Shown: positions 1 to 64,000 of the stretch, piece after piece | Layout of the letters: the number at the start of each line of letters is the position of its first letter | Position numbering within the stretch: the first letter of the stretch is position 1 | Virus record (IMG/VR): IMGVR_UViG_3300008267_000025 | Coordinates: 1-64,000 of that record | Length of the DNA stretch: 64,000 nucleotides | Strand: one strand, 5' to 3' | Source: a virus | Notes under the pieces: model-generated | The model's input: only the letters and a program-made list of their open reading frames with translations | The model's database searches: none | Told to the model about the DNA's origin: nothing | Made by a program: the position numbers and the translations under genes

Positions 1-119
1 CAGTTTACCCGTGGTAACGGTCATAAAATAGGGTTTTTGAACCTTATGACTTCTGTAATCAAAATCCAATCATTGTCTCACTGGTGGTTGGGCTAAATGT
101 GAGGAAAAAACGGGGAGAT

Positions 120-232
120 AGTCAGTAGAGTACCTTGGTAGGTAAACACAGTAATGGGAAGGATGCCCACGTTAATAAAAACTATTCCGAGCTGTTGAGC
201 TTGGCGAACAGGTTCGAATCCTGTCCTGACTA
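120..232 (+). ncRNA. tRNA-like RNA 1 (no canonical anticodon arm)
   Basis: 5' AGTCAG and 3' ACAGG-TTCGAAT-CCTGT-CCTGACTA; long non-canonical interior. Confidence 0.6.
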
Positions 233-304
233 CTGACAATAACAACTCTGGGGTCAGGGTTTTGTTGGTACCGAAAGGTATGTGTTTTCAACGGTTCGAG
301 TCCG

Positions 305-429
305 AGTCAGGTGGCGGAATTGGTAGACGCTAATAGGGTATGTAACTGGATATAATATACTTTACCTTATTAATACAATCCAGCAGATAGCATCTGAAGT
401 GTATGTGAGTTCAAATCTCACCCTGACTA
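305..429 (+). ncRNA. tRNA-like RNA 2 with pseudoknotted insert
   Basis: AGTCAGG/CCTGACT acceptor, Leu-like D arm TGGCGGAATTGGTAGACGC, T arm GTGAG-TTCAAAT-CTCAC; 125 nt. Confidence 0.75.
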
Positions 430-431
430 CA

Positions 432-654
432 ATAAGTAAGAGGTACTTATAGTGATGGTAACTTGACCTTAACACAAGTTATAGCTGCTGGTTCTTAGGT
501 TTTACAAAAGAACTCATTGGGAATAAGAGAGCAATACCATACTCTCCCCAAGTAATGGTTGACGGGTTTAAATCTGGTAAGACAGTTATTGGTTACTGAA
601 ACAGTGAAGGAAACCAGCTAAAATCTAGTCCTCAAAGTAATCTCATTTGGGGCG
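432..654 (+). ncRNA. unidentified structured RNA spacer
   Basis: stems 432-438/444-450, 459-465/475-481 and long-range 487-493/612-618; no ORF. Confidence 0.5.
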
Positions 655-659
655 AATAT

Positions 660-746
660 AGTCAGGTGGCGGAACTGGTTCGATTCCAGATAGACTGTGG
701 ACAGCGCCGTTGTTGGACATTAGGGGTTCGAATCCCCTCCTGACTA
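660..746 (+). ncRNA. tRNA-like RNA 3
   Basis: same acceptor; T arm AGGGG-TTCGAAT-CCCCT; second T-loop-like hairpin CTGG-TTCGATT-CCAG in the D region. Confidence 0.7.
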
Positions 747-747
747 C

Positions 748-945
748 CGAAGGTTGATAACACCTATAGGAATAAAAGTTATAAGTGTTGGCTTCAATCA
801 CGTATTAGGGAAGTACACTTAAATAAAACAGGCAACGGGGAAAGTGTCGACTCGAGAAACGGCAAGTACCAACGAAACGTGAGACATCAAATCAAACACC
901 TCTACGTGGTGATGTTAGAAACTCAGTAATGAGGCTAAGTTTGAT
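748..945 (+). ncRNA. unidentified structured RNA spacer
   Basis: stems 798-803/877-882, 815-820/842-847, 884-889/910-915; no ORF. Confidence 0.4.
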
Positions 946-950
946 AAAAT

Positions 951-1058
951 AGTCAGGTGGCGGAAATGGTAACGCATACACAGCAAGAGTTCTGCAGACT
1001 CACCCACGAAGAGAGTTGTGTAGTGGTATAAATACAGGTTCGAATCCTGTCCTGGCTA
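951..1058 (+). ncRNA. tRNA-like RNA 4
   Basis: AGTCAGG/CCTGGCT acceptor, D and T arms, extended insert stem TACACAGC/GTTGTGTA. Confidence 0.7.
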
Positions 1059-1073
1059 CTAAAAATAAAAGTT

Positions 1074-1235
1074 ATGAATAAAGAACAAGTATTAGAATTA
1101 CTTAAAATTTTGAACCAAAATGATTGTCTACATTCTGAATGGAAATGGTGGGAAGAAGATGAAAATAATAATTTATTCATTAATGAAGATAATTTATGGG
1201 TTGTAGAATTAATTAATGATATTATAAAAAAATAA
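1074..1235 (+). CDS. hypothetical protein (53 aa)
   Basis: ORF MNKEQVLELLKIL read by hand, below track cutoff. Confidence 0.6.
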   Translation: MNKEQVLELLKILNQNDCLHSEWKWWEEDENNNLFINEDNLWVVELINDIIKK

Positions 1236-1244
1236 ATTGGTTAT

Positions 1245-1369
1245 AGTCAGGTGGCGAAATTGGTAGACGCTAATAGGGTATGTAACTGGATATAATATAC
1301 TTTACCTTATTAATACAATCCAGCAGATAGTATCTGAAGTATATACAGGTTCGAATCCTGTCCTGACTA
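1245..1369 (+). ncRNA. tRNA-like RNA 5 (near-duplicate of RNA 2)
   Basis: insert almost identical to 305-429 but T stem ACAGG/CCTGT. Confidence 0.75.
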
Positions 1370-1393
1370 CAAATAATTAAAAAATAAATAACT

Positions 1394-1591
1394 ATGGGAA
1401 AAAAATTAGTATGGTTTGAAAAATTTACAACAATATGTAAATACACCACAGAAATTAGTGATGAAGAAGCTGAATTATTTAATGAAGATGAACAAAGATT
1501 TTATGATGAAGTGGATTATCAAAGTAATCAAGATTTAGAATGGGATTCCATTGAAGATGAAGAAACATATGATTTTTCGATAGAAGACTAA
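1394..1591 (+). CDS. acidic hypothetical protein
   Basis: ORF track; D/E rich. Confidence 0.65.
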   Translation: MGKKLVWFEKFTTICKYTTEISDEEAELFNEDEQRFYDEVDYQSNQDLEWDSIEDEETYDFSIED

Positions 1592-1654
1592 AAATAAATT
1601 TTGAAATAAGAAAAAGATTATGTATCTTTGTTATAGGAAACATAGAAATATAAT

Positions 1655-1763
1655 AAACAGACGGCGAAATGGTTGACGCATCACACTCTAACAATTTAGG
1701 AAGAAGCTGTTCCGCTAATAATTGTTAACTGTGACAATGTAGGTTCGATTCCTATTCTGACAA
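1655..1763 (+). ncRNA. degenerate tRNA-like RNA 6
   Basis: D arm GGCGAAATGGTTGACGC, T arm GTAGG-TTCGATT-CCTAT, partial acceptor, long insert stem; TATCTTTG promoter box at 1623. Confidence 0.55.
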
Positions 1764-1764
1764 T

Positions 1765-1794
1765 AATTGGGGGTTTATACCCCCAATTTTTTTT
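1765..1794 (+). terminator. intrinsic terminator
   Basis: AATTGGGGGT-TTAT-ACCCCCAATT followed by a T run. Confidence 0.85.
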
Positions 1795-1828
1795 AATGCT
1801 TGATGGTATTTATATATAAAAATATTAT

Positions 1829-2491
1829 ATGAAAACTATCAAACAAATTGAATTCCCTGTTAATCAATACTACCAAGAAGAGCATAAAAAAGTTCAAATA
1901 TATTTACATCATACCGCTGGTAATAGTAATGCTGTAGCAACTTTTAAAGGTTGGGAAAATAATCCTGAAAGAATTGCAACATGTGTTTCAATTGCTGGTA
2001 AACCTGATAAAACAAAATCTTGGGAAGATGGTCAAATTGTTCAAGGATTCTCAAGTAAATTTTGGGCATACCATTTGGGTTTAAAAGAGTCTACATTCAC
2101 TAAATTCAATTTACCGTATAAATCATTAGATAAAATATCGATAGGTATTGAAATTTGTAACTTTGGTCAATTAACCTATAAAGAAGGTAAATATTATACT
2201 TACGTTAACTCACCGATACCTGTTGAAGATGTTATTGAATTAAAAGATAAGTTTAGAGGTTATAAATTTTTCCACGCTTATACTGATGCACAAATAGAAT
2301 CTGTACGTCAATTATTGATTTTATGGAAAGAAAGATATAATATACCTTTAACATACAATGAAGATATTTGGGATGTTTGTCCAAGAGCATTAAAAGGTGA
2401 ATCAGGTGTTTTTACACATAACTCAGTTAGATTTGATAAGATTGATATCACACCACAACCAAAAATGATTGAAATGTTAAAATCATTATAA
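1829..2491 (+). CDS. N-acetylmuramoyl-L-alanine amidase (Amidase_2, endolysin-like)
   Basis: IYLHHTAG, SIGIEICNFG, YTDAQIES, THNSV..DKID motifs. Confidence 0.85.
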   Translation: MKTIKQIEFPVNQYYQEEHKKVQIYLHHTAGNSNAVATFKGWENNPERIATCVSIAGKPDKTKSWEDGQIVQGFSSKFWAYHLGLKESTFTKFNLPYKSLDKISIGIEICNFGQLTYKEGKYYTYVNSPIPVEDVIELKDKFRGYKFFHAYTDAQIESVRQLLILWKERYNIPLTYNEDIWDVCPRALKGESGVFTHNSVRFDKIDITPQPKMIEMLKSL

Positions 2492-2492
2492 T

Positions 2493-3053
2493 ATGAATTT
2501 ACAAGAACACATAAGAAAAATATTAAAGGAAATTAGGATTGACCCATCAACTGTTGATTCTGAATTGGGATTATTCATTAAGAATAATAATTTTACGTTA
2601 TATAACCCTATTGAGGATAAAGTATATGGATATATTGGGGTAACTAAATTAAGTAGTGGTAATTATTATGTTTCTGGTGTTGCCGCGGAATATGGTTATG
2701 GACCACTAATGTACGAACTTGTTATGACATACGTACATCCCAAAGGATTATTACCAACAAGAGATGGTGATGTTAGGGGTGGTGCAATTAATATATGGAA
2801 TAGATTTTTGAAGAGAAAAGATGTTAAAAAGAAATCGTTAACCAAAAAAGATTCTGATTTTTCTTGGGAGGTATATGAAGATTTTGGTAATGACCCAGGA
2901 ATTAAATTCATTCAGACAATATATTATTATGATGGTATTAATGATGTTTTAGATAGACTTTTAAAGTCAGGTAAACGATACTTATCCGATGGATTGGATA
3001 TTAATGTTGTGGATGAAATGGGAGATGAGTATTGGTTATCCAAATACGATTAG
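2493..3053 (+). CDS. leader-bearing GNAT-like protein
   Basis: MNLQEHIRKILKE leader; GYGPLMYEL...AINIWNRF. Confidence 0.5.
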   Translation: MNLQEHIRKILKEIRIDPSTVDSELGLFIKNNNFTLYNPIEDKVYGYIGVTKLSSGNYYVSGVAAEYGYGPLMYELVMTYVHPKGLLPTRDGDVRGGAINIWNRFLKRKDVKKKSLTKKDSDFSWEVYEDFGNDPGIKFIQTIYYYDGINDVLDRLLKSGKRYLSDGLDINVVDEMGDEYWLSKYD

Positions 3054-3082
3054 TAGTAAAATTTTTAGTTATATTTATTGAT

Positions 3083-3520
3083 ATGAAAAATTTGATAAGA
3101 AAAATATTAAAGGAAGAAATTAGTAAGACCGTCTACACTAATAAAAATGTTAATGTAGGTGATGTCTATGAAGAGTCTGACATATATGAATATATACAAA
3201 AATTACATTATAAAAGGGAAGAGGATTTTTGGGACGGTGATTTAGGTGAAAGAATTGAGAAATTTTCTCATTATGTAGTTAAAGAAATATTGGTTGATGA
3301 TATTAATCTAGAAGAATATCATTTAGATACTGATGATATGGAAGAATATATTGAAAAATATAATGAATTAAATAGTTATCCACCGATTGTTTTGGGTAAA
3401 AAAGAATACGGTCTTTATAATGTTATTGACGGTACACACAGAGGTAACGCCTTAAAAGAATTGGGTTTTAATAAAATAGTATGTTTTGTTGGAGTTAACA
3501 AAAAACAAAAACGTGTATAA
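3083..3520 (+). CDS. ParB/sulfiredoxin N-terminal-like domain protein
   Basis: YPPIVL...VIDGTHR motif; start reassigned to MKNLIRKILKEE after TATTTAT. Confidence 0.7.
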   Translation: MKNLIRKILKEEISKTVYTNKNVNVGDVYEESDIYEYIQKLHYKREEDFWDGDLGERIEKFSHYVVKEILVDDINLEEYHLDTDDMEEYIEKYNELNSYPPIVLGKKEYGLYNVIDGTHRGNALKELGFNKIVCFVGVNKKQKRV

Positions 3521-3547
3521 CACAAATATTTTTATTATATTTTAAAT

Positions 3548-4570
3548 ATGAAATATTTGTGTTATATAACCATATTAATGTTATCACTTACCAAACTAAG
3601 TGTTTCTCAGGTGACTACGATTTATAGTGAGGATTTCTCCAATGACTATAAAAAGGGCGCTACATCTTATTTATCAGTATCAGCATCACAACCTACTGAT
3701 GGTAATTGGAGTTACACTGTTGTTGGTACACCTGATTGTGATGGTGGTTCAGCGGCTAGTTGGGATGATGTAGCATGGTTCGATGGAGCTTCAGTAATAC
3801 CAAGTACAGCACTCGCTTTTAGATGGAATGATGTTAATAATGGTAGTACAACTAATAGGGTTGATTGGTATTCTAAGGTAGTTACTGGTTCATATAATAC
3901 AATAACTATATCAGTACCATATGCTATCGGTAATGGTAGTAGTACTAATTCAATCTATTGTTATTACATTGTAGATGGAGGAACACCTACATTATTTGGC
4001 TCAAGTGTTAATCAATCAACTGCAAGTGGTACTTTATCTGTATCAAGTTTAACATGTAGTACATCAATACAAATTTATGTTAAAGTTATAACTCGTGATG
4101 CTAATACATCTTATGTTTATATAGATAATGTTTCTATTACCGCTATATCAACATCACCACTACCAATTGAGTTAACTTACTTTAAAGTTACAGAAATGTT
4201 TAATTCCAACTTAATTGAATGGGAGACTGCAACAGAAATTAACAATGATTACTTTAGTTTGTATAGAAGTAATAATGGTAAAGATTGGGTTGAAATAACA
4301 AAAATTAATGGTAATGATTCATCACCGTATAAACATTATTACCAGTATGTTGATAAGTCATTTAATGAGGGTATCAACTACTATTATTTAAGACAGGTTG
4401 ATAATGATGGGCATTATAAAGATTATAAAATTATTGATGTATTCAACAGTAATTTTAATAAAAAAATAATACGTATCACAAATATATTAGGTCAGGATGT
4501 TGATATAGAATCTAAAGGTATGAGATATATTCACTATTCAAACGGTTTAATTTTAAAATCGTTAAATTAA
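3548..4570 (+). CDS. secreted protein resembling Bacteroidota T9SS substrates
   Basis: signal peptide; PLPIELTYF...WETATEINNDYF..YRS.NG domain; degenerate CTD NILGQ. Confidence 0.7.
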   Translation: MKYLCYITILMLSLTKLSVSQVTTIYSEDFSNDYKKGATSYLSVSASQPTDGNWSYTVVGTPDCDGGSAASWDDVAWFDGASVIPSTALAFRWNDVNNGSTTNRVDWYSKVVTGSYNTITISVPYAIGNGSSTNSIYCYYIVDGGTPTLFGSSVNQSTASGTLSVSSLTCSTSIQIYVKVITRDANTSYVYIDNVSITAISTSPLPIELTYFKVTEMFNSNLIEWETATEINNDYFSLYRSNNGKDWVEITKINGNDSSPYKHYYQYVDKSFNEGINYYYLRQVDNDGHYKDYKIIDVFNSNFNKKIIRITNILGQDVDIESKGMRYIHYSNGLILKSLN

Positions 4571-4593
4571 TATTTATATATAAAGTAAAAACT

Positions 4594-4938
4594 ATGAGTG
4601 AAGATATACGCAAAATGATTGATAAAGTTAATAAATTTAAACAATTTATTAACGAAAACAACGATACAACACAATATATAAATATTGATGACATTAAAAC
4701 AGAAAAAGAAATGATACCTGTTGACACCCAAAATGTTAATGATATTATTTCAGCATCAAGAAGTGGTAAAATGCCATTAGATAAACTGCGAGTTATGACT
4801 ATGGTTGATAAATTAAATAATGGTGGAACATTACCACCAGTTAAAATAAATGATGATAATATGTTGATTGATGGACACCACAGGTATATGGCGTATAAAT
4901 TAGCCAACATTAATAAAATACCTTTTATGCGTGGATAA
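4594..4938 (+). CDS. ParB/sulfiredoxin N-terminal-like domain protein
   Basis: LPPVKI...LIDGHHRY motif; leader ending FINE. Confidence 0.7.
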   Translation: MSEDIRKMIDKVNKFKQFINENNDTTQYINIDDIKTEKEMIPVDTQNVNDIISASRSGKMPLDKLRVMTMVDKLNNGGTLPPVKINDDNMLIDGHHRYMAYKLANINKIPFMRG

Positions 4939-4940
4939 AT

Positions 4941-5068
4941 TTTTAAAATTTTCAACCGAAATGTTGATTAGAAGTAGAAATGGAACACTTACACATAACT
5001 ATTATATATAAGCAAGTATAGTCTAACCTATTTAAAATCAACACTTTGAATCAAAAAATTATAAGATT
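4941..5068. repeat. intergenic repeat, empty allele of cassette site
   Basis: matches 10543-10600 plus 10885-10953, joined at TTACACATAAC. Confidence 0.85.
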
Positions 5069-5098
5069 TGTTTAATTCAAAAAACATTCTTATATTTG
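5067..5098 (+). promoter_or_regulatory. Bacteroidota primary-sigma promoter (-33 TTTG / -7 TAnnTTTG)
   Basis: TTTG 5067-5070, 20-nt spacer, TATATTTG 5091-5098, then ATG after a 4-nt gap. Confidence 0.75.
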
Positions 5099-5102
5099 TT
5101 TT

Positions 5103-5780
5103 ATGAAAATATGGCACATATCTGACACACACACTTTTCACAATTTATTAGAGATACCTGAAAATATTGATATGGTTATTCACAGTGGTGATGCTACCAA
5201 TCCAAAAGAACCTTATTCTAATAAAGTTGAAATGGAAAACTTTATTTCTTGGTTTAGTCAATTACCCATCAAATATAAAGTATTTGTGGCTGGTAACCAC
5301 GATGTTTCAATTGAAAAGAAATTAATAACACAATTAGATTTTAATTCAAAAGGAATAATTTATTTAGAGAATAGTTTTATCGAAATCGAAGGACTTAAAA
5401 TATGGGGTTCTCCTATTACACCAACATTCGGTATTGGATGGGCATTTAATAAAAACCGAGCTAAAACTCACGAAGTTTGGAAACAAATTCCTGATGATAC
5501 AGATATCGTTGTTGTTCACGGACCACCAAAAGGTATGTTAGATTTATCATATAATAGAGAAAATGAACTAGAGCTTTGCGGTGATAATTCTTTGACGAAA
5601 AGAATGTTAGACTTAAAACCAAAATTATGTTTATTTGGTCACATTCATAATTTTAAAGATATCATAAATGCTGGTACCAAAAAGTTATCTATTATGGATA
5701 CAATATTCAGTAATGGTAGTGTGGTTACTGATGGTAAGTTTGGTAAATTAAGTAGTAACGGAAATATTTTTGATTTATAA
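5103..5780 (+). CDS. calcineurin-like metallophosphoesterase
   Basis: SDTH, HSGD, AGNHD, HGPP, FGHIH. Confidence 0.9.
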   Translation: MKIWHISDTHTFHNLLEIPENIDMVIHSGDATNPKEPYSNKVEMENFISWFSQLPIKYKVFVAGNHDVSIEKKLITQLDFNSKGIIYLENSFIEIEGLKIWGSPITPTFGIGWAFNKNRAKTHEVWKQIPDDTDIVVVHGPPKGMLDLSYNRENELELCGDNSLTKRMLDLKPKLCLFGHIHNFKDIINAGTKKLSIMDTIFSNGSVVTDGKFGKLSSNGNIFDL

Positions 5781-5833
5781 TTAAATTATCTAAAATAAAT
5801 TCACTATATTTGTTTTAGATAAAAATATAAATT

Positions 5834-6049
5834 ATGACAACTCAAGAAATCAAATCGAAAGGTCTAAAGTGGGCTACAGGAAATGGGTGTGAAATGTATG
5901 TAGTTGTGAAAACAGATGAATACCAATGGTGGATGTTAAGTGAAAAAACAGGTAAACACATGGTAAGTAATAAAGGTAAATACTGTAGGGTTTATGCGGA
6001 TGAGAGAGTGTTAACACATTGGGATGGATTTAAAAAAAACCAAAAATAG
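5834..6049 (+). CDS. hypothetical protein
   Basis: ORF track with upstream TATATTTG. Confidence 0.7.
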   Translation: MTTQEIKSKGLKWATGNGCEMYVVVKTDEYQWWMLSEKTGKHMVSNKGKYCRVYADERVLTHWDGFKKNQK

Positions 6050-6328
6050 ATGAAAAAAACAACTAATAAAAAAGAAAAAATAAAAGAATTAGATATTCTT
6101 AACTTTGAAGGTCCTGTTTTAAAACTATTTAAATCATCTGACGATGAGTTTGTTATTTATGACCAATGGGATTCAATTGTTGATACATTAACATTCGATG
6201 AGGTATGTTCGTTCTTAGATGGTGATATTTTGTTAACGGATTCTGAAGGAAAAACTTGGAATTGGGCTAGTGAACATTACTTATCCAAACCAAAAATGAA
6301 GAATTTGATTAGGTATTTAACTAAATAG
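6050..6328 (+). CDS. hypothetical protein
   Basis: ORF track, abuts previous gene. Confidence 0.7.
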   Translation: MKKTTNKKEKIKELDILNFEGPVLKLFKSSDDEFVIYDQWDSIVDTLTFDEVCSFLDGDILLTDSEGKTWNWASEHYLSKPKMKNLIRYLTK

Positions 6329-6392
6329 GTTTTTATATATAAAATTATTTTAATTTTTTGGTATCATAAGTAAATATTATTATATTTGTAAT

Positions 6393-6542
6393 ATGGAAAA
6401 TTGGTTATTAAATTGGTCGTCTTGGATTATCAGGAATACACACGTAGAGATTGATGGTCTAACTTATGATGATGGACCTGAATGGTTTGAAAAAATGTTT
6501 GAATGTTGGAAAAAGAATTCTGATTATGGAAAAACCATTTAA
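6393..6542 (+). CDS. hypothetical protein (49 aa)
   Basis: MENWLLNWSSW after TATATTTG plus 4 nt. Confidence 0.6.
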   Translation: MENWLLNWSSWIIRNTHVEIDGLTYDDGPEWFEKMFECWKKNSDYGKTI

Positions 6543-6789
6543 AATTAAAACCTTAAAGGAAAGATATGTTGAGATGATGTCAAACAAAATATCCGTTAGT
6601 ATTGAAGATTTAACGGATAATGAGATGTCCATTATTGAATATAGTTATACAATATTCTCAGAAAAATTGGAAGACATTAAAATCCTTGAAGATGAGAATA
6701 GAAGAATATCAGTTGAACTCTCCAATCTAAAATCATATGTCGATGATTTGGATAATGATAGGTTTAAAAATAATAATATAGAAAATTAA
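6526..6789 (+). CDS. coiled-coil hypothetical protein
   Basis: track ORF 6466; start moved to MEKPF. Confidence 0.6.
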   Translation: MEKPFKIKTLKERYVEMMSNKISVSIEDLTDNEMSIIEYSYTIFSEKLEDIKILEDENRRISVELSNLKSYVDDLDNDRFKNNNIEN

Positions 6790-6806
6790 TTTCGTATATT
6801 TGTATT

Positions 6807-7307
6807 ATGAAAACTAATAAGATATTGTTCTTGGACCATGACGGAGTAATTTGCTTGTCAACAGAATGGGGTTCACGTTTTAAAAACAAAGAAGGTTTTG
6901 ATTCATTGTTTGACCGATTCAATGATAAAGCAATCAAAGTGTTAAATGAAATTATTAAAGAAACAGATTGTGAAATTGTGGTTAGTTCTGATTGGAGATA
7001 TCATTGTACATTGGAACAGATGCAAGAACTATATAAAATTCGTGGAATTAAAAAATCACCAATCGATTATACTCGTAACGATTTGGATAGGGAATTATTA
7101 AAAGATATTCATCCTGATAAAAAGTTAGAAATGACTCGTTGTTTTGAGATACAGGATTGGTTAAAGGAACATCCTGAAGTTACACACTGGGTTGCAATTG
7201 ATGATATGGATTTAAGTTATTTAAGTAACTTTGTTCAAACACCTCGAAGTAAAGAAGGTATTAAACAATGTGGAATTAAACATAATGTATTAAAGTTTTT
7301 GTTGTGA
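6807..7307 (+). CDS. HAD phosphatase (Swiss-army-knife RNA repair type)
   Basis: LFLDHDGV, VVSSDWR, WVAIDD. Confidence 0.8.
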   Translation: MKTNKILFLDHDGVICLSTEWGSRFKNKEGFDSLFDRFNDKAIKVLNEIIKETDCEIVVSSDWRYHCTLEQMQELYKIRGIKKSPIDYTRNDLDRELLKDIHPDKKLEMTRCFEIQDWLKEHPEVTHWVAIDDMDLSYLSNFVQTPRSKEGIKQCGIKHNVLKFLL

Positions 7308-7338
7308 TATTTTTCTATAAAATAGAGTTTGAACCTTT

Positions 7339-7872
7339 TTATAAAGGTTCAAATCCTTTTTCAGCATAAGAACGTATTAATTCATTAGTTTTTCTATCAG
7401 GATTAGTGATATTAATATAATTAACAACATTTTCATCTTTAAAATTAGATATAAAATTACTATTTAATAATTTCCTTACAGGTATACTTAATCTTTTTTT
7501 GTGGGTTGAATAATCCCACCCACCTTTTATACGTTTAACATCCAAATCAATTAAGTTATTTTTAAATAACCAATAAGGTATTTTAATATATTTAAAACCT
7601 TCTTTTCCTTCAACATCTGATAATATTTCAACCTGTGATTTAGGTAATTTAACTCTATGTATTGTTATATCGTAAGCGTGAGCATTATCAAGAAATATGT
7701 TACCCATAATTTCTTTTATATTTAAAACCGTAATAGTTTTATCATCTTCACCAACTATCATATAAGGACCAACAATTGATTTTGTTTCAGGTATATAAAC
7801 AGTTTTATCAAAATCAAAAGAATTAGTATTTTCAATTTCTTCTTTTAGTATTCTACGTATTAAATTTTTCAT
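7339..7872 (-). CDS. leader-bearing hypothetical protein
   Basis: MKNLIRRILKEE; TATTTATA upstream on the minus strand. Confidence 0.75.
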   Translation of the reverse strand: MKNLIRRILKEEIENTNSFDFDKTVYIPETKSIVGPYMIVGEDDKTITVLNIKEIMGNIFLDNAHAYDITIHRVKLPKSQVEILSDVEGKEGFKYIKIPYWLFKNNLIDLDVKRIKGGWDYSTHKKRLSIPVRKLLNSNFISNFKDENVVNYINITNPDRKTNELIRSYAEKGFEPL

Positions 7873-7998
7873 ATTATATATAAATATAACATAATTTATA
7901 AGATTACCTCATTTATGGACGATTTTCAGATTATCAAATAAATAATATTTTATTTTGTATTTTAATTTATTTTACGTACATTTACATAAAATAATAAT

Positions 7999-8211
7999 AT
8001 GAAAAAATTAATTTATATAATACTATCTTTGTTATTAATTAGTTGTTCAGAACCTAATGTACCCAAAACATCAACACAATATAATATAATAAAAAATTAT
8101 AACCCATTAGATTTAGTAATAATAGATAGTTGTGAATATCTTTTTGGAGAGTGGGGTAATGCTACTGTATTAACTCATAAAGGTAATTGTAAAAATCATA
8201 AAAATAAGTAA
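7999..8211 (+). CDS. small lipoprotein
   Basis: MKKLIYIILSLLLISC lipobox-like signal. Confidence 0.65.
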   Translation: MKKLIYIILSLLLISCSEPNVPKTSTQYNIIKNYNPLDLVIIDSCEYLFGEWGNATVLTHKGNCKNHKNK

Positions 8212-8212
8212 T

Positions 8213-8620
8213 ATGAAAAAAGGTACTTTATTATGGTTAGATGATATCCGTAATCCATTAGAAGATAATTGGTTGGTATTCAGTCCTATCACTCCAACTG
8301 AAATAGTTTGGGTTAAGTCTTATGATGAGTTTACTAATTGGATTACAGAAAATGGATTACCTGAAGCTATTTGTTTTGACCATGATTTAGGAATGGAGGT
8401 GGCGGTTAATGCTCGTTCAAAAGGAATGTCAAAACGTAAGTCAAGAGAATTAAAGAAGTTGGAGAAGACCGGTTATGATTGTGCTAAATGGCTTATTGAT
8501 TATTGTTTAGATAGAGATGACCATCCATTACCTTTATATAACATACAATCAGCTAATCCTGTTGGGAAAGAAAATATAGATGGTTGTTTAAAACATTATA
8601 ATAGACATATAAACTCTTAG
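8213..8620 (+). CDS. cyclic-phosphate-processing receiver-domain protein
   Basis: LWLDDIR, FDHDLG, TGYDCAKWL, SANPVG. Confidence 0.8.
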   Translation: MKKGTLLWLDDIRNPLEDNWLVFSPITPTEIVWVKSYDEFTNWITENGLPEAICFDHDLGMEVAVNARSKGMSKRKSRELKKLEKTGYDCAKWLIDYCLDRDDHPLPLYNIQSANPVGKENIDGCLKHYNRHINS

Positions 8621-8624
8621 GATT

Positions 8625-8921
8625 ATGAAAAGTAAAGAAGAAATAGAACAGTTAGCCTCAAAAAGGTTTATAATTAAACAATTTATTGGTGAAGATGATT
8701 ATAATAGAAGTGAAACCATTGCTGCTAGATGTGGTTATATTAAAGGCTACACTCAATGTCAAGTAGAAAATATGGACAAGAAATACACAGAAGAAGATAT
8801 AAGAAAAGCTATTGAAGTAGGAGTTAATGCTGAGGCTGGTGATTATCCTAAAGGGTATAGTTTAAAGCTAGGTATTAGTTTGGAGGATTATTTTATCAAC
8901 TCACTAAACAAACAAGACTAA
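8625..8921 (+). CDS. hypothetical protein
   Basis: ORF track. Confidence 0.7.
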   Translation: MKSKEEIEQLASKRFIIKQFIGEDDYNRSETIAARCGYIKGYTQCQVENMDKKYTEEDIRKAIEVGVNAEAGDYPKGYSLKLGISLEDYFINSLNKQD

Positions 8922-8922
8922 T

Positions 8923-9204
8923 ATGGAAAATACAACATATGGGGGTTGGTATATGTGTAGTGAATGTGGTCAGTATAATAGAACATCTACGGTATGTAAT
9001 CATATTAAATTAATAGATACCAATGTGAAAAACAATATAGAAGAACCTTTAAAAGAAATGTCTTTAAATGATGCGGTTGAGTATTTAAAACAAAATCCTA
9101 AAGAATCAGTTAAAATCACTTTATCAGAAGATGAACGGAATGATATAAATGATTTCTTTAAAAACTATAAGGTAAAACGTAAATACAAAAAAGACAATGA
9201 GTAA
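8923..9204 (+). CDS. hypothetical protein with N-terminal CxxC
   Basis: ORF track; CSECG. Confidence 0.65.
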   Translation: MENTTYGGWYMCSECGQYNRTSTVCNHIKLIDTNVKNNIEEPLKEMSLNDAVEYLKQNPKESVKITLSEDERNDINDFFKNYKVKRKYKKDNE

Positions 9205-9547
9205 GTTAAAACAAACAAAGATACCAGTTATTATTGACGAAGACAATTTGATAAAGATTGCCGTTGAACAAGGAGTGTTAGAAAACGAATTCAATTGGAA
9301 GTTGGTTAGAGAAAGAGATGTACTAACCAAACAATCAAAAGAAGTTATGTGGTTAGAGTGGAATGAAGATGGAAGGTTTAAAGAAAAACACGATGTACCT
9401 GGTATTGGTAGGTCATTAATCATGTCACCATTCAATGATTCATTCACTTGGCAAACAACAATTATAACAGAGATAGTTGAGGAACGTGATGGATACTTAA
9501 AGTTTAAGACAGAGAATAGTGTTTATGAATTAACTAATATAAAATAA
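9197..9547 (+). CDS. hypothetical protein
   Basis: ORF track. Confidence 0.7.
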   Translation: MSKLKQTKIPVIIDEDNLIKIAVEQGVLENEFNWKLVRERDVLTKQSKEVMWLEWNEDGRFKEKHDVPGIGRSLIMSPFNDSFTWQTTIITEIVEERDGYLKFKTENSVYELTNIK

Positions 9548-9548
9548 T

Positions 9549-9899
9549 ATGACAGGAACATTACATAAAACAGAAAAAGGTTGGGTTGTAAGATATTGGG
9601 ATAGAGACCCTCACTATAATGGTCCTATTGGTACTTTCAGACAAATTATATTTGAAGTTGAAGTATCTAAAATTAGTTTAACCAATTCCGATTTATCAAC
9701 CTATTGGGTCGATGGTAGAGAAGTTTCATTTGTAATAAACCCTTTAATACCTGTTGATGGTGGTGAAGAAGTTCTTATTATTCCTGATGAAGAAACTTGG
9801 GACGATATATTCAAAAATATATGTGACCAAGATTTGGTAACACTTTATGATGTTTGGGAATGGTTAAAACAAAATTATGAAACACCTAAACGAAAATAG
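9549..9899 (+). CDS. hypothetical protein, MTGTLHKTE family
   Basis: N-terminus shared with 10225. Confidence 0.7.
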   Translation: MTGTLHKTEKGWVVRYWDRDPHYNGPIGTFRQIIFEVEVSKISLTNSDLSTYWVDGREVSFVINPLIPVDGGEEVLIIPDEETWDDIFKNICDQDLVTLYDVWEWLKQNYETPKRK

Positions 9900-9902
9900 A
9901 TT

Positions 9903-10067
9903 ATGAATCAATTAAACGATAGATTTGAACGTCACGGATATTGGGAACATCTTTGGTTTAATAATGGTTTACTTTGTAAAGGAAACTATTTCAACGGTCA
10001 AGAAATTGGATATTGGGAATGGTATTGGATGAATGGTAATTTAACTGATAAAGCGTTTTACTTATGA
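9903..10067 (+). CDS. MORN2/YwqK-like mini-protein (54 aa)
   Basis: MNQLND..RHGYWE...GYWEWY...KAFYL; read by hand. Confidence 0.8.
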   Translation: MNQLNDRFERHGYWEHLWFNNGLLCKGNYFNGQEIGYWEWYWMNGNLTDKAFYL

Positions 10068-10228
10068 ATGAATATAATGATAAAGGTGAGAGACATGGAA
10101 TTTGGATGAAATATTATTATGATAATAAGTTGTGTTATAGAAGTAATTACATTAATGGTGACCCAATTGGTTATTGGGATTTCTATAATTCAAATAATGA
10201 CTTAATTTATAAAAAATTTTACTTATGA
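10064..10228 (+). CDS. MORN2/YwqK-like mini-protein (54 aa)
   Basis: MNEYNDKGERHG...KKFYL; ATGA overlap. Confidence 0.8.
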   Translation: MNEYNDKGERHGIWMKYYYDNKLCYRSNYINGDPIGYWDFYNSNNDLIYKKFYL

Positions 10229-10518
10229 CAGGAACATTACATAAAACAGAAGATGGTTGGGTTGTTAAACACGATGGAAAAACAACACCAATAGAACCAA
10301 ATCAAAACTGGTGGTTAGGAGAACAATCAGGTAAACAAGGATTTTATAAAGATGGTGATGAAGTAGACTTTGAAATAATTCCTTATATACCAAAAGACTT
10401 AGAACCTACTCGTGGAGAGACAGTATCTTTCGAAGCGGTTAAATACGCTAGAATATCATTAAGTGAAGATTTAACGATATGGGATGTTACATTATTGGAT
10501 GGGTTAGATAATTTGTAA
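10225..10518 (+). CDS. hypothetical protein, MTGTLHKTE family
   Basis: N-terminus shared with 9549. Confidence 0.7.
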   Translation: MTGTLHKTEDGWVVKHDGKTTPIEPNQNWWLGEQSGKQGFYKDGDEVDFEIIPYIPKDLEPTRGETVSFEAVKYARISLSEDLTIWDVTLLDGLDNL

Positions 10519-10600
10519 TATAAAAATGGGTAGGATTTTTCTTTTAAAATTTTCAACCGAAATGTTGATTATAATGATGAATGGAACACTTACACATAAC

Positions 10601-10884
10601 GTTTGGGTATAAATGAAGTACCGATTTTGAAACACAAATGTTAAATTTAAAGATAAAAGATAATATGAAAAACAAAACTAAATTACAAGTACGAACTAGG
10701 TATTTCATTTATACCTTGTTATGTGTAGTTTTCTGGTCATTATACATCAGTGGATTATATATAATGTGGTCAGATAATGAAATGGGATTGTTTATGAACT
10801 ATATATTCACATCATTTGGATTGGTAGGTATGTTGTGGTTCAATATGATATTTCACGAAAAGTTCATTGAAAATTACACATAAC
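10601..10884. mobile_element. attC-like gene cassette (284 bp)
   Basis: bounded by direct repeat TTACACATAAC (10590-10600, 10874-10884); imperfect inverted repeat 10591-10622/10699-10727; absent from homologous site at 4941-5068. Confidence 0.65.
10665..10883 (+). CDS. small two-TM membrane protein in cassette
   Basis: hydrophobic segments; stop TAA lies inside ACATAAC. Confidence 0.65.
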   Translation: MKNKTKLQVRTRYFIYTLLCVVFWSLYISGLYIMWSDNEMGLFMNYIFTSFGLVGMLWFNMIFHEKFIENYT

Positions 10885-11010
10885 TATTATATATAAGCAA
10901 GTATAGTCTAACCTATTTAAAATCAACACTTTAAATCAAAAAATTATAAAGATTCATATACAAAAACTTAATTTGTTTATTTAAAAAATTATTCATACAT
11001 TTACATTATT

Positions 11011-11397
11011 ATGACAATAGAATTAGACTATAATTACCCAAATGAGTTACATGATGAAGATGGTTATCCAACTCAAGAAGCGTTAGACTACATTAAAAAT
11101 TGGTCTATTGATTCTAACAATGGAGAGGTAAAAATGGGTAAGCATTTTGGAAAAGCTAACTATAATGAACTGATTGATTACATTAAATCAATTTGGACAT
11201 ACAAAGATGCGATTGAATATGAAAATGGTCTATTAGAAATTCATACCTATGGTTGGTCAGGAAATGAAGATATAATCCATGAGTTGAAAAATACGGATAT
11301 GTGGGATTTAAAATTCAGATGTCGACAAACTGGTGGACATTTCTATTTCAAAGTAACTGATGAATCTGAAATGGATTGGTTTGTAACTAAAGAGTAA
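11011..11397 (+). CDS. hypothetical phage protein
   Basis: ORF track; TYGWSGNE motif. Confidence 0.75.
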   Translation: MTIELDYNYPNELHDEDGYPTQEALDYIKNWSIDSNNGEVKMGKHFGKANYNELIDYIKSIWTYKDAIEYENGLLEIHTYGWSGNEDIIHELKNTDMWDLKFRCRQTGGHFYFKVTDESEMDWFVTKE

Positions 11398-11453
11398 AAT
11401 TAGGCTCCCATAATTATTAAACGTATATTTACTTAAATTTAAAATTAAAAGTT

Positions 11454-11909
11454 ATGAATAAAGAATTTTGCACATGCAAACAATCATTAGCTCTTAAAGA
11501 TTTAGGATTTGATGAACCTTGTTTTAGTTATTATGTTGATTGTGAACTTAGAGGTGTTAATTTAGGTATGGAAGAATTAGGCGGTGTTAAACCATACTAT
11601 GAGAGATTTGGGTACCACACAATTAATAACCACCATATTGATAATAAAAATAAAATTATTACATCAGCACCACTCAAACAACAAGCATTTAGATGGTTTA
11701 GAGAAAAACACAATTTATGTGGTGAAATTTATACTGTGAATATGGGTGCAATTGATTATACATTTCAAATAAGAGACCTATATAGTGAAGATGTAAAACA
11801 TGATAATTTTGAAGCATATACAGGTGGATATATTGGAACATTCTCAACCTATGAAGAAGCAGAGGATGCTTGTTTAGATAAATTAATAGAAATAGTTAAA
11901 ACAAAATAA
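11454..11909 (+). CDS. hypothetical phage protein
   Basis: ALKDLGFDEPC...QAFRWFREKH...TYEEAE. Confidence 0.75.
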   Translation: MNKEFCTCKQSLALKDLGFDEPCFSYYVDCELRGVNLGMEELGGVKPYYERFGYHTINNHHIDNKNKIITSAPLKQQAFRWFREKHNLCGEIYTVNMGAIDYTFQIRDLYSEDVKHDNFEAYTGGYIGTFSTYEEAEDACLDKLIEIVKTK

Positions 11910-11993
11910 ATATGGGAAGTGATTTTACCACATTAACCGAATCAGAAATGATGGATTTATTATTAAGTATTAACACATTATAAATAAATTAAT

Positions 11994-12455
11994 ATGAAAG
12001 CACAAGAATTAAAAATAGGTAATTTAATATACAAAAAAATACACAAAAAAGATACCCCATTAGAAGTTGTAGAAGTATTATCTATTGATGGTTCTTTTGA
12101 TGTATTAGATGTTAAAAACATTGGTGGTTATATTACAGAACAATGTCCTTTAAAAGATTTTGAACCAATTCCACTAACAGAAGAATGGTTATTAAAGTTT
12201 GGTTTCAAAGTAAAGGATAGGAAATCTAACCTTGACACTGATATATTTTATATACCTACGTTTGAAATAGATTATTGTTTGTTTTATGCTGATTTTAGAC
12301 TTGATTATGGATTGTATGTTGAATATACAGATAGTCCATTTCCTGAAGACGATGAAAAATTATATCCAATTACTTTTGGGATTAAATATGTTCATCAACT
12401 ACAAAATTTATTATATAGCTTAACAGGAGAAGAATTAACTATTAAACAAGATTAA
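11994..12455 (+). CDS. hypothetical phage protein
   Basis: PIPLTEEWLLKFGF...VHQLQNL..LTGEEL. Confidence 0.75.
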   Translation: MKAQELKIGNLIYKKIHKKDTPLEVVEVLSIDGSFDVLDVKNIGGYITEQCPLKDFEPIPLTEEWLLKFGFKVKDRKSNLDTDIFYIPTFEIDYCLFYADFRLDYGLYVEYTDSPFPEDDEKLYPITFGIKYVHQLQNLLYSLTGEELTIKQD

Positions 12456-12456
12456 T

Positions 12457-12837
12457 ATGATGACAAAAGAAGAAATGGATAACTACCTAATCAGTATTGG
12501 TGGTTTAACAAATGGATTTTTTCCGGATAGAGAACCAATCACCGACTCATATTACTTTGAGGTGGACAAAGGTTGGTACCAATTAATCAAAGATTTAATT
12601 GACGACCTTATTAAGTTAGGTTGGGATAAAGAGATATGTCAAGTGAAAGAAAAGTTTGGTGGATTAAGATTCTATATTAATGGTGGTACAACTGAAATAT
12701 TCAATAGAATATCTGAGGCGGAAGAATTAAGTATTAAAACTTGTGAAGTAACTGGTAATCCAGGTGAATTAAGAGCCGATATTGGATGGTATAGAACACT
12801 ATCTGATGAAGTTTATAATGAATTTAAAAATCGTTAA
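12457..12837 (+). CDS. hypothetical phage protein
   Basis: QVKEKFGGLRFY...TCEVTG. Confidence 0.75.
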   Translation: MMTKEEMDNYLISIGGLTNGFFPDREPITDSYYFEVDKGWYQLIKDLIDDLIKLGWDKEICQVKEKFGGLRFYINGGTTEIFNRISEAEELSIKTCEVTGNPGELRADIGWYRTLSDEVYNEFKNR

Positions 12838-12840
12838 ATA

Positions 12841-12894
12841 AACCCTGATTATATCAGGGTTTTTTGTTTATATAAAATATAATGATTATATTTG
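12841..12894 (+). promoter_or_regulatory. terminator AACCCTGA/TCAGGGTT fused to host-type promoter
   Basis: hairpin plus T run; TTTG 12863-12866 and TATATTTG 12887-12894; similar modules at 19636 and 22066. Confidence 0.7.
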
Positions 12895-12898
12895 TGAT

Positions 12899-13135
12899 AT
12901 GAATCAACATAATGATAAAGGTCAGAAACATGGCTATTGGGAAAGATATTATCTTGATAGTAAAGTAAAAAGTAAAGGCAATTATATCAACGGTAAAAGA
13001 GATGGTCTTTGGTTATGGTATACTAATGGCGGTAATCTATGGTATAAAGGAAATTATATTAATGGTGAAAGAGATGGTTATTGGGAATGGTTCAATACCA
13101 ATGATAGTTTAATTGAAAAAGAATTTGTCTTATGA
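12899..13135 (+). CDS. MORN2/YwqK-like mini-protein
   Basis: HGYWE/KGNYING repeats. Confidence 0.85.
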   Translation: MNQHNDKGQKHGYWERYYLDSKVKSKGNYINGKRDGLWLWYTNGGNLWYKGNYINGERDGYWEWFNTNDSLIEKEFVL

Positions 13136-13440
13136 ATGAATATAATGATAAATCATTACGTCATGGATATTGGGAAGTTTACACTTCTAATGGTAATCTA
13201 TGGTATACAGGGAATTATATTAATGGTGAGTATTTTGGGTATTGGGAATGGTATTACTTTAATAGTAATCTAAGGTATAAAGGGACTTTCAATAATGGTA
13301 AACAAAATGGTTATTGGAAACAATATCATTCTAATGGTAATCTATGGTATAAAGGTGATTATGTTAATGGTGAACGAGTTGGTTGTTGGGATTGGTATAA
13401 TAAAAATGGCGATTTAGTTATTAAAGAATTTGTCTTATGA
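13132..13440 (+). CDS. MORN2/YwqK-like mini-protein (longest, 102 aa)
   Basis: four repeat units. Confidence 0.85.
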   Translation: MNEYNDKSLRHGYWEVYTSNGNLWYTGNYINGEYFGYWEWYYFNSNLRYKGTFNNGKQNGYWKQYHSNGNLWYKGDYVNGERVGCWDWYNKNGDLVIKEFVL

Positions 13441-13601
13441 ATAAATTAAATGATAAAGGTGAACTCCACGGTTATTGGGAAGATTATTACTATGGTGGTA
13501 ATATATGGTATAAAGGATATTATAATAATGGTGAACCTGATGGTTATTGGGAGTGGTATGGCCCTAATGATAATATAATTGAAAAACAATTTTTTCTATA
13601 A
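13437..13601 (+). CDS. MORN2/YwqK-like mini-protein (54 aa)
   Basis: MNKLNDKGELHGYWE...KQFFL; read by hand. Confidence 0.8.
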   Translation: MNKLNDKGELHGYWEDYYYGGNIWYKGYYNNGEPDGYWEWYGPNDNIIEKQFFL

Positions 13602-13663
13602 AAATAAATTTGGAAATATAAAATAAAACACATACATTTGTAAAACAATTAATAATAAAAAAT

Positions 13664-14416
13664 ATGAAACCAGAAATCAAAATTATCTATAACAAAAACG
13701 GTGTAAATTTAACTTTAAACTTAGGTACTAAAACATTCTTAACTGATGTTTCAAATACCGATGTGGTTAGATATTTGAAAGGTATTTTCACAAACAAGTC
13801 AAGATTCAAATCAAGATTTACCGATGACTTTAAAAGAGCATTCACCGAGACAAATGACCAAGATTTCGAATGTTCTGAATTATTAAATGAGTTGTTATCA
13901 ACTTACGATACTGTAGAACCATATACTTACTCTGAAGCATTCAGATTAGAAAACAGAGAGTTCCAAGCCATGGTGTTTGGAAGTATAAACATCACTGATA
14001 TGATTACTGAATTAGGTCATACTCGTATTAAAGTGGATGGTATTCAAGTTAAGCATAAAAAGTATAAATCAAACGGTGACTTTGAAGGGTTTGTTGAATA
14101 TGACAATATCTATGAAACTCACGAAGTGTCAGGTAAAAAAATTGGTTTAGAAGAAAATCTATACGCTGTTAAATGTTGGTGTACTTCAACTAATAAGGAG
14201 CATTGGTTGTGGATTGAAGAACAATACAAAGACAATCCATTAGAAGCTGTGGCATCCACATTCAGATTACATGAGAATGTTATTCCACATATCAAAGAAA
14301 TCAAACGTCAAGGTGATATCTTACTTTTAGAAATGAATGAAGATGTCAAACCAGAAGGTAATGTAGTACCACTCACGGCAGCCCAGTACTTTGGTTTATT
14401 GACCGCACAATCTTAA
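13664..14416 (+). CDS. hypothetical protein
   Basis: 250-aa ORF; C-terminal CWCTSTNKEHWLW...RQGD. Confidence 0.8.
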   Translation: MKPEIKIIYNKNGVNLTLNLGTKTFLTDVSNTDVVRYLKGIFTNKSRFKSRFTDDFKRAFTETNDQDFECSELLNELLSTYDTVEPYTYSEAFRLENREFQAMVFGSINITDMITELGHTRIKVDGIQVKHKKYKSNGDFEGFVEYDNIYETHEVSGKKIGLEENLYAVKCWCTSTNKEHWLWIEEQYKDNPLEAVASTFRLHENVIPHIKEIKRQGDILLLEMNEDVKPEGNVVPLTAAQYFGLLTAQS

Positions 14417-14470
14417 TTTAGAACCCCTTTAATTAGGGGTTTTTCTTTTTAACTTTTAAATATCAGTAAT

Positions 14471-14707
14471 GTGAATGAAAATAATGATAAAAGTGAATCT
14501 CATGGATATTGGGAAGTTTACCATAATAACGGCAATCTATCTCATAAAGTAAATTATATTAATGGTAAAAAAGATGGTTATTGGAAAAGTTATTGGTTAA
14601 ATGGTAATTTGAATTATAAAGGTGAATATATTAATGGTCAAAATAGGGGCTATTGGGAATGGTATTGGGTTGATGGTAAATTAGAAGAAAAACAATTTTA
14701 CTTATGA
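14471..14707 (+). CDS. MORN2/YwqK-like mini-protein
   Basis: repeat motif; GTG start. Confidence 0.8.
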   Translation: MNENNDKSESHGYWEVYHNNGNLSHKVNYINGKKDGYWKSYWLNGNLNYKGEYINGQNRGYWEWYWVDGKLEEKQFYL

Positions 14708-14946
14708 ATCAAAGAAATGATAAAGGAGAACGTATTGGTTATTGGGAAGACTATTGGTCTAATGGTAATCTAGATTTTAAAGGGAATTACACTCTAAATG
14801 GTAAAAAAGATGGTTACTGGGAAAGTTGTTATGTGAACGGTAATTTATATAGTAGAGGGAATTATATTAATGATGAAAGAGATGGTCTTTGGGAATGGGG
14901 TGATTTTAATGATAATGAAATAATAACTAAAGCGTTTTACTTATGA
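14704..14946 (+). CDS. MORN2/YwqK-like mini-protein
   Basis: repeat motif; ATGA overlap. Confidence 0.85.
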   Translation: MNQRNDKGERIGYWEDYWSNGNLDFKGNYTLNGKKDGYWESCYVNGNLYSRGNYINDERDGLWEWGDFNDNEIITKAFYL

Positions 14947-15179
14947 ATCAACATAATGATAAAGGTCAGAAACATGGCTATTGGGAAAGATATTATCTTG
15001 ATAGTAAAGTAAAAAGTAAAGGCAATTATATCAATGGTAAAAGTGATGGTCTTTGGGTGTATTATTATAATAACGGTAATTTAGGTTATAAAGGAAGTTA
15101 TGTTAATGGTGAAAGATATGGTTACTGGGAGTGGTGTAAGTTTGATGGTGGATTATATCAAAAAGAATTTGTCTTATGA
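14943..15179 (+). CDS. MORN2/YwqK-like mini-protein
   Basis: first 33 aa identical to 12899. Confidence 0.85.
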   Translation: MNQHNDKGQKHGYWERYYLDSKVKSKGNYINGKSDGLWVYYYNNGNLGYKGSYVNGERYGYWEWCKFDGGLYQKEFVL

Positions 15180-15421
15180 ATAAAAGAATCAATAAAGGAG
15201 AAAAACATGGATATTGGGAAAGATATTATCCTAATGGTAATTTAAACTTTAAAGGTTATTTCAATAATGGTAAAACTCATGGTCTTTGGGAAAGTTATTA
15301 TCAAAATGGTGATTTAATGTATAAAGGTAGTTATATTAATGATGAACGTATTGGATTATGGGAGTGGTATCCATTAATTCATAATGAATATAATCGAATA
15401 GAAAAAGAATTTTACTTATGA
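15176..15421 (+). CDS. MORN2/YwqK-like mini-protein
   Basis: repeat motif. Confidence 0.85.
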   Translation: MNKRINKGEKHGYWERYYPNGNLNFKGYFNNGKTHGLWESYYQNGDLMYKGSYINDERIGLWEWYPLIHNEYNRIEKEFYL

Positions 15422-15582
15422 ATCAACATAACGATAAAGGTCAGAAACACGGTTACTGGGAACATTATTATTTTGAAGAGGTTATATGGTATAGGGTTAA
15501 TTATGACAATGGTAATATGGTTGGTTGCTGTGAACTTTTTAATAGTTTTGGTGAATTAACAGCTAAAGCATTTTTCTTATGA
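15418..15582 (+). CDS. MORN2/YwqK-like mini-protein (54 aa)
   Basis: MNQHNDKGQKHGYWE...KAFFL; read by hand. Confidence 0.8.
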   Translation: MNQHNDKGQKHGYWEHYYFEEVIWYRVNYDNGNMVGCCELFNSFGELTAKAFFL

Positions 15583-15749
15583 ATGAATATAATGATAAAC
15601 ATGAACCCCATGGTTATTGGGAAATATACTGGGGTGATAGTAACGAACATTTAATGTTTAAAGGAATTTTTATTAACGGAATTGAAAGTGGGTATTGGGA
15701 ATGGAATTCAATTGATAGTAAATTAAAACATAAAGCATTTTACTTATGA
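15579..15749 (+). CDS. MORN2/YwqK-like mini-protein (56 aa)
   Basis: MNEYNDKHEPHGYWE...KAFYL; read by hand. Confidence 0.8.
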   Translation: MNEYNDKHEPHGYWEIYWGDSNEHLMFKGIFINGIESGYWEWNSIDSKLKHKAFYL

Positions 15750-15991
15750 ATGGATATAACAGTAAAGGACAAAGACAGGGTTATTGGGAAAAGCGGTATC
15801 CTAATGGTAATTTAGACTATAAAGGTTATTACATTAACGGCAAGCGTCAAGGTGTTTGGGAAAGTTATTATCAAAATGGAAAGTTGTCTTGGAAAGGTAA
15901 TTTTAATGATGATTTGTATACAGGATATTTCGAATGGCATCCAATCATTATAAATGAACACAATCAAATAGAAAAAGAATTTTACTTATGA
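15746..15991 (+). CDS. MORN2/YwqK-like mini-protein
   Basis: close paralogue of 15176. Confidence 0.85.
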   Translation: MNGYNSKGQRQGYWEKRYPNGNLDYKGYYINGKRQGVWESYYQNGKLSWKGNFNDDLYTGYFEWHPIIINEHNQIEKEFYL

Positions 15992-16224
15992 ATCAATTAA
16001 ATAGTAAAGAATACTTATACGGATATCCTGATGAAAATATCTTTAGCACGGAATGGTTTAAAGGGTATTACCTTAATGGTGAATATTATGGGTATTGGGA
16101 GTGGTATTCAACTAACGGTAATGTATGGCTGAAAGGTCATTACCTTAATAATAAAGAAAATGGATATTGGGAACATTATATTTATAATGAAGATAAATTA
16201 AATCAAAAACTATTTTACTTATAA
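15988..16224 (+). CDS. MORN2/YwqK-like mini-protein
   Basis: repeat motif, divergent first unit. Confidence 0.8.
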   Translation: MNQLNSKEYLYGYPDENIFSTEWFKGYYLNGEYYGYWEWYSTNGNVWLKGHYLNNKENGYWEHYIYNEDKLNQKLFYL

Positions 16225-16260
16225 TATTTAATGTTATATTAACTATTTATTAAATAAAAA

Positions 16261-16746
16261 ATGAGTAACATACGTGATATAATCAAAAAAGTTTTGAATG
16301 AGAATCATCAAGAAAAAATTAATGCTATTTTAGATAAAATCAATTTAGTTGGATTTGAGAATTTATCTGACTATGAGAAATCATTATTGGGTAAATTATC
16401 TAAAGATGAATATAAATACAATTCAATTGACGAAGAAGTTATTGATTGGTTAGATAAACGTTATGGTAAATTTATAGTGGATGAATTTACTGAAAAAAGT
16501 TTTGGTAGATTTACTAATAAAGGATTTAATTTTTTAAATGATGACCTTGATTTAATGATGAAACTCGTGGTTCATGTTGATGATAGAAGAGATAATATTC
16601 TATATGTACATTACAGTATTTTTAGTGAATTAAAAAAAGAATTTAATTTGGATGATGACCAAGAAGAACAAATTTTAAAGATGTGGTTAAATAAAACTTA
16701 CCCAAATTTCAATTTTAATCACGTTAAAATTAGTCAACTATTTTAA
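16261..16746 (+). CDS. leader-bearing hypothetical protein
   Basis: MSNIRDIIKKVLNE; TATTTAT upstream. Confidence 0.75.
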   Translation: MSNIRDIIKKVLNENHQEKINAILDKINLVGFENLSDYEKSLLGKLSKDEYKYNSIDEEVIDWLDKRYGKFIVDEFTEKSFGRFTNKGFNFLNDDLDLMMKLVVHVDDRRDNILYVHYSIFSELKKEFNLDDDQEEQILKMWLNKTYPNFNFNHVKISQLF

Positions 16747-17298
16747 ATACTTGTGTAATTTCCATCTATCAACATCCGATATTTCTTTTTTAAGTTCTTC
16801 GTAATTAACATTTAATTGGTTTGTTAAATCAGGTGAACCGTCATGATTCATCGTATAAAATAGGTTATTGTTTTTATCGTAAACCATGTTAACTGATTCT
16901 AATGTAATGTAAGAAATATAATCCATAGTGTTTATAAAACATACTTTAATACTTGTACCAAAACATTTGTTAACCCCAATATGATTCAATAAACTAACAA
17001 ACTCATTAGAGATTACACCCAAATATATTGAACAACCTTCAGGTAATCCATTTGTTATTCTACATTTTTCAGTTATTGGTAAAAATTGAGGTATTCTCTT
17101 ATCAGTATTAACCTCAATAATAAAATTATATATTTCAAAATATGGGTTATCTGTTTTAATAATATCGGTATTAACGATTACGTTAGCTTCAAATTTATAA
17201 TCGAACTTAAAACCTGTCAATTCTTCAATAATCTTATTACCCATTGCATTATATAACGTGGTAATTATTTTATTGATATTTTTACTTAACATTATCAT
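16738..17298 (-). CDS. hypothetical protein
   Basis: ORF track; TATATTTG plus 4 nt before ATG on minus strand. Confidence 0.7.
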   Translation of the reverse strand: MIMLSKNINKIITTLYNAMGNKIIEELTGFKFDYKFEANVIVNTDIIKTDNPYFEIYNFIIEVNTDKRIPQFLPITEKCRITNGLPEGCSIYLGVISNEFVSLLNHIGVNKCFGTSIKVCFINTMDYISYITLESVNMVYDKNNNLFYTMNHDGSPDLTNQLNVNYEELKKEISDVDRWKLHKYLK

Positions 17299-17368
17299 GT
17301 AACAAATATATAAATAATTTTTAAAATATTATATTTGTTATATCACAATAAAAATAATATATTTGTTT

Positions 17369-17608
17369 ATGAATAATATTGAAGAATATTACCCTGATGA
17401 AATAATATTAAAAGCAGATGGGTTCGATGATGCTATAATAGGTATTGATGATATCTCAATGAGATTAATTTATTCCGTATCTAAATGTCTTGAAATCTTA
17501 AAAAAAGATATGGATGAAGAAGAAGCTATAGAATATTTTGATTTTAATGTGAAATATGCTTATGTTGGTGATAAAACACCTATTTGGTGTGTTGATAATT
17601 TAATATAA
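17369..17608 (+). CDS. hypothetical phage protein
   Basis: ADGFDDAIIG...EAIEYFDFNV..AYVG.KTP. Confidence 0.75.
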   Translation: MNNIEEYYPDEIILKADGFDDAIIGIDDISMRLIYSVSKCLEILKKDMDEEEAIEYFDFNVKYAYVGDKTPIWCVDNLI

Positions 17609-17626
17609 TAATGTATTTATCATATT

Positions 17627-18130
17627 ATGAAAGAAAAACATATCAATGGCTTAGTAAAAATGATTAATTTGTATGGTCTTGTTAAGACATCAGAAATGAC
17701 AGGATTATCAATTTATGAATTAGCAATTAAAACTAATTTTAAATTAGATTTAGATACATACCAAATTATTTTAAAATCTTTATCTAAAAACAAACTTATC
17801 CCATCTACATACAAAGATTTTGAGATTTATATAGATAATTTTAGTGGTATTTATAATTGGGGTGGTCCTATATATGATGGAAATGGTGAAAAATATTATA
17901 TAGAAGCAATGGCAACACCATTTTGGGATGATTATGGAATACCTGTTGAGATTATTAGTATAGATTCATCAGAGATTGATGATGATAATTTTTCATACAT
18001 TAAAGTCGATGATAAGATTGAAACTGTTGATGAATTAATACGGTGGTATAATGAGTTTTATTTACCAAAAACTTATGAAAAGATAGTTACATTGTTTTCA
18101 GATTTATTAGAAACAGGTTATTATAATTAA
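17627..18130 (+). CDS. hypothetical protein
   Basis: ORF track; TATTTAT upstream. Confidence 0.7.
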   Translation: MKEKHINGLVKMINLYGLVKTSEMTGLSIYELAIKTNFKLDLDTYQIILKSLSKNKLIPSTYKDFEIYIDNFSGIYNWGGPIYDGNGEKYYIEAMATPFWDDYGIPVEIISIDSSEIDDDNFSYIKVDDKIETVDELIRWYNEFYLPKTYEKIVTLFSDLLETGYYN

Positions 18131-18131
18131 T

Positions 18132-18476
18132 ATGTGTAAAATAATAATTGCTGGTAGTAGGACATTTAATGATTATAACTTATTGATAAAAACACTTAAA
18201 GAATTAAATTTAAATATTACAGAAATTGTTAGTGGAACGGCAAAAGGTGCTGATTCATTGGGTGAAAAATTCGCCACCGAAAATAATATACCAATTAAAA
18301 AATTCCCCCCAAATTGGTCTAAATATCATAAATCCGCAGGTGTTATCAGAAACCAAGAAATGATTGATTATGGGGATGTTTTAATAGCGTTTTGGGATAG
18401 AAATAGTAAAGGTACTCAGGATTCTATTAATAAAGCTCAAAAATCAGGTAAAAAAGTGTTCGTAATTGAATTTTAA
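18132..18476 (+). CDS. SLOG-family protein (YspA/DUF2493-like)
   Basis: IIAGSR, VSGTAKGADSLG, AGVIRN, AFWD..SKGT. Confidence 0.8.
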   Translation: MCKIIIAGSRTFNDYNLLIKTLKELNLNITEIVSGTAKGADSLGEKFATENNIPIKKFPPNWSKYHKSAGVIRNQEMIDYGDVLIAFWDRNSKGTQDSINKAQKSGKKVFVIEF

Positions 18477-18530
18477 TTTTTTTAATCTCAATTTAATTAC
18501 TTATCTTTGTTAATACTAAAACATAGTATT

Positions 18531-18848
18531 ATGGCAAAAAAAATAACCCAAACTTCACCTGTTAAAGTATTACATGAAACTCAATTAATTAATCGTGATT
18601 CGGCAAGAGTCTGTAAAATAGTTGAATTTAATGGTAAAAAATTCAAAATAATTTACGATTTAAGAAATGGTATTAGTGACCTTTCTTGTTACGTTATGGA
18701 TAATTATGGTGCGTTTCAATTCGCCTTAAACAAATACGATATAGGTCATAATTTTACGTGTTCTTATGTTAATAATGAAGAAACTAAAAAATCAGATATT
18801 AAAGTAGCTTTAGACTTATGTGAAAAAGTAATTATTAAAATATATTAA
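18531..18848 (+). CDS. hypothetical protein
   Basis: track ORF 18507; start MAKK. Confidence 0.65.
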   Translation: MAKKITQTSPVKVLHETQLINRDSARVCKIVEFNGKKFKIIYDLRNGISDLSCYVMDNYGAFQFALNKYDIGHNFTCSYVNNEETKKSDIKVALDLCEKVIIKIY

Positions 18849-18859
18849 TAATTTTACTT

Positions 18860-19024
18860 ATGAATAAATTTAATGATAAAGGTAAAAAGCATGGATATTG
18901 GGAAGGATATTATTCACATAGTAAGTTAATGTATAAAGGAAATTATAATAATGGAGTTCAAACAGGTTGTTGGGAATGGTATTACTTAGATGGTAATTTT
19001 TTAACAAAAGAATTTTTTTTATAA
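18860..19024 (+). CDS. MORN2/YwqK-like mini-protein (54 aa, singleton)
   Basis: MNKFNDKGKKHGYWE...KEFFL; read by hand. Confidence 0.8.
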   Translation: MNKFNDKGKKHGYWEGYYSHSKLMYKGNYNNGVQTGCWEWYYLDGNFLTKEFFL

Positions 19025-19047
19025 TATATTTATATAAAAAAGAAATT

Positions 19048-19614
19048 ATGAGTAAAGAAATGAGAGAACAAATTGATAAATTTAATAAATTACTTTTATC
19101 GGATTTTGATAAACCGACTTTAGATAGTTTATCTTCTATTTTAAATACAAATGTGAACATTATTGATTTTAATGATTTTGGTAAACTGAGTAGTAAAGAT
19201 GGTAAATTTGAACTAAACGGTGGTAAAAAACAAAAAATAAAAGATTATTATGTTGATATTCAAAATATTGATATTGTGAAAAAAAATAACAGTATTGTTG
19301 ATGTAACACTTTTAGTTATGACCATTTCAAATGAGTCAGAAACTATTGATATTGATTATGTTAAATCAACAGGTAAATTTAATGTGGTGTCTGTATCACC
19401 AGTTGATGTTGATTATAAAGATAAAGGTTTTACAAAAATATCTTTAGACAAATACACCAACGATAACAATATGGCTGGTTATACGATAAACAATAAGTTT
19501 ATTAGTGATAGAAAAGAATTGGCTAAACATTTTATAAGTATTAAGAAATTACAACCAAATGATTTCAAAAAATTAATACAACATTTAGGCGTATCTTATA
19601 AAAATTTAAAATAA
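19048..19614 (+). CDS. leader-bearing hypothetical protein
   Basis: MSKEMREQIDKFN leader similar to 4594; TATTTATA upstream. Confidence 0.7.
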   Translation: MSKEMREQIDKFNKLLLSDFDKPTLDSLSSILNTNVNIIDFNDFGKLSSKDGKFELNGGKKQKIKDYYVDIQNIDIVKKNNSIVDVTLLVMTISNESETIDIDYVKSTGKFNVVSVSPVDVDYKDKGFTKISLDKYTNDNNMAGYTINNKFISDRKELAKHFISIKKLQPNDFKKLIQHLGVSYKNLK

Positions 19615-19695
19615 TAGTAAAAAATAGTGTATATAAACCCTGACTAACCATCAGGGTTTTTTTGTTTATATCAAAATAAACAGTATATTTGTAAT

Positions 19696-19932
19696 ATGAA
19701 TCAATTAAATGATAAAGGTGAACGTCACGGGTATTGGGAAGAATACTGGTCAAATAATGTTATATCATCTAAAGGTGAATATATTAACAACAATAGGGTT
19801 GGTCTTTGGATATTGTACAGAACTGACGGCATCTTATCTTGTAAAGGAAATATACTTAATGGTGAACAAACAGGTTGTTGGGAATGGTATGATAAAAAAG
19901 GTAAATTAACACATAAAGCATTTTACTTATGA
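19696..19932 (+). CDS. MORN2/YwqK-like mini-protein
   Basis: repeat motif; first of an 11-gene chain. Confidence 0.85.
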   Translation: MNQLNDKGERHGYWEEYWSNNVISSKGEYINNNRVGLWILYRTDGILSCKGNILNGEQTGCWEWYDKKGKLTHKAFYL

Positions 19933-20093
19933 ATGAATTTAATGATAAAGGAAACGCTCATGGTTATTGGGAAACATATTGGAATAATGATAAGTCACAC
20001 TGGGAAGGTAATTTTAATAATGGTATAGAATGTGGTTATTGGACGTGGTATAAACCTGATGGTGAAATATTTCAAAAAGAATTTTACTTATGA
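19929..20093 (+). CDS. MORN2/YwqK-like mini-protein (54 aa)
   Basis: MNEFNDKGNAHGYWE; read by hand. Confidence 0.8.
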   Translation: MNEFNDKGNAHGYWETYWNNDKSHWEGNFNNGIECGYWTWYKPDGEIFQKEFYL

Positions 20094-20326
20094 ATCAATA
20101 TAATGATAAAGGACAAAGACATGGTTATTGGGAATTTTATTATCTTAATGATACTATAGCATATAAAGGAAGTTTCAATAATGGGAAAGAAGATGGGAAT
20201 TGTGAGGGTTATTATAATAATAAAAATTTACAGTTTAAAGGAAATTTCATTAATGGCGTAAAGAATGGTTATTGTGTAAGTTATAATTTAAATGGTAGTT
20301 TAAGAAATAAAGAATTTTATTTATGA
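20090..20326 (+). CDS. MORN2/YwqK-like mini-protein
   Basis: repeat motif. Confidence 0.85.
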   Translation: MNQYNDKGQRHGYWEFYYLNDTIAYKGSFNNGKEDGNCEGYYNNKNLQFKGNFINGVKNGYCVSYNLNGSLRNKEFYL

Positions 20327-20559
20327 ATCAATATAATGATAAAGGACAATTTCATGGTTATTGGGAACATCATTATTTGTGTGGTGAATTGTTAGGTAAA
20401 GGAACTTATATAAACGGTAAACGTCACGGATATTGGGAAGACTGTTATCGGAACGGAAAATTACAATGGGTTGGTAACTACAATAATGGAGAACGTATTG
20501 GTTATTGGGGTTGGTATAATAAGGATGGTAAATTAGAAGAAAAAGAATTTTACTTATGA
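20323..20559 (+). CDS. MORN2/YwqK-like mini-protein
   Basis: repeat motif. Confidence 0.85.
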   Translation: MNQYNDKGQFHGYWEHHYLCGELLGKGTYINGKRHGYWEDCYRNGKLQWVGNYNNGERIGYWGWYNKDGKLEEKEFYL

Positions 20560-20726
20560 ATAAATATAATTACAACGATAAAGGTCAGAGACACGGTTAC
20601 TGGGAATTATATTGGCTCAATGGTAATCCATGGTGTAGAGGAAGTTATATTAATAACGCTGCAACTGGTTATTGGGAATGGTATGATGATAGTGGAGAAT
20701 TTTTTGAAAAACAATTTTACTTATGA
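20556..20726 (+). CDS. MORN2/YwqK-like mini-protein (56 aa)
   Basis: MNKYNYNDKGQRHGYWE; read by hand. Confidence 0.8.
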   Translation: MNKYNYNDKGQRHGYWELYWLNGNPWCRGSYINNAATGYWEWYDDSGEFFEKQFYL

Positions 20727-20959
20727 ATCAATATAACGATAAAGGTGAACGTCATGGGTATTGGGAAGGATATCGAGGTAATGGTAATTTATGGTCTAAA
20801 GGAAACTATGTCAATGATAAACGTAACGGATGTTGGGAATTTTACTGGGGAAATGGTAAATTACAATGGAAAGGTAATTATAATAATGGTATAGAACGTG
20901 GTATTTGGGTGTGGTATGACAGTGATGGTAAATTAAAAGAGAAAGTTTTTCACTTATGA
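20723..20959 (+). CDS. MORN2/YwqK-like mini-protein
   Basis: repeat motif. Confidence 0.85.
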   Translation: MNQYNDKGERHGYWEGYRGNGNLWSKGNYVNDKRNGCWEFYWGNGKLQWKGNYNNGIERGIWVWYDSDGKLKEKVFHL

Positions 20960-21192
20960 ATAAATTAAACGATAAAGGTTATAAACATGGATATTGGGAA
21001 ATATATGACAGTTATAACAATCTCTATGCTAAAGGAGAATACATTAACGGATTTAAGAATGGTTATTGGGAGGAATATTATTCTAATGGTAACTTAGTAT
21101 GGAAAGGTTATTTTAAAGATAATAAGGATGTTGACTTTTGGCAATTCTATAGTATGTCAGGTAATTTAGCATTAAAAACTTTTAGATTATGA
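20956..21192 (+). CDS. MORN2/YwqK-like mini-protein
   Basis: repeat motif. Confidence 0.85.
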   Translation: MNKLNDKGYKHGYWEIYDSYNNLYAKGEYINGFKNGYWEEYYSNGNLVWKGYFKDNKDVDFWQFYSMSGNLALKTFRL

Positions 21193-21425
21193 ATGAAAGA
21201 GATGATAAAGGTAAACGTCACGGATATTGGGAAAATTATTTTTCTAATGGTAATATATCTTGGAAAGGTAATTTCATTAATGGTGAACCTGATGGTTATT
21301 GGGAGTACTATTATTTTAATGGTAATATATCGTATAAAGGAAATTATAATAATGGAGAAAGTAACTGTTACTGTGAATATTATAGCCCTGACGGTATAAT
21401 AAAAGAAAAAGGATTTCACTTATGA
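21189..21425 (+). CDS. MORN2/YwqK-like mini-protein
   Basis: repeat motif. Confidence 0.85.
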   Translation: MNERDDKGKRHGYWENYFSNGNISWKGNFINGEPDGYWEYYYFNGNISYKGNYNNGESNCYCEYYSPDGIIKEKGFHL

Positions 21426-21658
21426 ATCAATATAACGAAAATAGGTTAAAAGAAGGTTATTGGGAAGCTTATTATTCTAATGGTAACCTGGGGTATAAAG
21501 GGAATTATATTAATGGTAAGTCAGTTGGTTATTGGGAAGAATATTATGTTAATGGTAATTTATCTAAAAAAGGTAATTATATTAATGATGAATATATAGG
21601 TAATTGGGAATGGTATGACAGTAATGGTAATTTATACGAAAAAGAATTTTACTTATGA
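21422..21658 (+). CDS. MORN2/YwqK-like mini-protein
   Basis: close paralogue of 21816. Confidence 0.85.
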   Translation: MNQYNENRLKEGYWEAYYSNGNLGYKGNYINGKSVGYWEEYYVNGNLSKKGNYINDEYIGNWEWYDSNGNLYEKEFYL

Positions 21659-21819
21659 ATCAATTTAATGAAAGAGGTGAACACCACGGATATTGGGAAG
21701 AAACTTATTTTAACGATGTTATATGGTATAAAGGAAATTATGTCAACAATCAAATGGTTGGTCATTGGGAAGTTTTTAATGTTTTTGGTCAAATAACAGA
21801 TAAAGCGTTTTTTTTATGA
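21655..21819 (+). CDS. MORN2/YwqK-like mini-protein (54 aa)
   Basis: MNQFNERGEHHGYWE; paralogue of 15418. Confidence 0.8.
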   Translation: MNQFNERGEHHGYWEETYFNDVIWYKGNYVNNQMVGHWEVFNVFGQITDKAFFL

Positions 21820-22052
21820 ATCAATTTAATGATAAAGGGTTAAAAGAAGGTTATTGGGAAGCTTATTATTCTAATGGTAACCTGTGGTATAAAGGAAATT
21901 TCAGTAATGATAAGTCAGTTGGTTATTGTGAAGAATATTATCTGAATGGTAGTTTATATTGTAAAGGTGAGTTTAACTACGATGAATATTTAGGTTATTG
22001 GGAATGGTACTATATAGATGGTAATTTAGTTATTAAAGAATTTTACTTATGA
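21816..22052 (+). CDS. MORN2/YwqK-like mini-protein
   Basis: repeat motif; last of chain, followed by terminator at 22066. Confidence 0.85.
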   Translation: MNQFNDKGLKEGYWEAYYSNGNLWYKGNFSNDKSVGYCEEYYLNGSLYCKGEFNYDEYLGYWEWYYIDGNLVIKEFYL

Positions 22053-22128
22053 ATATAATGATAATAACCCTGAATAACATCAGGGTTTTTTATTGCCATA
22101 TAAAATTAAATTATTATATTTGTATACA

Positions 22129-22386
22129 ATGGATTATATAAACGCTTTTAAACATTTCTCAGAGAGACTAAAGGAAAGATTTAGTCAGGAGATTACATAT
22201 GAACACTATATAAATAATCTTATTAGAAAAAGAACATTAGATAAGAAATATATTGGTAAACATGTAAGATATATGGATGGGGAAAAGGTATATGTTTATC
22301 TTATATATAAGAAAGTGGAACTACCTATTACTGTATATAAATTAGATAGGATTAATAAGGGACGAGTACTTAAAACCTTATCATAA
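22129..22386 (+). CDS. hypothetical protein
   Basis: start MDYINAFKHFSERL after TATATTTG. Confidence 0.6.
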   Translation: MDYINAFKHFSERLKERFSQEITYEHYINNLIRKRTLDKKYIGKHVRYMDGEKVYVYLIYKKVELPITVYKLDRINKGRVLKTLS

Positions 22387-23313
22387 ATAAGACACCACTT
22401 TTTATAAGGATGAAATTCTAATCTAACCTAAAAATAATCTCACTTATAAGAGGCTCGGTGTTTATCCCTGTTAAGGTAGCCACACAACGACAGATGATTA
22501 AAATTATTAACTAAACAAACTCATTCATACATCCCCCACCCTAACGGTGGGTCGTTACGTTACACTTCGTTCCACTCCACTAATGTACTCATTCTTTTGT
22601 TTACTTAATAATTTTCCCCCAATGTAATATTATTAGATTATAATAACCCCCCTTTCTAAAGACATACAAATAATAAATTTTAAATGGTATAATACGTCTT
22701 TATATATAATCTATGGTAATATCATCACTATACGAAAATCGTATAATATAAGGGATATTATATGGTATTATACAAGTAACGTATATAGTAATCTATTATG
22801 ACAAAGTTATTAATTATATCCCATTGTCAGGTTTCACCTGAAATATTATATATCCCAAACTAACTTTCTTTAGTAGATTTATCATAATTTGTTATGGTAT
22901 GTCTATTTAATAGGGACTTTGAATGTCCTCATTGAAGATATATTCATAACTATTCTAACACACTACGTGTTTCCCCCGATACTATACCATTATTATATAC
23001 TATTTGCTGGGTTTTACCACTATCAAAAAAAATACCCCTCACACTATCAAGAACAACACTTTTTTACGTTCCTGATATCCACATCACCATTATCGGTGGT
23101 AAATAGTGTAACTTCGTGGTAAACAGTAGTGGTAAATAGTGGGGAAAGAGATTATCCCCATCATCAATCAAACATGACATTCTGACAAAAACAAGTTTTT
23201 TAACATATTTATTTATCAACAATTCCCCCTAATTATATCAACAACCCAATTTTGTAATAAACAAAAACCCCGTTCATAACTTTATTTTATTGTACCAATT
23301 ATTATATTATATT

Positions 23314-23622
23314 ATGGAAATCCTAAATCACTTCAATATAACCGTTATCAATGATAACCAAACCTATCAAATCATCTATTCAAAAGAAAATTATAAGGGA
23401 AGTTGTACATATAAAGAATTAACCCCACTATCAAAAAAACAATCAGGAAAAATATATGTATTAACAGATTCTAATATGGGGGATGTTATAGAATATATAC
23501 ATAAACTTTCCCCACTATCCGAAAAAGATTTTAATAATATCCAAATGAGTATAAGAGAACATTCCCTCTCTAATCTGAAATCTCATCTTCTTCAATTAAA
23601 TGACGACGCCACCATCGACTAA
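23314..23622 (+). CDS. hypothetical protein
   Basis: track ORF 23290; start MEIL. Confidence 0.55.
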   Translation: MEILNHFNITVINDNQTYQIIYSKENYKGSCTYKELTPLSKKQSGKIYVLTDSNMGDVIEYIHKLSPLSEKDFNNIQMSIREHSLSNLKSHLLQLNDDATID

Positions 23623-23780
23623 TCAAACCATCACCCCTAATATATCTATCAACAAAAAATATCAGAATCAATATAACCCCAACTATTATACTATATAAAA
23701 TCATATTATAATTATATATTTTATTCTTGGCAATATCAATCTATTTCATTATCTTTGTTAAGGTTCTTTGATATAATATT

Positions 23781-23900
23781 AGTCAGGTGGTGAAATTGGT
23801 AGACGCTGCTGTGGGGCGACACCACTCTATATAAAAACAGCATAAGCTCTTATGATTGTGTACAGATTATAAGGTACAGGTTCGAATCCTGTCCTGACGA
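23781..23900 (+). ncRNA. tRNA-like RNA 7
   Basis: AGTCAGGTGGTGAAATTGGTAGACGC...ACAGGTTCGAATCCTGTCCTGAC; branched insert; TATCTTTG box at 23750. Confidence 0.7.
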
Positions 23901-24064
23901 CTACTATACACAAAGTGTATTAGTGATGGTTGACTTAATTGTCTTGTGGCGATACCTTAATTCGACTTACTCTATCCACGAGATAGAGTTTTTTAATAAA
24001 GTTGACAATATAAAATATATTACGTATCTTTGTTAGAGTTCTTTGAATGATTTAAATATGATAT

Positions 24065-24139
24065 AGCGAGTCGGAGAAATGGTAACTCGTTGGGCTCATA
24101 ACCCAAAGATAAGTGGTTCGATTCCACTACTCGCAACCA
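24065..24139 (+). tRNA. tRNA-Met(CAT), probably initiator
   Basis: anticodon arm TTGGG-CTCATAA-CCCAA, mismatched 1:72 pair, encoded CCA. Confidence 0.9.
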
Positions 24140-24146
24140 AATATAT

Positions 24147-24218
24147 GCTCCCATAGTCTATCGGTTAGGACGCATCCCTTTCACGGATGAGAGACGAGTT
24201 CGATTCTCGTTGGGAGTA
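24147..24218 (+). tRNA. tRNA-Glu(TTC)
   Basis: cloverleaf; CATCC-CTTTCAC-GGATG. Confidence 0.9.
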
Positions 24219-24222
24219 CTTT

Positions 24223-24299
24223 AGTCAGGTAGCACATTGGAGATGCACGGTAAGGCGACCCCTTATGTGGATACGCAGGTTCGAATCCTGTCCTGGCTA
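24223..24299 (+). ncRNA. tRNA-like RNA 8 (tRNA-sized, abnormal anticodon loop)
   Basis: AGTCAGG/CCTGGCT acceptor and shared T arm; loop GCGACCC lacks U33. Confidence 0.65.
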
Positions 24300-24316
24300 C
24301 AAAAAAAATAAACGTT

Positions 24317-24484
24317 ATGGAAAAGACATTATTAAACATCTTACTCATCCCAACTATTGGGGGTACTATTATGACTCTATGTTCTCTTATACTTAATGAT
24401 TTTAACTTAACCATCAGTTCATTATCAATTACAGTATTCAGTTCTTCCATTTACTTAACAGGTTTATTAATGAAAAAATCATGA
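24317..24484 (+). CDS. small membrane protein (55 aa)
   Basis: MEKTLLNILLIPTIGG; read by hand; overlaps next ATG. Confidence 0.55.
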   Translation: MEKTLLNILLIPTIGGTIMTLCSLILNDFNLTISSLSITVFSSSIYLTGLLMKKS

Positions 24485-24675
24485 TACAAATCGACGATAT
24501 AATAAAATACGAAGAAGGTGATATGACAGAGATTGAAATGATTCACTTATTTAGTGGTCTAATCAAATCTAAACAAGCTTGGTCTCTCCAAGGTCACTAC
24601 GGAAGAACTGCAACTTCCCTCATCCAAAATAATATATTAGATATGGATGGGAATATATTAATCGATTTGGAATAA
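24481..24675 (+). CDS. hypothetical phage protein
   Basis: YEEG...LF..LI...AWSLQGHYGRTA motif. Confidence 0.75.
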   Translation: MIQIDDIIKYEEGDMTEIEMIHLFSGLIKSKQAWSLQGHYGRTATSLIQNNILDMDGNILIDLE

Positions 24676-24682
24676 TATGATT

Positions 24683-24754
24683 GGCCCCATAGTTAAACGG
24701 AGATAACGAATCTCTTCTAAAGATTAGTTCCTAGTTCGATTCTAGGTGGGGCTA
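24683..24754 (+). tRNA. tRNA-Arg(TCT)
   Basis: cloverleaf; AATCT-CTTCTAA-AGATT. Confidence 0.9.
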
Positions 24755-25351
24755 CTAATTATCCCTTTTTATATCTCTATTTATTTTACTACATAGTGGT
24801 TGTAAATTACTAAAATGATTTAATTTAATAACATCCTCTTCACTATTACACATTGAAAGAGGTTTGATGTGGTCAATATCCCAACCATAATTAAACTTCC
24901 CATTATATAATCCATAATTATCCCAACTCATCCACGATTCAAATTTAGATTCTATATATTCTTTTAACTCACCATAGGTACAACCTATAATATCATTCGT
25001 ACTTACTGATTTAGTTATAGACAATTTCTTTATTATTTGATTAATTCTTTTATAAATTAAGGTTTTCAACCTATAAATAGGGTCATTGATTAACTTATTT
25101 CTCCTATAGTTATTCTTACGTTCTTTTATAATATCTTTATTCTCCTGATAATACTCCGAATCCCTAACTTTCCTTATTTCTTTTGTCGATTCATAATACT
25201 TTTTATTATACTCCTTAGTACGATTCTTATGAGAATCGTTATTTACCCTCCAATTTTTTCTATACTCTTTCTTACATAGTTTACAGATATTACCACTCTT
25301 GGGAAACTCACTAAGTTCTTTATTTAAATCACATTTAATACACTCTTTCAT
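24755..25351 (-). CDS. HNH endonuclease (free-standing homing type)
   Basis: N-terminal CxxC pairs; WDIDHIKPLS...NHFSNLQPL..N. Confidence 0.85.
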   Translation of the reverse strand: MKECIKCDLNKELSEFPKSGNICKLCKKEYRKNWRVNNDSHKNRTKEYNKKYYESTKEIRKVRDSEYYQENKDIIKERKNNYRRNKLINDPIYRLKTLIYKRINQIIKKLSITKSVSTNDIIGCTYGELKEYIESKFESWMSWDNYGLYNGKFNYGWDIDHIKPLSMCNSEEDVIKLNHFSNLQPLCSKINRDIKRDN

Positions 25352-25963
25352 ATTAATAAATATATGAAGTTTCCCTAAGTGAACTTACATTTATTTGGTA
25401 GTCTCATTATATTTCACTACCTTTACTATGTCACCTACGGGAGTGGTTAAGACGGGCGGTTTAATAATTAAATTGGGGATTTTCTAAGTGAACCTGCTCT
25501 ATACTCTAATATCCCCCACACTTATTCGCAGGTCGGAGTCCACTCTCTCCCCAATCCTATTGGTTAGCCGTCAAGGGTATAACCCCAATCACTATATCAA
25601 AGGTAATCATTCCCCCATTCATTTACAAATTAACTTATCAACATGTTACACTGTCATGTTAATATCTTTATTTGTCCTTATCATTTGTTTTACATGACCC
25701 CCATATTTAACCCATATCATTCGTAGGGAGGTAGGGGTCTTTTATTATACCACAAACCATTTAAACCCCCCTATACCCCTCCTATTGGGGGATAGACCCC
25801 CTCCCCTCCCCGTATCCCCCCTCCATATAGTGACTTTTTGACATGAAAATGGGGGGATAAAGCCTTAATCGATGTTTATAATTAAAAACCTAAAAAAAAT
25901 TCTAGAAAAATTTTTTGGAAAAATGAACCCCTATATAATATGTGGGGTGTGTATTTATTTCAT

Positions 25964-26362
25964 ATGAAAAATGAAAAATCCCCAAATGATGAGTTAGATG
26001 TTAAGGAGGTTAAATTAAGGGATTGGGTGAGTGTATATAAGAGATATAATTTTCATTTAAATAATGAAGTGGTTGGTTACATGATAGGGTTAAAGAAGGA
26101 TGGTGTATTTAATCTTGATGTAATTCAAACAGACATACGATATAGGGGTAAACATATGGGTGAGAAATTCATTATAAAGTATTTACAGAAGTTTGGTGGT
26201 AGTATATGTTCAGAACCTAGTGGTGGGAGAAGTTATACGGCTGATAAAATGTGGGAAAGATTATATAGGAGAGATGATGTTATAATTATGAAGGAGGAGA
26301 TTTTTCATTCCTATGATAAAATAATAATTAATCATTATACTATATCATTGAAATTTATATAA
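25964..26362 (+). CDS. GNAT-like acetyltransferase
   Basis: YRGKHMG acetyl-CoA loop; ...ADKMWERL. Confidence 0.6.
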   Translation: MKNEKSPNDELDVKEVKLRDWVSVYKRYNFHLNNEVVGYMIGLKKDGVFNLDVIQTDIRYRGKHMGEKFIIKYLQKFGGSICSEPSGGRSYTADKMWERLYRRDDVIIMKEEIFHSYDKIIINHYTISLKFI

Positions 26363-26446
26363 CACGACCCCCTATTTTAAATTACTCTTCAATGTAAAAA
26401 AATTCTGGAAAAATTTTTTGGGAAAATTAAGTATTTATAAAGTGAT

Positions 26447-27328
26447 ATGAGAAAATTAATTATAACAGAAAATGATAAACAAAACATTCTTAGGATGTAT
26501 GGGTTGATTAATGAACAATCATCCCCGTGTCAATTTGACAATTATCAAAATGGGGATGGTGTTAATAAACCAAAAATAACAATTAATAAGTCATCTGTCG
26601 GTGTTGAGTTGATATATGAAGGACCTGAGACAGGATTTTGCATCCAACATTCAAAAGGGTCGACAGGTGATAGTATCCATCAATTGGCCGGTGTGACACG
26701 AGTGGTTGTTTCTAGATACCTTAAAGAATTGTATGGTAATGGAATTTATGTTTATCCGGACTTAAAAAGCATAACCATGGTTAAAAAAGATATGTTTTTT
26801 AACATTAATATACCTTTTGTTAAAACAACCGAAGATAAAGCAATTACCAATTTTAATGAGAGAGGTGGTTGGGGACATAATGGTATTAGTTCACTTAACG
26901 ATTTTAAGAGTACTATATCAGATAAGAATAAATATGGTTTGGTTAGTGTTGTAACCAAAGTAGCGTCAGGCGGTAATTCTCCCGATATAACGGAACATTG
27001 GGTTTCATTTAGAGATTTAGTTGCGTATCCTATTAAGGGTGGTAATACATTGAATAATTTGGATAAGAAAGAACCTATTAAAGTAAATACCCCTGATTTA
27101 ACAACAAAACTAAGTAATTTAGATAAGAAAGAGACTATTAATAAATCAACGGGTGATAAAATAGTTACTAATTATGATAGGGCGTATGATTATAAATTAA
27201 CTTCAGATAATAAAGTTATGTTTAAGGGTAAGAAATGGACTAAGTATGGTGAAAAGTATCCTGAATGGACTGACCCGTTAAGTGAAAAAGGTGAAACCGC
27301 TATTAGAACTAAAGTTTTTAAACAATAA
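26447..27328 (+). CDS. leader-bearing hypothetical protein
   Basis: MRKLIITENDKQNILRMYGLINEQ. Confidence 0.8.
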   Translation: MRKLIITENDKQNILRMYGLINEQSSPCQFDNYQNGDGVNKPKITINKSSVGVELIYEGPETGFCIQHSKGSTGDSIHQLAGVTRVVVSRYLKELYGNGIYVYPDLKSITMVKKDMFFNINIPFVKTTEDKAITNFNERGGWGHNGISSLNDFKSTISDKNKYGLVSVVTKVASGGNSPDITEHWVSFRDLVAYPIKGGNTLNNLDKKEPIKVNTPDLTTKLSNLDKKETINKSTGDKIVTNYDRAYDYKLTSDNKVMFKGKKWTKYGEKYPEWTDPLSEKGETAIRTKVFKQ

Positions 27329-27415
27329 TAATATAATTAAAACCCCATCTTAGTATGGGGTTTTTTATTAGATTTTTTTGGAAAAATTAAGTATTTATAA
27401 ATAAATTAAAACAAT

Positions 27416-27745
27416 ATGAAAAAGACTATAAGATTAACAGAGTCAGATTTAATAAGAATCGTTGAGAGAGTTATTAATGAGCAATCAGATTGCTCGAAAT
27501 TAATTAAACTGAAATCAGGTATGAACCCAGGTACAGGAGCTATGGCTAATGGGTATAAACCAGAAAAAGACACTTGGAAGAACGACTTATCCAAAGTTGT
27601 TAAACATACAAGTATGTATAAATACAATGGTGATTCATTGGAAGCTTTAAAGGCTAGTTCGGCTTGTAATCCATCAAAACAAAGTATTGATTATGTTACC
27701 TTTGTTAAAGGTGGTGAAAAAATAACTTATTTGGGTATCGACTAA
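27416..27745 (+). CDS. leader-bearing hypothetical protein
   Basis: MKKTIRLTESDLIRIVERVINEQ. Confidence 0.8.
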   Translation: MKKTIRLTESDLIRIVERVINEQSDCSKLIKLKSGMNPGTGAMANGYKPEKDTWKNDLSKVVKHTSMYKYNGDSLEALKASSACNPSKQSIDYVTFVKGGEKITYLGID

Positions 27746-28017
27746 ATTTTATAAAAACCCCCATCTTTAATATAGGTGGGGTTTTTTATTTATATAACCC
27801 TTGGTTTTCCATATAGATTTATAATCTGGTGGGTTATTTTCAGTTAATATGAGTTAGATATCATTTGGGATATTAAATGTCGTTAAAACGGTTATTTTGG
27901 GGTATTTGATAGTGGATAAAAAAGTAAGAAAATTTCATACTTTCCGGAAAACGTTTTTGACCTTTGGTCAATATTCCCCCTACCCCCTTTTTTTTATAAT
28001 CATTATATTTATTAGAT

Positions 28018-28386
28018 ATGAAAATAATACTAAGTGAAAATAAAATGACATCTGTTTTTCAGAATTTGATAGATGAAGGTTTGGCGGAGTTTAAAAGACT
28101 TTCGGACGAAGTTGATTTGGATGATGAAACGTCAATAGAACAATCGGAAGTTATTAATTCTATAAGAATAAATAATATTGAAAAAGTTAACGTTAATGGA
28201 ATAATTATTTTTAATGTTTTCGTTAATGTTGAAACAGAGTCTATTCGTCAATATGAAGAAGTTGATGATTTTCTTGACGTATTATCATATTATGTTAAAG
28301 GCCGTTCATTTCATGATAATAAGAAAATAAAAATTGTTTTTAAGTTGGATGAGCTTATTCATAAAAAATTAGACAGTAATTGGTAA
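28018..28386 (+). CDS. leader-bearing hypothetical protein
   Basis: MKIILSE leader; TATTTAT upstream. Confidence 0.75.
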   Translation: MKIILSENKMTSVFQNLIDEGLAEFKRLSDEVDLDDETSIEQSEVINSIRINNIEKVNVNGIIIFNVFVNVETESIRQYEEVDDFLDVLSYYVKGRSFHDNKKIKIVFKLDELIHKKLDSNW

Positions 28387-29316
28387 ATGAAAAAAAAAAT
28401 AAGATTAAGAGAAACTGAGTTAGTAAAATTAATTTCTAATGTTATTTCAGAGCAAGAAGTTAATGAACAAATTTTTCGTTCACTACTTAATAAGATGACA
28501 GGTGGTCTTAGTAAAACACCATCTGTTATTATTAATAATTCTATTGAATTAGGAAATGAAATTAAAAGACTTATACCTAAAAATAATTTGTCCGATAAAA
28601 AAGAGATGTCTCGTTTAATAACGAAATTAGGTAATTTAGGTAATGAATCTGATTTATATAAGGTAAATTATATTAAAAAATATGGTCAAAAAGAATATGA
28701 TAATTTAATTCTTCAATATTTGTATGATAATATTGATAAAAAAGAATTAATCGGAATATTAAGTAATGTTAAAAACCCAACGATACGATTAAAACCGATT
28801 ATGGGTTTAGGTCGTGAGCATAAAGTATTTGAATCGGTAATATACCCTAATAAAATTATTAAAGTTGAGACGACTCCTGGTACAGTTAATAAGTGGTATA
28901 ATATATTTAAAAGTAGACCTGATATTTTTCCAGAAATATTTAAAACGATAAAGGTAAATGGTAAAGAAGGTGAAAAATTAATAGGTGTTGTATTGGAAAG
29001 ATTAGACACTTCAAAATTTACAAAATTATGGGATGAAATTGAATCTGAAATGTATCCACTTTTTAAAAATTTACCAATATCAGAAAGAGAAGTTTCATTG
29101 GAAGGTATTGTTAAATATATTAAAACCCCTAAAGTAAAAAAACAATGGGAGGAACTTTTAATTTTTACAAAAAAACAAAACCCTAGTTTAAGTAAAAGTA
29201 TAGATGAGTTTTCAAAGATGGTAAATGAATTATATAAGATAACGCCAAACCCTGACATTAGGAAATTTAATTTTGGATATACGGATAAAGGTGTTTTAAA
29301 ATGTTTAGATATTTAA
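28387..29316 (+). CDS. leader-bearing protein with kinase-like C-terminal domain
   Basis: MGLGREHKVF, IIKV, VLERL, DIRKFNFG, CLD. Confidence 0.55.
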   Translation: MKKKIRLRETELVKLISNVISEQEVNEQIFRSLLNKMTGGLSKTPSVIINNSIELGNEIKRLIPKNNLSDKKEMSRLITKLGNLGNESDLYKVNYIKKYGQKEYDNLILQYLYDNIDKKELIGILSNVKNPTIRLKPIMGLGREHKVFESVIYPNKIIKVETTPGTVNKWYNIFKSRPDIFPEIFKTIKVNGKEGEKLIGVVLERLDTSKFTKLWDEIESEMYPLFKNLPISEREVSLEGIVKYIKTPKVKKQWEELLIFTKKQNPSLSKSIDEFSKMVNELYKITPNPDIRKFNFGYTDKGVLKCLDI

Positions 29317-29322
29317 AATATT

Positions 29323-29706
29323 ATGAAAAATATTAATCAAGAAATAGACAGGATAAATCAATTATCAGATTATAAGATTGGGGTTGTTGTTAGTGAACAA
29401 GTATATAATGTTAAACAAACGATGTTTTTCCAGAAAAAAATTGATGAGATTTTAAAACATCTAAAACAAAGATATAAGGATGAGGAGATTAATTCAGAAA
29501 ATTGGTATTTAAGTTTATTTAGTAGAATTAATAAAGTTATATTAACCGATATTAAACTTAAAAAAGAAATGTTAGTTTATATTGATGTTTATTCAGATGA
29601 ATTTCTTGATGAAGATGATATTCAAAGTTTTGCCGGTTATTTAAAATATAAATTTTCAGATTACGGTTTTCCTGTTTGGTTTATACCCAATAAAATTATA
29701 GAATAA
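29323..29706 (+). CDS. leader-bearing hypothetical protein
   Basis: NQEIDRINQL..YKIGVVVSEQ. Confidence 0.75.
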   Translation: MKNINQEIDRINQLSDYKIGVVVSEQVYNVKQTMFFQKKIDEILKHLKQRYKDEEINSENWYLSLFSRINKVILTDIKLKKEMLVYIDVYSDEFLDEDDIQSFAGYLKYKFSDYGFPVWFIPNKIIE

Positions 29707-29757
29707 TCTTTAAACCCTCACTTTGAATAGTTGAGGGTTTTTTATTATATTTGTATT

Positions 29758-30285
29758 ATGGGTAATTTAAATTTTAAACGTAAGGGAATTGTGTATGAGC
29801 CACTTTGTTCATGGAGAACCGATTCTATAACTGAAGTGGGTATTTATCAAGGTGATAGAGGTTCGAATCCTGAGTTAGATTTTATTGTAAAATATAAAGA
29901 AGAGGGTAAGAGATTACGAACCCCATCGCATACGCATTGGATTGTGGATTTATTAATTAAATCTGAATTAAATAAGGAAGTATTATCATATTACATACGT
30001 GATTTGATTAGTATGTATGATGAAATGAAACCGTTTGTTACATTGGAAGAGAGGTCTAACTATATATTAGTTAATCCTTCAATTATGGATATAAAATATT
30101 CAATGTTTAATGAAAGGGGTTGTTATAGTATTAGTACTTTAACCTCGTTTATTGAATTATTTTCTAAGTGTGAGAAACAGGGTGAAGATGCCTTTATGTT
30201 TAGAGGGTTATTAGTATTAATTGAAGAGTATTGTAAAGGTTTAAAAGATTATTATCAGGTTGTTGGGTATTCCAAAAGAGTATAA
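29758..30285 (+). CDS. hypothetical protein
   Basis: start MGNL after TATATTTG plus 4 nt. Confidence 0.7.
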   Translation: MGNLNFKRKGIVYEPLCSWRTDSITEVGIYQGDRGSNPELDFIVKYKEEGKRLRTPSHTHWIVDLLIKSELNKEVLSYYIRDLISMYDEMKPFVTLEERSNYILVNPSIMDIKYSMFNERGCYSISTLTSFIELFSKCEKQGEDAFMFRGLLVLIEEYCKGLKDYYQVVGYSKRV

Positions 30286-30296
30286 TATTTATTATC

Positions 30297-31253
30297 ATGA
30301 ATAAAAATGAAAAATTAATTGATTTAATTAATCAATTCAATGAAGGTAACATTGAAGACTTAATGTTGTATTTTCAAGACGAAACTCTAATATCATCTTT
30401 TTTAAAAAAGAAGAGTGTTTTACCGTTAATAAAACCATTTAATGCGAATTTTGATACTGAATACTTAAACAAAATTCTTTATTTAAAGTTAAATACTGAC
30501 GAATCAGATGAAATTTTAAGTGAAATTTGTGAGAACTCTTTTCCTGATGTTATAGAAGAAAATAATGAATTTTATTATGTTGGGGATTATTCTGAAGATT
30601 TCGCAGATGATTTAAGTAGGTTATTTAATAGTAGTATAGAAAATAACCAATGTGAGGATATAGCTAATGTTGTTTTATCAAATGATTATCAATTACTTGG
30701 TATTGGTGGTGGTTATTATGATGTTTATGATAATATTATTAGTAAATTAAATTTAAAAAATAAGGAGATTTTAAAAAATATAATATTAAAACGACATAAT
30801 GGGACTAAATTAGAAGACGGAACCATTGTTAATGTTAACAACATAGATAACATTATTAAGGATAAAAAAAATATTTTAGAGATTTTTGAAATTGATAATG
30901 ATTTAGAAAATGAATTACATAATGTTTATAATAAGGCTTGTAACCGAGCTTTATATGATGAGTATTTTGGAATTGTTATAAATGAATTAAAAAAGTATTT
31001 TAATATAACCTATACATTGGAACGTAAAATCGTTAAAGTTAGAATACTAAATTTTAAAAAAATTATAAATGATTTTTTATTTGATACTCAACACTTTGGT
31101 GATATATATAACATCACTTATTATCAAAATTTTATTAAAATACTCAGGGTTTTAATGTCATCAGATGAAAGTGGATATCGTCAATTATCATTTGATGAAA
31201 TCGAGTCCCCTAACGAAAAATTAACTATTAAATATTTGAATGAATTTTTTTAA
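30297..31253 (+). CDS. hypothetical protein
   Basis: 318-aa ORF; TATTTAT upstream. Confidence 0.75.
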   Translation: MNKNEKLIDLINQFNEGNIEDLMLYFQDETLISSFLKKKSVLPLIKPFNANFDTEYLNKILYLKLNTDESDEILSEICENSFPDVIEENNEFYYVGDYSEDFADDLSRLFNSSIENNQCEDIANVVLSNDYQLLGIGGGYYDVYDNIISKLNLKNKEILKNIILKRHNGTKLEDGTIVNVNNIDNIIKDKKNILEIFEIDNDLENELHNVYNKACNRALYDEYFGIVINELKKYFNITYTLERKIVKVRILNFKKIINDFLFDTQHFGDIYNITYYQNFIKILRVLMSSDESGYRQLSFDEIESPNEKLTIKYLNEFF

Positions 31254-31322
31254 TGTTAAATTAACCCTCCATTTAGGAGGGTTTTTTGTTTAATCTAATA
31301 TTTATTAATAAAAATATATACG

Positions 31323-32171
31323 ATGAGATATGTGGTAAGTGAATCTGAAGTAACAGAAATGGGTATTAAAATAGATAAGTTAAAGGAATTACAGCCTAAG
31401 AATTATCTAGTTAAATCTTTAAAAGACAAAGAGAAGGTTCAAAAGACTAAAGAAAATATTGGATTATTAAATAATATTTATAACGATTTAAGGACATCGA
31501 TTTCTTCTTTATCATGGAATGATTTAATATTGACACCTGAAAAAGATGAAACTTTTTATGTTGGTTTCCCTAAACATATTCTTAAAAAAGTTACAGATTT
31601 TAATAAATTATCTCGTAAGATAGAAAAAGACGGTGGAGCACTTGAAGAAAAATATAGGTTATTAAATAACCATTATGATTATTTAATGAGTAATGGGTTG
31701 ATTAATTTGTATATTGAGAAAAAAAGAAATCGTACTCATTTTCCAGGTGGTTTACCATCTTATTTACTAGGGTTAAATTTAGGATATAAAATATATAGAA
31801 AATTAGTTGATTATTTAGGGTTTATTCAATCAAGTGAAACGGCTACCAATGAAGTACAAAACATATATCGTAACTTAATGGAACAATCTGATTTGAATTG
31901 TGTATTAACTAAGGATAGTGTTTTAATCATGAAAAAAGAGTTATCTAAAGATGAAAAAATAAAATACATTAGTGAGTTTATTTTTGAGAAATATTATTAT
32001 GACCGTAAAAGTAAACCATTTGTTATAGGTAAAAATTTGGTGTTTGATAAACAGTTAGAAAGAGAATTAAACCCGAATAAACTTATGTTATTACTAACTG
32101 AATTATTCACGTATTATAAATCAAATAAAAGAGAACCGTTCAAAGGTAGATTATTCACTTATAATTCTTAA
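31323..32171 (+). CDS. hypothetical protein, possible GNAT-like domain
   Basis: LLGLNLGYKIY...ATNEVQNIY similar to 2493 and 25964. Confidence 0.55.
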   Translation: MRYVVSESEVTEMGIKIDKLKELQPKNYLVKSLKDKEKVQKTKENIGLLNNIYNDLRTSISSLSWNDLILTPEKDETFYVGFPKHILKKVTDFNKLSRKIEKDGGALEEKYRLLNNHYDYLMSNGLINLYIEKKRNRTHFPGGLPSYLLGLNLGYKIYRKLVDYLGFIQSSETATNEVQNIYRNLMEQSDLNCVLTKDSVLIMKKELSKDEKIKYISEFIFEKYYYDRKSKPFVIGKNLVFDKQLERELNPNKLMLLLTELFTYYKSNKREPFKGRLFTYNS

Positions 32172-32277
32172 TATAAAAATAATGTAAACCTGATTCATAT
32201 TGTTTTTTTTTTATTAAAATGAACTATTTATATAATAGTACATTTTAAATAAACATAAAAAAACAATTAAAAAATTT

Positions 32278-34680
32278 ATGCCTTTACAAGTAATAAATGG
32301 AGTTGGTAAAGCCGGTATTAGACCAACAACAACTTCATCAGTATCAACCGTTGATACGGATGCTCAAGCATTCTTAACCGCAGCTGTAATAACTGACACA
32401 ACTCAAGTCAATGCGGTAAACGAATTAGTTTTAGATTTAAAAGCAGCAGGTATTTGGACAAAAATGAAAGCTCTCTACCCAATGGTTGGTGGAACTGCGA
32501 CAACACATAAGTGGAACTTAAAAGACCCAAGAGATGTTGATGCTGCTTATCGTTTGGTATTTAATGGTGGTGGTACTCATGGACCTAATGGATATCAACC
32601 AAATGGTACCGATGCTTATGCGGATAGTAAATTAACACCTTCAAATATATTATCATTGAATAGTACCCATATTTCTTATTATTCCCTAACATCAGCGGCA
32701 ACAAGTGTTGATATGGGGTGTCAAATTGTAGGAGCTAGTTTATATATTTACTGTCGAGATGCTAATTCATATACATACACAAGAGTAAATACGTGGGGTT
32801 CTAATACCGATACTTTTGTTTATAATCCTGATGGTAAAGGTTTATATATTTCAAATAGGAATTCCTCAACAATTCAAAGTAGTATAAAAAACAATATAAT
32901 AACTAACTCAAACATAACCTCAGTAAGTAGACCAAATGTGCCTATATATATTGGTGCTATAAATAATCCTACAATATATTATGGTAATAAGGAATGTGCA
33001 TTCTCATCAATAGGTGATGGTTTAACAGACTTAGAATCAAATTTATTCTACCAAATCGTTGAAAAATATCAAGTTGCTTTAGGAAGAAATATAAACACAA
33101 CTAAATCATTCTATTTCAATAGAAATTATTCAAATGAAACCAATGCATTTATTTTCAATGGTTCTATCACCGGTACTACTCAAATATCAGCAGTTAATAC
33201 TTTAGTTAGTGATTTAAAGACAACAGGACTTTGGACAAAAATGAAAGCTGTTTATCCAATGGTTGGTGGAACTGCATTATCACATAAGTTCAACTTAGCT
33301 AATCCGGTGGATACTAATGAAGCATTTAGATTAACATTTTATGGAGGTGGTACACATAGTTCAACTGGGTATCAACCTAATGGGACTGATGCTTATGCTG
33401 ACACTAACTTAACACCATCAACATCATTATCATTGAATAGTACACATATTAGTTATTATTCAAGAACGAATGTTTCCAATAATGGTTACGAAATGGGGTG
33501 TGCTACATTAACAACTGAAGCTCAATATTTACTTTTGATTTGTCGGTATAGTAGTGGTATAATGTACTCAACTATTAATACACCACAATCAAGAGTAAGT
33601 CTCACAACCGGTTCTAATACCATTTCCACAGGTTTATTTATTGGTAATAGAACAGCGTCTAATGTCGTTAGTGGTTTTAGAGATACCACAAAAACAGTAA
33701 GTTCTTCGGCAGCATCAGGAACATTACCATCACATAAAGTTTTAATTGGTGGAACCTCTAATTATGGGACACCAGGTAACTTTTCAACAAAAGAATGTGC
33801 GTTTGCATCCATCGGTGACGGTTTAACTGATATGGAATCAAACTTATTTTACCAAATTGTTGAGAAATTCCAAAATGCTTTAGGAAGAAATATAAATACA
33901 ACACAACCATTCTATTATAGTAGTGGATATACTAACGAAACGAATGCGTTCATTAATAATGGAGGAATTACAGATGCTACTCAAATATCAGCTGTTAATA
34001 CTTTAGTTACTACATTGAAAACTGCCGGTGTTTGGTCAAAAATGAAAGCTGTTTATCCAATGGTTGGTGGAACTGTATTATCACATAAATTTAACTTGGT
34101 TAATCCGGTTGATACTGATGCTGCTTATCGTTTGGTGTTTAATGGTGGTTGGGTTCATAGTGCAACCGGTGCTTTACCTAATGGTAGTAATGCTTATGCC
34201 GATACTAAATTAATACCTCTAAATAATATAGCAATAGGTTCAATACACTCTAGTTACTATTCAAGAACTAATGTTGAAAGAACTTCAATTGAAATCGGTA
34301 CATGGCAGGGTGCCGGGTATCATTACACAAATTTACAATTGAGAAATATTGGTAACATATCATTAGCTACTATACAACAGACTACCGGTACCTACCCTTA
34401 CTTTACGGACACCAATTCACTAGGATTGTATATAGGCTCACGTATATCAAGTTCAATTAATATCTATAAAAATGGTTCTTTAAGGTCAACAACTACTTGG
34501 GGTGCAACTGGAAACTCTGACATTAGTTTTTATATAGGTAATACACACGGTAATACACAATATTATTCGAATAGAGAATGTGCCTTTGCATCCATCGGTG
34601 ATGGTTTAACTGACGCTGAGGTATTAGCATATTATAATGCGGTACAGGCGTTCCAAACAACCTTAAATCGTCAAGTGTAA
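32278..34680 (+). CDS. 800-aa protein with three tandem beta-rich (LamG/ConA-like) repeats, probable virion surface protein
   Basis: three copies of AVN.LV..LK..G.W.KMKA.YPMVGGT...ECAF.SIGDGLTD. Confidence 0.7.
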   Translation: MPLQVINGVGKAGIRPTTTSSVSTVDTDAQAFLTAAVITDTTQVNAVNELVLDLKAAGIWTKMKALYPMVGGTATTHKWNLKDPRDVDAAYRLVFNGGGTHGPNGYQPNGTDAYADSKLTPSNILSLNSTHISYYSLTSAATSVDMGCQIVGASLYIYCRDANSYTYTRVNTWGSNTDTFVYNPDGKGLYISNRNSSTIQSSIKNNIITNSNITSVSRPNVPIYIGAINNPTIYYGNKECAFSSIGDGLTDLESNLFYQIVEKYQVALGRNINTTKSFYFNRNYSNETNAFIFNGSITGTTQISAVNTLVSDLKTTGLWTKMKAVYPMVGGTALSHKFNLANPVDTNEAFRLTFYGGGTHSSTGYQPNGTDAYADTNLTPSTSLSLNSTHISYYSRTNVSNNGYEMGCATLTTEAQYLLLICRYSSGIMYSTINTPQSRVSLTTGSNTISTGLFIGNRTASNVVSGFRDTTKTVSSSAASGTLPSHKVLIGGTSNYGTPGNFSTKECAFASIGDGLTDMESNLFYQIVEKFQNALGRNINTTQPFYYSSGYTNETNAFINNGGITDATQISAVNTLVTTLKTAGVWSKMKAVYPMVGGTVLSHKFNLVNPVDTDAAYRLVFNGGWVHSATGALPNGSNAYADTKLIPLNNIAIGSIHSSYYSRTNVERTSIEIGTWQGAGYHYTNLQLRNIGNISLATIQQTTGTYPYFTDTNSLGLYIGSRISSSINIYKNGSLRSTTTWGATGNSDISFYIGNTHGNTQYYSNRECAFASIGDGLTDAEVLAYYNAVQAFQTTLNRQV

Positions 34681-34751
34681 TTAAACTACATAAAACTAAA
34701 GAAACCCCATCTATGTGGGGTTTTTTTATTTAAATGATATAATTATATATT

Positions 34752-34883
34752 ATGAAATTAATAGATATTTTAAATGAAGGGAAACAATTAACATTTGAAG
34801 AGTTTTCTGAGAAGAGGTATAATGGTGCTAATAAGAAAACGGGTTGGAGTGTTGATAGTCCCCGTACTGTATCTATCGTTTAA
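34752..34883 (+). CDS. short leader-bearing ORF or remnant (43 aa)
   Basis: MKLIDILNE; read by hand. Confidence 0.4.
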   Translation: MKLIDILNEGKQLTFEEFSEKRYNGANKKTGWSVDSPRTVSIV

Positions 34884-34977
34884 TGGGGGGATACTTAATA
34901 ACCCATTTTAAGTATCACATATAATAAATATAATCCAAAACATAGTTATGGTGTTAAATAATTGTTAAGAAAACAAT

Positions 34978-35262
34978 ATGAATGATAAGGTAAATAAAAT
35001 ACATAAGGTTATTGATAGGATAGTATTATCTAAGTATGATGTTTTGGATAGTGTTAATATAACTCAATTTCATGAAAATAATGATGTTTATGATATTAGA
35101 TTTACTTGTAATGGTGAAATTGATTGTAAGGTTCAGAATAAGGTTGAAGAGGATGTGTTAATGTTATTTATTTCGATGGGTTATAGTAAGACAGATAATG
35201 ATATAACCGTTCTTTTTACGAATGACGGTATTAAGTGGTATAAATGTTATGAAGTTAATTAG
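34978..35262 (+). CDS. hypothetical protein
   Basis: ORF track. Confidence 0.65.
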   Translation: MNDKVNKIHKVIDRIVLSKYDVLDSVNITQFHENNDVYDIRFTCNGEIDCKVQNKVEEDVLMLFISMGYSKTDNDITVLFTNDGIKWYKCYEVN

Positions 35263-35827
35263 AATTTTATTATTAATAATTCCGGGTTTTCTTTATTCAC
35301 AAAACGATACTATTATCACTAAGAAAAATTACCGTGTAAAATATTCTCAGAAATATAAGCAACCTATTTGGATTGAGTATGGTGTTAAAACTAAAGAATG
35401 TAATACGACTAGAAAGGGGATGACTTTTTACCCTGAGAAAGGAGTTATTACAAGTAACGATATTGATTACGATAATAATATCTATGATAAGGGGCATATG
35501 GTTCCGGCTGCGGATTTTTGTCATGATAAATTTTTAATGCATCTGACATTTTCATATTTAAATTGTGCTTTACAACATTATCATTTAAATCGAGGTGTTT
35601 GGAAAGAACTTGAGGAGTTGGAAAGGGAATACGGAAAAAAGGATTCATTGATTATTAAAATAGATATATTATTCAATAATAAAACAAATAAAAGTAAAGG
35701 TAATTCACTAATCCCATCAGGTTTTAGAAAAACAATTATTTTTTATTCAACTAAGAAAAAATTGGTATATGAATTCCCTAATATTGAACCTAATAAACCA
35801 TTATTAGGATATTTATTAAAAAAATAG
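35249..35827 (+). CDS. secreted DNA/RNA non-specific endonuclease (NucA/EndoG family)
   Basis: signal peptide; YDKGHMVPAAD, TF.YLN..LQ...LNRG.WK.LE..ER. Confidence 0.9.
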   Translation: MKLIRILLLIIPGFLYSQNDTIITKKNYRVKYSQKYKQPIWIEYGVKTKECNTTRKGMTFYPEKGVITSNDIDYDNNIYDKGHMVPAADFCHDKFLMHLTFSYLNCALQHYHLNRGVWKELEELEREYGKKDSLIIKIDILFNNKTNKSKGNSLIPSGFRKTIIFYSTKKKLVYEFPNIEPNKPLLGYLLKK

Positions 35828-35837
35828 AAACTTAATT

Positions 35838-37121
35838 ATGAAAATTATTTTAACCGAAAAACAATGTGAGTCATTAATACATTTACTTAAAGAACAATCG
35901 TCTGATGGTGTTTTTATTAATACAACGTATGATAAATCATTTGATTATAAATTAGATAATGGTAAATATTATTTTAAAGGTAAAGGGTTAAAATCAAAAC
36001 AATTTCCAGATTGGACTGAGGCGACAGGCAAGGCTTTGGATAGTATTAAAACTAAGGTAAAGTTTATTGATAAAAAAAATTATATATCTCCGGTTAATGA
36101 TTATAGAAAATCAACAACTAATACTAATAAGGTTACTAATACTAATATTAATAATATATCATCAATTAGTACTAATTGTCAGAAAATTAGTCCTAATAGT
36201 AAAGATATTGTTGATTTAAATGAAATTATTCGTTATTGGGGTGAAAAATATCCTAATTATAATGTGTACGATTTAATTAATGGTATTAAAGATAAGTTAG
36301 CTAATATGTATAAAACTAAAGATATACCGACAGAAATTTCTTGTGAAATTGCGTTAATACAAATTAGACCAACATATAAAGATAAAAATGCAATTATCGT
36401 CGATACATTTAATAAACTAATCTATATATTCTCACCTAATGGTAAATTTATTGGGAAAAGTGATATTATTTCAGGTAAAAATGAACAATCCGTTGACCCA
36501 AAAGTGATAGCTAACGCATTATTAACTTGGGAACAAAAAGCTAATGAATTAGGATTTAAATGGGTTGATGGTAAAGGTTATGTTAATTTAAAAAAACCTA
36601 ATGAAAAATATGATGAAAAAAAAATATTTGATTATATAGATAAAAAGGGGACACGTTTTTTACCTAAAGGGGTGTATAGTACATCAAATAAAGTTGACAG
36701 TGCTTCTGAGTATGCGGGAGGTAAAGATAATTTATTACGTTTATTTAAAGGTAATACAGAAGTTACACAAGCAATTCACGGTTACTATGTTGAGCAACCT
36801 AGAACTGAAGCGTTAAAAAAAGCAAGACAAGTGTTATCTAATCCTAATGACCCTAAAGTAAGTAATGAATTTTTAAAGATGGTTCAAGGAGGTGATGTTA
36901 CATTAAATCAATCATATGGTTGTATTAATTTACCTAAAGAATTTTTACCTATGTTAAAAAAATATATGGTTAATTCATATGTTTTTAATATAGGTGAAGA
37001 CAGAAAAAATTATTTAGTTCAAGCAGATAAGGTTGAGAATTATTTTGATAAAATGATGAATACTGAGGGATGTCCATCACCAAAATATTTAGGGATGGAA
37101 CCATTAACAGGTATTGCTTAA
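35838..37121 (+). CDS. leader-bearing L,D-transpeptidase (YkuD-like) domain protein
   Basis: IIVD...LIYIF, PKGVY, AIHG, SYGCINL. Confidence 0.65.
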   Translation: MKIILTEKQCESLIHLLKEQSSDGVFINTTYDKSFDYKLDNGKYYFKGKGLKSKQFPDWTEATGKALDSIKTKVKFIDKKNYISPVNDYRKSTTNTNKVTNTNINNISSISTNCQKISPNSKDIVDLNEIIRYWGEKYPNYNVYDLINGIKDKLANMYKTKDIPTEISCEIALIQIRPTYKDKNAIIVDTFNKLIYIFSPNGKFIGKSDIISGKNEQSVDPKVIANALLTWEQKANELGFKWVDGKGYVNLKKPNEKYDEKKIFDYIDKKGTRFLPKGVYSTSNKVDSASEYAGGKDNLLRLFKGNTEVTQAIHGYYVEQPRTEALKKARQVLSNPNDPKVSNEFLKMVQGGDVTLNQSYGCINLPKEFLPMLKKYMVNSYVFNIGEDRKNYLVQADKVENYFDKMMNTEGCPSPKYLGMEPLTGIA

Positions 37122-37157
37122 TTTGGATAATTCAAATAGTTTTATTAATTTTGGATT

Positions 37158-37805
37158 ATGAAAAAATTAGTAACTATAACCTCGGTATTTGTTTTATTAA
37201 CATCGTTTATAACAGTTGGTTTTTTAAATAAAAAACCTACTAAAAAAATAACTCCGTATAAACACATAATTAAACAAAAGATTAGTAAACCTAAGAATGT
37301 TATTTATATACAAACATTAGGTGATTTTGACTCAAAATATATTATTGAGGTACAAAAGACTCTTGAGAAATTTTATGATGTTAAAACAGTTTTAAAACCC
37401 AAAATTAATTTAAGTGATGATATTTTAGCCGGTAGTAAAACCAGATATGACGCTGATAAAATTTTAAATAAATTTGATTCTAAAGAAAATCTATTGTTGT
37501 TAATTGAAAAAGATATTGCTTGTAAAGATGGTAAAAAACCTGAATGGGGTATATTTGGTTTAGGTTTTTGTCCTGGTAAGACTTGTGTTATTTCAACATT
37601 TCGATTAAAAAACAAAGTATCTGAGAGTAAAATAATCGAGCGTTTAGTAAAAGTATGTGTCCATGAAATTGGTCATAATTTAGGATTAGACCATTGTCAG
37701 ACTAATTTAAATTGTATGATGAGTGCCGCTAACGGAACTATTAAAACCATAGATAAAAATAAAATATGGTTTTGTAAAAATTGTATGAAAAAAATTAAAA
37801 AATAA
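37158..37805 (+). CDS. archaemetzincin-like Zn protease (M54)
   Basis: HEIGHNLGLDHC...CMM...CKNC; N-terminal signal/TM. Confidence 0.85.
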   Translation: MKKLVTITSVFVLLTSFITVGFLNKKPTKKITPYKHIIKQKISKPKNVIYIQTLGDFDSKYIIEVQKTLEKFYDVKTVLKPKINLSDDILAGSKTRYDADKILNKFDSKENLLLLIEKDIACKDGKKPEWGIFGLGFCPGKTCVISTFRLKNKVSESKIIERLVKVCVHEIGHNLGLDHCQTNLNCMMSAANGTIKTIDKNKIWFCKNCMKKIKK

Positions 37806-37869
37806 TATGAGTAAAATCTCGTGATATAAGAAGGACTTTAGATTTCGAATAAATTTATTATATTTTTTT

Positions 37870-38055
37870 ATGACAGAATTACAAAAAGCACAAATTTACG
37901 GGCAATTGTTAAATGAACATACTCGTATAGGAAATAAGATTTCCGAAATTAAAGGTCAAAATATTGACTTAACTCCCGAACATCGTAAACAAATATCAGA
38001 ATTAGAAAATATTCAAATTCAGATTATGTTAAGGATAAAAAAATTAATGAGTTAA
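37870..38055 (+). CDS. small coiled-coil protein
   Basis: ORF track. Confidence 0.65.
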   Translation: MTELQKAQIYGQLLNEHTRIGNKISEIKGQNIDLTPEHRKQISELENIQIQIMLRIKKLMS

Positions 38056-38091
38056 TTCTCATTAATTTTTTTTTTGTGGATATTTATTTTT

Positions 38092-38628
38092 ATGGAAAAT
38101 AATTTTAACCAAGAATTAAATAAAATAAATTATCTTTTTAACTATTCTAGAGGACTTGTTATTAGTGAACAAGTAACTACGTCAGGTAACACATCAGGCG
38201 GAACTACTTCAACCGGTAGTACCGTTACGGATAAAGAAGTTACACGTTTATGTTCCGATTATAAATCAACTGATTTAGGGTTAACCAAATCAATAACCGT
38301 TAATGGTTATGATATATATAACGATAAAAATGGTAAACCATTTTGTAAGAAAAAAATAGAACCGATTACCGAAGAGTCTGATATTGAACCTGTTAATCAG
38401 GGATTTAAAGTAGAACCTAACGTCAGATTTCAACCCAGAGAGAAAGAAATACAAGGGATATTTGGTAAATATGATGAAATAATACCTAATGATATTTTAC
38501 GTTATATGAGGAAGAATCCTCAGTTAGTTATGAATAGATTAGCTAAAATCTATGGTGAAAAATTTTTAGATTACGCTGAAAAAGCATATGTTAAAGTAAA
38601 TTGGAAAGATGAAAATAATATTGACTGA
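38092..38628 (+). CDS. leader-bearing hypothetical protein
   Basis: MENNFNQELNKINYLFNYSRGLVISEQ. Confidence 0.75.
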   Translation: MENNFNQELNKINYLFNYSRGLVISEQVTTSGNTSGGTTSTGSTVTDKEVTRLCSDYKSTDLGLTKSITVNGYDIYNDKNGKPFCKKKIEPITEESDIEPVNQGFKVEPNVRFQPREKEIQGIFGKYDEIIPNDILRYMRKNPQLVMNRLAKIYGEKFLDYAEKAYVKVNWKDENNID

Positions 38629-39085
38629 AACACAATATAATCGTTTACGTCAAACGATTGATGACTTATATGATAAGTTGAATCGTGGTGAAAAATTAAC
38701 ACCATATGATGAAATTAAATTTAAACGATTTTCAAAACATATTGAGAGAGGTGGTGATGAATCAGATTTTACTAATGATGAAATGGATTCAAACCCAAAT
38801 GAAGGGATGGTGTTCAATTATGAATTAAATGGTAAAACATTTAAATTCGTATTTTCAGAAATAATAACAAATGAAAATGATATTGAACTTTCAGGTGAAA
38901 TATTATATGATGGCGATAAATACCATGGTGTTATTGTAGTTGATAAATCAGGTTATTTAACAGATTTTGATTTTTATAATATCGATAATGTTGATAGTAA
39001 ATTACAAGACATTTTAAAAAATGATAAAACTTATTATGAAATTGAGAATTTCATAATTGAAGAAATTGTACCTAAACTATTATGA
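38609..39085 (+). CDS. leader-bearing hypothetical protein
   Basis: MKIILTETQYNRL. Confidence 0.75.
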   Translation: MKIILTETQYNRLRQTIDDLYDKLNRGEKLTPYDEIKFKRFSKHIERGGDESDFTNDEMDSNPNEGMVFNYELNGKTFKFVFSEIITNENDIELSGEILYDGDKYHGVIVVDKSGYLTDFDFYNIDNVDSKLQDILKNDKTYYEIENFIIEEIVPKLL

Positions 39086-40125
39086 ATACATCTGAAAAAT
39101 TAAAAAAATTAATAAATTCTTTAGGAATTCTAAATACAATACAACAATTTGGGGGATTTGATGAAGCCATTAAAATATTTTCTCGTTTTCCTGAATTAAA
39201 ACCATTGATTGATGAGAAATTAGGTGGTAAATCGTATTTTAATATAATACCTGACAGTACGGGTGTTATTCGGTCATTTTTTAATTTTATAATACGTGAT
39301 ATCGATATTGATTATGAGGATTTCATTACATTAAACGTTGATTTTTTAATTGACTTCAACAATTTATCAGAAGATGAAATTCAATTGTTGAAAGATTGGG
39401 TATATACACTTTGTTTAGACCTTGATTTTTATTATATAAAAACTAATGATAAACATTTTGAAGAAGGTCATGTTTCATTATATCCATATAGTTTTAATGG
39501 CGTTAAGTATAAACAAAATAGACTTAAAACTTACGATAATGATGAAAAAATATATAATATATTAACTAAGACAGGATTTTTTAATAAAAATATTAACGAA
39601 TCGATTCAATTTTTAAAAGAAAGTTCCATTTATAAAAAAGGTTATAGTCTTTCTCCAAGTTCTTGGTTGAAATCGTTTATAAAAACTGAGGAAGGCGATT
39701 CAGTTAATAAAGGTCAACCGATGTTAAATGCGTATGAAATTGCCGGTGATTTAACTATTGGATATGGTCACACAACAGGTGATGTTTTACCAACTGTCAC
39801 GTCAGGTATGAAAATAACTAAAAATCAAGCTGAAACAATATTAAATAATGATTTAAGTTATTCTGCGAATTGTGTTAGACGTATTTTTAAAGAATGGGAA
39901 GATAATGGAATTAATGTACCAATAACTCAAAATATGTTTGATGTGTTAGTATCATTAACATTTAATGCTGGATGTGGGTCGGTTAGAACTTCCGCCTTTA
40001 TTAAATCATTAAAACGAAAAAAATATAAAACAGCAGCTGAACAAATTAAAACATTTAATGTTAAATCAGGTTATAAAGGTCTAATTAATAGAAGACAACA
40101 AGAATCTGAAAAATTTATCTCTTAA
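39082..40125 (+). CDS. protein with C-terminal GH24 lysozyme domain
   Basis: IKTEEG, TIGYGHT, QNMFDVLVSLTFNAG, GLINRRQQE. Confidence 0.85.
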   Translation: MNTSEKLKKLINSLGILNTIQQFGGFDEAIKIFSRFPELKPLIDEKLGGKSYFNIIPDSTGVIRSFFNFIIRDIDIDYEDFITLNVDFLIDFNNLSEDEIQLLKDWVYTLCLDLDFYYIKTNDKHFEEGHVSLYPYSFNGVKYKQNRLKTYDNDEKIYNILTKTGFFNKNINESIQFLKESSIYKKGYSLSPSSWLKSFIKTEEGDSVNKGQPMLNAYEIAGDLTIGYGHTTGDVLPTVTSGMKITKNQAETILNNDLSYSANCVRRIFKEWEDNGINVPITQNMFDVLVSLTFNAGCGSVRTSAFIKSLKRKKYKTAAEQIKTFNVKSGYKGLINRRQQESEKFIS

Positions 40126-40153
40126 TTTAATAAAAAATGTTTAAATTTGTATT

Positions 40154-40462
40154 ATGAAATACGATACACATAATCAAATACAAATAAATTCAGATGGTAC
40201 TTCACATAAATGTGATATTATCACAAATTATAATAATTTAGTAAAATTGTTTGGTGAACCTTTAAAAGGTAGTTCTGATGGTAAAACAGATGCCGAATGG
40301 GTTATTAAGTTAGAAAATGGTGATATTTTTACCATTTATAACTGGAAAAACGGTAAAAATTATGGTAATTCAGATATATCAAGTATAAATGAATGGACTA
40401 TAGGGGGGTATAAAAATACCTCACTTACTGTGATTGAAAAACTTATAAATGACTCTAACTGA
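40154..40462 (+). CDS. hypothetical phage protein
   Basis: LFGEP..DGKTDAEW...TIYNWK...WTIGG. Confidence 0.75.
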   Translation: MKYDTHNQIQINSDGTSHKCDIITNYNNLVKLFGEPLKGSSDGKTDAEWVIKLENGDIFTIYNWKNGKNYGNSDISSINEWTIGGYKNTSLTVIEKLINDSN

Positions 40463-40709
40463 AAAATATAAACATTTAGATGTATTTAAACCATACGTGG
40501 TTTTTTTCTTAAACAGCGTTTATAACAAAAAAGGTGAACCAATAATTATTGATTATATGGAAGGATTTCTACCACCTAAAGAACATGAAGAGTTTAGAAA
40601 AAAAATTTTATCACAACATAAATCTATGATAAATTTTAATCATACGTTAATCGAATTGTGTAAAACAAATATTGAAATTTTCAATTTGTTCTATAACGAA
40701 AAAAAATAA
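40449..40709 (+). CDS. hypothetical protein
   Basis: ORF track. Confidence 0.6.
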   Translation: MTLTEKYKHLDVFKPYVVFFLNSVYNKKGEPIIIDYMEGFLPPKEHEEFRKKILSQHKSMINFNHTLIELCKTNIEIFNLFYNEKK

Positions 40710-40758
40710 TCGTTTATACACTTATATGATTTCATAATATTTATAATAAAAAAATATT

Positions 40759-41013
40759 ATGAAAAAAACTTCTACTGTAATTTATTTTCTAGTGACAACA
40801 ATTGGTGTATTTTTATATTGGTCTAATGTTAGATTTTGGCTTTTAGATGATGTTGATTTATTTCCAATTATAATGGGTGGTATAGCCGCTAATGGCGCAT
40901 TTATCGCTAACATTGTATTAACCATAATTGAACAAAATGAGATTTATAAATCCAAAAATAATAATGAAGATATGTGGTTAGTTAAAAACTTTAAAAGTAT
41001 TTTTAAAAAATAA
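40759..41013 (+). CDS. two-TM membrane protein
   Basis: two hydrophobic segments. Confidence 0.65.
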   Translation: MKKTSTVIYFLVTTIGVFLYWSNVRFWLLDDVDLFPIIMGGIAANGAFIANIVLTIIEQNEIYKSKNNNEDMWLVKNFKSIFKK

Positions 41014-41016
41014 TTA

Positions 41017-41397
41017 ATGTTTATAATAGGTTTAATATTGGTCTTATTATCAGGAATTGCTGAAGCGATTATGGATAAAATCCAATTTCATTTTGATAAA
41101 TCAATTTTTGTAAATTACAATCAAGACTTTTGGAATCCTACTTTATCTTGGAAAAATAAATGGAGGTCGGATTTGAAAACTGAGAAATTTATATGGTCAT
41201 CCAGTTTATTTGTTTTCGTAACAGACGGTTGGCATTTGTCTAAATTTTTTAGAAATCTATTTTTATTTGTCGGTATACCAATCGTCTGTTACTACTCAGA
41301 TAATATTATATTAAGTTGTATTATTTGTAGAATATGTTTCGGTATTAGTTTCACATTTTTTTTTAATGTGATTTTTAAGCGAAGTCATCAACATTAA
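41017..41397 (+). CDS. membrane protein
   Basis: hydrophobic; MDKIQFH, WKNKW, TDGWH. Confidence 0.7.
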   Translation: MFIIGLILVLLSGIAEAIMDKIQFHFDKSIFVNYNQDFWNPTLSWKNKWRSDLKTEKFIWSSSLFVFVTDGWHLSKFFRNLFLFVGIPIVCYYSDNIILSCIICRICFGISFTFFFNVIFKRSHQH

Positions 41398-42178
41398 ATG
41401 ATTTTGAAGCCGCTATTGCTTCATCACTACTAAACTTACTTTTACCGCCGGCGTTAATATTTGCGAAATATTCGGCAGCTTCTTCCTTAGAATTAAATTT
41501 AGGTAGGCTTGAAGCTGGTTTATCATTAGTTAAAAACTTAATAGCTATTTTTGCTGAAATTTCAGGTTTATTTACTAATTCAGGATTTGATATTAAATCA
41601 ACCCCTATCATATCTCCGTATTTTTTATAATTACCTCTACCTGTTAAACCATTCAAACCTCTTCCAATATATTTCCAACCATCACCAGGTTCGGTATTAC
41701 CTAAACGAATACCTGAATCTTTACCATAAACAGTTTCAAAAAATAATTTATCATCTTTTTTAATTGCTGTTAATTCTTCATCTGAAAATTTAGAAACACG
41801 ATTACCAAAAATACTTCTAATTCTTGAATTACTTGTATTAGAGTATGAAATTTCATTTTGAGGTTTAAAACCACTTTCTTTTTTAATGACTGATAAAATA
41901 CCAATTTGTTGTAATGGGTCTTTAATACCTTCATTCTTCATTTCATCTACAATATATTTAATCATTTCTTTTTCATTAGCGTTAAATGAACCAGTATTAA
42001 AATCGGTATCAATTTGAGATGGTTTATCTTTTAAGTGTTTTTTAGCAGAATCTATCACATTTTGTAAAAAATCAGTTTTATTTAAAACGATATCAGATAA
42101 TGAATCTGATTCATTTAAATTATACATACGTTTAATCTCATTTTTTTCAGACTCAGTTATTATTAATTTTTTTTTCAT
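41375..42178 (-). CDS. leader-bearing GH19 glycoside hydrolase (chitinase/endolysin-like)
   Basis: KESGF, GDGWKYIGRG...LTGRGNY. Confidence 0.85.
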   Translation of the reverse strand: MKKKLIITESEKNEIKRMYNLNESDSLSDIVLNKTDFLQNVIDSAKKHLKDKPSQIDTDFNTGSFNANEKEMIKYIVDEMKNEGIKDPLQQIGILSVIKKESGFKPQNEISYSNTSNSRIRSIFGNRVSKFSDEELTAIKKDDKLFFETVYGKDSGIRLGNTEPGDGWKYIGRGLNGLTGRGNYKKYGDMIGVDLISNPELVNKPEISAKIAIKFLTNDKPASSLPKFNSKEEAAEYFANINAGGKSKFSSDEAIAASKSFNVDDFA

Positions 42179-42213
42179 GGGTAAAAATGTTTAATTATAA
42201 ATATTTATAACTT

Positions 42214-42600
42214 ATGAAAGTTATTGTAAAACACCGTAATTCAGGTATAGATAAAAACAGATATGATTTATATAACACATATATTAAATTTTTATATGAA
42301 GAATTACCATTGATTGATAATCTTTTAGTTGAATTTGTTGGTGAAAGAGTTGGTAATATGACAACAGGGTCGAGACAACCCAACTATATTACTGTTTTAA
42401 GTAAAGATAGAATGACTCGTGATATTTTACGTACATTATCACATGAATGGGTGCATGAATATCAAATAGGGGTTTTAGGTCGAGAAATAGGTCCTGATAT
42501 TGGAGGTCAAAATGAAGATGAGGCAAATTCAATAGCGGGTCAATTGATTAAAATCTTTGAGAAAAAATACCCTAACTACAAAGAATCAATGTTTGAATAA
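42214..42600 (+). CDS. HEXXH zincin-like protein
   Basis: ILRTLSHEWVHEYQ...NEDEAN. Confidence 0.7.
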   Translation: MKVIVKHRNSGIDKNRYDLYNTYIKFLYEELPLIDNLLVEFVGERVGNMTTGSRQPNYITVLSKDRMTRDILRTLSHEWVHEYQIGVLGREIGPDIGGQNEDEANSIAGQLIKIFEKKYPNYKESMFE

Positions 42601-42646
42601 AAAAATCCCAACCGTGGCTGGGATTTCTCAGACAAAAAAAAACACA

Positions 42647-43084
42647 TTAATTGTTTTCTACCACTTCAAGTACTTCCAACTCAAAGATTAATTTTTTACC
42701 GGCTAATGGATGATTCGCATCAACAACAACGGTAGTTTCTTTCACATCAGTAACTCTAACATTAATTGGAGTTCCGTTAGGTGCTATAGCTTGTAAAGTT
42801 TCACCCACTTTAACATTTTCAGGTACATGGTCAATAGGAACTTCAGAAATTAATCTTTCATTTAATTCGCCGTAAGCGTTTTCAGGAGAAATTTCAATAG
42901 TCTTTTTTTCACCTACTGACATTTCAAATAAACCTGTTTCAAAACCATTAATTAATTTACCTTCACCCAATTTAGCAGTTAATGGTTCACGACCTTCAGT
43001 TAATGAAGTGTCAAAAATTGTACCGTCTTCTAATTTTCCTGTGTAGTGTACTTTTACTGTATCACCATTTGTAATTTTTCTCAT
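42647..43084 (-). CDS. slyD: FKBP-type peptidyl-prolyl isomerase (SlyD-like)
   Basis: VKVHYTGKLEDGTIFDTS, PENAYG, VDANHPLAGKKL.F. Confidence 0.9.
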   Translation of the reverse strand: MRKITNGDTVKVHYTGKLEDGTIFDTSLTEGREPLTAKLGEGKLINGFETGLFEMSVGEKKTIEISPENAYGELNERLISEVPIDHVPENVKVGETLQAIAPNGTPINVRVTDVKETTVVVDANHPLAGKKLIFELEVLEVVENN

Positions 43085-43138
43085 ATATTATGTTTTTATA
43101 CTTAAATTATAAGTTATTCTTTATTAAGAATCAAATAA

Positions 43139-43420
43139 TTATTCATTATTTATTGTAAGTAATATAGAAATTTCTTTATCTCTATAACCTGAATAAACCC
43201 AACTTTCGGTAACCAAATAATTAATACCTTCTTGTATTAATAAATCTTCGTCATTATAATCTTGGATATCACCAATAGTTAAAGTACAATCCAATACATA
43301 AGATTTACTATTTGTGGAGTATATTACGTTATTGATTTTAACTGACGCGCCAGTACCGTATAAAAGTTCTAATTGGTGTTTAAAAACTTTATTTAATAGA
43401 ACATCAAAAAATTTTTTCAT
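43139..43420 (-). CDS. hypothetical protein
   Basis: ORF track. Confidence 0.7.
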   Translation of the reverse strand: MKKFFDVLLNKVFKHQLELLYGTGASVKINNVIYSTNSKSYVLDCTLTIGDIQDYNDEDLLIQEGINYLVTESWVYSGYRDKEISILLTINNE

Positions 43421-43475
43421 AACCTAAGTTTAATTTAAATAAAAAATAGTATATTTGTAGTAAATAAAAAATATT

Positions 43476-43709
43476 ATGGATATTATAAAATTTGAAAAAG
43501 AGTTTAATTGGGTTATTAAGGTGTTAGAGTCTTGTGAAAAAGATGAACAGGTCTTAATATCAAGAAATTTATTCGACATTTTGATGAATAGATGGTCGGC
43601 ACATTTAAGTAAAGAAAGGATAATAAGTTTTAGCTCATTATTTTCAAAATTAGAAAAACATCAATTAAATTCTATTGGTAAAAAAATGTTAGACTATATG
43701 ACAATTTAA
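43476..43709 (+). CDS. hypothetical protein
   Basis: ORF track; TATATTTG upstream. Confidence 0.7.
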   Translation: MDIIKFEKEFNWVIKVLESCEKDEQVLISRNLFDILMNRWSAHLSKERIISFSSLFSKLEKHQLNSIGKKMLDYMTI

Positions 43710-43712
43710 ATT

Positions 43713-44309
43713 ATGGAAGATTATAAAACAAACATATTAGAAAAAGTAAGACTTTGGTGGAAGTTTGATGGTAAATACTATCACAAAGACTTTATTCATG
43801 GAGTAAAAAACTTCATTAGATGGGCTCCAACTATTTGGAAAGACAGAGATTACGGTCAATCCTATATCTATGATATACTAAGTAAGAAACTAGAATTTCA
43901 GTCTGAGTATATTGGTAGACGTAATTACCACACAAGAGCTAAACGAGATGCTGAAGTGATGATGTTGGTTACTCGTTTAATTAAAAAGTCTAGGGATGAA
44001 GAGTATGGTATGGAATATATGGATTATCAAGAATCCAGTATTGATTTTGTAGAGATTGATAAAACATACGAAGGTGAAAAATTATATAAGTTGGTTTCAA
44101 ACGAAAAGTCTGAAAGATACGATGAATACTTTAAGAAGTATCCTAGACAATACAAAAGAGTGTTGAGTGGAGAAGTTAATAGGTTTCGTAGAGATGAGAA
44201 AAAGGAAAAGCAACTGATTGCCATGGAGATTGCTCAAGAAAATGAAGAAAGGTGTAGAAAACTATTATTCAAAATAATGGAAGAAAATATCGAGAGATGG
44301 TGGGATTAA
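43713..44309 (+). CDS. hypothetical phage protein
   Basis: WAPTIWKDRD...IERWWD. Confidence 0.75.
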   Translation: MEDYKTNILEKVRLWWKFDGKYYHKDFIHGVKNFIRWAPTIWKDRDYGQSYIYDILSKKLEFQSEYIGRRNYHTRAKRDAEVMMLVTRLIKKSRDEEYGMEYMDYQESSIDFVEIDKTYEGEKLYKLVSNEKSERYDEYFKKYPRQYKRVLSGEVNRFRRDEKKEKQLIAMEIAQENEERCRKLLFKIMEENIERWWD

Positions 44310-44351
44310 TTAAAAAAAAACATTATATTTGTACTATAAATAATATAATAC

Positions 44352-45041
44352 ATGAAAATATCTTTAATATCTGACACACATACAAAACATAAAAGTTATA
44401 CTTATGATTTACCCGGTGGTGATTTATTAATTCATGCTGGTGATATCTCATCAATGGGGTATGAACATGAAATAACTAATTTCTGTAAATGGTATGATTC
44501 ATTAGATGGTTATACTCATAAACTATTCATAGCTGGAAATCACGATTGGGGATTTCAAAATAATGTTGAGAAAGTTAATAAAATTTTGGATGTATATAAA
44601 GGTGTAAAATACATTCAAGACGAAACTATTGGTGTACAGGTAGATGGGAATCCATTAGTTAATGTTTATGGTTCACCATGGCAACCTGAATTTTATAATT
44701 GGGCGTTTAATTTACCTAAAAATGGGGTTGAGTTGTTTAATAAATGGGAAAATATTCCTCAAAATACCGATATCTTAGTCACTCACGGTCCTGCATTTGG
44801 ATATTTAGATGATGTTGAAGGGAATCGAGGTGTTCATTTAGGGTGTGAGTTATTAACTAATCGAATTAAAACGATTAAACCTAAAATCCATGTTTGTGGT
44901 CATATTCATACCGGACATGGTTATTATTTTGATGGTGATACACATTTCTTTAATGCGTCAGTGTTAGATGAACAATATAAAGACACTCAATTCCCATTCA
45001 TTTTTGAATGGAATCCGGTAACTAATGAAATTAATTTTTAA
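44352..45041 (+). CDS. calcineurin-like metallophosphoesterase
   Basis: SDTH, HAGD, AGNHD, THGP, CGHIH; paralogue of 5103. Confidence 0.9.
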   Translation: MKISLISDTHTKHKSYTYDLPGGDLLIHAGDISSMGYEHEITNFCKWYDSLDGYTHKLFIAGNHDWGFQNNVEKVNKILDVYKGVKYIQDETIGVQVDGNPLVNVYGSPWQPEFYNWAFNLPKNGVELFNKWENIPQNTDILVTHGPAFGYLDDVEGNRGVHLGCELLTNRIKTIKPKIHVCGHIHTGHGYYFDGDTHFFNASVLDEQYKDTQFPFIFEWNPVTNEINF

Positions 45042-45257
45042 AGTTATGTTTAAAAAAATTAAAAAATGGTTTGACCTTAAATTTGGTTGGTTTTTTATAA
45101 ATGGTAGAAAACAAAATAAATGGATTGAGGTATTAAAAGACACCTACTCTGACGATAATAAAAGTCAAGAAATGTAATTACAATAACAACAAAGTAAACC
45201 CTTAAATTTAATTATTTAAGGGTTTTTTATTTTTAAGATATTTATAGTAAAACTATT

Positions 45258-47021
45258 ATGCCAATTTTTAGTAAAACTTCAAAATATTGTTTTTACATAA
45301 CAGTTATGATTATGTTTATTTTTTTGGGTATCAAAACATTGGTGGTATTTGAATTAATACATTTTTCATCTAAAATTAAATGGGTGGAATTTTTTTGTAT
45401 TTCATTCTTTGTACCATTTTTTCTTATATTAATGAGAGAATATTATAATAAGAATAAAGAGTCTGTTAAGTTAAATCAATATTCAAAGTTATTAAATGAA
45501 ACATTAATTAGATTGACCCATCATAATTTATTTTACGATGGAAAATTAGTTGAGGGCGGGAAATTACTAACTAAAGAAGTTACTAAAACATTATCAGTTG
45601 ATAGATGTTCTATATGGTTATATAACGATAAAAATACCTCTATAATATGTTCTCAATTATATGATATAACAACTAATACATGGAGTAATGGGTTTGAATT
45701 ATATGAGAAGGATTATAAACCTTACTTCGATGATTTAAGAAAAAATGGGATAATATCGGCTAATGATGTTACTACTCATCCGGCAACTATCTGTTTCAAC
45801 GAAACGTACACAAATCCGTTAGGGATTAAATCAATTTTAGACGTTCCTATCATTTATAAGGGAACTATGATAGGTGTTATATGTATTGAAAGTTTGAAAT
45901 TAAGAGAATGGAATAAAATCGAAATAAATTTCACCGAAATGTTATCATCATTATTTTCATTTACGTATTCAGTTAAAGAAACTAATGATATTAAAAATGA
46001 ACTATCTGAATTTGAGAATTTTGTCAATAAGTCAGTATTAGTAAGTAAAACCGATAAAAGAGGTAGAATTACATATGTTAACGATAAGTTCCAAGAAGTC
46101 TCAGGATATAGTTTTGAAGAAACTATTGGTAAAGACCATAATATTATTAATTCAGGTGTACACACTTCTAAATTTTGGAAAAATATGTATAAAACCGTTA
46201 AAAACGGTGAGATTTGGAATGATTTAGTAACTAATAAACGTAAAAATGGTGAATTATATTGGGTTGATACCTATATCAAAGGTGTATTTAAAAACAATCG
46301 TTTAATTGGGTATTTGTCAATTAGACAAGATGTTACTGATTTATATAAAAATATTAATGAGATTAGTAAAAAGAACACCTATTTAGAACACGCCTCGAAG
46401 ATTTTAAGACACGATATGCACTCAGGTATAAACACATATATCCCAAGAGGTTTAAGTTCGTTAGAACGAAGATTATCCCCCGAAGATATAGAAAGATTAA
46501 AACTTGAGATTCCAATAAGATTGTTAAAAGAAGGGTTAAAACATACTCAAAAAGTTTATAAAGGTGTCTACGAATTTACTAATTTAGTAAAACATGATTC
46601 TGATTTATCTAAAGAAAAATTTAATCTAAAGGAAATCCTAACATCTTTTTTATCATCCACCGCTTATTCAAGTCAGGTATCTATTGGTACATTACCTACT
46701 ATTGAAGTTAATGAATCTTTATTTTGTACGGCAATAGATAACTTAATTCGTAATGGTTTACGATATAATGATTCTGAAAGTAAAATCGTTAAAATATATA
46801 TGGATGACGATAATCATTTAACTATTCAAGATAATGGTCGAGGTATGACACAAGAAGAATTTGAAATATACTCAAAACCGTATAATAGAAAACCAAATCA
46901 AAAGGAATCCGGTACAGGTTTAGGTTTAAACATATGTATAGCAATTTTAAATGAACATGGGTTTACCATTACTTGTGAAAAAAATGAAATTGGAACTAAA
47001 TTAAAAATTAAAATAAAATAA
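45258..47021 (+). CDS. membrane sensor histidine kinase (2TM-GAF-PAS-HisKA-HATPase)
   Basis: GAF DRCSIWL/ILDVPI; PAS ITYVND.F...SGY, NKRKNGELYWVD; H-box LRHDM; NLIRNG, DNGRGM, GTGLGL. Confidence 0.9.
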   Translation: MPIFSKTSKYCFYITVMIMFIFLGIKTLVVFELIHFSSKIKWVEFFCISFFVPFFLILMREYYNKNKESVKLNQYSKLLNETLIRLTHHNLFYDGKLVEGGKLLTKEVTKTLSVDRCSIWLYNDKNTSIICSQLYDITTNTWSNGFELYEKDYKPYFDDLRKNGIISANDVTTHPATICFNETYTNPLGIKSILDVPIIYKGTMIGVICIESLKLREWNKIEINFTEMLSSLFSFTYSVKETNDIKNELSEFENFVNKSVLVSKTDKRGRITYVNDKFQEVSGYSFEETIGKDHNIINSGVHTSKFWKNMYKTVKNGEIWNDLVTNKRKNGELYWVDTYIKGVFKNNRLIGYLSIRQDVTDLYKNINEISKKNTYLEHASKILRHDMHSGINTYIPRGLSSLERRLSPEDIERLKLEIPIRLLKEGLKHTQKVYKGVYEFTNLVKHDSDLSKEKFNLKEILTSFLSSTAYSSQVSIGTLPTIEVNESLFCTAIDNLIRNGLRYNDSESKIVKIYMDDDNHLTIQDNGRGMTQEEFEIYSKPYNRKPNQKESGTGLGLNICIAILNEHGFTITCEKNEIGTKLKIKIK

Positions 47022-47022
47022 T

Positions 47023-47997
47023 ATGAATAAAAAATTTAGAGTACTATCAATTGATGGTGGAGGATTAAGAGGTATTGTACCATTAATGATACTGAAAAGA
47101 ATTGAAGAAATGTCAGGTAAACAAATATACGAATTATTTGACTTGATAGTTGGTACATCAACAGGAGGAATAATAGCATGTGGTTTAACAGCTACTAAAG
47201 ATGGTGAAACACCTTTTTTAAGGGTTGATAAATTAATTGAATTATACACAACAAAAGGTAAAAATATTTTCCCTAAGAAAGAAAACTTATTAACTAAGTT
47301 TAATTCATTAATTAATCCTAAATTTAGTGATAAAGGTTTGGATAAAGAATTAAAAGAATATTTTGAAGATATAACATTAAGTCAGACTTTGAAACCGATT
47401 ATTGTAACATCATACGATATCAATAATAATGAACCTTTAATTTTTAAAAGTAGGAAATCAGTTGAAGTAGGTTATGATATAAAGTTAAAGGATGTATGTC
47501 GAGCAACATCAGCAGCACCAACTTATTTACCATCATATGAGTTAAATTATGCCGGTAAAAAAAGAATTTGTATTGATGGTGGCGTTTATGTTAACAATCC
47601 TGTTATGGTTGCTATTTCAGATATTATCAGAAATAAATACGGAGTTGAAGGTATTCAATTAAGTGATATAACTGTTTTGTCATTAGGTACAGGTGTATAT
47701 ACAGAAAATTTAGGAATTAAAAAAACACCTAGCTGGGGATTACTTAACTGGGCCAAGCCAATAACTGATTTAATGATGCAAGCCGTTTCAAAATCAGTTC
47801 ATTATGAATGTAATGAATTATTGAATAACTATTTAAGACTTCAAATAGATATTGATAAAAAAGAAATGAGCGATATGGCAGATTCTAGTCTAGAAACAAA
47901 TATTTATATAAAAGAAAAAGTAAATAGTAAAATATTAAATAATCCAGAAGAAATGTATAAATTACAAGAATTCTTCAAACAAAATATACAAAATTAA
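47023..47997 (+). CDS. patatin-like phospholipase
   Basis: DGGGLRG, GTSTGG, ATSAAPTY, DGGVYVNNP. Confidence 0.9.
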   Translation: MNKKFRVLSIDGGGLRGIVPLMILKRIEEMSGKQIYELFDLIVGTSTGGIIACGLTATKDGETPFLRVDKLIELYTTKGKNIFPKKENLLTKFNSLINPKFSDKGLDKELKEYFEDITLSQTLKPIIVTSYDINNNEPLIFKSRKSVEVGYDIKLKDVCRATSAAPTYLPSYELNYAGKKRICIDGGVYVNNPVMVAISDIIRNKYGVEGIQLSDITVLSLGTGVYTENLGIKKTPSWGLLNWAKPITDLMMQAVSKSVHYECNELLNNYLRLQIDIDKKEMSDMADSSLETNIYIKEKVNSKILNNPEEMYKLQEFFKQNIQN

Positions 47998-47998
47998 T

Positions 47999-48436
47999 AT
48001 GATAGAATCAATATTATTAGTGGATGATGAAGATTTATTCCATTTGGTTTTTGAAGACGCATGTTCTTTATTAGACATTAGTTTATCTCTAAAATCAGTT
48101 AAAAGTGCAGATGAAGCTGCCAAAATGTTCAAAAAATGGTTTGAATCCGGTAATAAAAAAGAAAAACCTGAATGTGTATTCGTTGATTTAAACATCATAG
48201 GTTCATCATTTGATGGCATAGAATTAGTTAGAAAAATTAATTTTGAATATGGTAATCATGTTATTATCGGTATAATTTCTTCCTCCAACGAATCATCTGA
48301 ACAACATAAAGCTCTTGATGCCGGTGCACAATTTTGGTTAGTTAAATCAGATGAAATTGAGCCGAGATTAGAAGAATTTAAAAAAGATTATCCTGGTTAT
48401 AAAAATAAAACGTTACCATTTAAAGTTTACAAATGA
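47999..48436 (+). CDS. single-domain response regulator (receiver only)
   Basis: LLVDDE, FVDLN, ISSS, LVKS. Confidence 0.9.
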   Translation: MIESILLVDDEDLFHLVFEDACSLLDISLSLKSVKSADEAAKMFKKWFESGNKKEKPECVFVDLNIIGSSFDGIELVRKINFEYGNHVIIGIISSSNESSEQHKALDAGAQFWLVKSDEIEPRLEEFKKDYPGYKNKTLPFKVYK

Positions 48437-49110
48437 TTAATTTTAGTCCTGAAACCAAAAAACAATTAATTGACTTATATCATGAAAAAAGTATAGGTTT
48501 AGAAGGTAATATATTAAAATTAATCAATACTGAAAATGATAAAGATTTTTCAAAATACATTAAAAAATGTATTGATAATGATAAATCTAACCGAAGAAAA
48601 AGACTTGATGTAACAAAAAAAATACAAAGTCAGAATAATGAATTGATTTCATTAAATGATGAAAATAAACGTATTCTTGATGAACTACAAGTAAGTCTGA
48701 CTAATACCGAAAATTCTAAAACTCAAATTGAAGAACAAAATAACGAATTATTGTCTTGGAAAGAAAAAAATGAACAAATTCAAAACGAGTTACAAGAAGA
48801 AATGAAGAAATCTGAAATTGCTCGTTCTGAAGCCGAAAACTCTAAAGAAATCGCATTAAATAATTTAGATGTTTTACAGAAAAAAATTCAAACTCAACTA
48901 ATGGGTAAAATAGTTTTAGTAGCGTTAGGGGTTATTGGGTTTGTCGGATTAACAACTACCATATTATATGTTATTTCAATAGTTTTGGGAAAAGAAACTG
49001 AAAATATCGGAACCGCTTGGTTCAATATATGTGGGATTTTATTAACTAACGCTTTTAGTATTGTTGGTACTATTATGGGTGTTAAGTATAGTAGTAACGA
49101 GAAACCATAA
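48433..49110 (+). CDS. coiled-coil protein with two C-terminal TM helices
   Basis: long heptad region then two hydrophobic segments; ATGA overlap with regulator. Confidence 0.8.
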   Translation: MINFSPETKKQLIDLYHEKSIGLEGNILKLINTENDKDFSKYIKKCIDNDKSNRRKRLDVTKKIQSQNNELISLNDENKRILDELQVSLTNTENSKTQIEEQNNELLSWKEKNEQIQNELQEEMKKSEIARSEAENSKEIALNNLDVLQKKIQTQLMGKIVLVALGVIGFVGLTTTILYVISIVLGKETENIGTAWFNICGILLTNAFSIVGTIMGVKYSSNEKP

Positions 49111-49266
49111 TTACTTTCTTCTTTTATCAGGTTTATGTTTTATTTCAACCTCATAAGGGTTAGTTAAACTTATATCACTATTAAATTTCCAAATAGTAAT
49201 ACTATATTCATTTTCAAATTTACGTTCCCATTTTTTAATTTGGACATTTGATGTGTTTTTTCCCAT
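49111..49266 (-). CDS. hypothetical protein (51 aa)
   Basis: MGKNTSNVQIKKWERKFENE; TATATTTG plus 4 nt before ATG. Confidence 0.55.
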   Translation of the reverse strand: MGKNTSNVQIKKWERKFENEYSITIWKFNSDISLTNPYEVEIKHKPDKRRK

Positions 49267-49380
49267 GGAACAAATATAGAAAAAATCATTTAATTTAACA
49301 AACTGTCATTTTGTCATATATTGACTAATGGTATGATTTTTACTATACTTTCGGTAAATAAACAAAATAAAAATTTATAA

Positions 49381-52692
<3,312 letters not shown>

Positions 52693-52761
52693 TTAAATAA
52701 AAACCTTGGGGAAACTCAAGGTTTTTTTGTTTTATCAAAAATAATTTCATATATTTGTCAT

Positions 52762-53316
52762 ATGAAATTATTATTAAGTTTATTAGTCATTTTAACTACA
52801 GTTGGTTTTTCACAAAAACCTAGTGATACTATAGATTATAGTAAAATTAATATTAAATTATTAACTGAACTCATTACTAAAAAATGTGACGTAAAACGAG
52901 TTGAACTCGGTAATCTTCCTTTAGTTTATAATAAAATCGCCTATGAATCTGCGAAATATCAATCTGATTGTTTATCTGAAAAAAATATTGGGATAAGTCA
53001 TGAAAATAAGATACAACATAATAATGTTTTGTTACAAACACCTACAGACAGGGTTGATTTTTTTAATAAAAAAAATAAAACTGATTTTAGTTTTACAGGT
53101 GAAATAATAGGTCTTTTTTATTTAAGTGGTGAAACTTATAATTCTTTATCGGATTTAATTATTGACGATTTTATGAATTCTGATAGACATAGATTTATAA
53201 TGACAAAAATTAAAACATCCAATAATATCAAACGTTATGGTGCTTTTGCTGTATCTTATAATGTAATCGATAAATCCGTATATGTAACAGGTGTTTTCAC
53301 ATCAAAATACGAATAA
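52762..53316 (+). CDS. secreted CAP/SCP-domain protein
   Basis: signal peptide; AKYQS..ISH, GEII, FMNSDRHR. Confidence 0.75.
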   Translation: MKLLLSLLVILTTVGFSQKPSDTIDYSKINIKLLTELITKKCDVKRVELGNLPLVYNKIAYESAKYQSDCLSEKNIGISHENKIQHNNVLLQTPTDRVDFFNKKNKTDFSFTGEIIGLFYLSGETYNSLSDLIIDDFMNSDRHRFIMTKIKTSNNIKRYGAFAVSYNVIDKSVYVTGVFTSKYE

Positions 53317-53353
53317 TATTTTTTTATTGGGAAACATTTCATAAATTTGTTAT

Positions 53354-53950
53354 ATGAAGACAATTAACTTAATTTTTTCATTAATTTCAATAGTTTGTTA
53401 TTCTCAAACTAAAAATGATGTTGTTGATTTCAAACACCTGAATGTTGAATTGTTTAATAAAACAATCTTTGACGAATGTAATAAAGTTAGAAAAGAAAAT
53501 GGTGTAAAACCTTTAGTCTATGACAAAATATGTTCATATAGTGCCAATTATCAATCCGAATATATGTCAAATTTTAGTGTTTTATCACATAGAAACACTA
53601 ATGTTTTTAAATCACAATTACTACATAATGTAGGGGAAAGATTTGAGTTTTTCTATAAAAAATATAATGAAAAAAGATTTTATGTTATGACGGCTGAGAT
53701 ATGTACTGTATTTGAGAAAGTAACAACAATAAATTACGTAGGTATTAACACTAAAACATATCAAAATTATGCTGAAGAAATTATTAAAGGTTTTTTGAAT
53801 TCTAAATATCACAAAATCGCAATGTTATTTGATGATGTTGATTATATTATTTACGGTAGTTTTAATGTTTGTTATAATCAAAACACAGATAATATGTACA
53901 CAACCGGCGTTATTAACCCTTGTCCTACATCTACAAATATGGGTGAATAA
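53354..53950 (+). CDS. secreted CAP/SCP-domain protein
   Basis: signal peptide; NKVR.ENG..PL, LSH, AEI, FLNSKYH. Confidence 0.75.
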   Translation: MKTINLIFSLISIVCYSQTKNDVVDFKHLNVELFNKTIFDECNKVRKENGVKPLVYDKICSYSANYQSEYMSNFSVLSHRNTNVFKSQLLHNVGERFEFFYKKYNEKRFYVMTAEICTVFEKVTTINYVGINTKTYQNYAEEIIKGFLNSKYHKIAMLFDDVDYIIYGSFNVCYNQNTDNMYTTGVINPCPTSTNMGE

Positions 53951-53972
53951 TTAACTAAACACGTTTTGTTAT

Positions 53973-54637
53973 ATGGAAGTTATAAAAATAATTTTAATCT
54001 TATGTTTACTACAAATAATTGGGTATTCTCAATTAACGATGGGGTCTTACACTGTTAAAGTTAAAAATGATAAAAATCAAATAATTAATGAATTGATTAC
54101 TGATAGACTTGACAGTATTTTTGAATCTGAAAAAAAAAAGGAATTTGTAGAGTAAAAATTAATAAAAATTTGGATTTGAAAAAAATTGAGGAGAAGTTTA
54201 CTAAACTTTACCTTAATTACCAAGATAGTGTGTTTAATCGTAAAAAAGAATATTGTGAATTTTTAGATAGTCTAAGTTATTGTCAAATAAATTATTTAGT
54301 TAAACAAGGAGAAATAACTCACGAACAAACTAATAACGATTTAAAAACAATTGGTTTAAGATTTAGGTATTATTATGAAATAAATCCTAATTTAGGATTT
54401 GCCGAAATTTTAGTTCGTATGTCAACAGGAACTGATGAAAGCAATATCGCTAAATCAGCGTTTAGAATTTTTATGAATTCTAAATCACATAAATCGATAA
54501 TTGACGAAGAAAAACTTAATTATTTTAATTTTAAATTCAAATACAATTTAAATGGTGATATAATTGGTATTGGAACTTTTTCCACAGAAAAAGTTAATTA
54601 CGTTAAATTTAACACAAATAAAAAAAGAAAAAATTAA
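53973..54637 (+). pseudogene. CAP-domain gene split by a -1 frameshift at A10G (53973-54155 and 54131-54637)
   Basis: signal peptide in first frame; second frame open from the poly-A; ITHEQ, AEI, FMNSKSH. Confidence 0.6.
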
Positions 54638-54685
54638 GTAAAAAAAACGTTTTGTATAATTAATGATATTTCGTATATTTGTTAT

Positions 54686-55246
54686 ATGAAAACAAATATA
54701 TTTATTACTTTTTTTATCGTATTAACTACAATTGGTTTTTCACAAAAACCTACAGATACTATAGATTATAGTAAAATTAATATTAAATTATTAACGGAAC
54801 TCATTACTAAAAAATGTGATACCAAACGAGTAGAATTAGGTAATGAACCTTTAAAATATGATAAAGTTGCGTATGATGCTGCTAAGTACCAATCTGATTA
54901 TTTATCTGTTAAAAATTTTAGAATAAGTCATGAAAATTCTATACCACATAATAATATTTTATTGAGAACCCCCACCGATAGAGTTGATTTTTTTAATAAT
55001 AAAAATAAGAGTAATTCTGATTTTGATGGAGAAATAATTTGTCAAATAAAAAATATAGAACTAACGTATGATTCGTTATCAACGATAGTTATTCAAAGTT
55101 TTATGAATTCAGAACACCATCGATTTATCATGACACAAATAACACCTTTTGAGAATATTAAATGTTATGGTGCGTTTGGTGTTAATTATAATTATATAAC
55201 CAAAACATTATATGTTACAGGTGTTTTTACATCTAAATATGAATAA
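54686..55246 (+). CDS. secreted CAP/SCP-domain protein
   Basis: close paralogue of 52762; FMNSEHHR. Confidence 0.75.
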   Translation: MKTNIFITFFIVLTTIGFSQKPTDTIDYSKINIKLLTELITKKCDTKRVELGNEPLKYDKVAYDAAKYQSDYLSVKNFRISHENSIPHNNILLRTPTDRVDFFNNKNKSNSDFDGEIICQIKNIELTYDSLSTIVIQSFMNSEHHRFIMTQITPFENIKCYGAFGVNYNYITKTLYVTGVFTSKYE

Positions 55247-55249
55247 TAA

Positions 55250-56407
55250 TTATAATTTTGATAACGAGAACTGAAGTAACGCGATATAATCATAACCATT
55301 ATTTTGTCCTATAGATACAAGTCTACCTTTACTTATAAAATCGGTTGTACTTTCCGCTGAAACATCATAACCCATTTCAGATGAAGGTAAAAAATCACCA
55401 AATGAAATATTATTAATAAATAATTCATCATTTATTATTTTACCTTTACACTTAATAGAACCATTTAATCCTGACTTACCATATGAAGGTAAAATACCCT
55501 TTTCAATATAACCTTTTTCGTCTATTAATTTAGTTGATACTGCCGCTATTGATGACTTACCTGAATTAATATAAACCGCCGGTAATTTTTCACCACCATA
55601 CTGAGTTAAATCAATAAACGATTCAATATCCGATTTTGTAATAGAATTACGGTTATTTATTTTATCTTGTTCATTTGGTGTTTTGATATAATCAATAACT
55701 ATTGATATTTTTTTATAATCAAAACCTCTTTTAGAACTATCACCGTAATGATTTATTGTTTTATATTTAATTTTTTCTGATATATCGAGACCTAAAGAAT
55801 TATTAATTTCTGTAATAATCATTTTACCAATCACTTTAGCTCTATTTTCTGCCAAATATTGGTTCATTTGTTTTTTATCTTTAATACCTCCATAAGGGGT
55901 TGAATCTCCAACTAAATTATGGTCTAATGATGAAAATCCTTTAGGTATATCTAACGTTGGTGTTGCCGAATCAGCTTCACCTGTTATAGTAATTTCCTTA
56001 ATATCATCTAAATTTTTATTGGATAAAAAAATTATTAATTTATCGATAAATTCTTGATATTTTTTTTTGGCTTCCGGAAAATTACTAAATTTAGGTGATA
56101 TCATATTGTCAGGATATGGGAATCCATTTTTAGATAATGTTAATTCTGGTAAGACGTTGTTTTCTTTTTTAATTACTTGGGTAAGTCTAATTGCCGTTGT
56201 TTTACTAGTTAAAGTATATTTTTGACCGTTATACCCAACATTTTCAGCGTAACGACCATATGGATTACTAAAATCAACATCACCTTTATTATTACCTTTC
56301 CAATTTGGAGATTCATATTTTTGTTCACTAATTACAACACCTCGTTTATGTGATGTTAGATATAACATTCTCCCAATTTCTTCATTAATGATATTTTTCA
56401 TATTCAA
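55250..56407 (-). CDS. leader-bearing hypothetical protein, possible OmpA-like peptidoglycan-binding region
   Basis: NEEIGRMLYL...GVVISEQ leader; ITITGEAD...NQYLAENRA. Confidence 0.6.
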   Translation of the reverse strand: MNMKNIINEEIGRMLYLTSHKRGVVISEQKYESPNWKGNNKGDVDFSNPYGRYAENVGYNGQKYTLTSKTTAIRLTQVIKKENNVLPELTLSKNGFPYPDNMISPKFSNFPEAKKKYQEFIDKLIIFLSNKNLDDIKEITITGEADSATPTLDIPKGFSSLDHNLVGDSTPYGGIKDKKQMNQYLAENRAKVIGKMIITEINNSLGLDISEKIKYKTINHYGDSSKRGFDYKKISIVIDYIKTPNEQDKINNRNSITKSDIESFIDLTQYGGEKLPAVYINSGKSSIAAVSTKLIDEKGYIEKGILPSYGKSGLNGSIKCKGKIINDELFINNISFGDFLPSSEMGYDVSAESTTDFISKGRLVSIGQNNGYDYIALLQFSLSKL

Positions 56408-56442
56408 TTTTTTTGTTATTTATAAATATATTGATATTAAAT

Positions 56443-56502
56443 AAAAAAGGGGACAGTAGCGAACCTCCCCTCTTCTTGTTACCGAAACGGTAACGGTCCT
56501 AA
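56443..56502 (-). terminator. terminator with upstream hairpin, candidate attenuator
   Basis: minus strand GGACC-GTTACCG-TTT-CGGTAAC...AGGGGA..TCCCCT-TTTTT. Confidence 0.55.
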
Positions 56503-56511
56503 TTGGATATC

Positions 56512-57036
56512 TTATTTACCTTTTAATAGGTTTAAACATTGTTTTAAATATTCTTTAGCTCTTGGTGATGGAGTAAATTCATCATCTTGAGTTTGAATAT
56601 TCAATATTTTCTCAATATCTTTAACTAATTCAGTGCCATGTTCATTTTCTTTATACAGGTCAATTATTTTGTCCATGGCTTTATGACAATTACCGGTTGT
56701 TTCATCAAAATAATTTTTATTTCTAAATTTATTAAGATGGTTTAACATTTCATATGATAAATGGTTACCACCATCAGAAATTGATTTAAACAATCTTAAA
56801 TTATTTAGTATACCTAAAGTATCAACTAATGAATTAACACCTGATTTTCTTTTAGTAACACCGTTAGAATACTGATAAAATTCACCGGCTTTACCAACTA
56901 AATCATCTAACCCAACGGTATTTGTTGTTAAACATCTTTGTTTTTCACCTTCACTTGGTTTAGGTGATGATTGTTCAAGTAAATATTCCCTAATTTTCTT
57001 ACGAAGTTTTTCTTCGTTAATAATATATTTTTTCAT
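56512..57036 (-). CDS. leader-bearing hypothetical protein
   Basis: MKKYIINEEKLRKKIREYLLEQ. Confidence 0.75.
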   Translation of the reverse strand: MKKYIINEEKLRKKIREYLLEQSSPKPSEGEKQRCLTTNTVGLDDLVGKAGEFYQYSNGVTKRKSGVNSLVDTLGILNNLRLFKSISDGGNHLSYEMLNHLNKFRNKNYFDETTGNCHKAMDKIIDLYKENEHGTELVKDIEKILNIQTQDDEFTPSPRAKEYLKQCLNLLKGK

Positions 57037-57087
57037 TTGTAAGATATATTTTATTTTATAAATATAACTATATTCACAAATATGAAG

Positions 57088-57282
57088 TTAATTTTCATTT
57101 TCGGTATTATATAAATGTTTTGTATTTAATAACCAAATATCAAAAATTAATAAATAAATCCACCAAGTTAATATATCTAAACTATGTGTTAATGGATAAA
57201 AATGTGTTAAATATAAAAGTGTTAGTACTTTATATATTAGGTATAAATGCCAAATCAAACTTATAAATTTCAGTATTCTCAT
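57088..57282 (-). CDS. small membrane protein
   Basis: hydrophobic 64-aa ORF. Confidence 0.5.
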   Translation of the reverse strand: MRILKFISLIWHLYLIYKVLTLLYLTHFYPLTHSLDILTWWIYLLIFDIWLLNTKHLYNTENEN

Positions 57283-57321
57283 AACACAAATATAAGATAT
57301 TTATATTATAAAATCATAACA

Positions 57322-58308
57322 ATGGATATAAAAAAAATAATTGAGAACGCTATATTAGAATCTAAAAAAGATGATAGATGTACAAGACTAGCAAAACAAA
57401 AATATGATGTTTGGCCATCGGCATATGCTTCAGGTGCAGTTGTTAAATGCCGTAAAGGTAAAATTTGGAAAAAAAAGAAGAAACTTGATGAAACTAAAAA
57501 AACTGACTTATCTAAAGAAAATGAAGAAGGGTTACATGGTTGGTTTTCAAGACAAGGTGCTAAAGGTAAAACAAAAGGTTGGGTTGACTGTAATACATGT
57601 AGAACTGATAAGGATGGTAAAAAAAATTGTAAACCTTGTGGTAGAAGTGAAGGTGAAGATAGGAAAAAATATCCGGCATGTAGACCAACACCATCCGCAT
57701 GTAAAACTGAAGGTAAAGGTGATAAATGGGGTAAAAAAATGAAAATGGAAAGTATTGATGGGTTACAAGTATCTGAAGAATTACAATATCATATTGATAA
57801 TAATATTTCATTAAATGAAAATATTTTCAGACCTGGTTCTAAAAAGTTTTTTGATTTAATTAACGAGGTTAGAACACTATATAATAATGATTTAATATCA
57901 CTAAACGAAGATGACACTTGGATTGTTGAATCTGATTTAGGAAGAATTGTTATTTTAGAAAATGGTGAAAAAGTTATGTTAGACTTACCTTACGAATTAA
58001 AAGAAAATATTAATGAATCAGAATATAAAGGTAAGAATGTTAAGTTAAACACTCCAATGAGGGGTGGAGCTAAAAAATATTATGTTTATGTTAAAAACCC
58101 AAGTACCGGAAATGTGAAAAAAATTAGTTTTGGTGATAAACACGGTGGGTTAACCGCTAAAGTTTCTAACCCTGAAGCTAGAAAGTCTTTCGCGGCTAGA
58201 CATAATTGTAAAGATAAAAAAGATAAAACAAAAGCCGGATATTGGGCTTGTAGATTACCAAGATTCTCTAACTTATGGGGACGAGTAATCTCTAACTCAT
58301 ATTGGTAA
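57322..58308 (+). CDS. basic Cys-rich multidomain phage protein
   Basis: WPSAYASG, YPACRPT, ARKSFAARHNC...AGYWAC; start MDIKKIIENAILES. Confidence 0.75.
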   Translation: MDIKKIIENAILESKKDDRCTRLAKQKYDVWPSAYASGAVVKCRKGKIWKKKKKLDETKKTDLSKENEEGLHGWFSRQGAKGKTKGWVDCNTCRTDKDGKKNCKPCGRSEGEDRKKYPACRPTPSACKTEGKGDKWGKKMKMESIDGLQVSEELQYHIDNNISLNENIFRPGSKKFFDLINEVRTLYNNDLISLNEDDTWIVESDLGRIVILENGEKVMLDLPYELKENINESEYKGKNVKLNTPMRGGAKKYYVYVKNPSTGNVKKISFGDKHGGLTAKVSNPEARKSFAARHNCKDKKDKTKAGYWACRLPRFSNLWGRVISNSYW

Positions 58309-58323
58309 AATTAAAGAAATATT

Positions 58324-58596
58324 ATGGAAAAGAAATTACCATTTGATGAACACACATTAGATAATAGAAAAATCAGAATTTTCAATGAAAATATCGATTC
58401 TGAAGAACTTAAATGGCATAGAGATAGAGAAGAACGTTTAATCGAAGTTATTTCGGGAAATGGTTGGAAATTACAATTAGATAATGAATTACCAAAAGAG
58501 TTAACCCCCGGTGAAAAATATATTATTCCTGAAGGTGTTTATCATAGAGTTATTAAAGGTAATACTAATTTAAAAATTGTAGTAACTTTTCTATAA
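58324..58596 (+). CDS. cupin-like protein
   Basis: WHRDREER...IPEGVYHRVIKG. Confidence 0.7.
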   Translation: MEKKLPFDEHTLDNRKIRIFNENIDSEELKWHRDREERLIEVISGNGWKLQLDNELPKELTPGEKYIIPEGVYHRVIKGNTNLKIVVTFL

Positions 58597-58682
58597 AAAA
58601 AACATTAAAAAATTATGGTATTTAATTGAAGCCATGTATAATTTACAATACATGGCTTTTGTTATTTTAATAATTAAAATTT

Positions 58683-59708
58683 TCATTTAGTATATCGTTT
58701 TAACGCATTTTCTGAAATGAATACAGTTCTACTTTCTTTAAACTCTTCCAAAGTTTTTGAGTTAGTATATGACATTGCCGATTTTAAATAGTCAGAAAAA
58801 TTCTCAATCCAAGAATCTAATTTATATTCTATCTTATTCGTCTTAGTAATACCTTCTGATGTTGTTATTTTTGTTTTACCCCATTTTCTTTGTACGTCTT
58901 TAGTTGACATACCTCTGAATTTTTTAGTCATATACTTTCGTAAAAATGGGTAATTATTCCAAATTTTATTAGACATCTCATGACTAATCGGAATTATTTT
59001 AAATAAATTTGTTTTACTACAAGATTCCAATGATTTGTTTAATGTACCACCTAACATAATATAATCAGCACCTAAAGCAAGTGCTTTTATAATATCATCA
59101 TAATTTTTAAAACCACCATCGGCAACTATTTTGGTTTTATAACCACCTAGTTTTTTTATCTCATAACATTCACTGATTAAAGACGCCATTGGATAATGTA
59201 TTCCGGTGTGAACTGAAGTTAAACAACCTGAACCACCACCAATACCGGTTCTTACATAATCAACACCAATCTGACAGAACTTTTCAAATGTTTTGGGATT
59301 TGCGATATTACCAACCATTAATTTATGGTTTTCGTTTTTTAAATTAACAAATTTTTCACATAAATTATGTAATTTTTCCATATGACCATTTGCAACATCG
59401 ACCAATATATTGATATCATCATCAATAATATTATCCTCATACCAACCGACAAAAACTTCGAATTCATCTAATGATAGTGAATTGAAATTATCTTTATTGT
59501 CGTGATTAACTCCTCTTGGTAAACAAACTAACAAATTTTGTTTAATGAATACATCACAATTATCTTCATCGACTACAGTATCCATAGGTGATACAATAAT
59601 CGGTAACTTATTTTCTTCTGTGAAAATATTAACCTCATTTCTTGAGTTAATTGAAGATATTATTTCTGGTACTATTGTTATGTCTTTAAAATCAAATTTT
59701 TGATTCAT
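58683..59708 (-). CDS. guaC: GMP reductase / IMPDH-family enzyme
   Basis: SPMDTV, DVANGH, GIGGGSGCLT, ADGG, FRGMS, SEG; no CBS domains. Confidence 0.75.
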   Translation of the reverse strand: MNQKFDFKDITIVPEIISSINSRNEVNIFTEENKLPIIVSPMDTVVDEDNCDVFIKQNLLVCLPRGVNHDNKDNFNSLSLDEFEVFVGWYEDNIIDDDINILVDVANGHMEKLHNLCEKFVNLKNENHKLMVGNIANPKTFEKFCQIGVDYVRTGIGGGSGCLTSVHTGIHYPMASLISECYEIKKLGGYKTKIVADGGFKNYDDIIKALALGADYIMLGGTLNKSLESCSKTNLFKIIPISHEMSNKIWNNYPFLRKYMTKKFRGMSTKDVQRKWGKTKITTSEGITKTNKIEYKLDSWIENFSDYLKSAMSYTNSKTLEEFKESRTVFISENALKRYTK

Positions 59709-59856
59709 GTTCTTCAGATTCTTTAAATTTTAAAATTTGTTGTTTAACTAATTGTAAAGTGGCATATGCCACCATTTCAGCACCTTGAATATTTTCATCA
59801 GGGAACTTATCAAGTTCTTCTTCAATCCAAGTTAGGATTTTACTGTAACACTTCAT
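59692..59856 (-). CDS. hypothetical protein (54 aa)
   Basis: MKCYSKILTWIEEELDKF; overlaps both neighbours. Confidence 0.55.
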   Translation of the reverse strand: MKCYSKILTWIEEELDKFPDENIQGAEMVAYATLQLVKQQILKFKESEEHESKI

Positions 59857-60253
59857 TACCTTCGATTAATGTATTAACTTTATTTTTAACTCTTTCACTA
59901 ATTGGGATAGGATTACCATCCTCATCAATTCTAACGAAAGTTATGTTGGTTTTCAATACCAAATTTTGTTTTCCTGTATAAACATTATGTGCTCTAGCCT
60001 CCATATAAATTGTTATCGATGTATTACCGATTTTAGATGGAAAACCATATATTTTTAATAATTGGTTCTCTTTGGCCGGTTTTTCAAAGTTACATTTGTC
60101 AATTGAGACTGTTACCATTCTTGGTGTGTCACATAATTGCATAGAGTATCCCGCAGCCGCAGAATCAATCCATTTTAATAGTGAACCACCGAAAAGATTT
60201 CCGTGAAATCCTAAATCAGATTTTTTAATTGGGTGACTAGATATTAATTCCAT
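59840..60253 (-). CDS. acyl-CoA thioesterase (hotdog fold, YciA-like)
   Basis: HGNLFGGSLLKWID, VTVSID..F.KP, TFVRID. Confidence 0.85.
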   Translation of the reverse strand: MELISSHPIKKSDLGFHGNLFGGSLLKWIDSAAAGYSMQLCDTPRMVTVSIDKCNFEKPAKENQLLKIYGFPSKIGNTSITIYMEARAHNVYTGKQNLVLKTNITFVRIDEDGNPIPISERVKNKVNTLIEGNEVLQ

Positions 60254-60311
60254 TTTTTTATGATAAATTTATTAATTATTTTTGTATTTATAATTATATA
60301 AAAAGTAAAAT

Positions 60312-60920
60312 ATGCTTAACGAATTAAATAAAAATAACCATATTAGTGAAGGTAAAATAAATAGACTAGCTATTAGAACAATTATATTTGATATAGTTAA
60401 GTTAATTAAAAATTCATCTGAAGGTAATATTCATTTACCGGATAATAATGATTTAGATTCTGTTTATGAATTCACAAACACTAATTTAACTTTTCCTATT
60501 GAATTAGAATTAAATACTAATGAATTAGTTGGTGGGTTTTATGTTGATGGTGATTATAGTTCGGATGATGATACTATAACATTGGTTATTGAGTATAACC
60601 CAAAAACAATCGGAAAACAATTATATGATTTAATTGGTGAGTTAAATGAAGTCTTAGCTCATGAAATGGAACATTTAAATCAAGAATATCGTGGTGATTT
60701 TGAATTAGGGAATGAACCACCTAAAAATCCTTTAAAGTATTATACTCAAAAACATGAAATCCCCGCACAATATAAAGGATTTAAACGTTTATCAAAACTG
60801 AGAAAATTACCATTAGAGGTGGTTGTTAGAGATTGGTTCGATACTCATAAAGAAATACATCAATTAAAACCTAAAGATGTTGATGTTGTTATCAACCAAA
60901 TTTTACAATACAAAAAATAA
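60312..60920 (+). CDS. HEXXH-containing hypothetical protein
   Basis: LAHEMEH...YY....EIPA. Confidence 0.7.
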   Translation: MLNELNKNNHISEGKINRLAIRTIIFDIVKLIKNSSEGNIHLPDNNDLDSVYEFTNTNLTFPIELELNTNELVGGFYVDGDYSSDDDTITLVIEYNPKTIGKQLYDLIGELNEVLAHEMEHLNQEYRGDFELGNEPPKNPLKYYTQKHEIPAQYKGFKRLSKLRKLPLEVVVRDWFDTHKEIHQLKPKDVDVVINQILQYKK

Positions 60921-61553
60921 TTATTTATTTTTAAATTTCCTAATCATTGAAAGAATCATTTCTTCCAAAAACGAACCTGTATAATTAAGTCCCGCAAACA
61001 CTAAGATACGTTTAATTAGTTCTACAATATCAGTTTCATTTAGATTTAATTCATTAATCAGATTATAGATAATAGGTATAATAGGGATTAGTACAGTGAA
61101 CCCCATAATATTTGCTGTTTTTTTAACACTTACACCTAAGCTTTCAACAAATTCTAAAAAAGAATTTTTAAGATTTTCAGCCGTTGATAGACACTCTTTG
61201 AACGGTTCAACTAATCCATCTTCTTTTATTTTTTTAATTATTTTTTTTAACGGTTCACTATTATCTTTAATATATTGAAATCCAACACCTGCTAAAATTA
61301 AACTAACATTTAAAGGTGTTAGGTCAGGGTATTTACCTTCCAATAATTGGTTTAAAGGTCCCATTAGACCACCAATAGTAGTACTAAATGTTGCTAATAT
61401 AGACAAATCAAATTTTATTTGATTTGATGCGTCTTTTACAATTTTTTTCACTAACGAATCATTTTTAGTCACGATATCTAATATATCTTTATTAGTAGAT
61501 TCTATTAAAATCTTTTTTTGTTGTTTTTCAGTTATTAAAATAGTAGTAATCAT
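60921..61553 (-). CDS. leader-bearing protein with hydrophobic segments
   Basis: ILITEKQQKKILIES. Confidence 0.7.
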   Translation of the reverse strand: MITTILITEKQQKKILIESTNKDILDIVTKNDSLVKKIVKDASNQIKFDLSILATFSTTIGGLMGPLNQLLEGKYPDLTPLNVSLILAGVGFQYIKDNSEPLKKIIKKIKEDGLVEPFKECLSTAENLKNSFLEFVESLGVSVKKTANIMGFTVLIPIIPIIYNLINELNLNETDIVELIKRILVFAGLNYTGSFLEEMILSMIRKFKNK

Positions 61554-61588
61554 ACATATAAATATATTTATACTAAAAATAGTTACTT

Positions 61589-62308
61589 ATGAAAAAGAAT
61601 AAAAAGATAATTAACCCTAAATTATCAGAAGGTGATAGAGTTATATTGATATATATGGGAAACGAACAACAACCGATACATAGTAACCAAAAAGGGACTG
61701 TATACGGATTAACTGATTTTGGGGATGAAATAATCTATTATGTTAATTGGGATGATGGTCGTAAATTAAATTTAATTTCAACGGTTGATAAATGGATTAA
61801 AGATGATTCAAATGATTCTGAAATTAATGAACGAATTTTTTTAAAGAAAAAAGATATTACTGAAAATAGTTTAAAACTTCATGATGAATTATATAATCGT
61901 AAAGAAATATTAAAATATTACGATGTTAATAAATTAAGACAATTTTTATCTAATTTAAGAGAAATCAGTGTGGTTAATATGTTTGAATCAGGTTTCTATT
62001 TAGTTTGTGGTAAAGAAAGATTAAAACATGAATTAAAATATAAAAAAGTTAGTTCAAAAAAAGCGTTAAAATATATCATAGATAATGCCGAAAGTGTTAA
62101 ATCATTAATGATAAGAGGTACAATGGAATTACTTAAATCACAAGGTAAAGAAGTAACACCGGAAACAGTTCAACGACTAATGTTAAGAAATGCAAATCAA
62201 ATTGTTATGTTATATATGTTATTACCTATAAAAGATGCAGAACTTGATGACGAAACTGAAGATGAGGACAATTATGCTGAAGACAATGATGAAGACGAGA
62301 ATTATTAA
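61589..62308 (+). CDS. hypothetical protein (SH3-like N-terminus, acidic tail)
   Basis: GDRVILIYM...KGTV...VNWDDG. Confidence 0.7.
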   Translation: MKKNKKIINPKLSEGDRVILIYMGNEQQPIHSNQKGTVYGLTDFGDEIIYYVNWDDGRKLNLISTVDKWIKDDSNDSEINERIFLKKKDITENSLKLHDELYNRKEILKYYDVNKLRQFLSNLREISVVNMFESGFYLVCGKERLKHELKYKKVSSKKALKYIIDNAESVKSLMIRGTMELLKSQGKEVTPETVQRLMLRNANQIVMLYMLLPIKDAELDDETEDEDNYAEDNDEDENY

Positions 62309-62343
62309 TAATAATAAACATATTTATTACTAAACATAAAATT

Positions 62344-62868
62344 ATGAATCAATATTTTTTTAATATAACTAAAGAAGAAAAAGAAAACATTTTAGATAAA
62401 CATAAACATCTTTATGATGGGTATGTAACTGAATATGCTAAGGGTAGTAATCACTATCCTCTATATGTACAAGACATGGCTAACGATAAAAATGGAATAA
62501 CCGTTAATAATAAAGGTGATGTTGGTGTTTATCGTAATCAAAAAATTAATGAAATGCGATTTGATGGGAAATCAACAGGGTTATTTCAAGAAGAAGAATC
62601 TGAACTTGGTCCTCCATTAGATATGATTGCCGATAAAGAAGATGATGTTAAACACGGTACTGTTGATTTTGATGGTAATATTGAAAATTTTGATTTAGGT
62701 GATATTATACCATTTAGTGATGGTGAAGAAGATGAAGTAATTATCGATTTACGACATGATGACATGGACGAAAATGACTTTGAATTAGATGTTGAGAACC
62801 CTATTGAAGTATTATCTAAGATTCAAGAGTCGTTAGATATGTTTAAACGATTTAAAAAATATAATTAG
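62344..62868 (+). CDS. acidic hypothetical protein
   Basis: ORF track; TATTTAT upstream. Confidence 0.75.
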   Translation: MNQYFFNITKEEKENILDKHKHLYDGYVTEYAKGSNHYPLYVQDMANDKNGITVNNKGDVGVYRNQKINEMRFDGKSTGLFQEEESELGPPLDMIADKEDDVKHGTVDFDGNIENFDLGDIIPFSDGEEDEVIIDLRHDDMDENDFELDVENPIEVLSKIQESLDMFKRFKKYN

Positions 62869-62897
62869 TTATATTTTTTATATAACAAAAAAAAATT

Positions 62898-63212
62898 ATG
62901 GAAATTAAAGAATTAATTTCATTTTATATTAACGAATCATTACAAATTTTAGAAGTAACGTTTAGACTTGTTAATGATAATGATGATGAAATTAGGACAG
63001 ACCAAATAGAATTAGATGAGACTAATAATTTCGGGTATGAATTCGTCTCAAATGATAAAATAAATAATGCGTTCGATGAGGATTATTATGATAACGATTC
63101 CGCAATAGATGATGAATTTGAAGAAGAAATTGATGAAGATGAAATTATAATATTTTTAAATGAATATTATACCGTATACCCTAAAAAATTACCTAAAACA
63201 GAACTATTTTAG
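62898..63212 (+). CDS. acidic hypothetical protein
   Basis: ORF track. Confidence 0.7.
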   Translation: MEIKELISFYINESLQILEVTFRLVNDNDDEIRTDQIELDETNNFGYEFVSNDKINNAFDEDYYDNDSAIDDEFEEEIDEDEIIIFLNEYYTVYPKKLPKTELF

Positions 63213-63217
63213 TAAAA

Positions 63218-63454
63218 ATGACCGATATTAATAATTTAATTGATTTTTATAGAAGTTTCACATCTAATAAACAAGATATGAATGAAGAAGGTGAAGGTGA
63301 GACTTCATCTGGAAGTGGGGGTGATAAACCTGAATATCCAACAGTAACTAAATGGGAAACTGGTGTAACTAGAGGACCTGCGAATCAAATAGGATTAACT
63401 AAATGGTCGGATATTGTAAAAATAAACAGAGGTAAAGGAAATACTTTAATTTAA
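63218..63454 (+). CDS. hypothetical protein
   Basis: KWETGVTRGPANQI motif. Confidence 0.7.
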   Translation: MTDINNLIDFYRSFTSNKQDMNEEGEGETSSGSGGDKPEYPTVTKWETGVTRGPANQIGLTKWSDIVKINRGKGNTLI

Positions 63455-63458
63455 TAGA

Positions 63459-64000
63459 ATGAAATATATAGGAATATCAAATGATGAAAATTATCTTTTT
63501 ACAGATAAAGGATTTTTCGTTTTAAGTGAATCTGATAATGAAAACTTTAAATTTGTTAAATACGGTGAAAATCTATTAAACAATCTTGCAACTATTTCAG
63601 AATCTAATACTCAATACCTTTTTAAAAAAGGTAAAATAGATAGAGTTGAGTTTATATCTAAACCAAGAAAATTTTTATCTTCATTATTAGAAGATTTAAA
63701 AATTAATATTGATGATAAATTAAATATACTAATCGAATGGGATAAAAAATTCAGTAAAAATATTTTATTGATTAATGAATCAATTGATGATTCAACGTTA
63801 GAAAATAAAATACATGAATCATGGGATGATATTAAAATCATTACTGAAAGTTTATGGGATGATATTAAATCAGGTGTTAGTTCAACATGGGAAACTATTA
63901 AAGACACAACTAAAAATGTTATCTTACCTTTTATTAAACAAGGTGTTTTATCGTTTTTAAGATGGGTTAGACGAAACTTAAATACTTTTTTTGGTATTAT
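63459..64000 (+). CDS. hypothetical protein, runs off the window end
   Basis: open frame MKYIGISNDE to the end of the sequence. Confidence 0.7.
   Translation, partial: MKYIGISNDENYLFTDKGFFVLSESDNENFKFVKYGENLLNNLATISESNTQYLFKKGKIDRVEFISKPRKFLSSLLEDLKINIDDKLNILIEWDKKFSKNILLINESIDDSTLENKIHESWDDIKIITESLWDDIKSGVSSTWETIKDTTKNVILPFIKQGVLSFLRWVRRNLNTFFGI

What the first reader, a model, noticed from the sequence alone, without database searches (positions are those of the whole stretch)
120..1763. Family of tRNA-scaffold RNAs with constant ends and swappable structured cargo instead of an anticodon
Seen: six elements here (120, 305, 660, 951, 1245, 1655) and two more at 23781 and 24223 share the acceptor AGTCAGG/CCTG(A/G)CT with discriminator A (imperfect in 120, 1655 and 23781) and a T arm; most have a Leu-like D arm (TGGCGGAATTGGTAGACGC). 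Between the D and T arms sit unrelated, strongly base-paired inserts (total 77-125 nt) with no canonical anticodon loop. T stems differ but stay paired (ACAGG/CCTGT, GTGAG/CTCAC, AGGGG/CCCCT, GTAGG/CCTAT), which argues for selection on structure. Known: E. coli LeuRS relies on A73 and tertiary shape rather than the anticodon, and RNase P, RNase Z and the CCA enzyme recognise the acceptor/T arm. Inference: a phage system that uses a tRNA chassis to process and stabilise diverse RNA effectors, e.g. decoys for anticodon nucleases or ribosome/RelA modulators.
Basis: partly seen in the sequence, partly recalled or inferred. Interest (0 to 1): 0.88.

Follow-up and report, generated by a model that had tools for sequence, protein, structure and literature searches.

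The report
Phage tRNA-shaped RNAs with swappable inserts
This phage carries eight genes for RNAs that keep the upper body of a leucine tRNA but hold other folded RNA where the codon-reading arm should be; they belong to a very large family in uncultured phages whose job is still unknown.

Summary
Observation confirmed. All eight elements exist at the stated places. Five are intact (305, 660, 951, 1245, 24223) and three are imperfect (120, 1655, 23781). They share the acceptor AGTCAGG/CCTG(A/G)CT, discriminator A, a T arm and mostly a tRNA-Leu D arm. None has a canonical anticodon arm. One correction: the inserts at 305 and 1245 are 90% identical, not unrelated.

The family is huge. I collected 353 distinct elements from 272 phage or metagenome stretches. 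They fall into 264 insert clusters, 215 of them singletons. The tRNA core nucleotides stay fixed: U8 95%, A14 91%, U48 86%, A73 93% of cluster representatives.

The insert of element 951 recurs in 16 other phage sequences with compensatory changes in both of its helices, so inserts are selected RNA domains. Apparent "intron-tRNA" calls are as frequent with shuffled inserts, so splicing to an ordinary tRNA is not supported.

Phage T5 RNA1 and RNA2, annotated as tRNA-like stable RNAs of unknown function, have the same build. No Rfam family or paper I could search describes this family.

Expression could not be tested, and the function of the inserts is unknown.

This scan has flagged the same family before on other DNA (28 findings in at least 27 genomes).

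A covariation-supported HDV-like ribozyme lies at 883-946, just upstream of element 951.

The parts
120..232 (+). Element 1: divergent chassis RNA (acceptor AGTCAGT/CCTGACT with a 7-66 mismatch, non-Leu D region, T arm ACAGG/CCTGT, discriminator A)
   Evidence: Sequence; pattern scan; model R1 25.5 bits
233..304 (+). Spacer RNA sp1, conserved in another phage contig (L080, 93%); ends in a T-loop-like CGGTTCGAGTCCG
   Evidence: blastn against fetched loci
305..429 (+). Element 2: intact chassis with variant T arm GTGAG/CTCAC; its 74-nt insert is the same module as in element 5
430..659 (+). Spacer RNA sp2 (230 nt), 95% identical in contig L097, where the flanking chassis carry unrelated inserts
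660..746 (+). Element 3: intact chassis, T arm AGGGG/CCCCT, with an extra T-loop hairpin CTGGTTCGATTCCAG inserted in the D loop
   Evidence: 51.5 bits
747..882 (+). Spacer RNA sp3: a conserved non-coding RNA that starts at the chassis 3' end and ends at the predicted ribozyme cleavage site (conserved 3' end AACGAAR)
883..946 (+). Minimal HDV-like (theta-like) self-cleaving ribozyme; cleavage predicted 5' of G883; it ends 4 nt before element 4
   Evidence: Rfam RF02682 30.1 bits, below the gathering score of 44; 4 homologues; all 12 counted P1/P2/P3 pairs form in all four, 5 of them with compensatory changes
951..1058 (+). Element 4: intact chassis (3' strand CCTGGCT gives a U3-G70 wobble pair); its insert belongs to a family found in 16 other viral sequences
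1074..1235 (+). Micro-ORF (53 aa, acidic) between elements 4 and 5
1245..1369 (+). Element 5: intact chassis with consensus T arm and the same insert as element 2
   Evidence: (Rfam tRNA 37.8 bits)
1394..1591 (+). Micro-ORF (65 aa, very acidic) between elements 5 and 6
1623..1630 (+). Bacteroidota-type -7 promoter box TATCTTTG (TAnnTTTG) upstream of element 6
   Evidence: the consensus is from my own knowledge of Bacteroides promoters
1655..1763 (+). Element 6: decayed member with only 4 acceptor pairs left, T arm GTAGG/CCTAT and a long rod-like insert
1765..1795 (+). Intrinsic terminator that closes the array
23750..23757 (+). TATCTTTG promoter box 24 nt upstream of element 7
23781..23900 (+). 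Element 7: chassis with a GAC duplication in the 3' acceptor strand; its insert has a homologue in L043 (82%)
23901..23969 (+). Trailer RNA sp7, partly conserved in L061 (80%)
23970..23994 (+). Hairpin CTCTATC-cacga-GATAGAG followed by TTTTTT: terminator of the element 7 unit
   Evidence: Read from the sequence
24065..24219 (+). Genuine tRNA-Met and tRNA-Glu, probably co-transcribed with element 8; a TATCTTTG box lies at 24025
24223..24299 (+). Element 8: 77-nt chassis starting 4 nt after tRNA-Glu; its anticodon-arm equivalent has a 5-nt loop
   Evidence: 55.7 bits

Best explanation
These are genes for tRNA-Leu-derived 'chassis' RNAs.

Inferred pathway:
1. They are transcribed inside the phage's tRNA and small-RNA operons from Bacteroidota-type promoters.
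2. The host's tRNA machinery cuts them out. RNase P would cut at A1. The 3' end would be trimmed and completed to CCA, since C74 is encoded and C75/A76 usually are not.
3. They fold into the tRNA L-shape.

Shown: the acceptor stem, T arm, D arm and the core contacts (U8-A14, A15-U48, G18G19 with the T loop) are kept. The anticodon arm and variable arm, and sometimes the D loop, are replaced by an unrelated folded domain. That domain is itself under selection, at least for element 951.

The chassis keeps every nucleotide that E. coli LeuRS needs, so leucine charging is plausible but untested.

At the DNA level, the two constant blocks act as junctions where inserts and the spacer RNAs between elements are exchanged among phages.

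What the inserts bind is unknown. My best guess is proteins that dock on tRNA bodies, such as tRNA-directed defence nucleases or LeuRS, rather than base-pairing targets.
For: Anatomy and membership:
- All eight elements are found by pattern scan and by my covariance model.
- The family comprises 353 distinct elements in 264 insert clusters.

RNA-level selection on the chassis:
- In the 5'-anchored sample, T stems vary almost only by compensatory pairs: GATGG/CCATC, GTAGG/CCTAC, ACGGG/CCCGT, ACTGG/CCAGT, GCTGG/CCAGC, ACAAG/CTTGT.
- The unpaired core nucleotides U8, A14, U48 and A73 are kept in 86-95% of the 264 cluster representatives.

Selection on the insert:
- In 17 sequences, the two insert helices show changes on both sides in 6 of 8 and 3 of 4 pairs.
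- 96.9% of cells are paired, and 0 of 500 shuffles reach that value.

tRNA context:
- Element 8 starts 4 nt after tRNA-Glu.
- In related loci the elements sit among genuine tRNAs.
- The genuine tRNAs of this phage share the same C74, non-CCA trailers.

Leucine identity set: A73, A15-U48, G18G19 and A20a are required, while the anticodon arm and variable arm are dispensable for charging (PMC9976931).

Module exchange: between the window and L097, sp2 is 95% identical while the inserts on either side are 31% and 48% identical.

Precedent for real, stable RNAs of this build: T5 RNA1 has a Leu-like D arm (GCCGGAAUUGGUAGACGG), a T arm and an acceptor around a large insert. T5 RNA2 has the T arm GCAGGUUCGAAUCCUGU and a T-loop hairpin in its insert.

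The chassis can carry a working anticodon arm: two members are canonical tRNA-Lys(UUU), and L040:13031-13101 scores 66.3 bits on the Rfam tRNA model.
Against: - There are no RNA data.
- As a class, the inserts are not more stable than shuffled sequence: median z -0.38.
- Covariation was shown for one insert family only.
- The near-invariant acceptor sequence exceeds what RNase P, RNase Z or LeuRS are known to need. It may instead reflect recombination or an unknown sequence-specific reader.
- No partner protein recurs next to the elements.
- The record is only about 26% of the phage genome.
- Three of the eight copies here are damaged.
Confidence: 0.6

Rival explanations
1. The working part is the chassis itself. 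The RNAs are decoys or sponges for something that binds tRNA bodies: anticodon or acceptor nucleases of host defence systems, LeuRS, EF-Tu or RNase P. The altered anticodon arm makes them uncleavable or non-decoding, and its diversity reflects an arms race.
For: - There are many copies per genome: 8 here and 7 in L009.
- Insert diversity is extreme: 215 singleton clusters out of 264.
- The elements lie in an accessory region rich in small ORFs.
- The only two members with a canonical anticodon arm are tRNA-Lys(UUU), the usual target of PrrC, PARIS AriB and RorSlfn5 (PMC13056530).
- No antisense targets were found in the phage genome.
Against: - A pure decoy would not need conserved, covarying inserts.
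- No defence-related partner or trigger was identified.
- Most inserts do not resemble any anticodon stem-loop.
- There is no direct test.
Confidence: 0.17
2. They are processing punctuation. The tRNA shape only recruits RNase P and 3' processing so that the flanking spacer RNAs and micro-ORF mRNAs are released, as tRNAs do in mitochondrial transcripts. The inserts are passengers.
For: - The elements alternate with conserved spacer RNAs (sp1, sp2, sp3, sp7), micro-ORFs and a ribozyme.
- sp3 starts exactly at a chassis 3' end in all four homologous loci.
Against: - Ordinary tRNAs or bare hairpins would serve this purpose.
- It does not explain the conserved, covarying insert of the 951 family.
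- It does not explain retention of the leucine-type D arm and the A15-U48 pair.
Confidence: 0.1
3. They are mainly DNA-level elements. The constant 25-26-bp blocks are recombination or homing junctions for cassette exchange, and the RNA fold is a relic of the tRNA gene in which the system arose.
For: - Mosaic structure, with breakpoints at the constant blocks.
- The acceptor sequence is invariant, while genuine tRNA-Leu genes in the same contigs vary freely.
- T5orf172/GIY-YIG-like genes lie nearby in 9 loci.
- T4 and T5 tRNA regions hold homing endonucleases.
Against: - T-stem changes are compensatory, and unpaired tertiary nucleotides are conserved. Both point to selection on the RNA.
- No endonuclease is consistently linked to the elements.
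Confidence: 0.08
4. They are intron-containing tRNAs, like the 'enigmatic introns' reported for Lak megaphage tRNAs, or else decaying tRNA pseudogenes.
For: - With introns allowed, ARAGORN of 353 as tRNAs.
- Devoto et al. 2019 interpreted oversized tRNA genes of a Bacteroidota phage as intron-bearing (PMC6784885).
- Three of the eight copies here are damaged.
Against: - With shuffled inserts ARAGORN still of 353 (53 versus 59 without introns), and the anticodons are scattered over all amino acids. The calls therefore come from the chassis alone.
- No group I or other intron family was found by Rfam.
- Conservation and covariation of an insert across phages argue against decay.
Confidence: 0.05

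Closest known systems
Phage T5 RNA1 (144 nt) and RNA2 (125 nt), annotated 'tRNA-like stable RNA with unknown functions' (AY543070)
   Same: - They lie in the phage tRNA cluster among tRNAs, other stable RNAs, micro-ORFs and homing endonucleases.
- RNA1 has an acceptor stem, a Leu-type D arm (GGAAUUGGUAGAC) and a T arm around a two-armed insert.
- RNA2 has the T arm GCAGGUUCGAAUCCUGU, identical to a common variant here, and a T-loop hairpin in its insert like element 3.
   Different: - The acceptor sequences differ.
- There is no BLAST-level homology of the inserts.
- T5 has two or three such RNAs, not a family with one invariant acceptor spread over hundreds of phages.
- The T5 RNAs were seen as stable RNAs in cells; these were not.
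Phage T4 RNA C (species 1, 139 nt) in the T4 tRNA cluster
   Same: It is a stable RNA of unknown function next to tRNA genes. It has a canonical T arm (CCGGGUUCGAAUCCCGG) and paired ends around a large structured insert. It is confirmed as a late RNA by Northern blot (PMC9697503).
   Different: Its acceptor is imperfect, it has no Leu-type D arm, and its sequences are unrelated.
'Enigmatic introns' in tRNAs of Lak megaphages of Prevotella (Devoto et al. 2019, PMC6784885)
   Same: Oversized tRNA-like genes in phages of Bacteroidota. The inserts are highly conserved where shared, and one insert is itself tRNA-like.
   Different: The Lak cases were read as introns in otherwise decoding tRNAs (Tyr, Thr). 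Here, removing the insert leaves no anticodon arm, and intron calls equal the shuffled control. I did not examine the Lak sequences.
tmRNA
   Same: A tRNA-like top half (acceptor and T arm, cut by RNase P, charged) with the anticodon arm replaced by a large functional domain.
   Different: There is no G3-U70 alanine identity (this chassis has U3-A70), no tag ORF, no tmRNA call by ARAGORN or Rfam, and the full D arm is retained.
Theta ribozymes: minimal HDV-like ribozymes next to phage tRNAs (Kienbeck et al. 2024, PMC10879173)
   Same: The ribozyme at 883-946 is a minimal HDV-like fold in a phage tRNA region.
   Different: Its cleavage site abuts the 3' end of the spacer RNA sp3, not a tRNA 3' end, and the ribozyme sits 4-10 nt upstream of a chassis RNA. 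It scores below the gathering threshold of Rfam RF02682 (HDV-F-prausnitzii).
Engineered 'tRNA scaffold' for recombinant RNA (Ponchon and Dardel), and MHV68 tRNA-miRNA (TMER) genes (both from my own knowledge)
   Same: Both use a tRNA body to have an unrelated RNA processed and stabilised by tRNA enzymes. The engineered scaffold places its cargo in the anticodon arm exactly as here.
   Different: One is man-made. In TMERs the cargo is appended 3' of the tRNA-like part and released by RNase Z.

Membership tests
Canonical decoding tRNA (Rfam RF00005) | 7-bp acceptor stem plus discriminator; T arm with a T-loop | tested here: met
   Met in five of eight elements. The acceptor is imperfect in 120, 1655 and 23781.
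Canonical decoding tRNA (Rfam RF00005) | Anticodon arm: 5-bp stem and 7-nt loop with U33 and R37 | tested here: not met
   None of the eight has one. Family-wide, 2 of 353 do. ARAGORN real elements against 53 with shuffled inserts.
Canonical decoding tRNA (Rfam RF00005) | Score at or above the Rfam gathering threshold | tested here: inconclusive
   Three of eight pass (37.8, 31.0 and 29.7 bits against 29), each through a large insertion.
tRNA-Leu body (E. coli LeuRS identity set) | A73, U8-A14, A15-U48, G18G19 and A20a in the D loop, intact T loop; anticodon and variable arms not required | tested here: met
   The consensus TGGCGGAATTGGTAGACGC equals the E. coli tRNA-Leu D arm as I recall it (own knowledge, not compared with a tool). 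Among 264 cluster representatives: U8 251, A14 240, U48 228, A73 246. The criteria come from PMC9976931. Elements 120 and 24223 lack the Leu-type D arm.
tRNA-Leu body (E. coli LeuRS identity set) | Actual aminoacylation with leucine | not testable with these tools
   Needs an acid-gel or charging assay.
Phage tRNA-like stable RNAs (T5 RNA1/RNA2 type) | Encoded in a phage tRNA cluster; acceptor and T arm (with or without a Leu-like D arm) enclosing an oversized insert | tested here: met
Phage tRNA-like stable RNAs (T5 RNA1/RNA2 type) | Detected as a discrete, stable, processed RNA in infected cells | not testable with these tools
The metagenome scan for encoded ACCA gave only internal genomic copies.
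Phage tRNA-like stable RNAs (T5 RNA1/RNA2 type) | Sequence homology to T5 or T4 members | tested here: inconclusive
   Only the T-arm and D-arm motifs are shared. There is no blastn hit to cultured phages except uncultured MW202828.
tmRNA | G3-U70 alanine identity pair, tag-peptide ORF, pseudoknots | tested here: not met
   The chassis has U3-A70. ARAGORN and Rfam give no tmRNA call in the window.
Intron-containing tRNA | Exons that rebuild an anticodon arm; a recognisable intron class | tested here: not met
   Intron-mode calls are 261 real against 244 with shuffled inserts. Rfam finds no intron family.
HDV-like / theta ribozyme (for 883-946 only) | Nested double pseudoknot: P1 with a G-U pair at the cleavage site, P2, P3 with a conserved L3, and the GGCUAAG-type J4/2 | tested here: met
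   Of the 12 pairs counted, all form in all 4 homologues, and 5 have compensatory changes, including the P2 pseudoknot.
HDV-like / theta ribozyme (for 883-946 only) | Rfam gathering score; self-cleavage | tested here: not met
   RF02682 scores 30.1 bits against 44. Cleavage itself cannot be tested here.

The most novel reading that the evidence does not exclude
Phages of freshwater Bacteroidota and others maintain a recombination-shuffled library of RNA effectors displayed on one leucine-tRNA body. The body gives tRNA-type processing, stability and docking (possibly leucine charging). Each insert is a protein-binding domain aimed at a different host factor, for instance tRNA-directed immune nucleases. 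This would be an RNA-based counterpart of anti-defence protein arsenals.
Probability: 0.17. Interest if true: 0.88.

Novelty: new variant of a known kind. Interest (0 to 1): 0.72.

Why it matters
If these RNAs are made and matured as inferred, phages have a natural version of the laboratory 'tRNA scaffold': one fixed body that lets host tRNA enzymes process and stabilise hundreds of different small structured RNAs. That would give a first handle on the function of the tRNA-like stable RNAs of T4 and T5. Their function is still listed as unknown in the phage records and in a 2022 T4 transcriptome paper. It would also reinterpret the 'tRNA introns' reported in Bacteroidota megaphages. It would add several hundred uncharacterised RNA domains, some probably aimed at host factors. 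Finally, it shows that tRNA finders both miss these genes and mislabel them with arbitrary anticodons.

Tried and rejected
- **Metagenome scan for chassis ends with encoded ACCA:** 88 hits, all internal to contigs. This gives no RNA-end signal and only shows that a minority encode CCA.
- **Antisense role:** the longest complementary matches of each insert and spacer to the 77.7-kb record are no better than for shuffled sequence. Host targets could not be tested.
- **Known RNA families inside the inserts:** Rfam finds only tRNA and one tmRNA in 18 related loci, and nothing but the sub-threshold HDV hit in window 1-2000.
- **Partner proteins:** clustering ORFs from 120 loci gave DUF932 (14 loci), large terminase (13), metallophosphoesterase (10) and T5orf172 (9). 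None is general.
- **tRNA enzymes in this record:** no CCA-adding enzyme, RtcB or RNA ligase. The record is only about 26% complete, so this says little.
- **Thermodynamic stability of the inserts:** not distinguishable from shuffles.
- **Cultured phage carrying the AGTCAGG chassis:** none in the phage collection. The Gamaleyavirus 'tRNA-OTHER' hit is a different molecule.
- **Ninth element:** the candidate at 48628-48703 (20.8 bits) lies inside an ORF and has no T arm, so I treat it as chance.
- **Host tRNA or attachment site:** the 3' block occurs in 18 genome contigs, all from metagenome bins, about half of them labelled Bacteroidota and none from an isolate.
Full report
**1. What is in the window**

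The window is the first 64 kb of a 77.7-kb IMG/VR virus record. The record has 28% G+C and is linear, and CheckV estimates it at about 26% complete.

- Intact: 305-429, 660-746, 951-1058, 1245-1369 and 24223-24299. They have the acceptor AGTCAGG/CCTG(A/G)CT, discriminator A and a T arm. All except 24223 have a D arm that equals or nearly equals the bacterial tRNA-Leu D arm, TGGCGGAATTGGTAGACGC.
- 120-232 has a 7-66 mismatch and a different D region.
- 1655-1763 keeps only four acceptor pairs.
- 23781-23900 has a GAC duplication in its 3' acceptor strand.

ARAGORN finds three ordinary tRNAs (Met, Glu, Arg) and calls only 660-748, as Ser-aga. The Rfam tRNA model passes its threshold for 1245, 660 and 1658, each through a large insertion, and no other Rfam family matches.

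I built a covariance model from 30 short family members, using only the acceptor, D and T helices. It recovers all eight elements at 25-56 bits. The three true tRNAs score 26-28 bits. One weak extra hit inside an ORF has no T arm.

The whole elements are 90% identical although their T arms differ.

**2. The family**

From all stretches fetched (272, 2.5 Mb) I extracted 353 distinct elements of 56-196 nt. Their inserts fall into 264 clusters, of which 215 are singletons.

In the 5'-anchored sample, which does not pre-select the 3' half:
- The T arm is ACAGG-TTCGAAT-CCTGT in about three quarters of elements, and otherwise varies almost only by compensatory pairs.
- The discriminator is A in 74 of 88.
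- Position 74 is nearly always C.
- CCA is encoded in 2 of 88.

The genuine tRNAs of this phage and of related contigs have the same 'A73-C74, then not CA' ends.

Unpaired core nucleotides are conserved among the 264 cluster representatives: U8 in 251, A14 in 240, the nucleotide before the T stem (U48) in 228, and A73 in 246. U48 lies at the boundary with the insert and belongs to no helix. Its conservation fits the A15-U48 tertiary pair, and so an L-shaped fold selected at the RNA level.

Genuine tRNA-Leu genes in the same contigs have other, freely varying acceptor stems. The chassis is therefore a separate lineage whose acceptor sequence is unusually fixed.

In 185,579 species-representative genomes the 3' block occurs in only 18 contigs. 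All are from metagenome bins, and about half are labelled Bacteroidota. It is therefore not a host tRNA.

The motif TATCTTTGTTA fits the Bacteroides -7 box TAnnTTTG (consensus from my own knowledge). It lies upstream of element 6, element 7, the tRNA-Met cluster and other intergenic sites. This agrees with a Bacteroidota host.

**3. Are the inserts functional RNA?**

The insert of element 951 recurs in 16 further distinct viral sequences. On that alignment:
- The two insert helices have changes on both sides in 6 of 8 and 3 of 4 pairs.
- The chassis helices hardly vary.
- 96.9% of cells are paired, 0 of 500 shuffles reach the observed values, and slid controls drop to about 30-38% paired.

So at least this insert is a conserved, structured domain.

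Two relatives (L256, L257) carry the same insert plus an extra hairpin in the D loop. The chassis therefore accepts modules at two sites.

An extra T-loop hairpin occurs in 8 of 264 insert clusters, against 0.76 expected from shuffles. Element 660 is one of them.

As a class, however, the inserts do not fold more stably than shuffled sequence: median z is -0.38. Structure is therefore shown for one family, not for all.

**4. Not introns, not hidden tRNAs**

ARAGORN of 353 elements as tRNAs of scattered identity. With the inserts shuffled it.

With introns allowed it, and 244 with shuffled inserts. The calls come from the perfect chassis, not from any anticodon arm.

Only two elements have a strict 5-bp stem and 7-nt loop with U33 and R37. 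Both are tRNA-Lys(UUU), and one scores 66.3 bits on the Rfam tRNA model. The chassis can thus serve as a real tRNA, but almost never does.

**5. Modular exchange**

The spacers between elements are conserved elsewhere too:
- sp1 (233-304) is 93% identical in L080.
- sp2 (430-659) is 95% identical in L097.
- sp3 (747-882) and sp7 have partial matches.

In the alignment of window 305-746 with L097, the 5' constant block is 100% identical and sp2 is 95% identical. The inserts on either side are 31% and 48% identical. Breakpoints therefore lie at the constant blocks.

**6. A ribozyme in the array**

Positions 883-946 match the HDV-like family RF02682 at 30.1 bits, below its threshold of 44. Read directly, the sequence forms:
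- P1, GACAUC/GAUGUU, with the G-U pair at the cleavage site.
- The P2 pseudoknot, AUCAAA/UUUGAU.
- P3, ACC/GGU, with L3 UCUACGU.
- A GNRA-capped P4.
- GGCUAAG.

Three homologues (L037, L063, L097) have compensatory P1, P2 and P3. All 12 counted pairs form in all four sequences, and 5 have changes on both sides. This is a small sample.

In all four loci the ribozyme follows a conserved RNA (sp3) that begins right at the 3' end of a chassis element. In three of the four it ends 4-10 nt before the next chassis.

This resembles the theta ribozymes described next to phage tRNAs (PMC10879173). The difference is that here the cleavage site abuts sp3, not a tRNA.

**7. Comparison with known things**

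The T5 record annotates RNA1 and RNA2 as 'tRNA-like stable RNA with unknown functions', in a tRNA region that also holds other stable RNAs, micro-ORFs and homing endonucleases.
- Folded, RNA1 shows an acceptor stem, a Leu-type D arm, a T arm and a two-armed insert.
- RNA2 has the T arm GCAGGUUCGAAUCCUGU and a T-loop hairpin in its insert.

T4 RNA C has a canonical T arm and paired ends. It is a confirmed late RNA of unknown function (PMC9697503).

Lak megaphages of Prevotella were reported to have tRNAs with 'enigmatic introns' (PMC6784885).

None of the papers I could search describes this constant-acceptor family. This scan has flagged the family before, in 28 findings on at least 27 other genomes.

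**8. Mechanism**

Shown:
- The anatomy.
- Conservation of the tRNA core.
- Covariation in one insert family.
- Location among tRNAs.
- Mosaic exchange.

Inferred:
- Transcription from the TAnnTTTG promoters. Element 7 has its own promoter box and a terminator at 23970-23994.
- RNase P cleavage at A1, 3' trimming and CCA completion.
- An L-shaped stable RNA.

Plausible but untested: charging by LeuRS. E. coli LeuRS needs A73, A15-U48, G18G19, A20a and the D/T-loop contacts, but neither the anticodon arm nor the variable arm (PMC9976931).

Unknown: what the inserts do.
- I found no antisense targets in the phage record.
- I found no recurring partner gene.
- I found no tRNA-repair or CCA-adding enzymes in the 26% of the genome that is held.

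The fixed acceptor sequence is not explained by the known requirements of RNase P, RNase Z or LeuRS. Frequent recombination between copies, or an unidentified sequence-specific reader, could account for it.

**9. Verdict**

The proposed roles are untested.

The kind is known from T5 and T4, but this widespread, one-acceptor, many-insert family appears undescribed.

Noticed in passing
window 883-946 (with 747-882): A minimal HDV-like ribozyme supported by compensatory changes in three homologues. It would cut off the 3' end of a conserved spacer RNA (sp3) that starts at a chassis 3' end, and it sits 4 nt before the next chassis.
   Followed up: yes
window 430-659; L097:9348-9576: A 230-nt ORF-free spacer between two chassis elements is 95% identical in another phage contig, while the neighbouring inserts are unrelated. 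Its own fold is not significant (z -0.64).
   Followed up: partly
window 1623, 8024, 18502, 23750, 24025 (+ strand); genome 71975 (- strand): A recurring TATCTTTGTTA motif in intergenic DNA fits the Bacteroidota -7 promoter box TAnnTTTG and points to a Bacteroidota host.
   Followed up: partly
window 1074-1235 and 1394-1591: Two very acidic micro-ORFs (53 and 65 aa) lie between chassis elements, as micro-ORFs do in the T5 tRNA region. Only the start region of the first has matches in my loci.
   Followed up: no
L040:13031-13101 (- strand); L200:4544-4614 (- strand): Two members of the same AGTCAGG chassis carry a fully canonical anticodon arm with anticodon UUU (Lys). tRNA-Lys(UUU) is the usual target of anticodon nucleases.
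   Followed up: partly
L140, L143, L148 (+ strand) and L217 (- strand), just after the T arm: In several relatives the 3' acceptor strand is interrupted by a 50-80-nt insertion. It has a hairpin with a loop of the G/A-TAGAAAT type. In L143 and L217 it also has a TAnnTTTG-like box just before the resumed GACTAC.
   Followed up: no
L256:3151-3288 (- strand); L257:168-294 (+ strand): The element-951 insert family also occurs on chassis that carry an additional hairpin inserted in the D loop, so modules can be added at two sites.
   Followed up: partly
window 5103-5780: A calcineurin-like metallophosphoesterase gene lies near the array, and a homologue lies near the elements in 10 of 120 related loci. 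Some enzymes of this fold heal 2',3'-cyclic phosphate RNA ends (my own knowledge).
   Followed up: no
L274:355-427 (Escherichia phage UE-S5b, Gamaleyavirus): A 73-nt gene annotated 'tRNA-OTHER' has a similar T arm but a different acceptor. It is a possible culturable example of a non-decoding phage tRNA-like RNA.
   Followed up: no
window 48628-48703: AGTCAGA...TCTGACTA ends inside a protein-coding ORF give a weak model hit (20.8 bits) but no T arm. This is probably chance.
   Followed up: yes

Follow-up and report, generated by a model that had tools for sequence, protein, structure and literature searches.

A strain-variable multigene family of MORN_2 mini-proteins, possibly binders, in a large phage that probably infects Bacteroidota

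Exactly 25 intact genes for MORN_2 mini-proteins, all on the + strand, lie in five clusters that begin at positions 9903 (2 genes), 12899 (3), 14471 (8), 18860 (1) and 19696 (11) of a phage fragment, IMG/VR virus record IMGVR_UViG_3300008267_000025, whose 77,673 bases are estimated by CheckV to represent ~26%, or about a quarter, of the genome; the window analysed here is the first 64,000 bases of that record. The record also contains genes for an endolysin, tRNAs, DnaK and ClpB, and its source is probably a very large uncultured phage whose host is a member of the Bacteroidota. Because the mini-genes change rapidly, exchange sequence among themselves and vary from strain to strain, they can be read as a panel of small protein binders, and we see about an even chance that they form a family of small cytoplasmic binders, inherited and subject to recombination, that pair one-to-one with variable proteins, comparable to polyimmunity loci. 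A narrower and more doubtful proposal is that large Bacteroidota phages carry tens of mini MORN binders as a heritable, recombining, polyimmunity-like repertoire in which every member neutralises a different host defence effector or interbacterial toxin.

The gene count and the cluster positions given in a preliminary description of this DNA were reproduced by ORF calls and a family HMM; the HMM ties together 25/25 genes at E values of 1e-18 to 1e-50 and, searched against six-frame ORFs of the whole record, found no 26th copy. That description had reported nine genes as missed by its ORF track, which fits the nine genes shorter than 60 aa, and had noted quantised lengths, which were recovered as classes of 54-56 aa (nine genes: seven of 54 aa and two of 56), 78-81 aa (15 genes: twelve of 78, one of 80 and two of 81) and 102 aa (one gene). 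The step between classes is one 24-residue unit, and a G-Y-W anchor is spaced at exactly 24 residues, falling on residues 12, 36, 60 and 84. All 25 frames are intact, as had been claimed, and the copies share 35-78% amino acid identity (median 52%) with no near-identical recent duplicates among them.

Adjacent genes are joined by the TTATGA overlap first reported (a Leu codon and a TGA stop with an overlapping ATG), which was found at 20/20 MORN-to-MORN junctions. The first cluster comprises two 54-aa genes, m01 (9903..10067; 2 anchors) and m02 (10064..10228), and the m02 stop overlaps, again through TTATGA, the start of the gene at 10225, which is not a MORN gene. Cluster 2 comprises m03 (12899..13135, 78 aa), m04 (13132..13440, 102 aa, 4 anchors) and m05 (13437..13601, 54 aa), which closes it with a TAA stop. 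Cluster 3 runs through m06 (14471..14707, 78 aa), m07 (14704..14946, 80 aa), m08 (14943..15179, 78 aa), m09 (15176..15421, 81 aa), m10 (15418..15582, 54 aa), m11 (15579..15749, 56 aa) and m12 (15746..15991, 81 aa) to the most divergent copy, m13 (15988..16224, 78 aa), and also ends in a TAA stop. The first of these genes, m06, begins with GTG and not with ATG as initially described; strain variant L004 has ATG there. Upstream of the lone gene of cluster 4, m14 (18860..19024, 54 aa), lies a relic of a ...FYL-stop/ATG junction. Cluster 5 contains m15 (19696..19932, 78 aa), m16 (19929..20093, 54 aa), m17 (20090..20326, 78 aa), m18 (20323..20559, 78 aa), m19 (20556..20726, 56 aa), m20 (20723..20959, 78 aa), m21 (20956..21192, 78 aa), m22 (21189..21425, 78 aa), m23 (21422..21658, 78 aa), m24 (21655..21819, 54 aa) and m25 (21816..22052, 78 aa), the last of which keeps a relic, TTATGAAT, at its 3' end and is followed by an intrinsic terminator (22066..22087).

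Clusters 2 and 5 are each preceded by an intrinsic terminator (12840..12862 and 19635..19659, respectively) and then by a Bacteroidota-type promoter placed 4 nt before the first ATG, TTG-N20-TATATTTG at 12864..12894 for m03 and TTG-N19-TATATTTG at 19662..19691 for m15, and these modules predict that the two clusters are separate transcription units. On the + strand, TTG-N18-21-TAnnTTTG was observed 19 times where 6.3 ± 2.8 occurrences were expected. Host-type promoters are usual for early phage genes and not for a late context; those of clusters 2 and 5 (14 genes) would start transcription at or beside the first ATG, and the two clusters are probably early, judging from promoter type. The earlier suggestion that the repertoire is mostly early-expressed is consistent with these two clusters; the eight genes of cluster 3, the first of them with its GTG start, follow an intrinsic terminator (14420..14443) and lack a recognisable promoter, which weighs against it. 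An SD-like motif was found at none of 73 ORFs examined, and 66% of them have an A at -3. Since no Shine-Dalgarno sequence is present, ribosomes would be expected to move between genes of these polycistronic messages via the ATGA stop/start overlaps, with clusters 2 and 5 transcribed from the host-type promoters at or near their first ATG.

The mini-genes belong to the Pfam MORN_2 (PF07661) repeat family. When 10 of the 25 genes were scored as whole proteins against its gathering cut-off of 29.6 bits, five passed (31.2-45.7 bits, the highest score being that of m04) and a sixth reached 29.5, while 54-aa genes gave 23.4 bits or no match and two divergent 78-aa genes gave 14-15 bits. The constant scaffold and variable intervening residues of the preliminary description reappear in the per-position entropy of the repeat, in which G1, W3, E4, Y6, K15, G16, Y18 and N20 are near-constant (0-1 bit), positions 5, 8, 13, 23 and 24 are variable (3.2-3.9 bits), and both groups hold a fixed register across repeats. 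The beta-hairpin fold proposed earlier was likewise recovered by structure prediction of monomers: AlphaFold (AF2) models of m18 (pLDDT 94.6) and m14 (pLDDT 92.3) are flat sheets of six and four strands, so a MORN fold, with a hairpin per 23-24 residues in a single antiparallel sheet, is confidently predicted. The best PDB matches are the MORN sheets of SET7/9, RSPH1 and MORN1; phage and giant-virus MORN proteins also match the fold, the top one being an 84-aa uncultured phage protein (TM 0.97), and each of the nearest ESM Atlas clusters (83, 113 and 54 aa) that has a known taxon is viral.

Metagenome variants of this phage have flanks of 88-96% nucleotide identity, yet their array content and copy number differ, which is the comparison among strains that had been called for. 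In L002, L004, L005, L006 and L007, flanks or individual genes are 88-96% identical at the nucleotide level and the gene sets differ, whereas orthologues that are present in other strains are stable at 82-91% amino acid identity (m01 and L007_37, 83%; m02 and L007_287, 91%; m21 and L002_2253, 82%). At an equal dS of 0.27-0.28, dN/dS is 0.49 for MORN orthologues versus 0.06 for flanking genes (Fisher p = 9e-14), so the proteins evolve at ~8x the rate of their neighbours at matched synonymous divergence. Split by site class, the ratio is 0.99 (~1.0) where the repeat varies and falls to 0.33 in the scaffold (p = 0.009), an estimate in which the classes were chosen from paralogue variability and which is confounded because recombination between copies renders some 'orthologous' segments non-orthologous. 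A ratio near 1 at variable sites is explained equally well by relaxed constraint and by positive selection. Recombination between copies is shown by exact mosaic tracts of 92 nt (the initial 92 nt of m03, shared with m08) and 144 nt (m20 and its orthologue L002_2020, which are 46-79% identical beyond it), compared with a median longest match of 13 nt.

The per-site analysis thus supports constraint on the scaffold and stops short of demonstrating positive selection. The neutral evolution with frequent pseudogenes in relatives that had been named as an argument against a library is matched in part by a few broken copies (a frameshift in L004_108, missing N-termini in L006_2884 and L003_1738, and three broken G001 loci), and is opposed by the scaffold constraint. 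Given these broken copies, the family undergoes birth and death, and as a library it is imperfectly maintained. The 'diversified binder library' first proposed retains its intact, fast-evolving, strain-variable and recombining genes, and is qualified by the variable-site ratio and the broken copies. A related 115.7-kb phage contig has at least 50 such genes with a cap type of its own, and the arrays account for 7% of the DNA sequenced from one phage lineage and ~13% of that from a second, diverged lineage.

Together, these features can be accommodated if the 25 genes constitute a multigene family that is inherited within one lineage of very large phages. Each protein consists of an 11-residue N-cap, one to three full 24-residue MORN_2 beta-hairpin units and a 19-residue closing unit, and would reside in the cytoplasm as one flat antiparallel sheet with 4, 6 or 8 strands. 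Conserved mid-strand residues would hold the fold, leaving the strand ends and the long turn free to vary. Point changes, the gain or loss of 24-residue units or entire genes, and segment exchange among the copies may all generate variants. By analogy with known systems we infer that binding is the most likely job of these proteins: in the course of infection each would bind a single variable protein of the host or of a competitor, such as a defence effector or toxin, and the arrays would act as a phage-borne counterpart of bacterial polyimmunity loci.

One such system is YwqK of Bacillus subtilis, the immunity protein to the LXG toxin YwqJ (COG2849, 'YwqK family antitoxin'), which belongs to the same Pfam repeat family and binds and neutralises the YwqJ deaminase toxin one-to-one (PMC13648612). 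The likeness is one of family and of name, as databases call close homologues 'antitoxin component YwqK', and one-to-one binding of a toxin domain is the kind of action that may apply to the mini-proteins. In contrast to this bacterial toxin operon, the phage arrays have no adjacent toxin gene, and their proteins are 54-102 aa long with their own N- and C-caps and 25 copies. No toxin, known defence or anti-defence gene was found near the arrays, where neighbours are MORN genes or hypothetical proteins without PHROGs, NCBIfam or PADLOC matches or a Pfam toxin match. A YwqK-type toxin-immunity pair identified by adjacency was therefore rejected, as no toxin gene lies beside any array.

A second likeness is to homogeneous polyimmunity loci (Zhang et al., 2012, PMC3482391): like the phage arrays, these are tandem paralogues of one binder family that share an orientation, have minimal spacing, are presumably polycistronic and without interspersed toxins, and vary in content from strain to strain. 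The 8-gene and 11-gene runs of the phage, whose members overlap by 4 nt, fit the pattern of at least four tandem, co-oriented, close paralogues with no toxin between them, and content differs between close strains. However, polyimmunity loci are bacterial, so the arrays, which lie on an IMG/VR virus contig, do not qualify by location, and the loci are mostly of SUKH, Imm11, Imm33 and similar families, with no mention of MORN in the text consulted (PMC3482391). The phage arrays also differ in occupying five sites, in being coupled strictly by ATGA and in having lengths that grow one repeat unit at a time.

Other relatives share the repeat and differ in gene architecture. Multigene families of the same repeat type are known from giant viruses (Orpheovirus, Pithovirus, Hyperionvirus and Marseilleviridae) and, as MORN2 expansions, from Fusobacterium (PMC4222103); repeat-protein gene expansion with genome size has been described (PMC5753266), and Foldseek gives TM values of 0.8-0.93 to many members of these families. 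Most of those proteins, however, have lengths of 120-450 aa or more, and they are encoded by scattered or loosely clustered genes of eukaryotic viruses or cellular genomes, not by chains of capped 54-102 aa genes with stop/start overlaps. Eukaryotic MORN domains (the SET7/9 N-domain, MORN1, MORN4 and RSPH1) have the same fold, a hairpin per repeat in a single elongated sheet, but are 17-30% identical and occur as domains of larger proteins or in dimerising proteins of 6-15 repeats, none being a stand-alone protein of 2-4 repeats. Phage-borne MORN_2 repeats also occur in cultured phages, namely Vibrio phage 2.275.O (NVP2275O_371) and a Helicobacter equorum prophage (BK070118), although as single genes of ~370-400 aa with 29-40% identity. 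No mini-gene array was found in 50,697 GenBank phage records, and a literature search found no paper describing such arrays in phages.

Eukaryotic MORN proteins have structural roles in MORN1 rings and radial-spoke heads, so the mini-proteins could instead pack together by their edges or faces, giving homo- or hetero-oligomeric sheets that build or organise a structure in the infected cell or virion. This proposal, which we consider unlikely, draws on the fold match to MORN1 and RSPH1, on a composition that is 23% aromatic with exposed sheet edges, and on the DnaK and ClpB chaperones encoded in the same record. Structural parts are normally conserved and single-copy, however, whereas these proteins outpace the flanks in sequence change, vary in content and number between near-identical strains and range in pI from 4.3 to 9.0, and the promoters of clusters 2 and 5 are of the early-gene kind. 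That same variability, together with the variable-site ratio, the broken or truncated copies in relatives and the junction relics at array edges, would be produced by a near-neutral accordion: a repeat gene prone to recombination would expand and degenerate within a dispensable part of a huge genome, and its individual copies would have no specific function. We regard this as quite improbable, since all 25 genes are intact despite their divergence and show no recent duplication, scaffold sites are constrained, caps, unit length and ATGA coupling are retained in every copy, and the trait persists in two diverged lineages.

Ligand binding has been suggested for the MORN repeats of endolysins and junctophilins, and the Asn/Gly-rich as well as aromatic composition might allow flat Tyr/Trp/Asn-rich sheets to bind cell-wall glycans, capsule or membrane lipids, with a role in lysis or in blocking adsorption to debris. 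Phage endolysins with MORN repeats are mentioned in a study of a marine virome (PMC9238414), and similarity to the LIC20035 adhesin family was seen below threshold; but none of the 25 mini-proteins has a signal peptide, lipobox or fused catalytic domain, the endolysin gene (39082-40125) is separate and distant from the arrays, and so many diverged copies are hard to reconcile with a conserved glycan or lipid, making this reading very unlikely. Variable residues at fixed positions in a constant frame also recall targeted hypermutation by a diversity-generating retroelement or similar programmed mechanism, to which we assign almost no probability. No reverse transcriptase (RVT_1) match was found in the record, although control genomes responded, and no near-identical repeat pair besides the m03/m08 tract; a template/variable pair is absent because the copies are only 35-78% identical, and a retroelement target was thus rejected within this incomplete genome. 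Orthologues are stable across strains, and ordinary substitution and recombination account for the variation.

If the mini-proteins serve as binders during infection, 7-13% of the sequenced DNA in a clade of very large phages is devoted to a diversified set of minimal one-sheet proteins of 54-102 aa. Phages would then possess a previously undescribed kind of counter-measure, or a tool for host takeover, derived from a repeat family whose sole tested bacterial member in the literature consulted is a toxin-immunity protein. Such binders would also offer a natural, evolvable mini-scaffold for binder engineering, and on the narrower proposal above the arrays would be to phages what orphan-immunity arrays are to bacteria, as well as a naturally occurring collection of minimal beta-sheet binders. 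They are nearly invisible to routine annotation and may be widely under-counted in viromes, because nine genes are shorter than 60 aa, PHROG matches are lacking and assemblies break on repeats. In a long-read marine virome, MORN repeats were reported to be 37 times more frequent than in assemblies (PMC9238414).

The best-supported interpretation of the analysis is that the MORN_2 mini-genes would constitute a family of small putative binders, cytoplasmic and made early in infection, that is under selection and recombines. Listing of the open reading frames of at least 40 aa between positions 9000 and 23000 placed these genes in five clusters, with two genes from 9903, three from 12899, eight from 14471, one at 18860 and 11 from 19696. 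When a family HMM built from the 25 mini-proteins was run on six-frame ORFs of the entire 77,673-base record, it matched exactly 25 genes, all on the + strand, and no further copies. This layout agrees with the preliminary description, which had also reported that nine of the genes were absent from the ORF track, that lengths were quantised and that neighbours were joined by stop/start overlaps. Nine mini-genes encode fewer than 60 aa, so the ORF track would miss them; the full set of lengths is 54 aa (seven genes), 56 (two), 78 (12), 80 (one), 81 (two) and 102 (one). Since G-Y-W anchors occupy residues 12, 36, 60 and 84 in nearly all mini-genes, the size classes (54-56, 78-81 and 102 aa) differ by whole 24-residue units. 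TTATGA is present at all 20 MORN-to-MORN junctions, the second gene (m02) is joined by a TTATGA-type overlap to an unrelated gene at 10225, and the 3' end of the last gene (m25) carries a relic, TTATGAAT, followed by a terminator. The gene at 14471 (m06) starts with GTG; its counterpart in strain variant L004 starts with ATG, and the region upstream is otherwise conserved. A AATAATTT(T)ACTTATG sequence precedes single MORN genes at window 18846-18862 and L004 95-110; it looks like what is left of a ...FYL-stop/ATG junction whose upstream gene was lost, and these single genes may be all that remains of longer arrays.

Assignment of the mini-proteins to Pfam MORN_2 (PF07661) was obtained for five of 10 tested genes, with a sixth within 0.1 bit of the cut-off and the two-unit genes falling below it because they are too short, and the family profile matches the MORN repeats of SET7/9, MORN1, RSPH1 and MORN4, for which structures are solved. 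AlphaFold2 models were confident for both proteins modelled: the 78-aa m18 folds into a sheet of six strands (pLDDT 94.6) and the 54-aa m14 into one of four (pLDDT 92.3). The best solved-structure matches found by Foldseek were SET7/9, RSPH1 and MORN1, and the best predicted viral structure was an 84-aa uncultured-phage protein labelled 'MORN variant' (TM 0.97 at 57% identity), which ranked above many giant-virus MORN proteins. No signal peptide was found in the mini-proteins, which are rich in Asn (13.6%), Tyr (13.0%), Gly (12.1%) and Trp (6.1%) and span a pI range of 4.3-9.0. The proposed constant scaffold with variable intervening residues is evident in the 24-residue register, where G1, W3, E4, Y6, K15, G16, Y18 and N20 are near-fixed and positions 5, 8, 13, 23 and 24 have entropies of 3.2-3.9 bits. 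By DSSP secondary structure of the model, the fixed residues would run as a belt along the middle of the sheet, with the variable ones at the two ends of the strands and within the long turn.

No close relative was found in 50,697 GenBank phage records by megablast of 9000-23000 or tblastn of m18, and a longer relative from L001 used as query retrieved only single long MORN proteins from these phages, encoded by a jumbo phage of Vibrio and a prophage of Helicobacter. A search of GTDB species representatives with m20 gave no confirmed relative, which is weak evidence given a scan limited to exact 8-residue words. A protein collection contained 668 homologues of similar length, many of which share the caps and sizes (55, 78-82, 102 aa) and the named ones of which are called 'antitoxin component YwqK'. 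At E <= 0.001 the whole MORN_2 superfamily amounts to 54,054 cluster representatives. Among the nearest ESM Atlas clusters (83, 113 and 54 aa), every one with a recorded taxon is viral. The closest functional model for the mini-proteins is YwqK, a protein that neutralises the YwqJ deaminase toxin by binding it (PMC13648612), and the closest organisational model for the arrays is the homogeneous polyimmunity locus, in which genes are tandem, co-oriented, tightly spaced, strain-variable and free of toxin genes (PMC3482391). The arrays lie on a phage replicon, have no adjacent toxin gene and encode proteins that are putative binders; membership in either system is not established. Rival explanations would give the mini-proteins a scaffold role, or have them bind glycans or lipids. 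Neither MORN repeats nor the concept of binder or immunity genes in tandem arrays is new; what is new is that they occur on a phage, as capped mini-proteins of 2-4 units whose genes are strictly chained stop to start and number from 25 to more than 50. No papers on phage arrays of MORN mini-genes were found, and a marine virome study in which long reads contained MORN repeats 37 times more often than assemblies did (PMC9238414) fits such arrays breaking assemblies.

Two further rivals are a near-neutral accordion of repeat genes and programmed hypermutation; the latter is opposed by the lack of a reverse transcriptase in the (partial, 26%) record. Pairwise Nei-Gojobori counts pooled over seven orthologue pairs gave a dN/dS of 0.49 for the MORN genes (dN 0.133, dS 0.272) versus 0.06 for three flanking non-MORN genes on the same contigs (dN 0.017, dS 0.280; Fisher p = 9e-14). 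With site classes picked from paralogue variability, dN/dS was 0.99 at variable register sites (dN 0.245, dS 0.246) and 0.33 at scaffold sites (dN 0.094, dS 0.283; p = 0.009), and m02 differs from its orthologue in the related contig L007 by five residue changes and no synonymous change. These values show that the fold is strongly constrained and that its rims change freely or by favoured change, which falls short of proof of positive selection. They are to be read with the caveat that the mini-genes are mosaics: m03 and m08 have an exact 92-nt 5' tract in common, m20 is identical to L002_2020 over 144 nt and then only 46-79% so, and the median longest exact match among paralogues is 13 nt.

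Comparison with six metagenome contigs and one IMG/VR contig revealed that array content differs among strains. L002 (3 kb) consists of 14 consecutive mini-genes. Its orthologues of m20 (85% aa) and m21 (82% aa) keep the order of the window; the genes around them are different, and L002 contains a duplicated three-gene block. L007 matches cluster 1 at 88-94% nt and has an extra 30-aa one-unit gene between the m01 and m02 counterparts. L004 matches window 13602-14587 at 90%; in that contig a single frameshifted copy and an inserted gene for a signal-peptide protein stand in for cluster 2, and the first cluster-3 gene has two units versus three in the window. At L004 203-757 this 390-nt signal-peptide gene sits between two copies of a promoter block that is single in the window (13600-13663), an arrangement that looks like a cassette insertion with promoter duplication. 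L005 and L006 retain flanks or m02 at 95-97%, yet carry other MORN genes. In the related 115.7-kb phage contig G001, the final 40 kb hold at least 50 MORN genes; most are ATGA-coupled, with sizes of 59, 83, 107, 131, 155 and 202 aa and caps that differ from those of the window (N-terminus like MNSKDITP.NEKGE, C-terminus KIYYI), and three loci in G001 are broken. Median identity within the window record and G001 is 51% and 65%, versus 46% between them, which points to lineage-specific amplification or homogenisation. A MORN subfamily absent from the window begins differently (N-terminus ..EIRKENLINLYNEKG..) and ends in a conserved tail of 30 residues (..ELTLSDIANKLGIDVDKLRIKE), perhaps a small module that is helical or binds DNA (L001 2701-4105; G001 113916-115522; proteins P0008, P0017, P0031 and P0037).

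Terminator-like hairpins lie directly 5' of clusters 2, 3 and 5 and directly 3' of cluster 5 (11 observed in this stretch vs 3.2 expected). At clusters 2 and 5 the terminator is followed by TTG-N19/20-TATATTTG, which recurs after cluster 5, with 4-6 nt to the ATG. The general form TTG-N18-21-TAnnTTTG is the known form of Bacteroidota promoters (Bacteroides, Flavobacterium). The + strand of the record has 19 occurrences, compared with 6.3 +/- 2.8 in Markov-1 simulations, and the minus strand has six. Nine promoters of the form TTG-N19/20-TA(T/A)(A/T)TTTG (window 5091, 6381, 12887, 19684, 29746, 37146, 52750 and 54674; record 69442) have an ATG exactly 4 nt downstream, a spacing that implies leaderless or near-leaderless mRNAs. 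Among 73 ORFs of at least 100 aa, none has an SD-like 4-mer upstream (background 5%) and 66% have A at -3. Together, these signals suggest a Bacteroidota host and transcription of 14 of the 25 mini-genes by the host polymerase, probably at an early stage and with near-leaderless starts. Inside the arrays, start codons have C or T at -3 and lack an SD, so translation of downstream genes probably relies on termination-reinitiation at ATGA. The host-type promoters of the 14 genes in clusters 2 and 5 fit the earlier view that the family is mostly early-expressed. No promoter was recognisable for cluster 3; cluster 1 and m14 lie within longer operons. E. coli-type sigma-70 promoters were not enriched (111 observed vs 113 expected). 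Similar TATCTTTG promoters lie upstream of tRNA-like genes at 1623, 23750 and 24025. A second motif, TATTTAT, at window 16244, 17614 and 19027, lies 10-20 nt upstream of the start codons of non-MORN genes between arrays (16261, 17627 and 19048) and may mark another temporal promoter class.

The IMG/VR contig is 26% complete (CheckV), so the genome is probably ~300 kb; a T4 gp23 search gave no match in the record or in the control genomes, which makes its negative result uninformative. Genes on the record include four for tRNAs and one each for an endolysin, an Hsp70 and a ClpB-like ATPase. The C-terminal part of Hsp70 (window 51535-52692) and the double-AAA ClpB-like ATPase (minus strand, record 73959-75965, corresponding to 9959-11965 of L010, a further stretch of the same record) are a phage-encoded chaperone pair. 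PHROGs gave no families for the mini-genes or their neighbours, PADLOC gave no matches for genes around the arrays, and NCBIfam gave only a far sub-threshold similarity to the LIC20035 adhesin. Cluster 1 is flanked by paralogous genes at 9549-9899 and 10225-10518, the latter ATGA-coupled to m02; both begin MTGTLHKTE.GWVV, and neither had a family-library match. A 250-aa protein encoded between clusters 2 and 3 (window 13664-14416) is 96% identical in L004, and two of its paralogues adjoin MORN genes in G001 (L001 4190-4960 and 6676-7371), which suggests a conserved MORN neighbourhood.

Follow-up and report, generated by a model that had tools for sequence, protein, structure and literature searches.

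The window analysed here, the first 64 kb (64,000 nucleotides) of an IMG/VR virus contig of 77,673 bp with a G+C content of ~27% and a CheckV completeness of 26%, very probably holds two decayed integron-like platforms, and in one of them a gene cassette of 284 bp appears to have been integrated site-specifically at TAAC|T, between an attC-like hairpin and an attI-like site. To judge from the sequence, the ~125-bp intergenic repeat that occurs in the window is a cassette tail ending in TTACACATAAC, followed by an attI-like site at TAAC|TATTATATATA and by the first codons of a deleted gene for an Xer-like tyrosine recombinase. There are two copies of the repeat, copy A at 4941–5071 and copy B at 10542–10600 and 10885–10984, with the following features.

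4941–4999, + strand: copy A, non-coding cassette tail of a common cassette type, ending in the half-site TTACACATAAC, which is the 5' half of the R box.
5000–5045, + strand: copy A, unoccupied attI-like sequence (TATTATATATAAGCAAGTATAGTCTAACC...), recognized by alignment with platform-bearing loci.
5046–5071, + strand: copy A, 5' stub of an Xer-like recombinase gene (TTG AAT CAA AAA ATT ATA ...).
10542–10600, + strand: copy B, cassette tail ending in TTACACATAAC, which gives the hairpin its 5' R-box half.
10589–10729, + strand: attC-like, putatively folded recombination site with R box ATAAC/GTTAT, 5' bulge GTT, a stem of ~18 bp with G.T wobbles and a loop of 62 nt.
10601–10884, + strand: one gene cassette of 284 bp, in the order G, bulge, stem-loop-stem, GTTATGTGTAGT, ORF, ATTACACATAAC.
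10638–10883, + strand: ORF of the cassette, encoding 81 aa, or 72 aa if the ATG at 10665 is used, and starting in the hairpin loop.
10885–10930, + strand: copy B, attI-like sequence 3' of the inserted cassette, recognized by alignment with platform-bearing loci.
10931–10984, + strand: copy B, 5' recombinase stub with the start codon mutated to TTA.

Copy A is uninterrupted at 4941–5064, whereas copy B lies in two pieces, 10542–10600 (92% identity to copy A) and 10874–10949 (99%), which are separated by the 284 bases of 10601–10884 with a second TTACACATAAC at their end. An earlier note on this DNA had described a ~125-bp sequence found once intact and once split by a 284-bp insert with a duplicated 11-mer, and the similarity between the copies bears this out; its description of the pair as filled versus empty alleles had to be given up, as the two copies are paralogous sites within one genome. 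Copy A is a junction without a cassette, followed downstream by a metallophosphatase gene, and copy B is a junction with one cassette inserted exactly at TAAC|T, followed downstream by a 128-aa gene. The right flank aligned over its full length with the stretch from the last cassette to the recombinase start in the platform-bearing phage loci L067, L068, L076, L077, L089, and L090. Past this flank, the window reads TTG AAT CAA AAA ATT ATA AAG ATT, the first codons of the recombinase (LNQKIIKIC...), and homology then stops. Since the flank can be aligned with a conserved attI-like site and a recombinase start, the repeat in the window is read as an attI-like site plus a stub, in agreement with the attI-like right flank proposed in the earlier note. 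In copy A, the encoded LNQKII is identical to the recombinase N-terminus LNQKIIKICE of the platform loci, one base is lost after codon 6, and homology then ends; copy B reads LNQKIIKIHIQKLNLFI and then a stop, compared with LNQKIIKICEQK(F/L)xYLNYS in intact genes. No intact recombinase gene was found within the 77.7-kb contig, both copies being stubs only, so that the earlier statement that the window contains no integrase is right for intact genes, but overlooks the recombinase 5' stubs at 5046–5071 and 10931–10984. An exact-match search of IMG/VR with the right flank returned nothing, and the only match in a nucleotide search of isolated phages was a phosphoesterase gene. Just 5' of copy B, paralogous small genes at 9549–9899 and 10225–10518, whose starts are 95% identical (9548–9589 versus 10224–10265), flank two MORN-like mini-genes (9903–10228). 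Between converging genes at 7301–7366 there is a weak tRNA-like match of 21.3 bits, below the Rfam threshold of 29.

The imperfect hairpin that had been noticed at 10591–10727 was confirmed by folding as DNA, with a value of −22.1 kcal/mol (z = −4.4) that was reached by none of 200 shuffled sequences. R1, a covariance model built from other phages, matched 10589–10729 on the + strand with 54.9 bits (E = 2e-9), and this was its sole match in the 77.7-kb contig. The final 10 nt of the cassette are the complement of the 10 nt that follow its own stem; with GTTATGTGTAGT after the stem and ATTACACATAAC at its end, the window cassette obeys the rule of own-end complementarity described below for the arrays of related phages. 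The stop codon of the cassette ORF, TAA at 10881–10883, lies inside ACATAAC, as had been reported, and the product has two predicted membrane helices. Searches of Pfam, PHROGs, and the ESM Atlas gave no function for this ORF, nor for its neighbors except for a ParB-like match and the metallophosphatase, and Rfam gave no match at the locus or for the hairpin family.

The hairpin belongs to a large family of sites. The 18-mer at the end of the left flank, GGAACACTTACACATAAC, was matched exactly by 43 IMG/VR stretches, and the ~75 nt 5' of it are conserved in most of them; directly 3' of ATAAC, these stretches split into ~25 different continuations, mostly hairpins. The common design is xTAAC, G, a bulge of 3–5 nt, a stem of 13–26 bp, a loop (from 4 to over 100 nt), the second arm of the stem, one T, and GTTAx, and more than 290 distinct sites of 50–222 nt were collected. 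The stems contain no single extrahelical bases; they show instead the one-sided bulge of 3–5 nt, along with two or three G.T wobbles at fixed positions. Every mismatch in the stems reads G.T on the + strand and A.C on its complement. Twenty-four diverse sites of the ~90-nt class were aligned with MAFFT for the first alignment, on which RNAalifold predicted 23 pairs with compensatory changes in 15. R1 was built from this alignment and recovered sites of all size classes from 64 to 204 nt, nearly all on one strand. In an alignment of 67 sites that was fitted to the model and leans to the structure for that reason, standard pairs occupied 97.6% of the cells, compared with 68% after shuffling and 33–50% with slid partners; changes on both sides were seen in 17 of the 23 pairs (~15 shuffled, 10–13 with slid partners), the covariation score was 0.72 (0.16 shuffled), and two G.U pairs were practically invariant (66 and 65 of the 67 sites). 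The 24-site MAFFT alignment gave the same pattern. Like the model-fitted alignment, the hairpin finder is biased toward the structure used to build it.

A ~75-nt tail (GGGTGGGATTTTTCTTTTAAAATTTTCAACCGAAATGTTGATTAGAACGATGAACGGAACACTTACACATAAC; window 10516–10600 and 4941–4999; L007–L049) is ~90% conserved behind different ORFs, in phages whose recombinases are only 60–80% identical. The possibility that this tail is the distal half of attI, marking the array border, was considered and rejected, because the left-flank tail is present in only about 10 of 80 arrays, where it is mostly internal and a hairpin comes after it. In the GCAAATAT... subclass of stems, the 3' arm reads TATATTTG (L047 1088–1100; L054 2330–2345; L008 around 4755), which is a Bacteroidota −7 promoter motif (TAnnTTTG) located 30–45 nt 5' of the cassette ATG; in units of this subclass the hairpin may double as a promoter.

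Three of the five large contigs bearing the 18-mer encode one tyrosine recombinase, in each case just 3' of the array. R1 gave 11 matches in G001 (256 kb), seven in G003 (281 kb), and six in G005 (100 kb), all of which have the recombinase, and the matches of each form one block beside it; there were no matches in G002 (289 kb, 100% complete), which has no recombinase. Relatives of the recombinase in IMG/VR numbered 208, of which 80 loci were fetched. In nearly every locus with more than about 1.2 kb upstream, an array directly precedes the recombinase gene on its own strand and comprises up to 16 sites within 8 kb; across the 80 loci, no sites were found on the opposite strand and six downstream. 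As far as sequence comparison goes, the arrays of related phages are confined to the upstream side of the intact recombinase gene. A script had returned L104 as a recombinase without an array, which was rejected because R1 finds three sites there. After the last cassette, an attI-like consensus TAAC|TAttATATATa was recognized (about 45–58 distinct loci), with the start codon of the recombinase 30–73 nt past it in most of these loci, so that the insertion site adjoins the recombinase gene in the way that attI adjoins the integrase gene.

The enzyme of ~267 aa contains a SAM_4 domain and a Phage_integrase domain. It aligned to Pyrococcus XerA in one piece, but to Vibrio IntIA (VchIntIA) in two, leaving unmatched ~49 IntI residues that make up the IntI-specific insert. 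The IntI model TIGR02249 gave intact relatives 160–204 bits against a cut-off of 265, and the enzyme falls below the NCBIfam cut-offs for IntI, XerC, XerD, and XerA. The phage enzymes form one group with an SH-like support of 98 in a FastTree tree whose references are IntI1 and XerD only and which has no bearing on nearness to IntI versus Xer. The IntI-like tyrosine recombinase for which the earlier note had suggested a search is therefore represented by an enzyme that does adjoin the arrays of related phages, but is Xer-like and has no IntI insert. In L014 (minus strand), past the junction of the tail with TATTATATATA, the recombinase frame has a TAA at codon 10 (ATTTGTTAAG compared with ATTTGTGAAG in the intact gene), and this locus may be another inactivated platform. 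Many IMG/VR contigs end inside an array or a few hundred bases from the recombinase (L055, L063, L072, L082, L085, L102, L103, L112, L118, L120, L126, and others); assembly appears to break at the arrays, as expected with a heterogeneous population there.

The arrays carry the signature of integrated circles. In 250 adjacent pairs, the five variable bases after GTTA were compared with the cassette's own end (the five bases before TAAC) and with the bases physically facing them in the array. The match to the own end was perfect in 161 of the 250 pairs and at least 4/5 in 200, whereas the physically facing bases matched perfectly in 4 pairs and by at least 4/5 in 25. Complementarity of a cassette end to its own hairpin is what an integrated circle leaves behind, and in this the cassettes agree with those of integrons. 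The A or C of xTAAC stays with the cassette, and TAAC is followed by G where a hairpin comes next and by T where the terminal flank does, which brackets the exchange point to TAAC and no finer. Crossover at attC occurs at G|TT, that is, at AA|C on the bottom strand. Read 5' to 3' at the crossover, the + strand here corresponds to the integron bottom strand (RYYYAA|C), and 216 of 220 cassettes have their longest ORF on this + strand. The window cassette, with its crossover in TAAC on the + strand and its ORF inverted, thus lies on the minus strand in integron terms, with the ORF antisense, as the earlier note had proposed.

Movement of cassettes was traced in related loci. L004, a related contig of 8 kb, has two tandem units at the homologous place, of which the second is the window cassette (92% nucleotide and 98% amino acid identity) and the one in front is a different cassette; its recombinase is a 19-codon stub only. 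Other cassettes at homologous sites, for which the earlier note had asked, are thus present. In L089, the closest platform-bearing relative, the metallophosphatase gene is 77% identical and ends in ATATAAC, and past it there are four cassettes (one without an ORF), a near-identical attI-like sequence, and an intact recombinase. The metallophosphatase stop codon overlaps the first boundary at 6915–6925 (GATATATAAC|), so that the outermost half-site of this array comes from an ordinary phage gene. The ORF-less cassette of L089 (7820–7963) is 144 bp long, consists of hairpin and spacer only, and adjoins the attI-like site. The 220 distinct cassettes have a median length of 386 bp and form 217 clusters at 85% identity, so that nearly all arrays are unique. 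A cassette of 315 bp is shared at 100% identity by two arrays that are otherwise unrelated, with homology breaking at the boundaries, and L058 and L076 contain the same cassettes in a different order, the attI-nearest unit of one being internal in the other. Comparisons of this kind demonstrate transfer and re-ordering of cassettes in related phages, with breakpoints that map to the boundaries. The further AAC...GTT hairpins that a custom model had been expected to find were thus recovered as arrays in relatives, but in the contig itself there is just one. Isolates of the cultured Polaribacter phage Freya are ~99–100% identical over the compared flanks, and the region upstream of the integrase varies in length among them between 0 and about 4.1 kb. 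One 902-bp unit, delimited by two hairpin AAC| points, is missing from Freya_8, and Freya_1 lacks everything from one AAC| to 47–67 nt 5' of the integrase start. R1 gave no match on the divergent sites of Freya and Ingeline, which were seen only by a looser AAC...GTT scan, and their membership in the family is correspondingly weaker. In the paper describing the Freya phages, the integrase is discussed only as an indication of a temperate lifestyle (PMC8776804).

Among 149 cassette ORFs scanned, ~140 have no Pfam family; among those that can be named are three N6/N4 DNA methyltransferases, together with an RNA ligase and a YopX protein. The methyltransferases would fit a role in counter-defence. 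Recombinases 40–52% identical to the phage enzyme are common in Bacteroidota genomes and are also present in a few further phyla, and R1 finds sites in about 25–30 of 80 bacterial loci. These sites lie 3' of the recombinase gene and on the opposite strand in all but one locus, L139, whose enzyme is grouped by the tree with the phage enzymes. In Flavobacterium cheonanense, each ORF points the same way as the recombinase gene and is followed by a hairpin; on the strand antisense to the ORFs, these hairpins show G.T pairs where the phage hairpins have them. The asymmetry therefore tracks DNA polarity rather than transcription, which argues against a purely RNA role. The Flavobacterium cheonanense enzyme passes NCBIfam NF040815 ('site-specific tyrosine recombinase/integron integrase') and does not pass the IntI model. 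A homolog 69% identical to it is encoded at 9001–10044 of L221 (Chryseobacterium sp. SNU WT5 plasmid NZ_CP041688.1), where it is annotated as 'site-specific tyrosine recombinase/integron integrase' and is followed by small co-directional genes (Crp/Fnr, RidA, metallophosphoesterase). In L154 (Desulfitobacterium sp. Sab5 chromosome), there are five R1 matches of 85–89 nt at 10421–14170, 3' of a homologous recombinase; as this is a Bacillota genome, the site family extends past Bacteroidota.

In the history that we propose for the window, each platform would have comprised a cassette tail, an attI-like site, and a recombinase gene whose body has been deleted. A circular 284-bp cassette would have integrated at TAAC|T by recombination of its own folded attC-like hairpin with the attI-like site; integration would split the R box of the hairpin and leave its 5' half (...ACACATAAC) at the cassette end, and the tail of the preceding unit would then restore the hairpin. 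We infer that the recombinase catalyzes the cassette reaction and, by analogy with the integron bottom strand, the folded + strand would be its substrate. The window locus is a decayed minimal example, with one cassette, two insertion-site relics, and no enzyme. As the contig represents 26% of the genome and has no intact recombinase gene, the cassette may now be frozen, unless a recombinase is provided by the unsequenced 74% of the genome or by a co-infecting phage. The claim that site-specific cassette capture operates in this phage accordingly stands for its lineage, in which related arrays and the recombinase are present, but not for current activity, the recombinase being reduced to stubs.

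Taken by itself, the single event in the window genome is formally compatible with a deletion between 11-bp repeats. Replication slippage at the two 11-bp TTACACATAAC repeats, illegitimate recombination between them, or a gain by microhomology would involve no dedicated recombinase and would leave the hairpin incidental. The 11-bp direct repeat flanking the insert, the lack of an intact recombinase gene in the contig, and the 20–28 nt that Freya indel junctions have in common are in line with such an event, but we consider it quite unlikely, because the hairpin is a member of a covarying family with more than 290 distinct sites, the 11-bp repeat is itself the conserved half-site of this family, and the same cassette is found in L004 behind a different neighbor; nor would slippage give a reason for the complementarity between a cassette end and its own hairpin. 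If repeated intergenic regulatory cassettes were shuffled by general homologous recombination, with the neighboring recombinase being an ordinary integrase, the process would draw on the conserved tails of 60–75 nt and the hairpin stems that recur between small genes, and shuffling of phage modules at repeats is known (Arbiol et al. reportedly described it for phage genomes in 2010). The promoter-stem-loop elements (PeSLs) of T4-type phages are a precedent, in that repeated intergenic stem-loop elements flank small accessory genes in hyperplastic regions of large phages. However, PeSLs carry a promoter and act by homologous recombination, whereas here the Bacteroidota-type promoter motif (family D2; 5067–5107 and 10972–11012) lies outside the repeat, breakpoints are fixed at TAAC rather than falling anywhere in shared sequence, and neighboring units differ in their stems, leaving little homology available. 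The sites moreover covary, have one strict polarity, and lie on one side of a dedicated, linked recombinase, which makes this explanation very unlikely.

A role of the hairpins as RNA elements of the mRNA strand (processing sites, terminators, or translational regulators), with mobility being secondary, would agree with the folding strand in the phages being the coding strand, on which all stem mismatches are G.U, and with several ORFs beginning within the hairpin loop. We regard it as highly improbable, since bacterial arrays of the same family carry G.T on the strand antisense to the ORFs, the circular-permutation signature would be left unexplained, and there is no match to an Rfam family. 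Insertion 3' of a fixed short sequence, with a hairpin near one end, would also be expected of a palindrome-associated element, a non-autonomous IS200/IS605-type single-strand transposon that an HUH Y1 transposase places 3' of a short target. Such elements have hairpins at both ends, whereas there is a single hairpin per unit here. In addition, the end of the element is identical to its target, a tyrosine recombinase is the enzyme that is linked, and the Y1 HUH transposase family PF01797 had no match in four genomes (the present contig and three array-bearing phage genomes), so that this origin is barely conceivable. The sites also differ from the short duplex site of Xer/dif, with its inverted arms and 6–8-bp center, as the sole partner of xTAAC is GTTAx, 50–220 nt away across the hairpin.

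The preferred reading, site-specific integration of a cassette at a platform, places the system close to integrons. As in integrons, single-ORF cassettes are bounded by imperfect hairpins, that is, by imperfect inverted repeats with AAC/GTT cores, a spacer, an L-box stem, and a variable loop; the cassettes are circularly permuted, with the crossover in ...TAAC on the equivalent of the bottom strand; the gene for a tyrosine recombinase of the Xer/IntI clade has a conserved insertion site next to its 5' end; and the pool of cassettes is huge and diverse, most of them without a known function. Unlike integron integrases, the phage recombinase of ~267 aa does not contain the ~49-aa IntI-specific insert (I2 helix region) and is below the NCBIfam IntI cut-off; the phage cassette ORFs are opposite relative to site polarity and co-directional with the recombinase gene; the sites have a one-sided bulge of 3–5 nt and fixed G.T wobbles in place of classical extrahelical bases; and the cassettes are small (median 386 bp), with a phage as host. 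Because the insert is absent and the ORFs are inverted, we call the system integron-like rather than an integron. The integron-like identity put forward in the earlier note is thus retained on account of the folded sites, the attI-like flank, and the circles, with the qualification that an Xer-like enzyme without the IntI-specific insert is not canonical. The insert is held to be necessary for single-strand attC recombination (PMC7790495), which Escudero et al. (2020) ascribed to the I2 helix, and IntegronFinder 2.0 reported almost nothing in Bacteroidetes (PMC9024848).

Qi et al. (2023) described canonical integron pieces and attC clusters in 21 phages, without the present enzyme (PMC9892861). 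These CALINs and integron fragments resemble the present system in having hairpin sites and cassettes in virulent phages, including a Polaribacter phage, and DNA methyltransferases in the cargo. They differ in that they were found by the canonical attC model and are recombined by IntI1, and no phage-encoded Xer-like partner or attI-like site was described with them; the phages concerned are also different from those with relatives of the present recombinase (Freya, Ingeline, Danklef, Leef). A CALIN is a series of two or more attC sites that lacks an integrase, whereas there is one site in the 77.7-kb contig. The chromosomal and plasmid NF040815 arrays of Bacteroidota share with the phage system the hairpin family, with G.T at the same positions, and recombinases that are 40–52% identical and likewise without the insert; in these arrays, by contrast, the strand that folds is not the one encoding the ORFs and the recombinase, the array lies past the 3' end of the gene, and the recombinase has ~344–374 aa, the phage enzymes being separate in the tree. 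We found no description of the phage site or recombinase family in the searchable literature (subscription journals not covered); the architecture is of the integron kind.

On balance, we favor the view that a large family of Bacteroidota phages and their hosts run a working integron-type capture system with a short Xer-like recombinase without the I2 insert, by which the phages swap small accessory and counter-defence genes. If this is true, either folded single-strand recombination needs no insert, or the bulge and the G.T marks are this lineage's own solution, and the window shows platform decay and duplication after loss of the enzyme. Integrons are held to be bacterial devices that need a special integrase insert; the same architecture is found here in phages without it, and in a phylum in which canonical integrons are almost unreported, which bears on the origin of integrons and on the role of the insert. 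It would also provide a concrete mechanism for the fast turnover of small accessory genes in large phages, and the system lends itself to direct tests in the cultured Freya phages, which differ from one another by whole cassettes. To this picture the window contributes an empty and a filled insertion site in one genome, with the recombinase gene a stub at both sites.

Follow-up and report, generated by a model that had tools for sequence, protein, structure and literature searches.

A phage-encoded kinase-receiver relay that may gate a holin- or antiholin-like membrane protein, with a patatin-like phospholipase as a co-expressed accessory

Introduction

Timing of lysis in response to a signal was elucidated in the T-even phages as lysis inhibition, which in T4 involves the holin T together with the antiholins RI and RIII (PMC11413866). 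It was later described in phage ICP1, whose TeaA/ArrA pair is analogous (PMC7182436). In staphylococci, the LytSR two-component system is tied to the holin-like CidAB and LrgAB (PMC2996381). Patatin-like phospholipases, for their part, are known in megaphages (PMC9723777, with LR745206).

The phage locus described here encodes a histidine kinase, a patatin, a receiver and a coiled-coil membrane protein ending in a hairpin. It would resemble the T4 and ICP1 systems in that lysis time is adjusted by a sensed signal, holin control takes place at the protein level and the genes lie beside lysis genes; it differs from them in that its hairpin module has no sequence or fold relation to their proteins. 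Whereas T4 senses superinfection through a periplasmic antiholin, the module would use cytoplasmic GAF/PAS domains, acting through a kinase-receiver pair or by direct fusion. With LytSR it would share the link between a two-component system, holin- or antiholin-like membrane proteins and murein hydrolase activity. However, LytSR is cellular and transcriptional and has a DNA-binding regulator, whereas the phage receiver lacks an output domain and is partnered by a membrane protein whose reading frame overlaps that of the receiver. Finally, the patatins of Wolbachia phage WO and of LR745206 are also phage-borne and are 32-36% identical to the one studied here, but the reports on the megaphages and WO do not place the patatin in a two-component operon.

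Results

Organization of the gene block and its upstream signals

The DNA analysed belongs to an IMG/VR virus record, a 77.7-kb contig with an estimated completeness of 26%; the window is its first 64,000 nucleotides, with a GC content of 27.8%. A terminase is present in relatives of 274-304 kb. The block and its upstream region contain the following features:

45196 to 45225, + strand: terminator-like hairpin, 12-bp stem and T run, closing the upstream unit
45239 to 45246, + strand: TATTTATA motif, probably a promoter element of the phage, 11 nt 5' of the kinase start codon (ATG)
45258 to 47021, + strand: sensor histidine kinase, 587 aa, with 2 TM segments, GAF, PAS, a divergent His-box helix (RHDMH) and HATPase_c
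47023 to 47997, + strand: patatin-like phospholipase, 324 aa (GGGLRG, GTSTG, DGG), between kinase and receiver
47999 to 48436, + strand: stand-alone CheY-like receiver, 145 aa
48433 to 49110, + strand: coiled-coil 2-TM hairpin protein, 225 aa

A first, sequence-only reading of this DNA had described four intact and closely packed genes at 45258-49110, preceded by a terminator and the TATTTATA motif, and all of these were recovered, open reading frames and junctions matching exactly. When the junctions were read directly, the patatin gene was flanked on both sides by TAA-T-ATG, i.e. by 1-nt spacers, and the receiver and hairpin genes were joined by an ATGA overlap. Copies of TATTTATA occur in the window at chance level (36, compared with 32 ± 6 expected); 15 of these 36 lie at most 40 nt upstream of a gene-like start, as against 3.6% of positions, and because of this enrichment the motif is a plausible promoter element. 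The block had no nucleotide match among GenBank phages (blastn). Literature searches turned up no paper on the module, which agrees with the earlier statement that the system is uncharacterised in phages.

The kinase, receiver and hairpin genes form the conserved unit

The kinase gave Pfam matches to GAF (6.7e-13), PAS_9 (2.7e-12) and HATPase_c (5.8e-15), and hydropathy indicates two TM segments at its N-terminus. It has the RHDMH His box and the N, DxGxG, F and GxGLG boxes. Since Pfam HisKA did not match the window kinase, its His-box helix is regarded as divergent; the residues R384-H385-D386-M387-H388, N495/N499, D525-N-G-x-G529, F535 and G554-L-G-L are nevertheless invariant in 35 phage kinases. 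The transmitter core hardly changes over these 35 proteins, whereas their sensor domains differ; the number of kinases varies as well. The receiver matched Response_reg (3.5e-10) and carries no second domain; NCBIfam matches cover the receiver part only, and a LytTR-type DNA-binding output is absent. Its residues D9, D10, D63, S94-S96 and K116 are the same in all 16 sequences compared. With a dN/dS of 0.045, the receiver is the most conserved gene of the unit. By sequence, the pair has the motifs expected of a two-component system: the His and ATPase boxes of the kinase, and the acidic pair, phospho-Asp, Ser/Thr and Lys of the receiver. The earlier claims that the catalytic motifs of kinase, patatin and receiver are intact, and that the phage encodes a two-component unit without DNA-binding output, are both borne out, all of these motifs being present and invariant among relatives.

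Relatives of the receiver are encoded on more than 500 viral contigs (3869 clusters match), and the best 80 are 77-88% identical. Synteny was surveyed in only these 80 loci nearest the window by receiver identity. When used as single-protein queries against viral contigs, the window kinase and patatin gave no matches, and alignment queries were required. In the 80 closest loci the conserved unit is kinase-receiver-hairpin protein. The hairpin gene lies 3' of the receiver in every case and shares an ATGA with it in 69 of 79; a kinase ends at most 50 nt upstream of the receiver in 67 of 73. This adjacency and the joint conservation of the two genes suggest that kinase and receiver work as a pair. 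The coiled-coil membrane protein was also rightly assigned to the unit, as it is a constant, translationally coupled neighbour of the receiver in the surveyed loci.

The patatin gene is a precise insertion

The patatin matches PF01734 (4.5e-26) and has the oxyanion loop, the GxSxG nucleophile, the DGG Asp and the patatin fold of that family; GGGLRG, GTSTG and DGG are invariant in 28 relatives. Its structural model (pLDDT 86.7) reaches a TM score of 0.83-0.84 to 1oxw and 4pkb. With Pat17 (1oxw; TM 0.83) and with the CBASS lipases CapV and CapE (8zr9, 9ion; TM 0.79-0.80 to AbCapV), it shares the patatin fold, the Ser-Asp dyad and the GGGxRG oxyanion loop. It differs from the CBASS lipases in falling below the CBASS_lipase cut-off (NF041079), in having no cyclase partner that we could find and in being a single gene of varied contexts. 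No CD-NTase (SMODS) is encoded in its operon, where its neighbours are the kinase and the receiver.

The operon had been read as wired to the patatin. This is not supported by the synteny: among the 80 closest loci, just 6, all of one lineage, have a patatin between kinase and receiver, and the other 74 have kinase-receiver-hairpin without it, so that it is absent from most of these operons. It had no match anywhere in three relatives that are 93-100% complete (G006, G007 and G008). The closest relatives of the patatin are found in other gene contexts, in phages without the receiver. It falls in a phage-only clade whose members are 56-84% identical to the window's protein and confined to uncultured large phages; within this clade, the window patatin and that of L003/L007, both located between kinase and receiver, do not group. 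In the L003 lineage the patatin is joined to its neighbours by overlaps. Outside the operon, a link of the patatin to lysis genes was seen only in L006, not in L008-L018. The possibility that the block is a recent, unexpressed capture from the host was rejected for the patatin, given its phage-specific clade, a GC content (27.1%) like that of the window and a dN/dS of about 0.2, which indicates purifying selection.

As a mobile phage gene, the patatin entered one small branch at the exact junction of kinase and receiver; it is an optional, co-expressed accessory and not a conserved output. Because of this position it is made together with the lysis-control genes. The 1-nt spacers around it leave room for a functional tie in the window's lineage. 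It is conceivable that the receiver controls the lipase, but nothing seen in these loci supports this.

The hairpin protein has a modular layout

No Pfam family matched the hairpin protein, and a sequence search against the PDB gave no match. It consists of a conserved N-domain (residues 1-70), a coiled coil whose length varies and a 2-TM hairpin; in the AF2 model, a single helix of roughly 150 residues and the hairpin are seen. Hydropathy places two TM segments at the C-terminus, where there is also a short charged tail; TM2 is near-invariant and contains many small polar residues. Foldseek and VIA-align returned only generic helical hairpins for the model (E at least 3; Z at most 8.8, which is below the meaningful level for helical proteins). 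An identity as ExbB, raised by a weak NCBIfam match (E 0.002), was backed by no other result and was rejected. The strand, helix and LEGN turn of the N-domain also suggested a ribbon-helix-helix fold, a reading that was dropped because the same N-domain is the N-terminal input module of soluble HisKA kinases.

Such an N-domain-kinase fusion was sought in metagenome contigs, where one usable locus (L325) was obtained: downstream of the kinase C-terminus and a receiver orthologue, it encodes an N-domain protein that ends in a HisKA kinase, not in the hairpin. With a single query, none of 401 sampled genomes of the Bacteroidota, which are the suspected hosts, gave a match to the N-domain, and P0375 returned ordinary kinase cores only from five Bacteroidota genomes. 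A profile search revealed proteins in other phages in which GAF, or PAS-PAS, is fused to the coiled-coil hairpin; in L405-L407, the GAF domain shares 49-54% identity with residues 74-251 of the kinase in the window. A kinase or receiver is absent near the sensor-hairpin fusions, and the receiver had no match in four 100%-complete genomes (120-182 kb) of phages that carry them. These swaps suggest a modular protein in which the N-domain receives the input and the hairpin delivers the output. We regard the hairpin protein as a virus-only signalling membrane protein and a candidate holin- or antiholin-like output. Its two C-terminal TM helices and short charged tail would suit a class II holin or an antiholin; yet, at 225 aa with a cytoplasmic N-terminal part of roughly 150 aa, it is unlike known small holins.

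Endolysin genes lie near the module in relatives

Two endolysin-like genes are present in the window:

39082 to 40125, + strand: second endolysin-like gene, with a lysozyme-type C-terminal domain
41375 to 42178, - strand: GH19-type endolysin-like gene, the nearest homologue of the module-flanking endolysins in relatives, 3.1 kb upstream of the kinase

Since 3.1 kb separate the kinase start from the nearest endolysin, the link to lysis in the window rests on relatives and not on direct adjacency. In the relatives, 53 of 78 two-component and 64 of 83 one-component loci have an endolysin-like gene, of one of three classes, at most 1.5 kb from the module; in 32 and 19 loci, respectively, it lies directly 3' of the module. 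With five query proteins, no endolysin was found in 22 of the 78 and 19 of the 83. In L406 a GH19 protein follows the sensor-hairpin fusion, and in L524 a PAS fusion is followed by a small 2-TM ORF whose tail is charged and by genes for a Phage_lysozyme (3e-43) and a Peptidase_M15 (2e-21). A small class II holin-like ORF is already present in many cassettes, and for this reason the holin and antiholin roles of the hairpin look alike in these data; no homologue of that ORF was found in the 77.7-kb record, which is 26% complete. A role in the timing of lysis, one of the functions proposed beforehand, fits the synteny with endolysins in relatives.

Discussion

We lean towards a reading in which a phage phospho-relay gates a holin- or antiholin-like protein, the patatin being a co-expressed accessory. 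With its GAF and PAS domains, the membrane kinase would sense a signal in the cytoplasm and, as the intact motifs suggest, phosphorylate the stand-alone receiver. Synteny and the domain swaps point to the N-domain of the hairpin protein, encoded by the overlapping gene, as the probable target of the receiver; the long coiled coil would then relay the signal to the highly conserved 2-TM hairpin in the inner membrane. The hairpin would be part of the phage lysis cassette, most likely as a regulated holin, or else as an antiholin restraining a separate small holin, and the phage would set the time of host burst by the state of the infected cell. The likely job of the lipase would be to help break membranes at lysis. 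We are a little less than evenly confident of the fuller proposal, namely that the relay gates a new holin- or antiholin-like hairpin after translation, that lysis follows a host metabolite or redox signal, that smaller phages use the GAF/PAS-hairpin fusion and that one branch recruited a phospholipase.

The relay and the hairpin could instead act on host membrane physiology (proton-motive force, transport or superinfection exclusion), the proximity of endolysins reflecting shared late expression. The near-invariant, small polar TM2 would suit a channel or a specific intramembrane contact, many cassettes have a separate small holin-like ORF, and about a quarter of the loci, like the window with its endolysin 3 kb away, have no endolysin close by. 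However, the adjacency persists across endolysin classes (GH19, T4-type lysozyme and M15) and across one- and two-component control, a pattern typical of functional linkage, and we estimate that, with a genome of about 270 kb, chance would bring the two into a 3-kb neighbourhood in a few percent of cases. We thus judge this explanation unlikely.

Two other explanations give the patatin the leading role. According to one, the phosphorylated receiver would bind and activate the patatin as a membrane-destroying effector, which the coiled-coil membrane protein would only localise. Co-transcription, as indicated by the 1-nt spacers and by the overlaps in the L003 lineage, speaks for it, as do the strong matches to defence-effector lipase models (PADLOC PDLC00758, 1.2e-75; NCBIfam CBASS_lipase, 196.4 bits); moreover, the solved CapV and CapE lipases are ligand-gated according to the titles of their structures, so patatins of this group can be switchable. 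But most of the closest operons and the three near-complete relatives do without the patatin, the receiver is conserved to the same degree with or without it (L167 and L169 are both at 86-88%), other members of its clade are found in phages lacking kinase or receiver, and the patatins of the window and L003/L007 lineages do not group, which makes such wiring quite improbable. The patatin might also be a phage-borne, CapV-like CBASS effector in defence or competition, triggered by a cyclic nucleotide and unrelated to its two-component neighbours. This we consider very improbable: although its score is just below the CBASS_lipase cut-off (196.4 vs 200 bits) and its structure matches AbCapV, its best sequence and structure match is the constitutive potato patatin, it is a single insertion without partner genes, and a search of the 77.7-kb record revealed no SMODS cyclase, although this fragment (26% complete) leaves room for a distant one.

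The earlier picture of the locus is corrected in that the operon carries the lipase as an optional extra, and the circuit is not built around it. If the relay does control a holin-type protein, many large phages of the environment would sense the state of their host with sensor domains of bacterial type, the timing of the burst would be set by protein phosphorylation rather than by transcription, and the hairpin would be a new modular membrane output domain.

Results

The window, with a GC content of about 27% throughout, forms the first 64 kb of a 77.7-kb IMG/VR virus record that is 26% complete according to CheckV. The block under study comprises the following features.

45196-45225, terminator-like hairpin upstream of the kinase gene
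45239, TATTTATA, a copy of the (A)TATTTAT(A) octamer, upstream of the kinase gene
45258-47021 (+), sensor histidine kinase, 587 aa; GAF, PAS and HATPase_c domains, two N-terminal TM segments by hydropathy
47023-47997 (+), patatin, 324 aa; Pfam domain
47999-48436 (+), stand-alone receiver, 145 aa
48433-49110 (+), hairpin protein, 225 aa; no family given by Pfam

The sequence-only reading had described these four ORFs behind a terminator and a TATTTATA motif, and this layout held throughout: the ORF coordinates are exact, the junctions were read directly and both upstream elements are in place. It was also right that the catalytic motifs of the block are all intact, and these are conserved among relatives; kinase and receiver are intact as judged from their sequences. 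Likewise, no DNA-binding output is present, the 145-aa protein being a receiver domain alone. The receiver and hairpin genes overlap by ATGA. The patatin gene is bordered on each side (47019-47025 and 47995-48001) by TAATATG, that is a TAA stop, one T and an ATG start, and these identical borders may mark how it slotted into the kinase-receiver junction.

The (A)TATTTAT(A) octamer is no more frequent in the window than expected by chance (36 copies; examples at 1807, 4571, 26432, 27392, 42202, 45239, 60285 and 61565). Since 15 of these copies precede a gene-like start on their own strand by at most 40 nt, as against 3.6% of positions overall, the octamer probably serves this phage as a promoter element. 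Control words of equal composition lie near starts in at most 16% of cases, except for words that overlap the octamer.

Elsewhere in the window, an Hsp70/DnaK gene (49387-52692) is split into an N-part (49387-49995) and a C-part (51535-52692), between which lies a 362-aa ORF (50271-51359) with a weak match to TnsA-like endonucleases; in relatives the gene at this location is unbroken and encodes 619-627 aa. Four tRNA genes are present, Met, Glu and Arg clustered at 24065-24755 and Ser at 660-748, near the window start.

The receiver was chosen as the best handle for tracing the family. Its relatives are found on more than 500 viral contigs, the best 80 being 77-88% identical to the window receiver, and in 3869 matching clusters of a large protein collection; they include records of 274-304 kb that are 93-100% complete, and both records searched for a terminase large subunit (G006 and G007) contain one. 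Synteny was surveyed in the best 80 of the more than 500 loci, ranked by identity to the window receiver. In these the gene order of the unit is conserved: the hairpin gene is always 3' of the receiver gene, and the two overlap by 4 nt in 69 of 79 loci and are never more than 6 nt apart. In 67 of 73 loci the end of a kinase gene is separated from the receiver gene downstream by at most 50 nt. Among 35 phage kinases (375-743 aa), the transmitter half is almost invariant and the sensor half variable, with GAF in 19 and PAS in 30. Compared with the orthologues of the viral locus L169, dN/dS is 0.045 for the receiver and 0.17-0.20 for its three neighbours. Some loci (L185, L192, L195-L197, L211, L217, L222, L224 and L225) carry two tandem kinases with unlike sensor parts upstream of a single receiver, which suggests that several inputs may converge on one relay.

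We then considered the patatin, which had been proposed as the membrane effector wired to the circuit and possibly always present between kinase and receiver. It occupies this position in only 6 of the 80 closest loci, and these are near-identical contigs of one lineage whose patatin is 66% identical to that of the window. The relative with the closest receiver, L167 (88% identical), has none, and no patatin match was found in G006, G007 and G008, which are 93-100% complete. The distribution of patatin is therefore patchy, and it can hardly be the core of the circuit. A recent capture of the block from the host had also been raised, and for the patatin it was rejected. The nearest patatins (56-84% identical) all come from uncultured material and viral contigs, and the nearest cellular ones, from Bacteroidota MAGs, reach 49% identity; maximum-likelihood analysis placed the phage patatins in a single clade (support 100/100) separate from the cellular proteins. 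Moreover, the gene has the composition of the window and is under purifying selection. Inside the phage clade, the window patatin does not group with that of the other kinase-embedded lineage, which is sister to the patatin of L006, itself adjoining a T4-type lysozyme, and further members occur in unrelated contexts, in 270-281-kb phages without receiver. One of these, the 281-kb record G001, has an orphan 495-aa kinase (L166:8870-10357, minus strand) about 100 kb from its patatin; it shares the transmitter core of the family (59% identity over residues 360-587), GAF and PAS are absent, and no receiver match was found in this genome. Composition, purifying selection, the phage clade and the varied contexts all indicate that the patatin is a functional, mobile phage gene that entered the operon; as a component of the circuit it is not conserved.

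In sequence and predicted structure the window patatin is equally close to the constitutive potato patatin and to CapV and CapE, lipases that are gated by nucleotides; its score is slightly below the curated cut-off for CBASS lipases, and no cyclase was found in the 77.7-kb record (26% complete). Most simply, and this is a guess, it would be a co-expressed lipase aiding membrane breakdown.

The hairpin protein was compared over 36 diverse orthologues. Residues 1-70 are conserved and contain a LEGN turn that is invariant; the length of the coiled coil changes in steps of about 35 residues, and the second TM helix is nearly invariant. The AF2 model (pLDDT 85) shows a small N-domain, a helix of about 150 residues that enters the membrane, and a second helix that turns back. 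In the ESM Atlas the family occurs in viruses only, and among 1.8 billion proteins it numbers no more than 268 representatives (50% identity). Its representatives display domain swaps: in some, GAF or one or two PAS are joined to the coiled coil and hairpin; in others, conversely, a HisKA-HATPase kinase is joined to the N-domain with a short coiled coil. Between the fused GAF and the GAF of the window kinase, identity is 49-54%. No kinase or receiver was found within 5 kb of the fused sensor-hairpin genes, nor any receiver match in four 100%-complete fused-form genomes of 120-182 kb. On the short contig L325, the C-terminal end of a kinase and an evident receiver orthologue precede an overlapping gene, which encodes the N-domain joined to a HisKA kinase. 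Taken together, the swaps, the receiver-less phages and L325 say that the N-domain is the presumptive input that goes with the receiver, and the coiled-coil hairpin a presumptive output, which could be driven by the relay or by a sensor directly. The 348-aa database protein P0320 combines the N-domain (residues 7-97 of the hairpin protein) with a FecCD-type ABC permease, either as a genuine fusion or through an error in gene calling.

Endolysin genes were surveyed around both forms of the module with five endolysin proteins as queries, on which the counts depend. An endolysin-like gene lies at most 1.5 kb away at 64 of the 83 one-component loci, or 46 of 60 when each distinct sequence is counted once, and at 53 of the 78 two-component loci (35 of 54 distinct); 19 and 32 loci, respectively, have it immediately downstream in the same orientation. 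This adjacency holds while the endolysin class switches among GH19, lysozyme and M15. In L524, a complete 123-kb phage, the PAS-fused form is followed by an ORF of about 90 aa with two TM helices and a charged tail, then by Phage_lysozyme and Peptidase_M15; in L406 a GH19 enzyme follows the fused form, and in L484 its neighbour is a coiled-coil protein with one TM. The window contains two such genes.

39082-40125, second endolysin
41375-42178 (-), GH19-type endolysin-like gene, 3.1 kb before the kinase gene

As the nearest endolysin is 3.1 kb away, the window locus is linked to lysis by family and not by contact. The 3' end of the opposite-strand GH19-type gene overlaps that of an ORF at 41017-41397 (plus strand), whose 126-aa product has three hydrophobic segments and may be a holin or another membrane protein of lysis.

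Discussion

The system is not known to have been characterised in phages, and our full-text searches agree, no paper tying a phage kinase-receiver pair to holins or lysis timing being found. Patatins have already been noted in megaphages (PMC9723777), and a review of jumbo phages mentions only a divergent receiver, never linked to histidine kinases (PMC7824862). The closest functional analogues are T4 lysis inhibition (PMC11413866), ICP1 TeaA/ArrA (PMC7182436) and the cellular LytSR with holin-like proteins (PMC2996381), and all three are unrelated in sequence to the window unit. In none of them does a kinase-receiver pair carried by a phage act on a membrane protein, as is predicted here.

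We propose that the kinase would phosphorylate the stand-alone receiver, which would act upon the N-domain of the hairpin protein; the coiled coil would relay the signal to the hairpin, and the latter would either open holes or hold back a separate holin. Because many cassettes hold a small holin-like ORF, we favour the idea that the hairpin protein may act as a regulator rather than as the holin itself.
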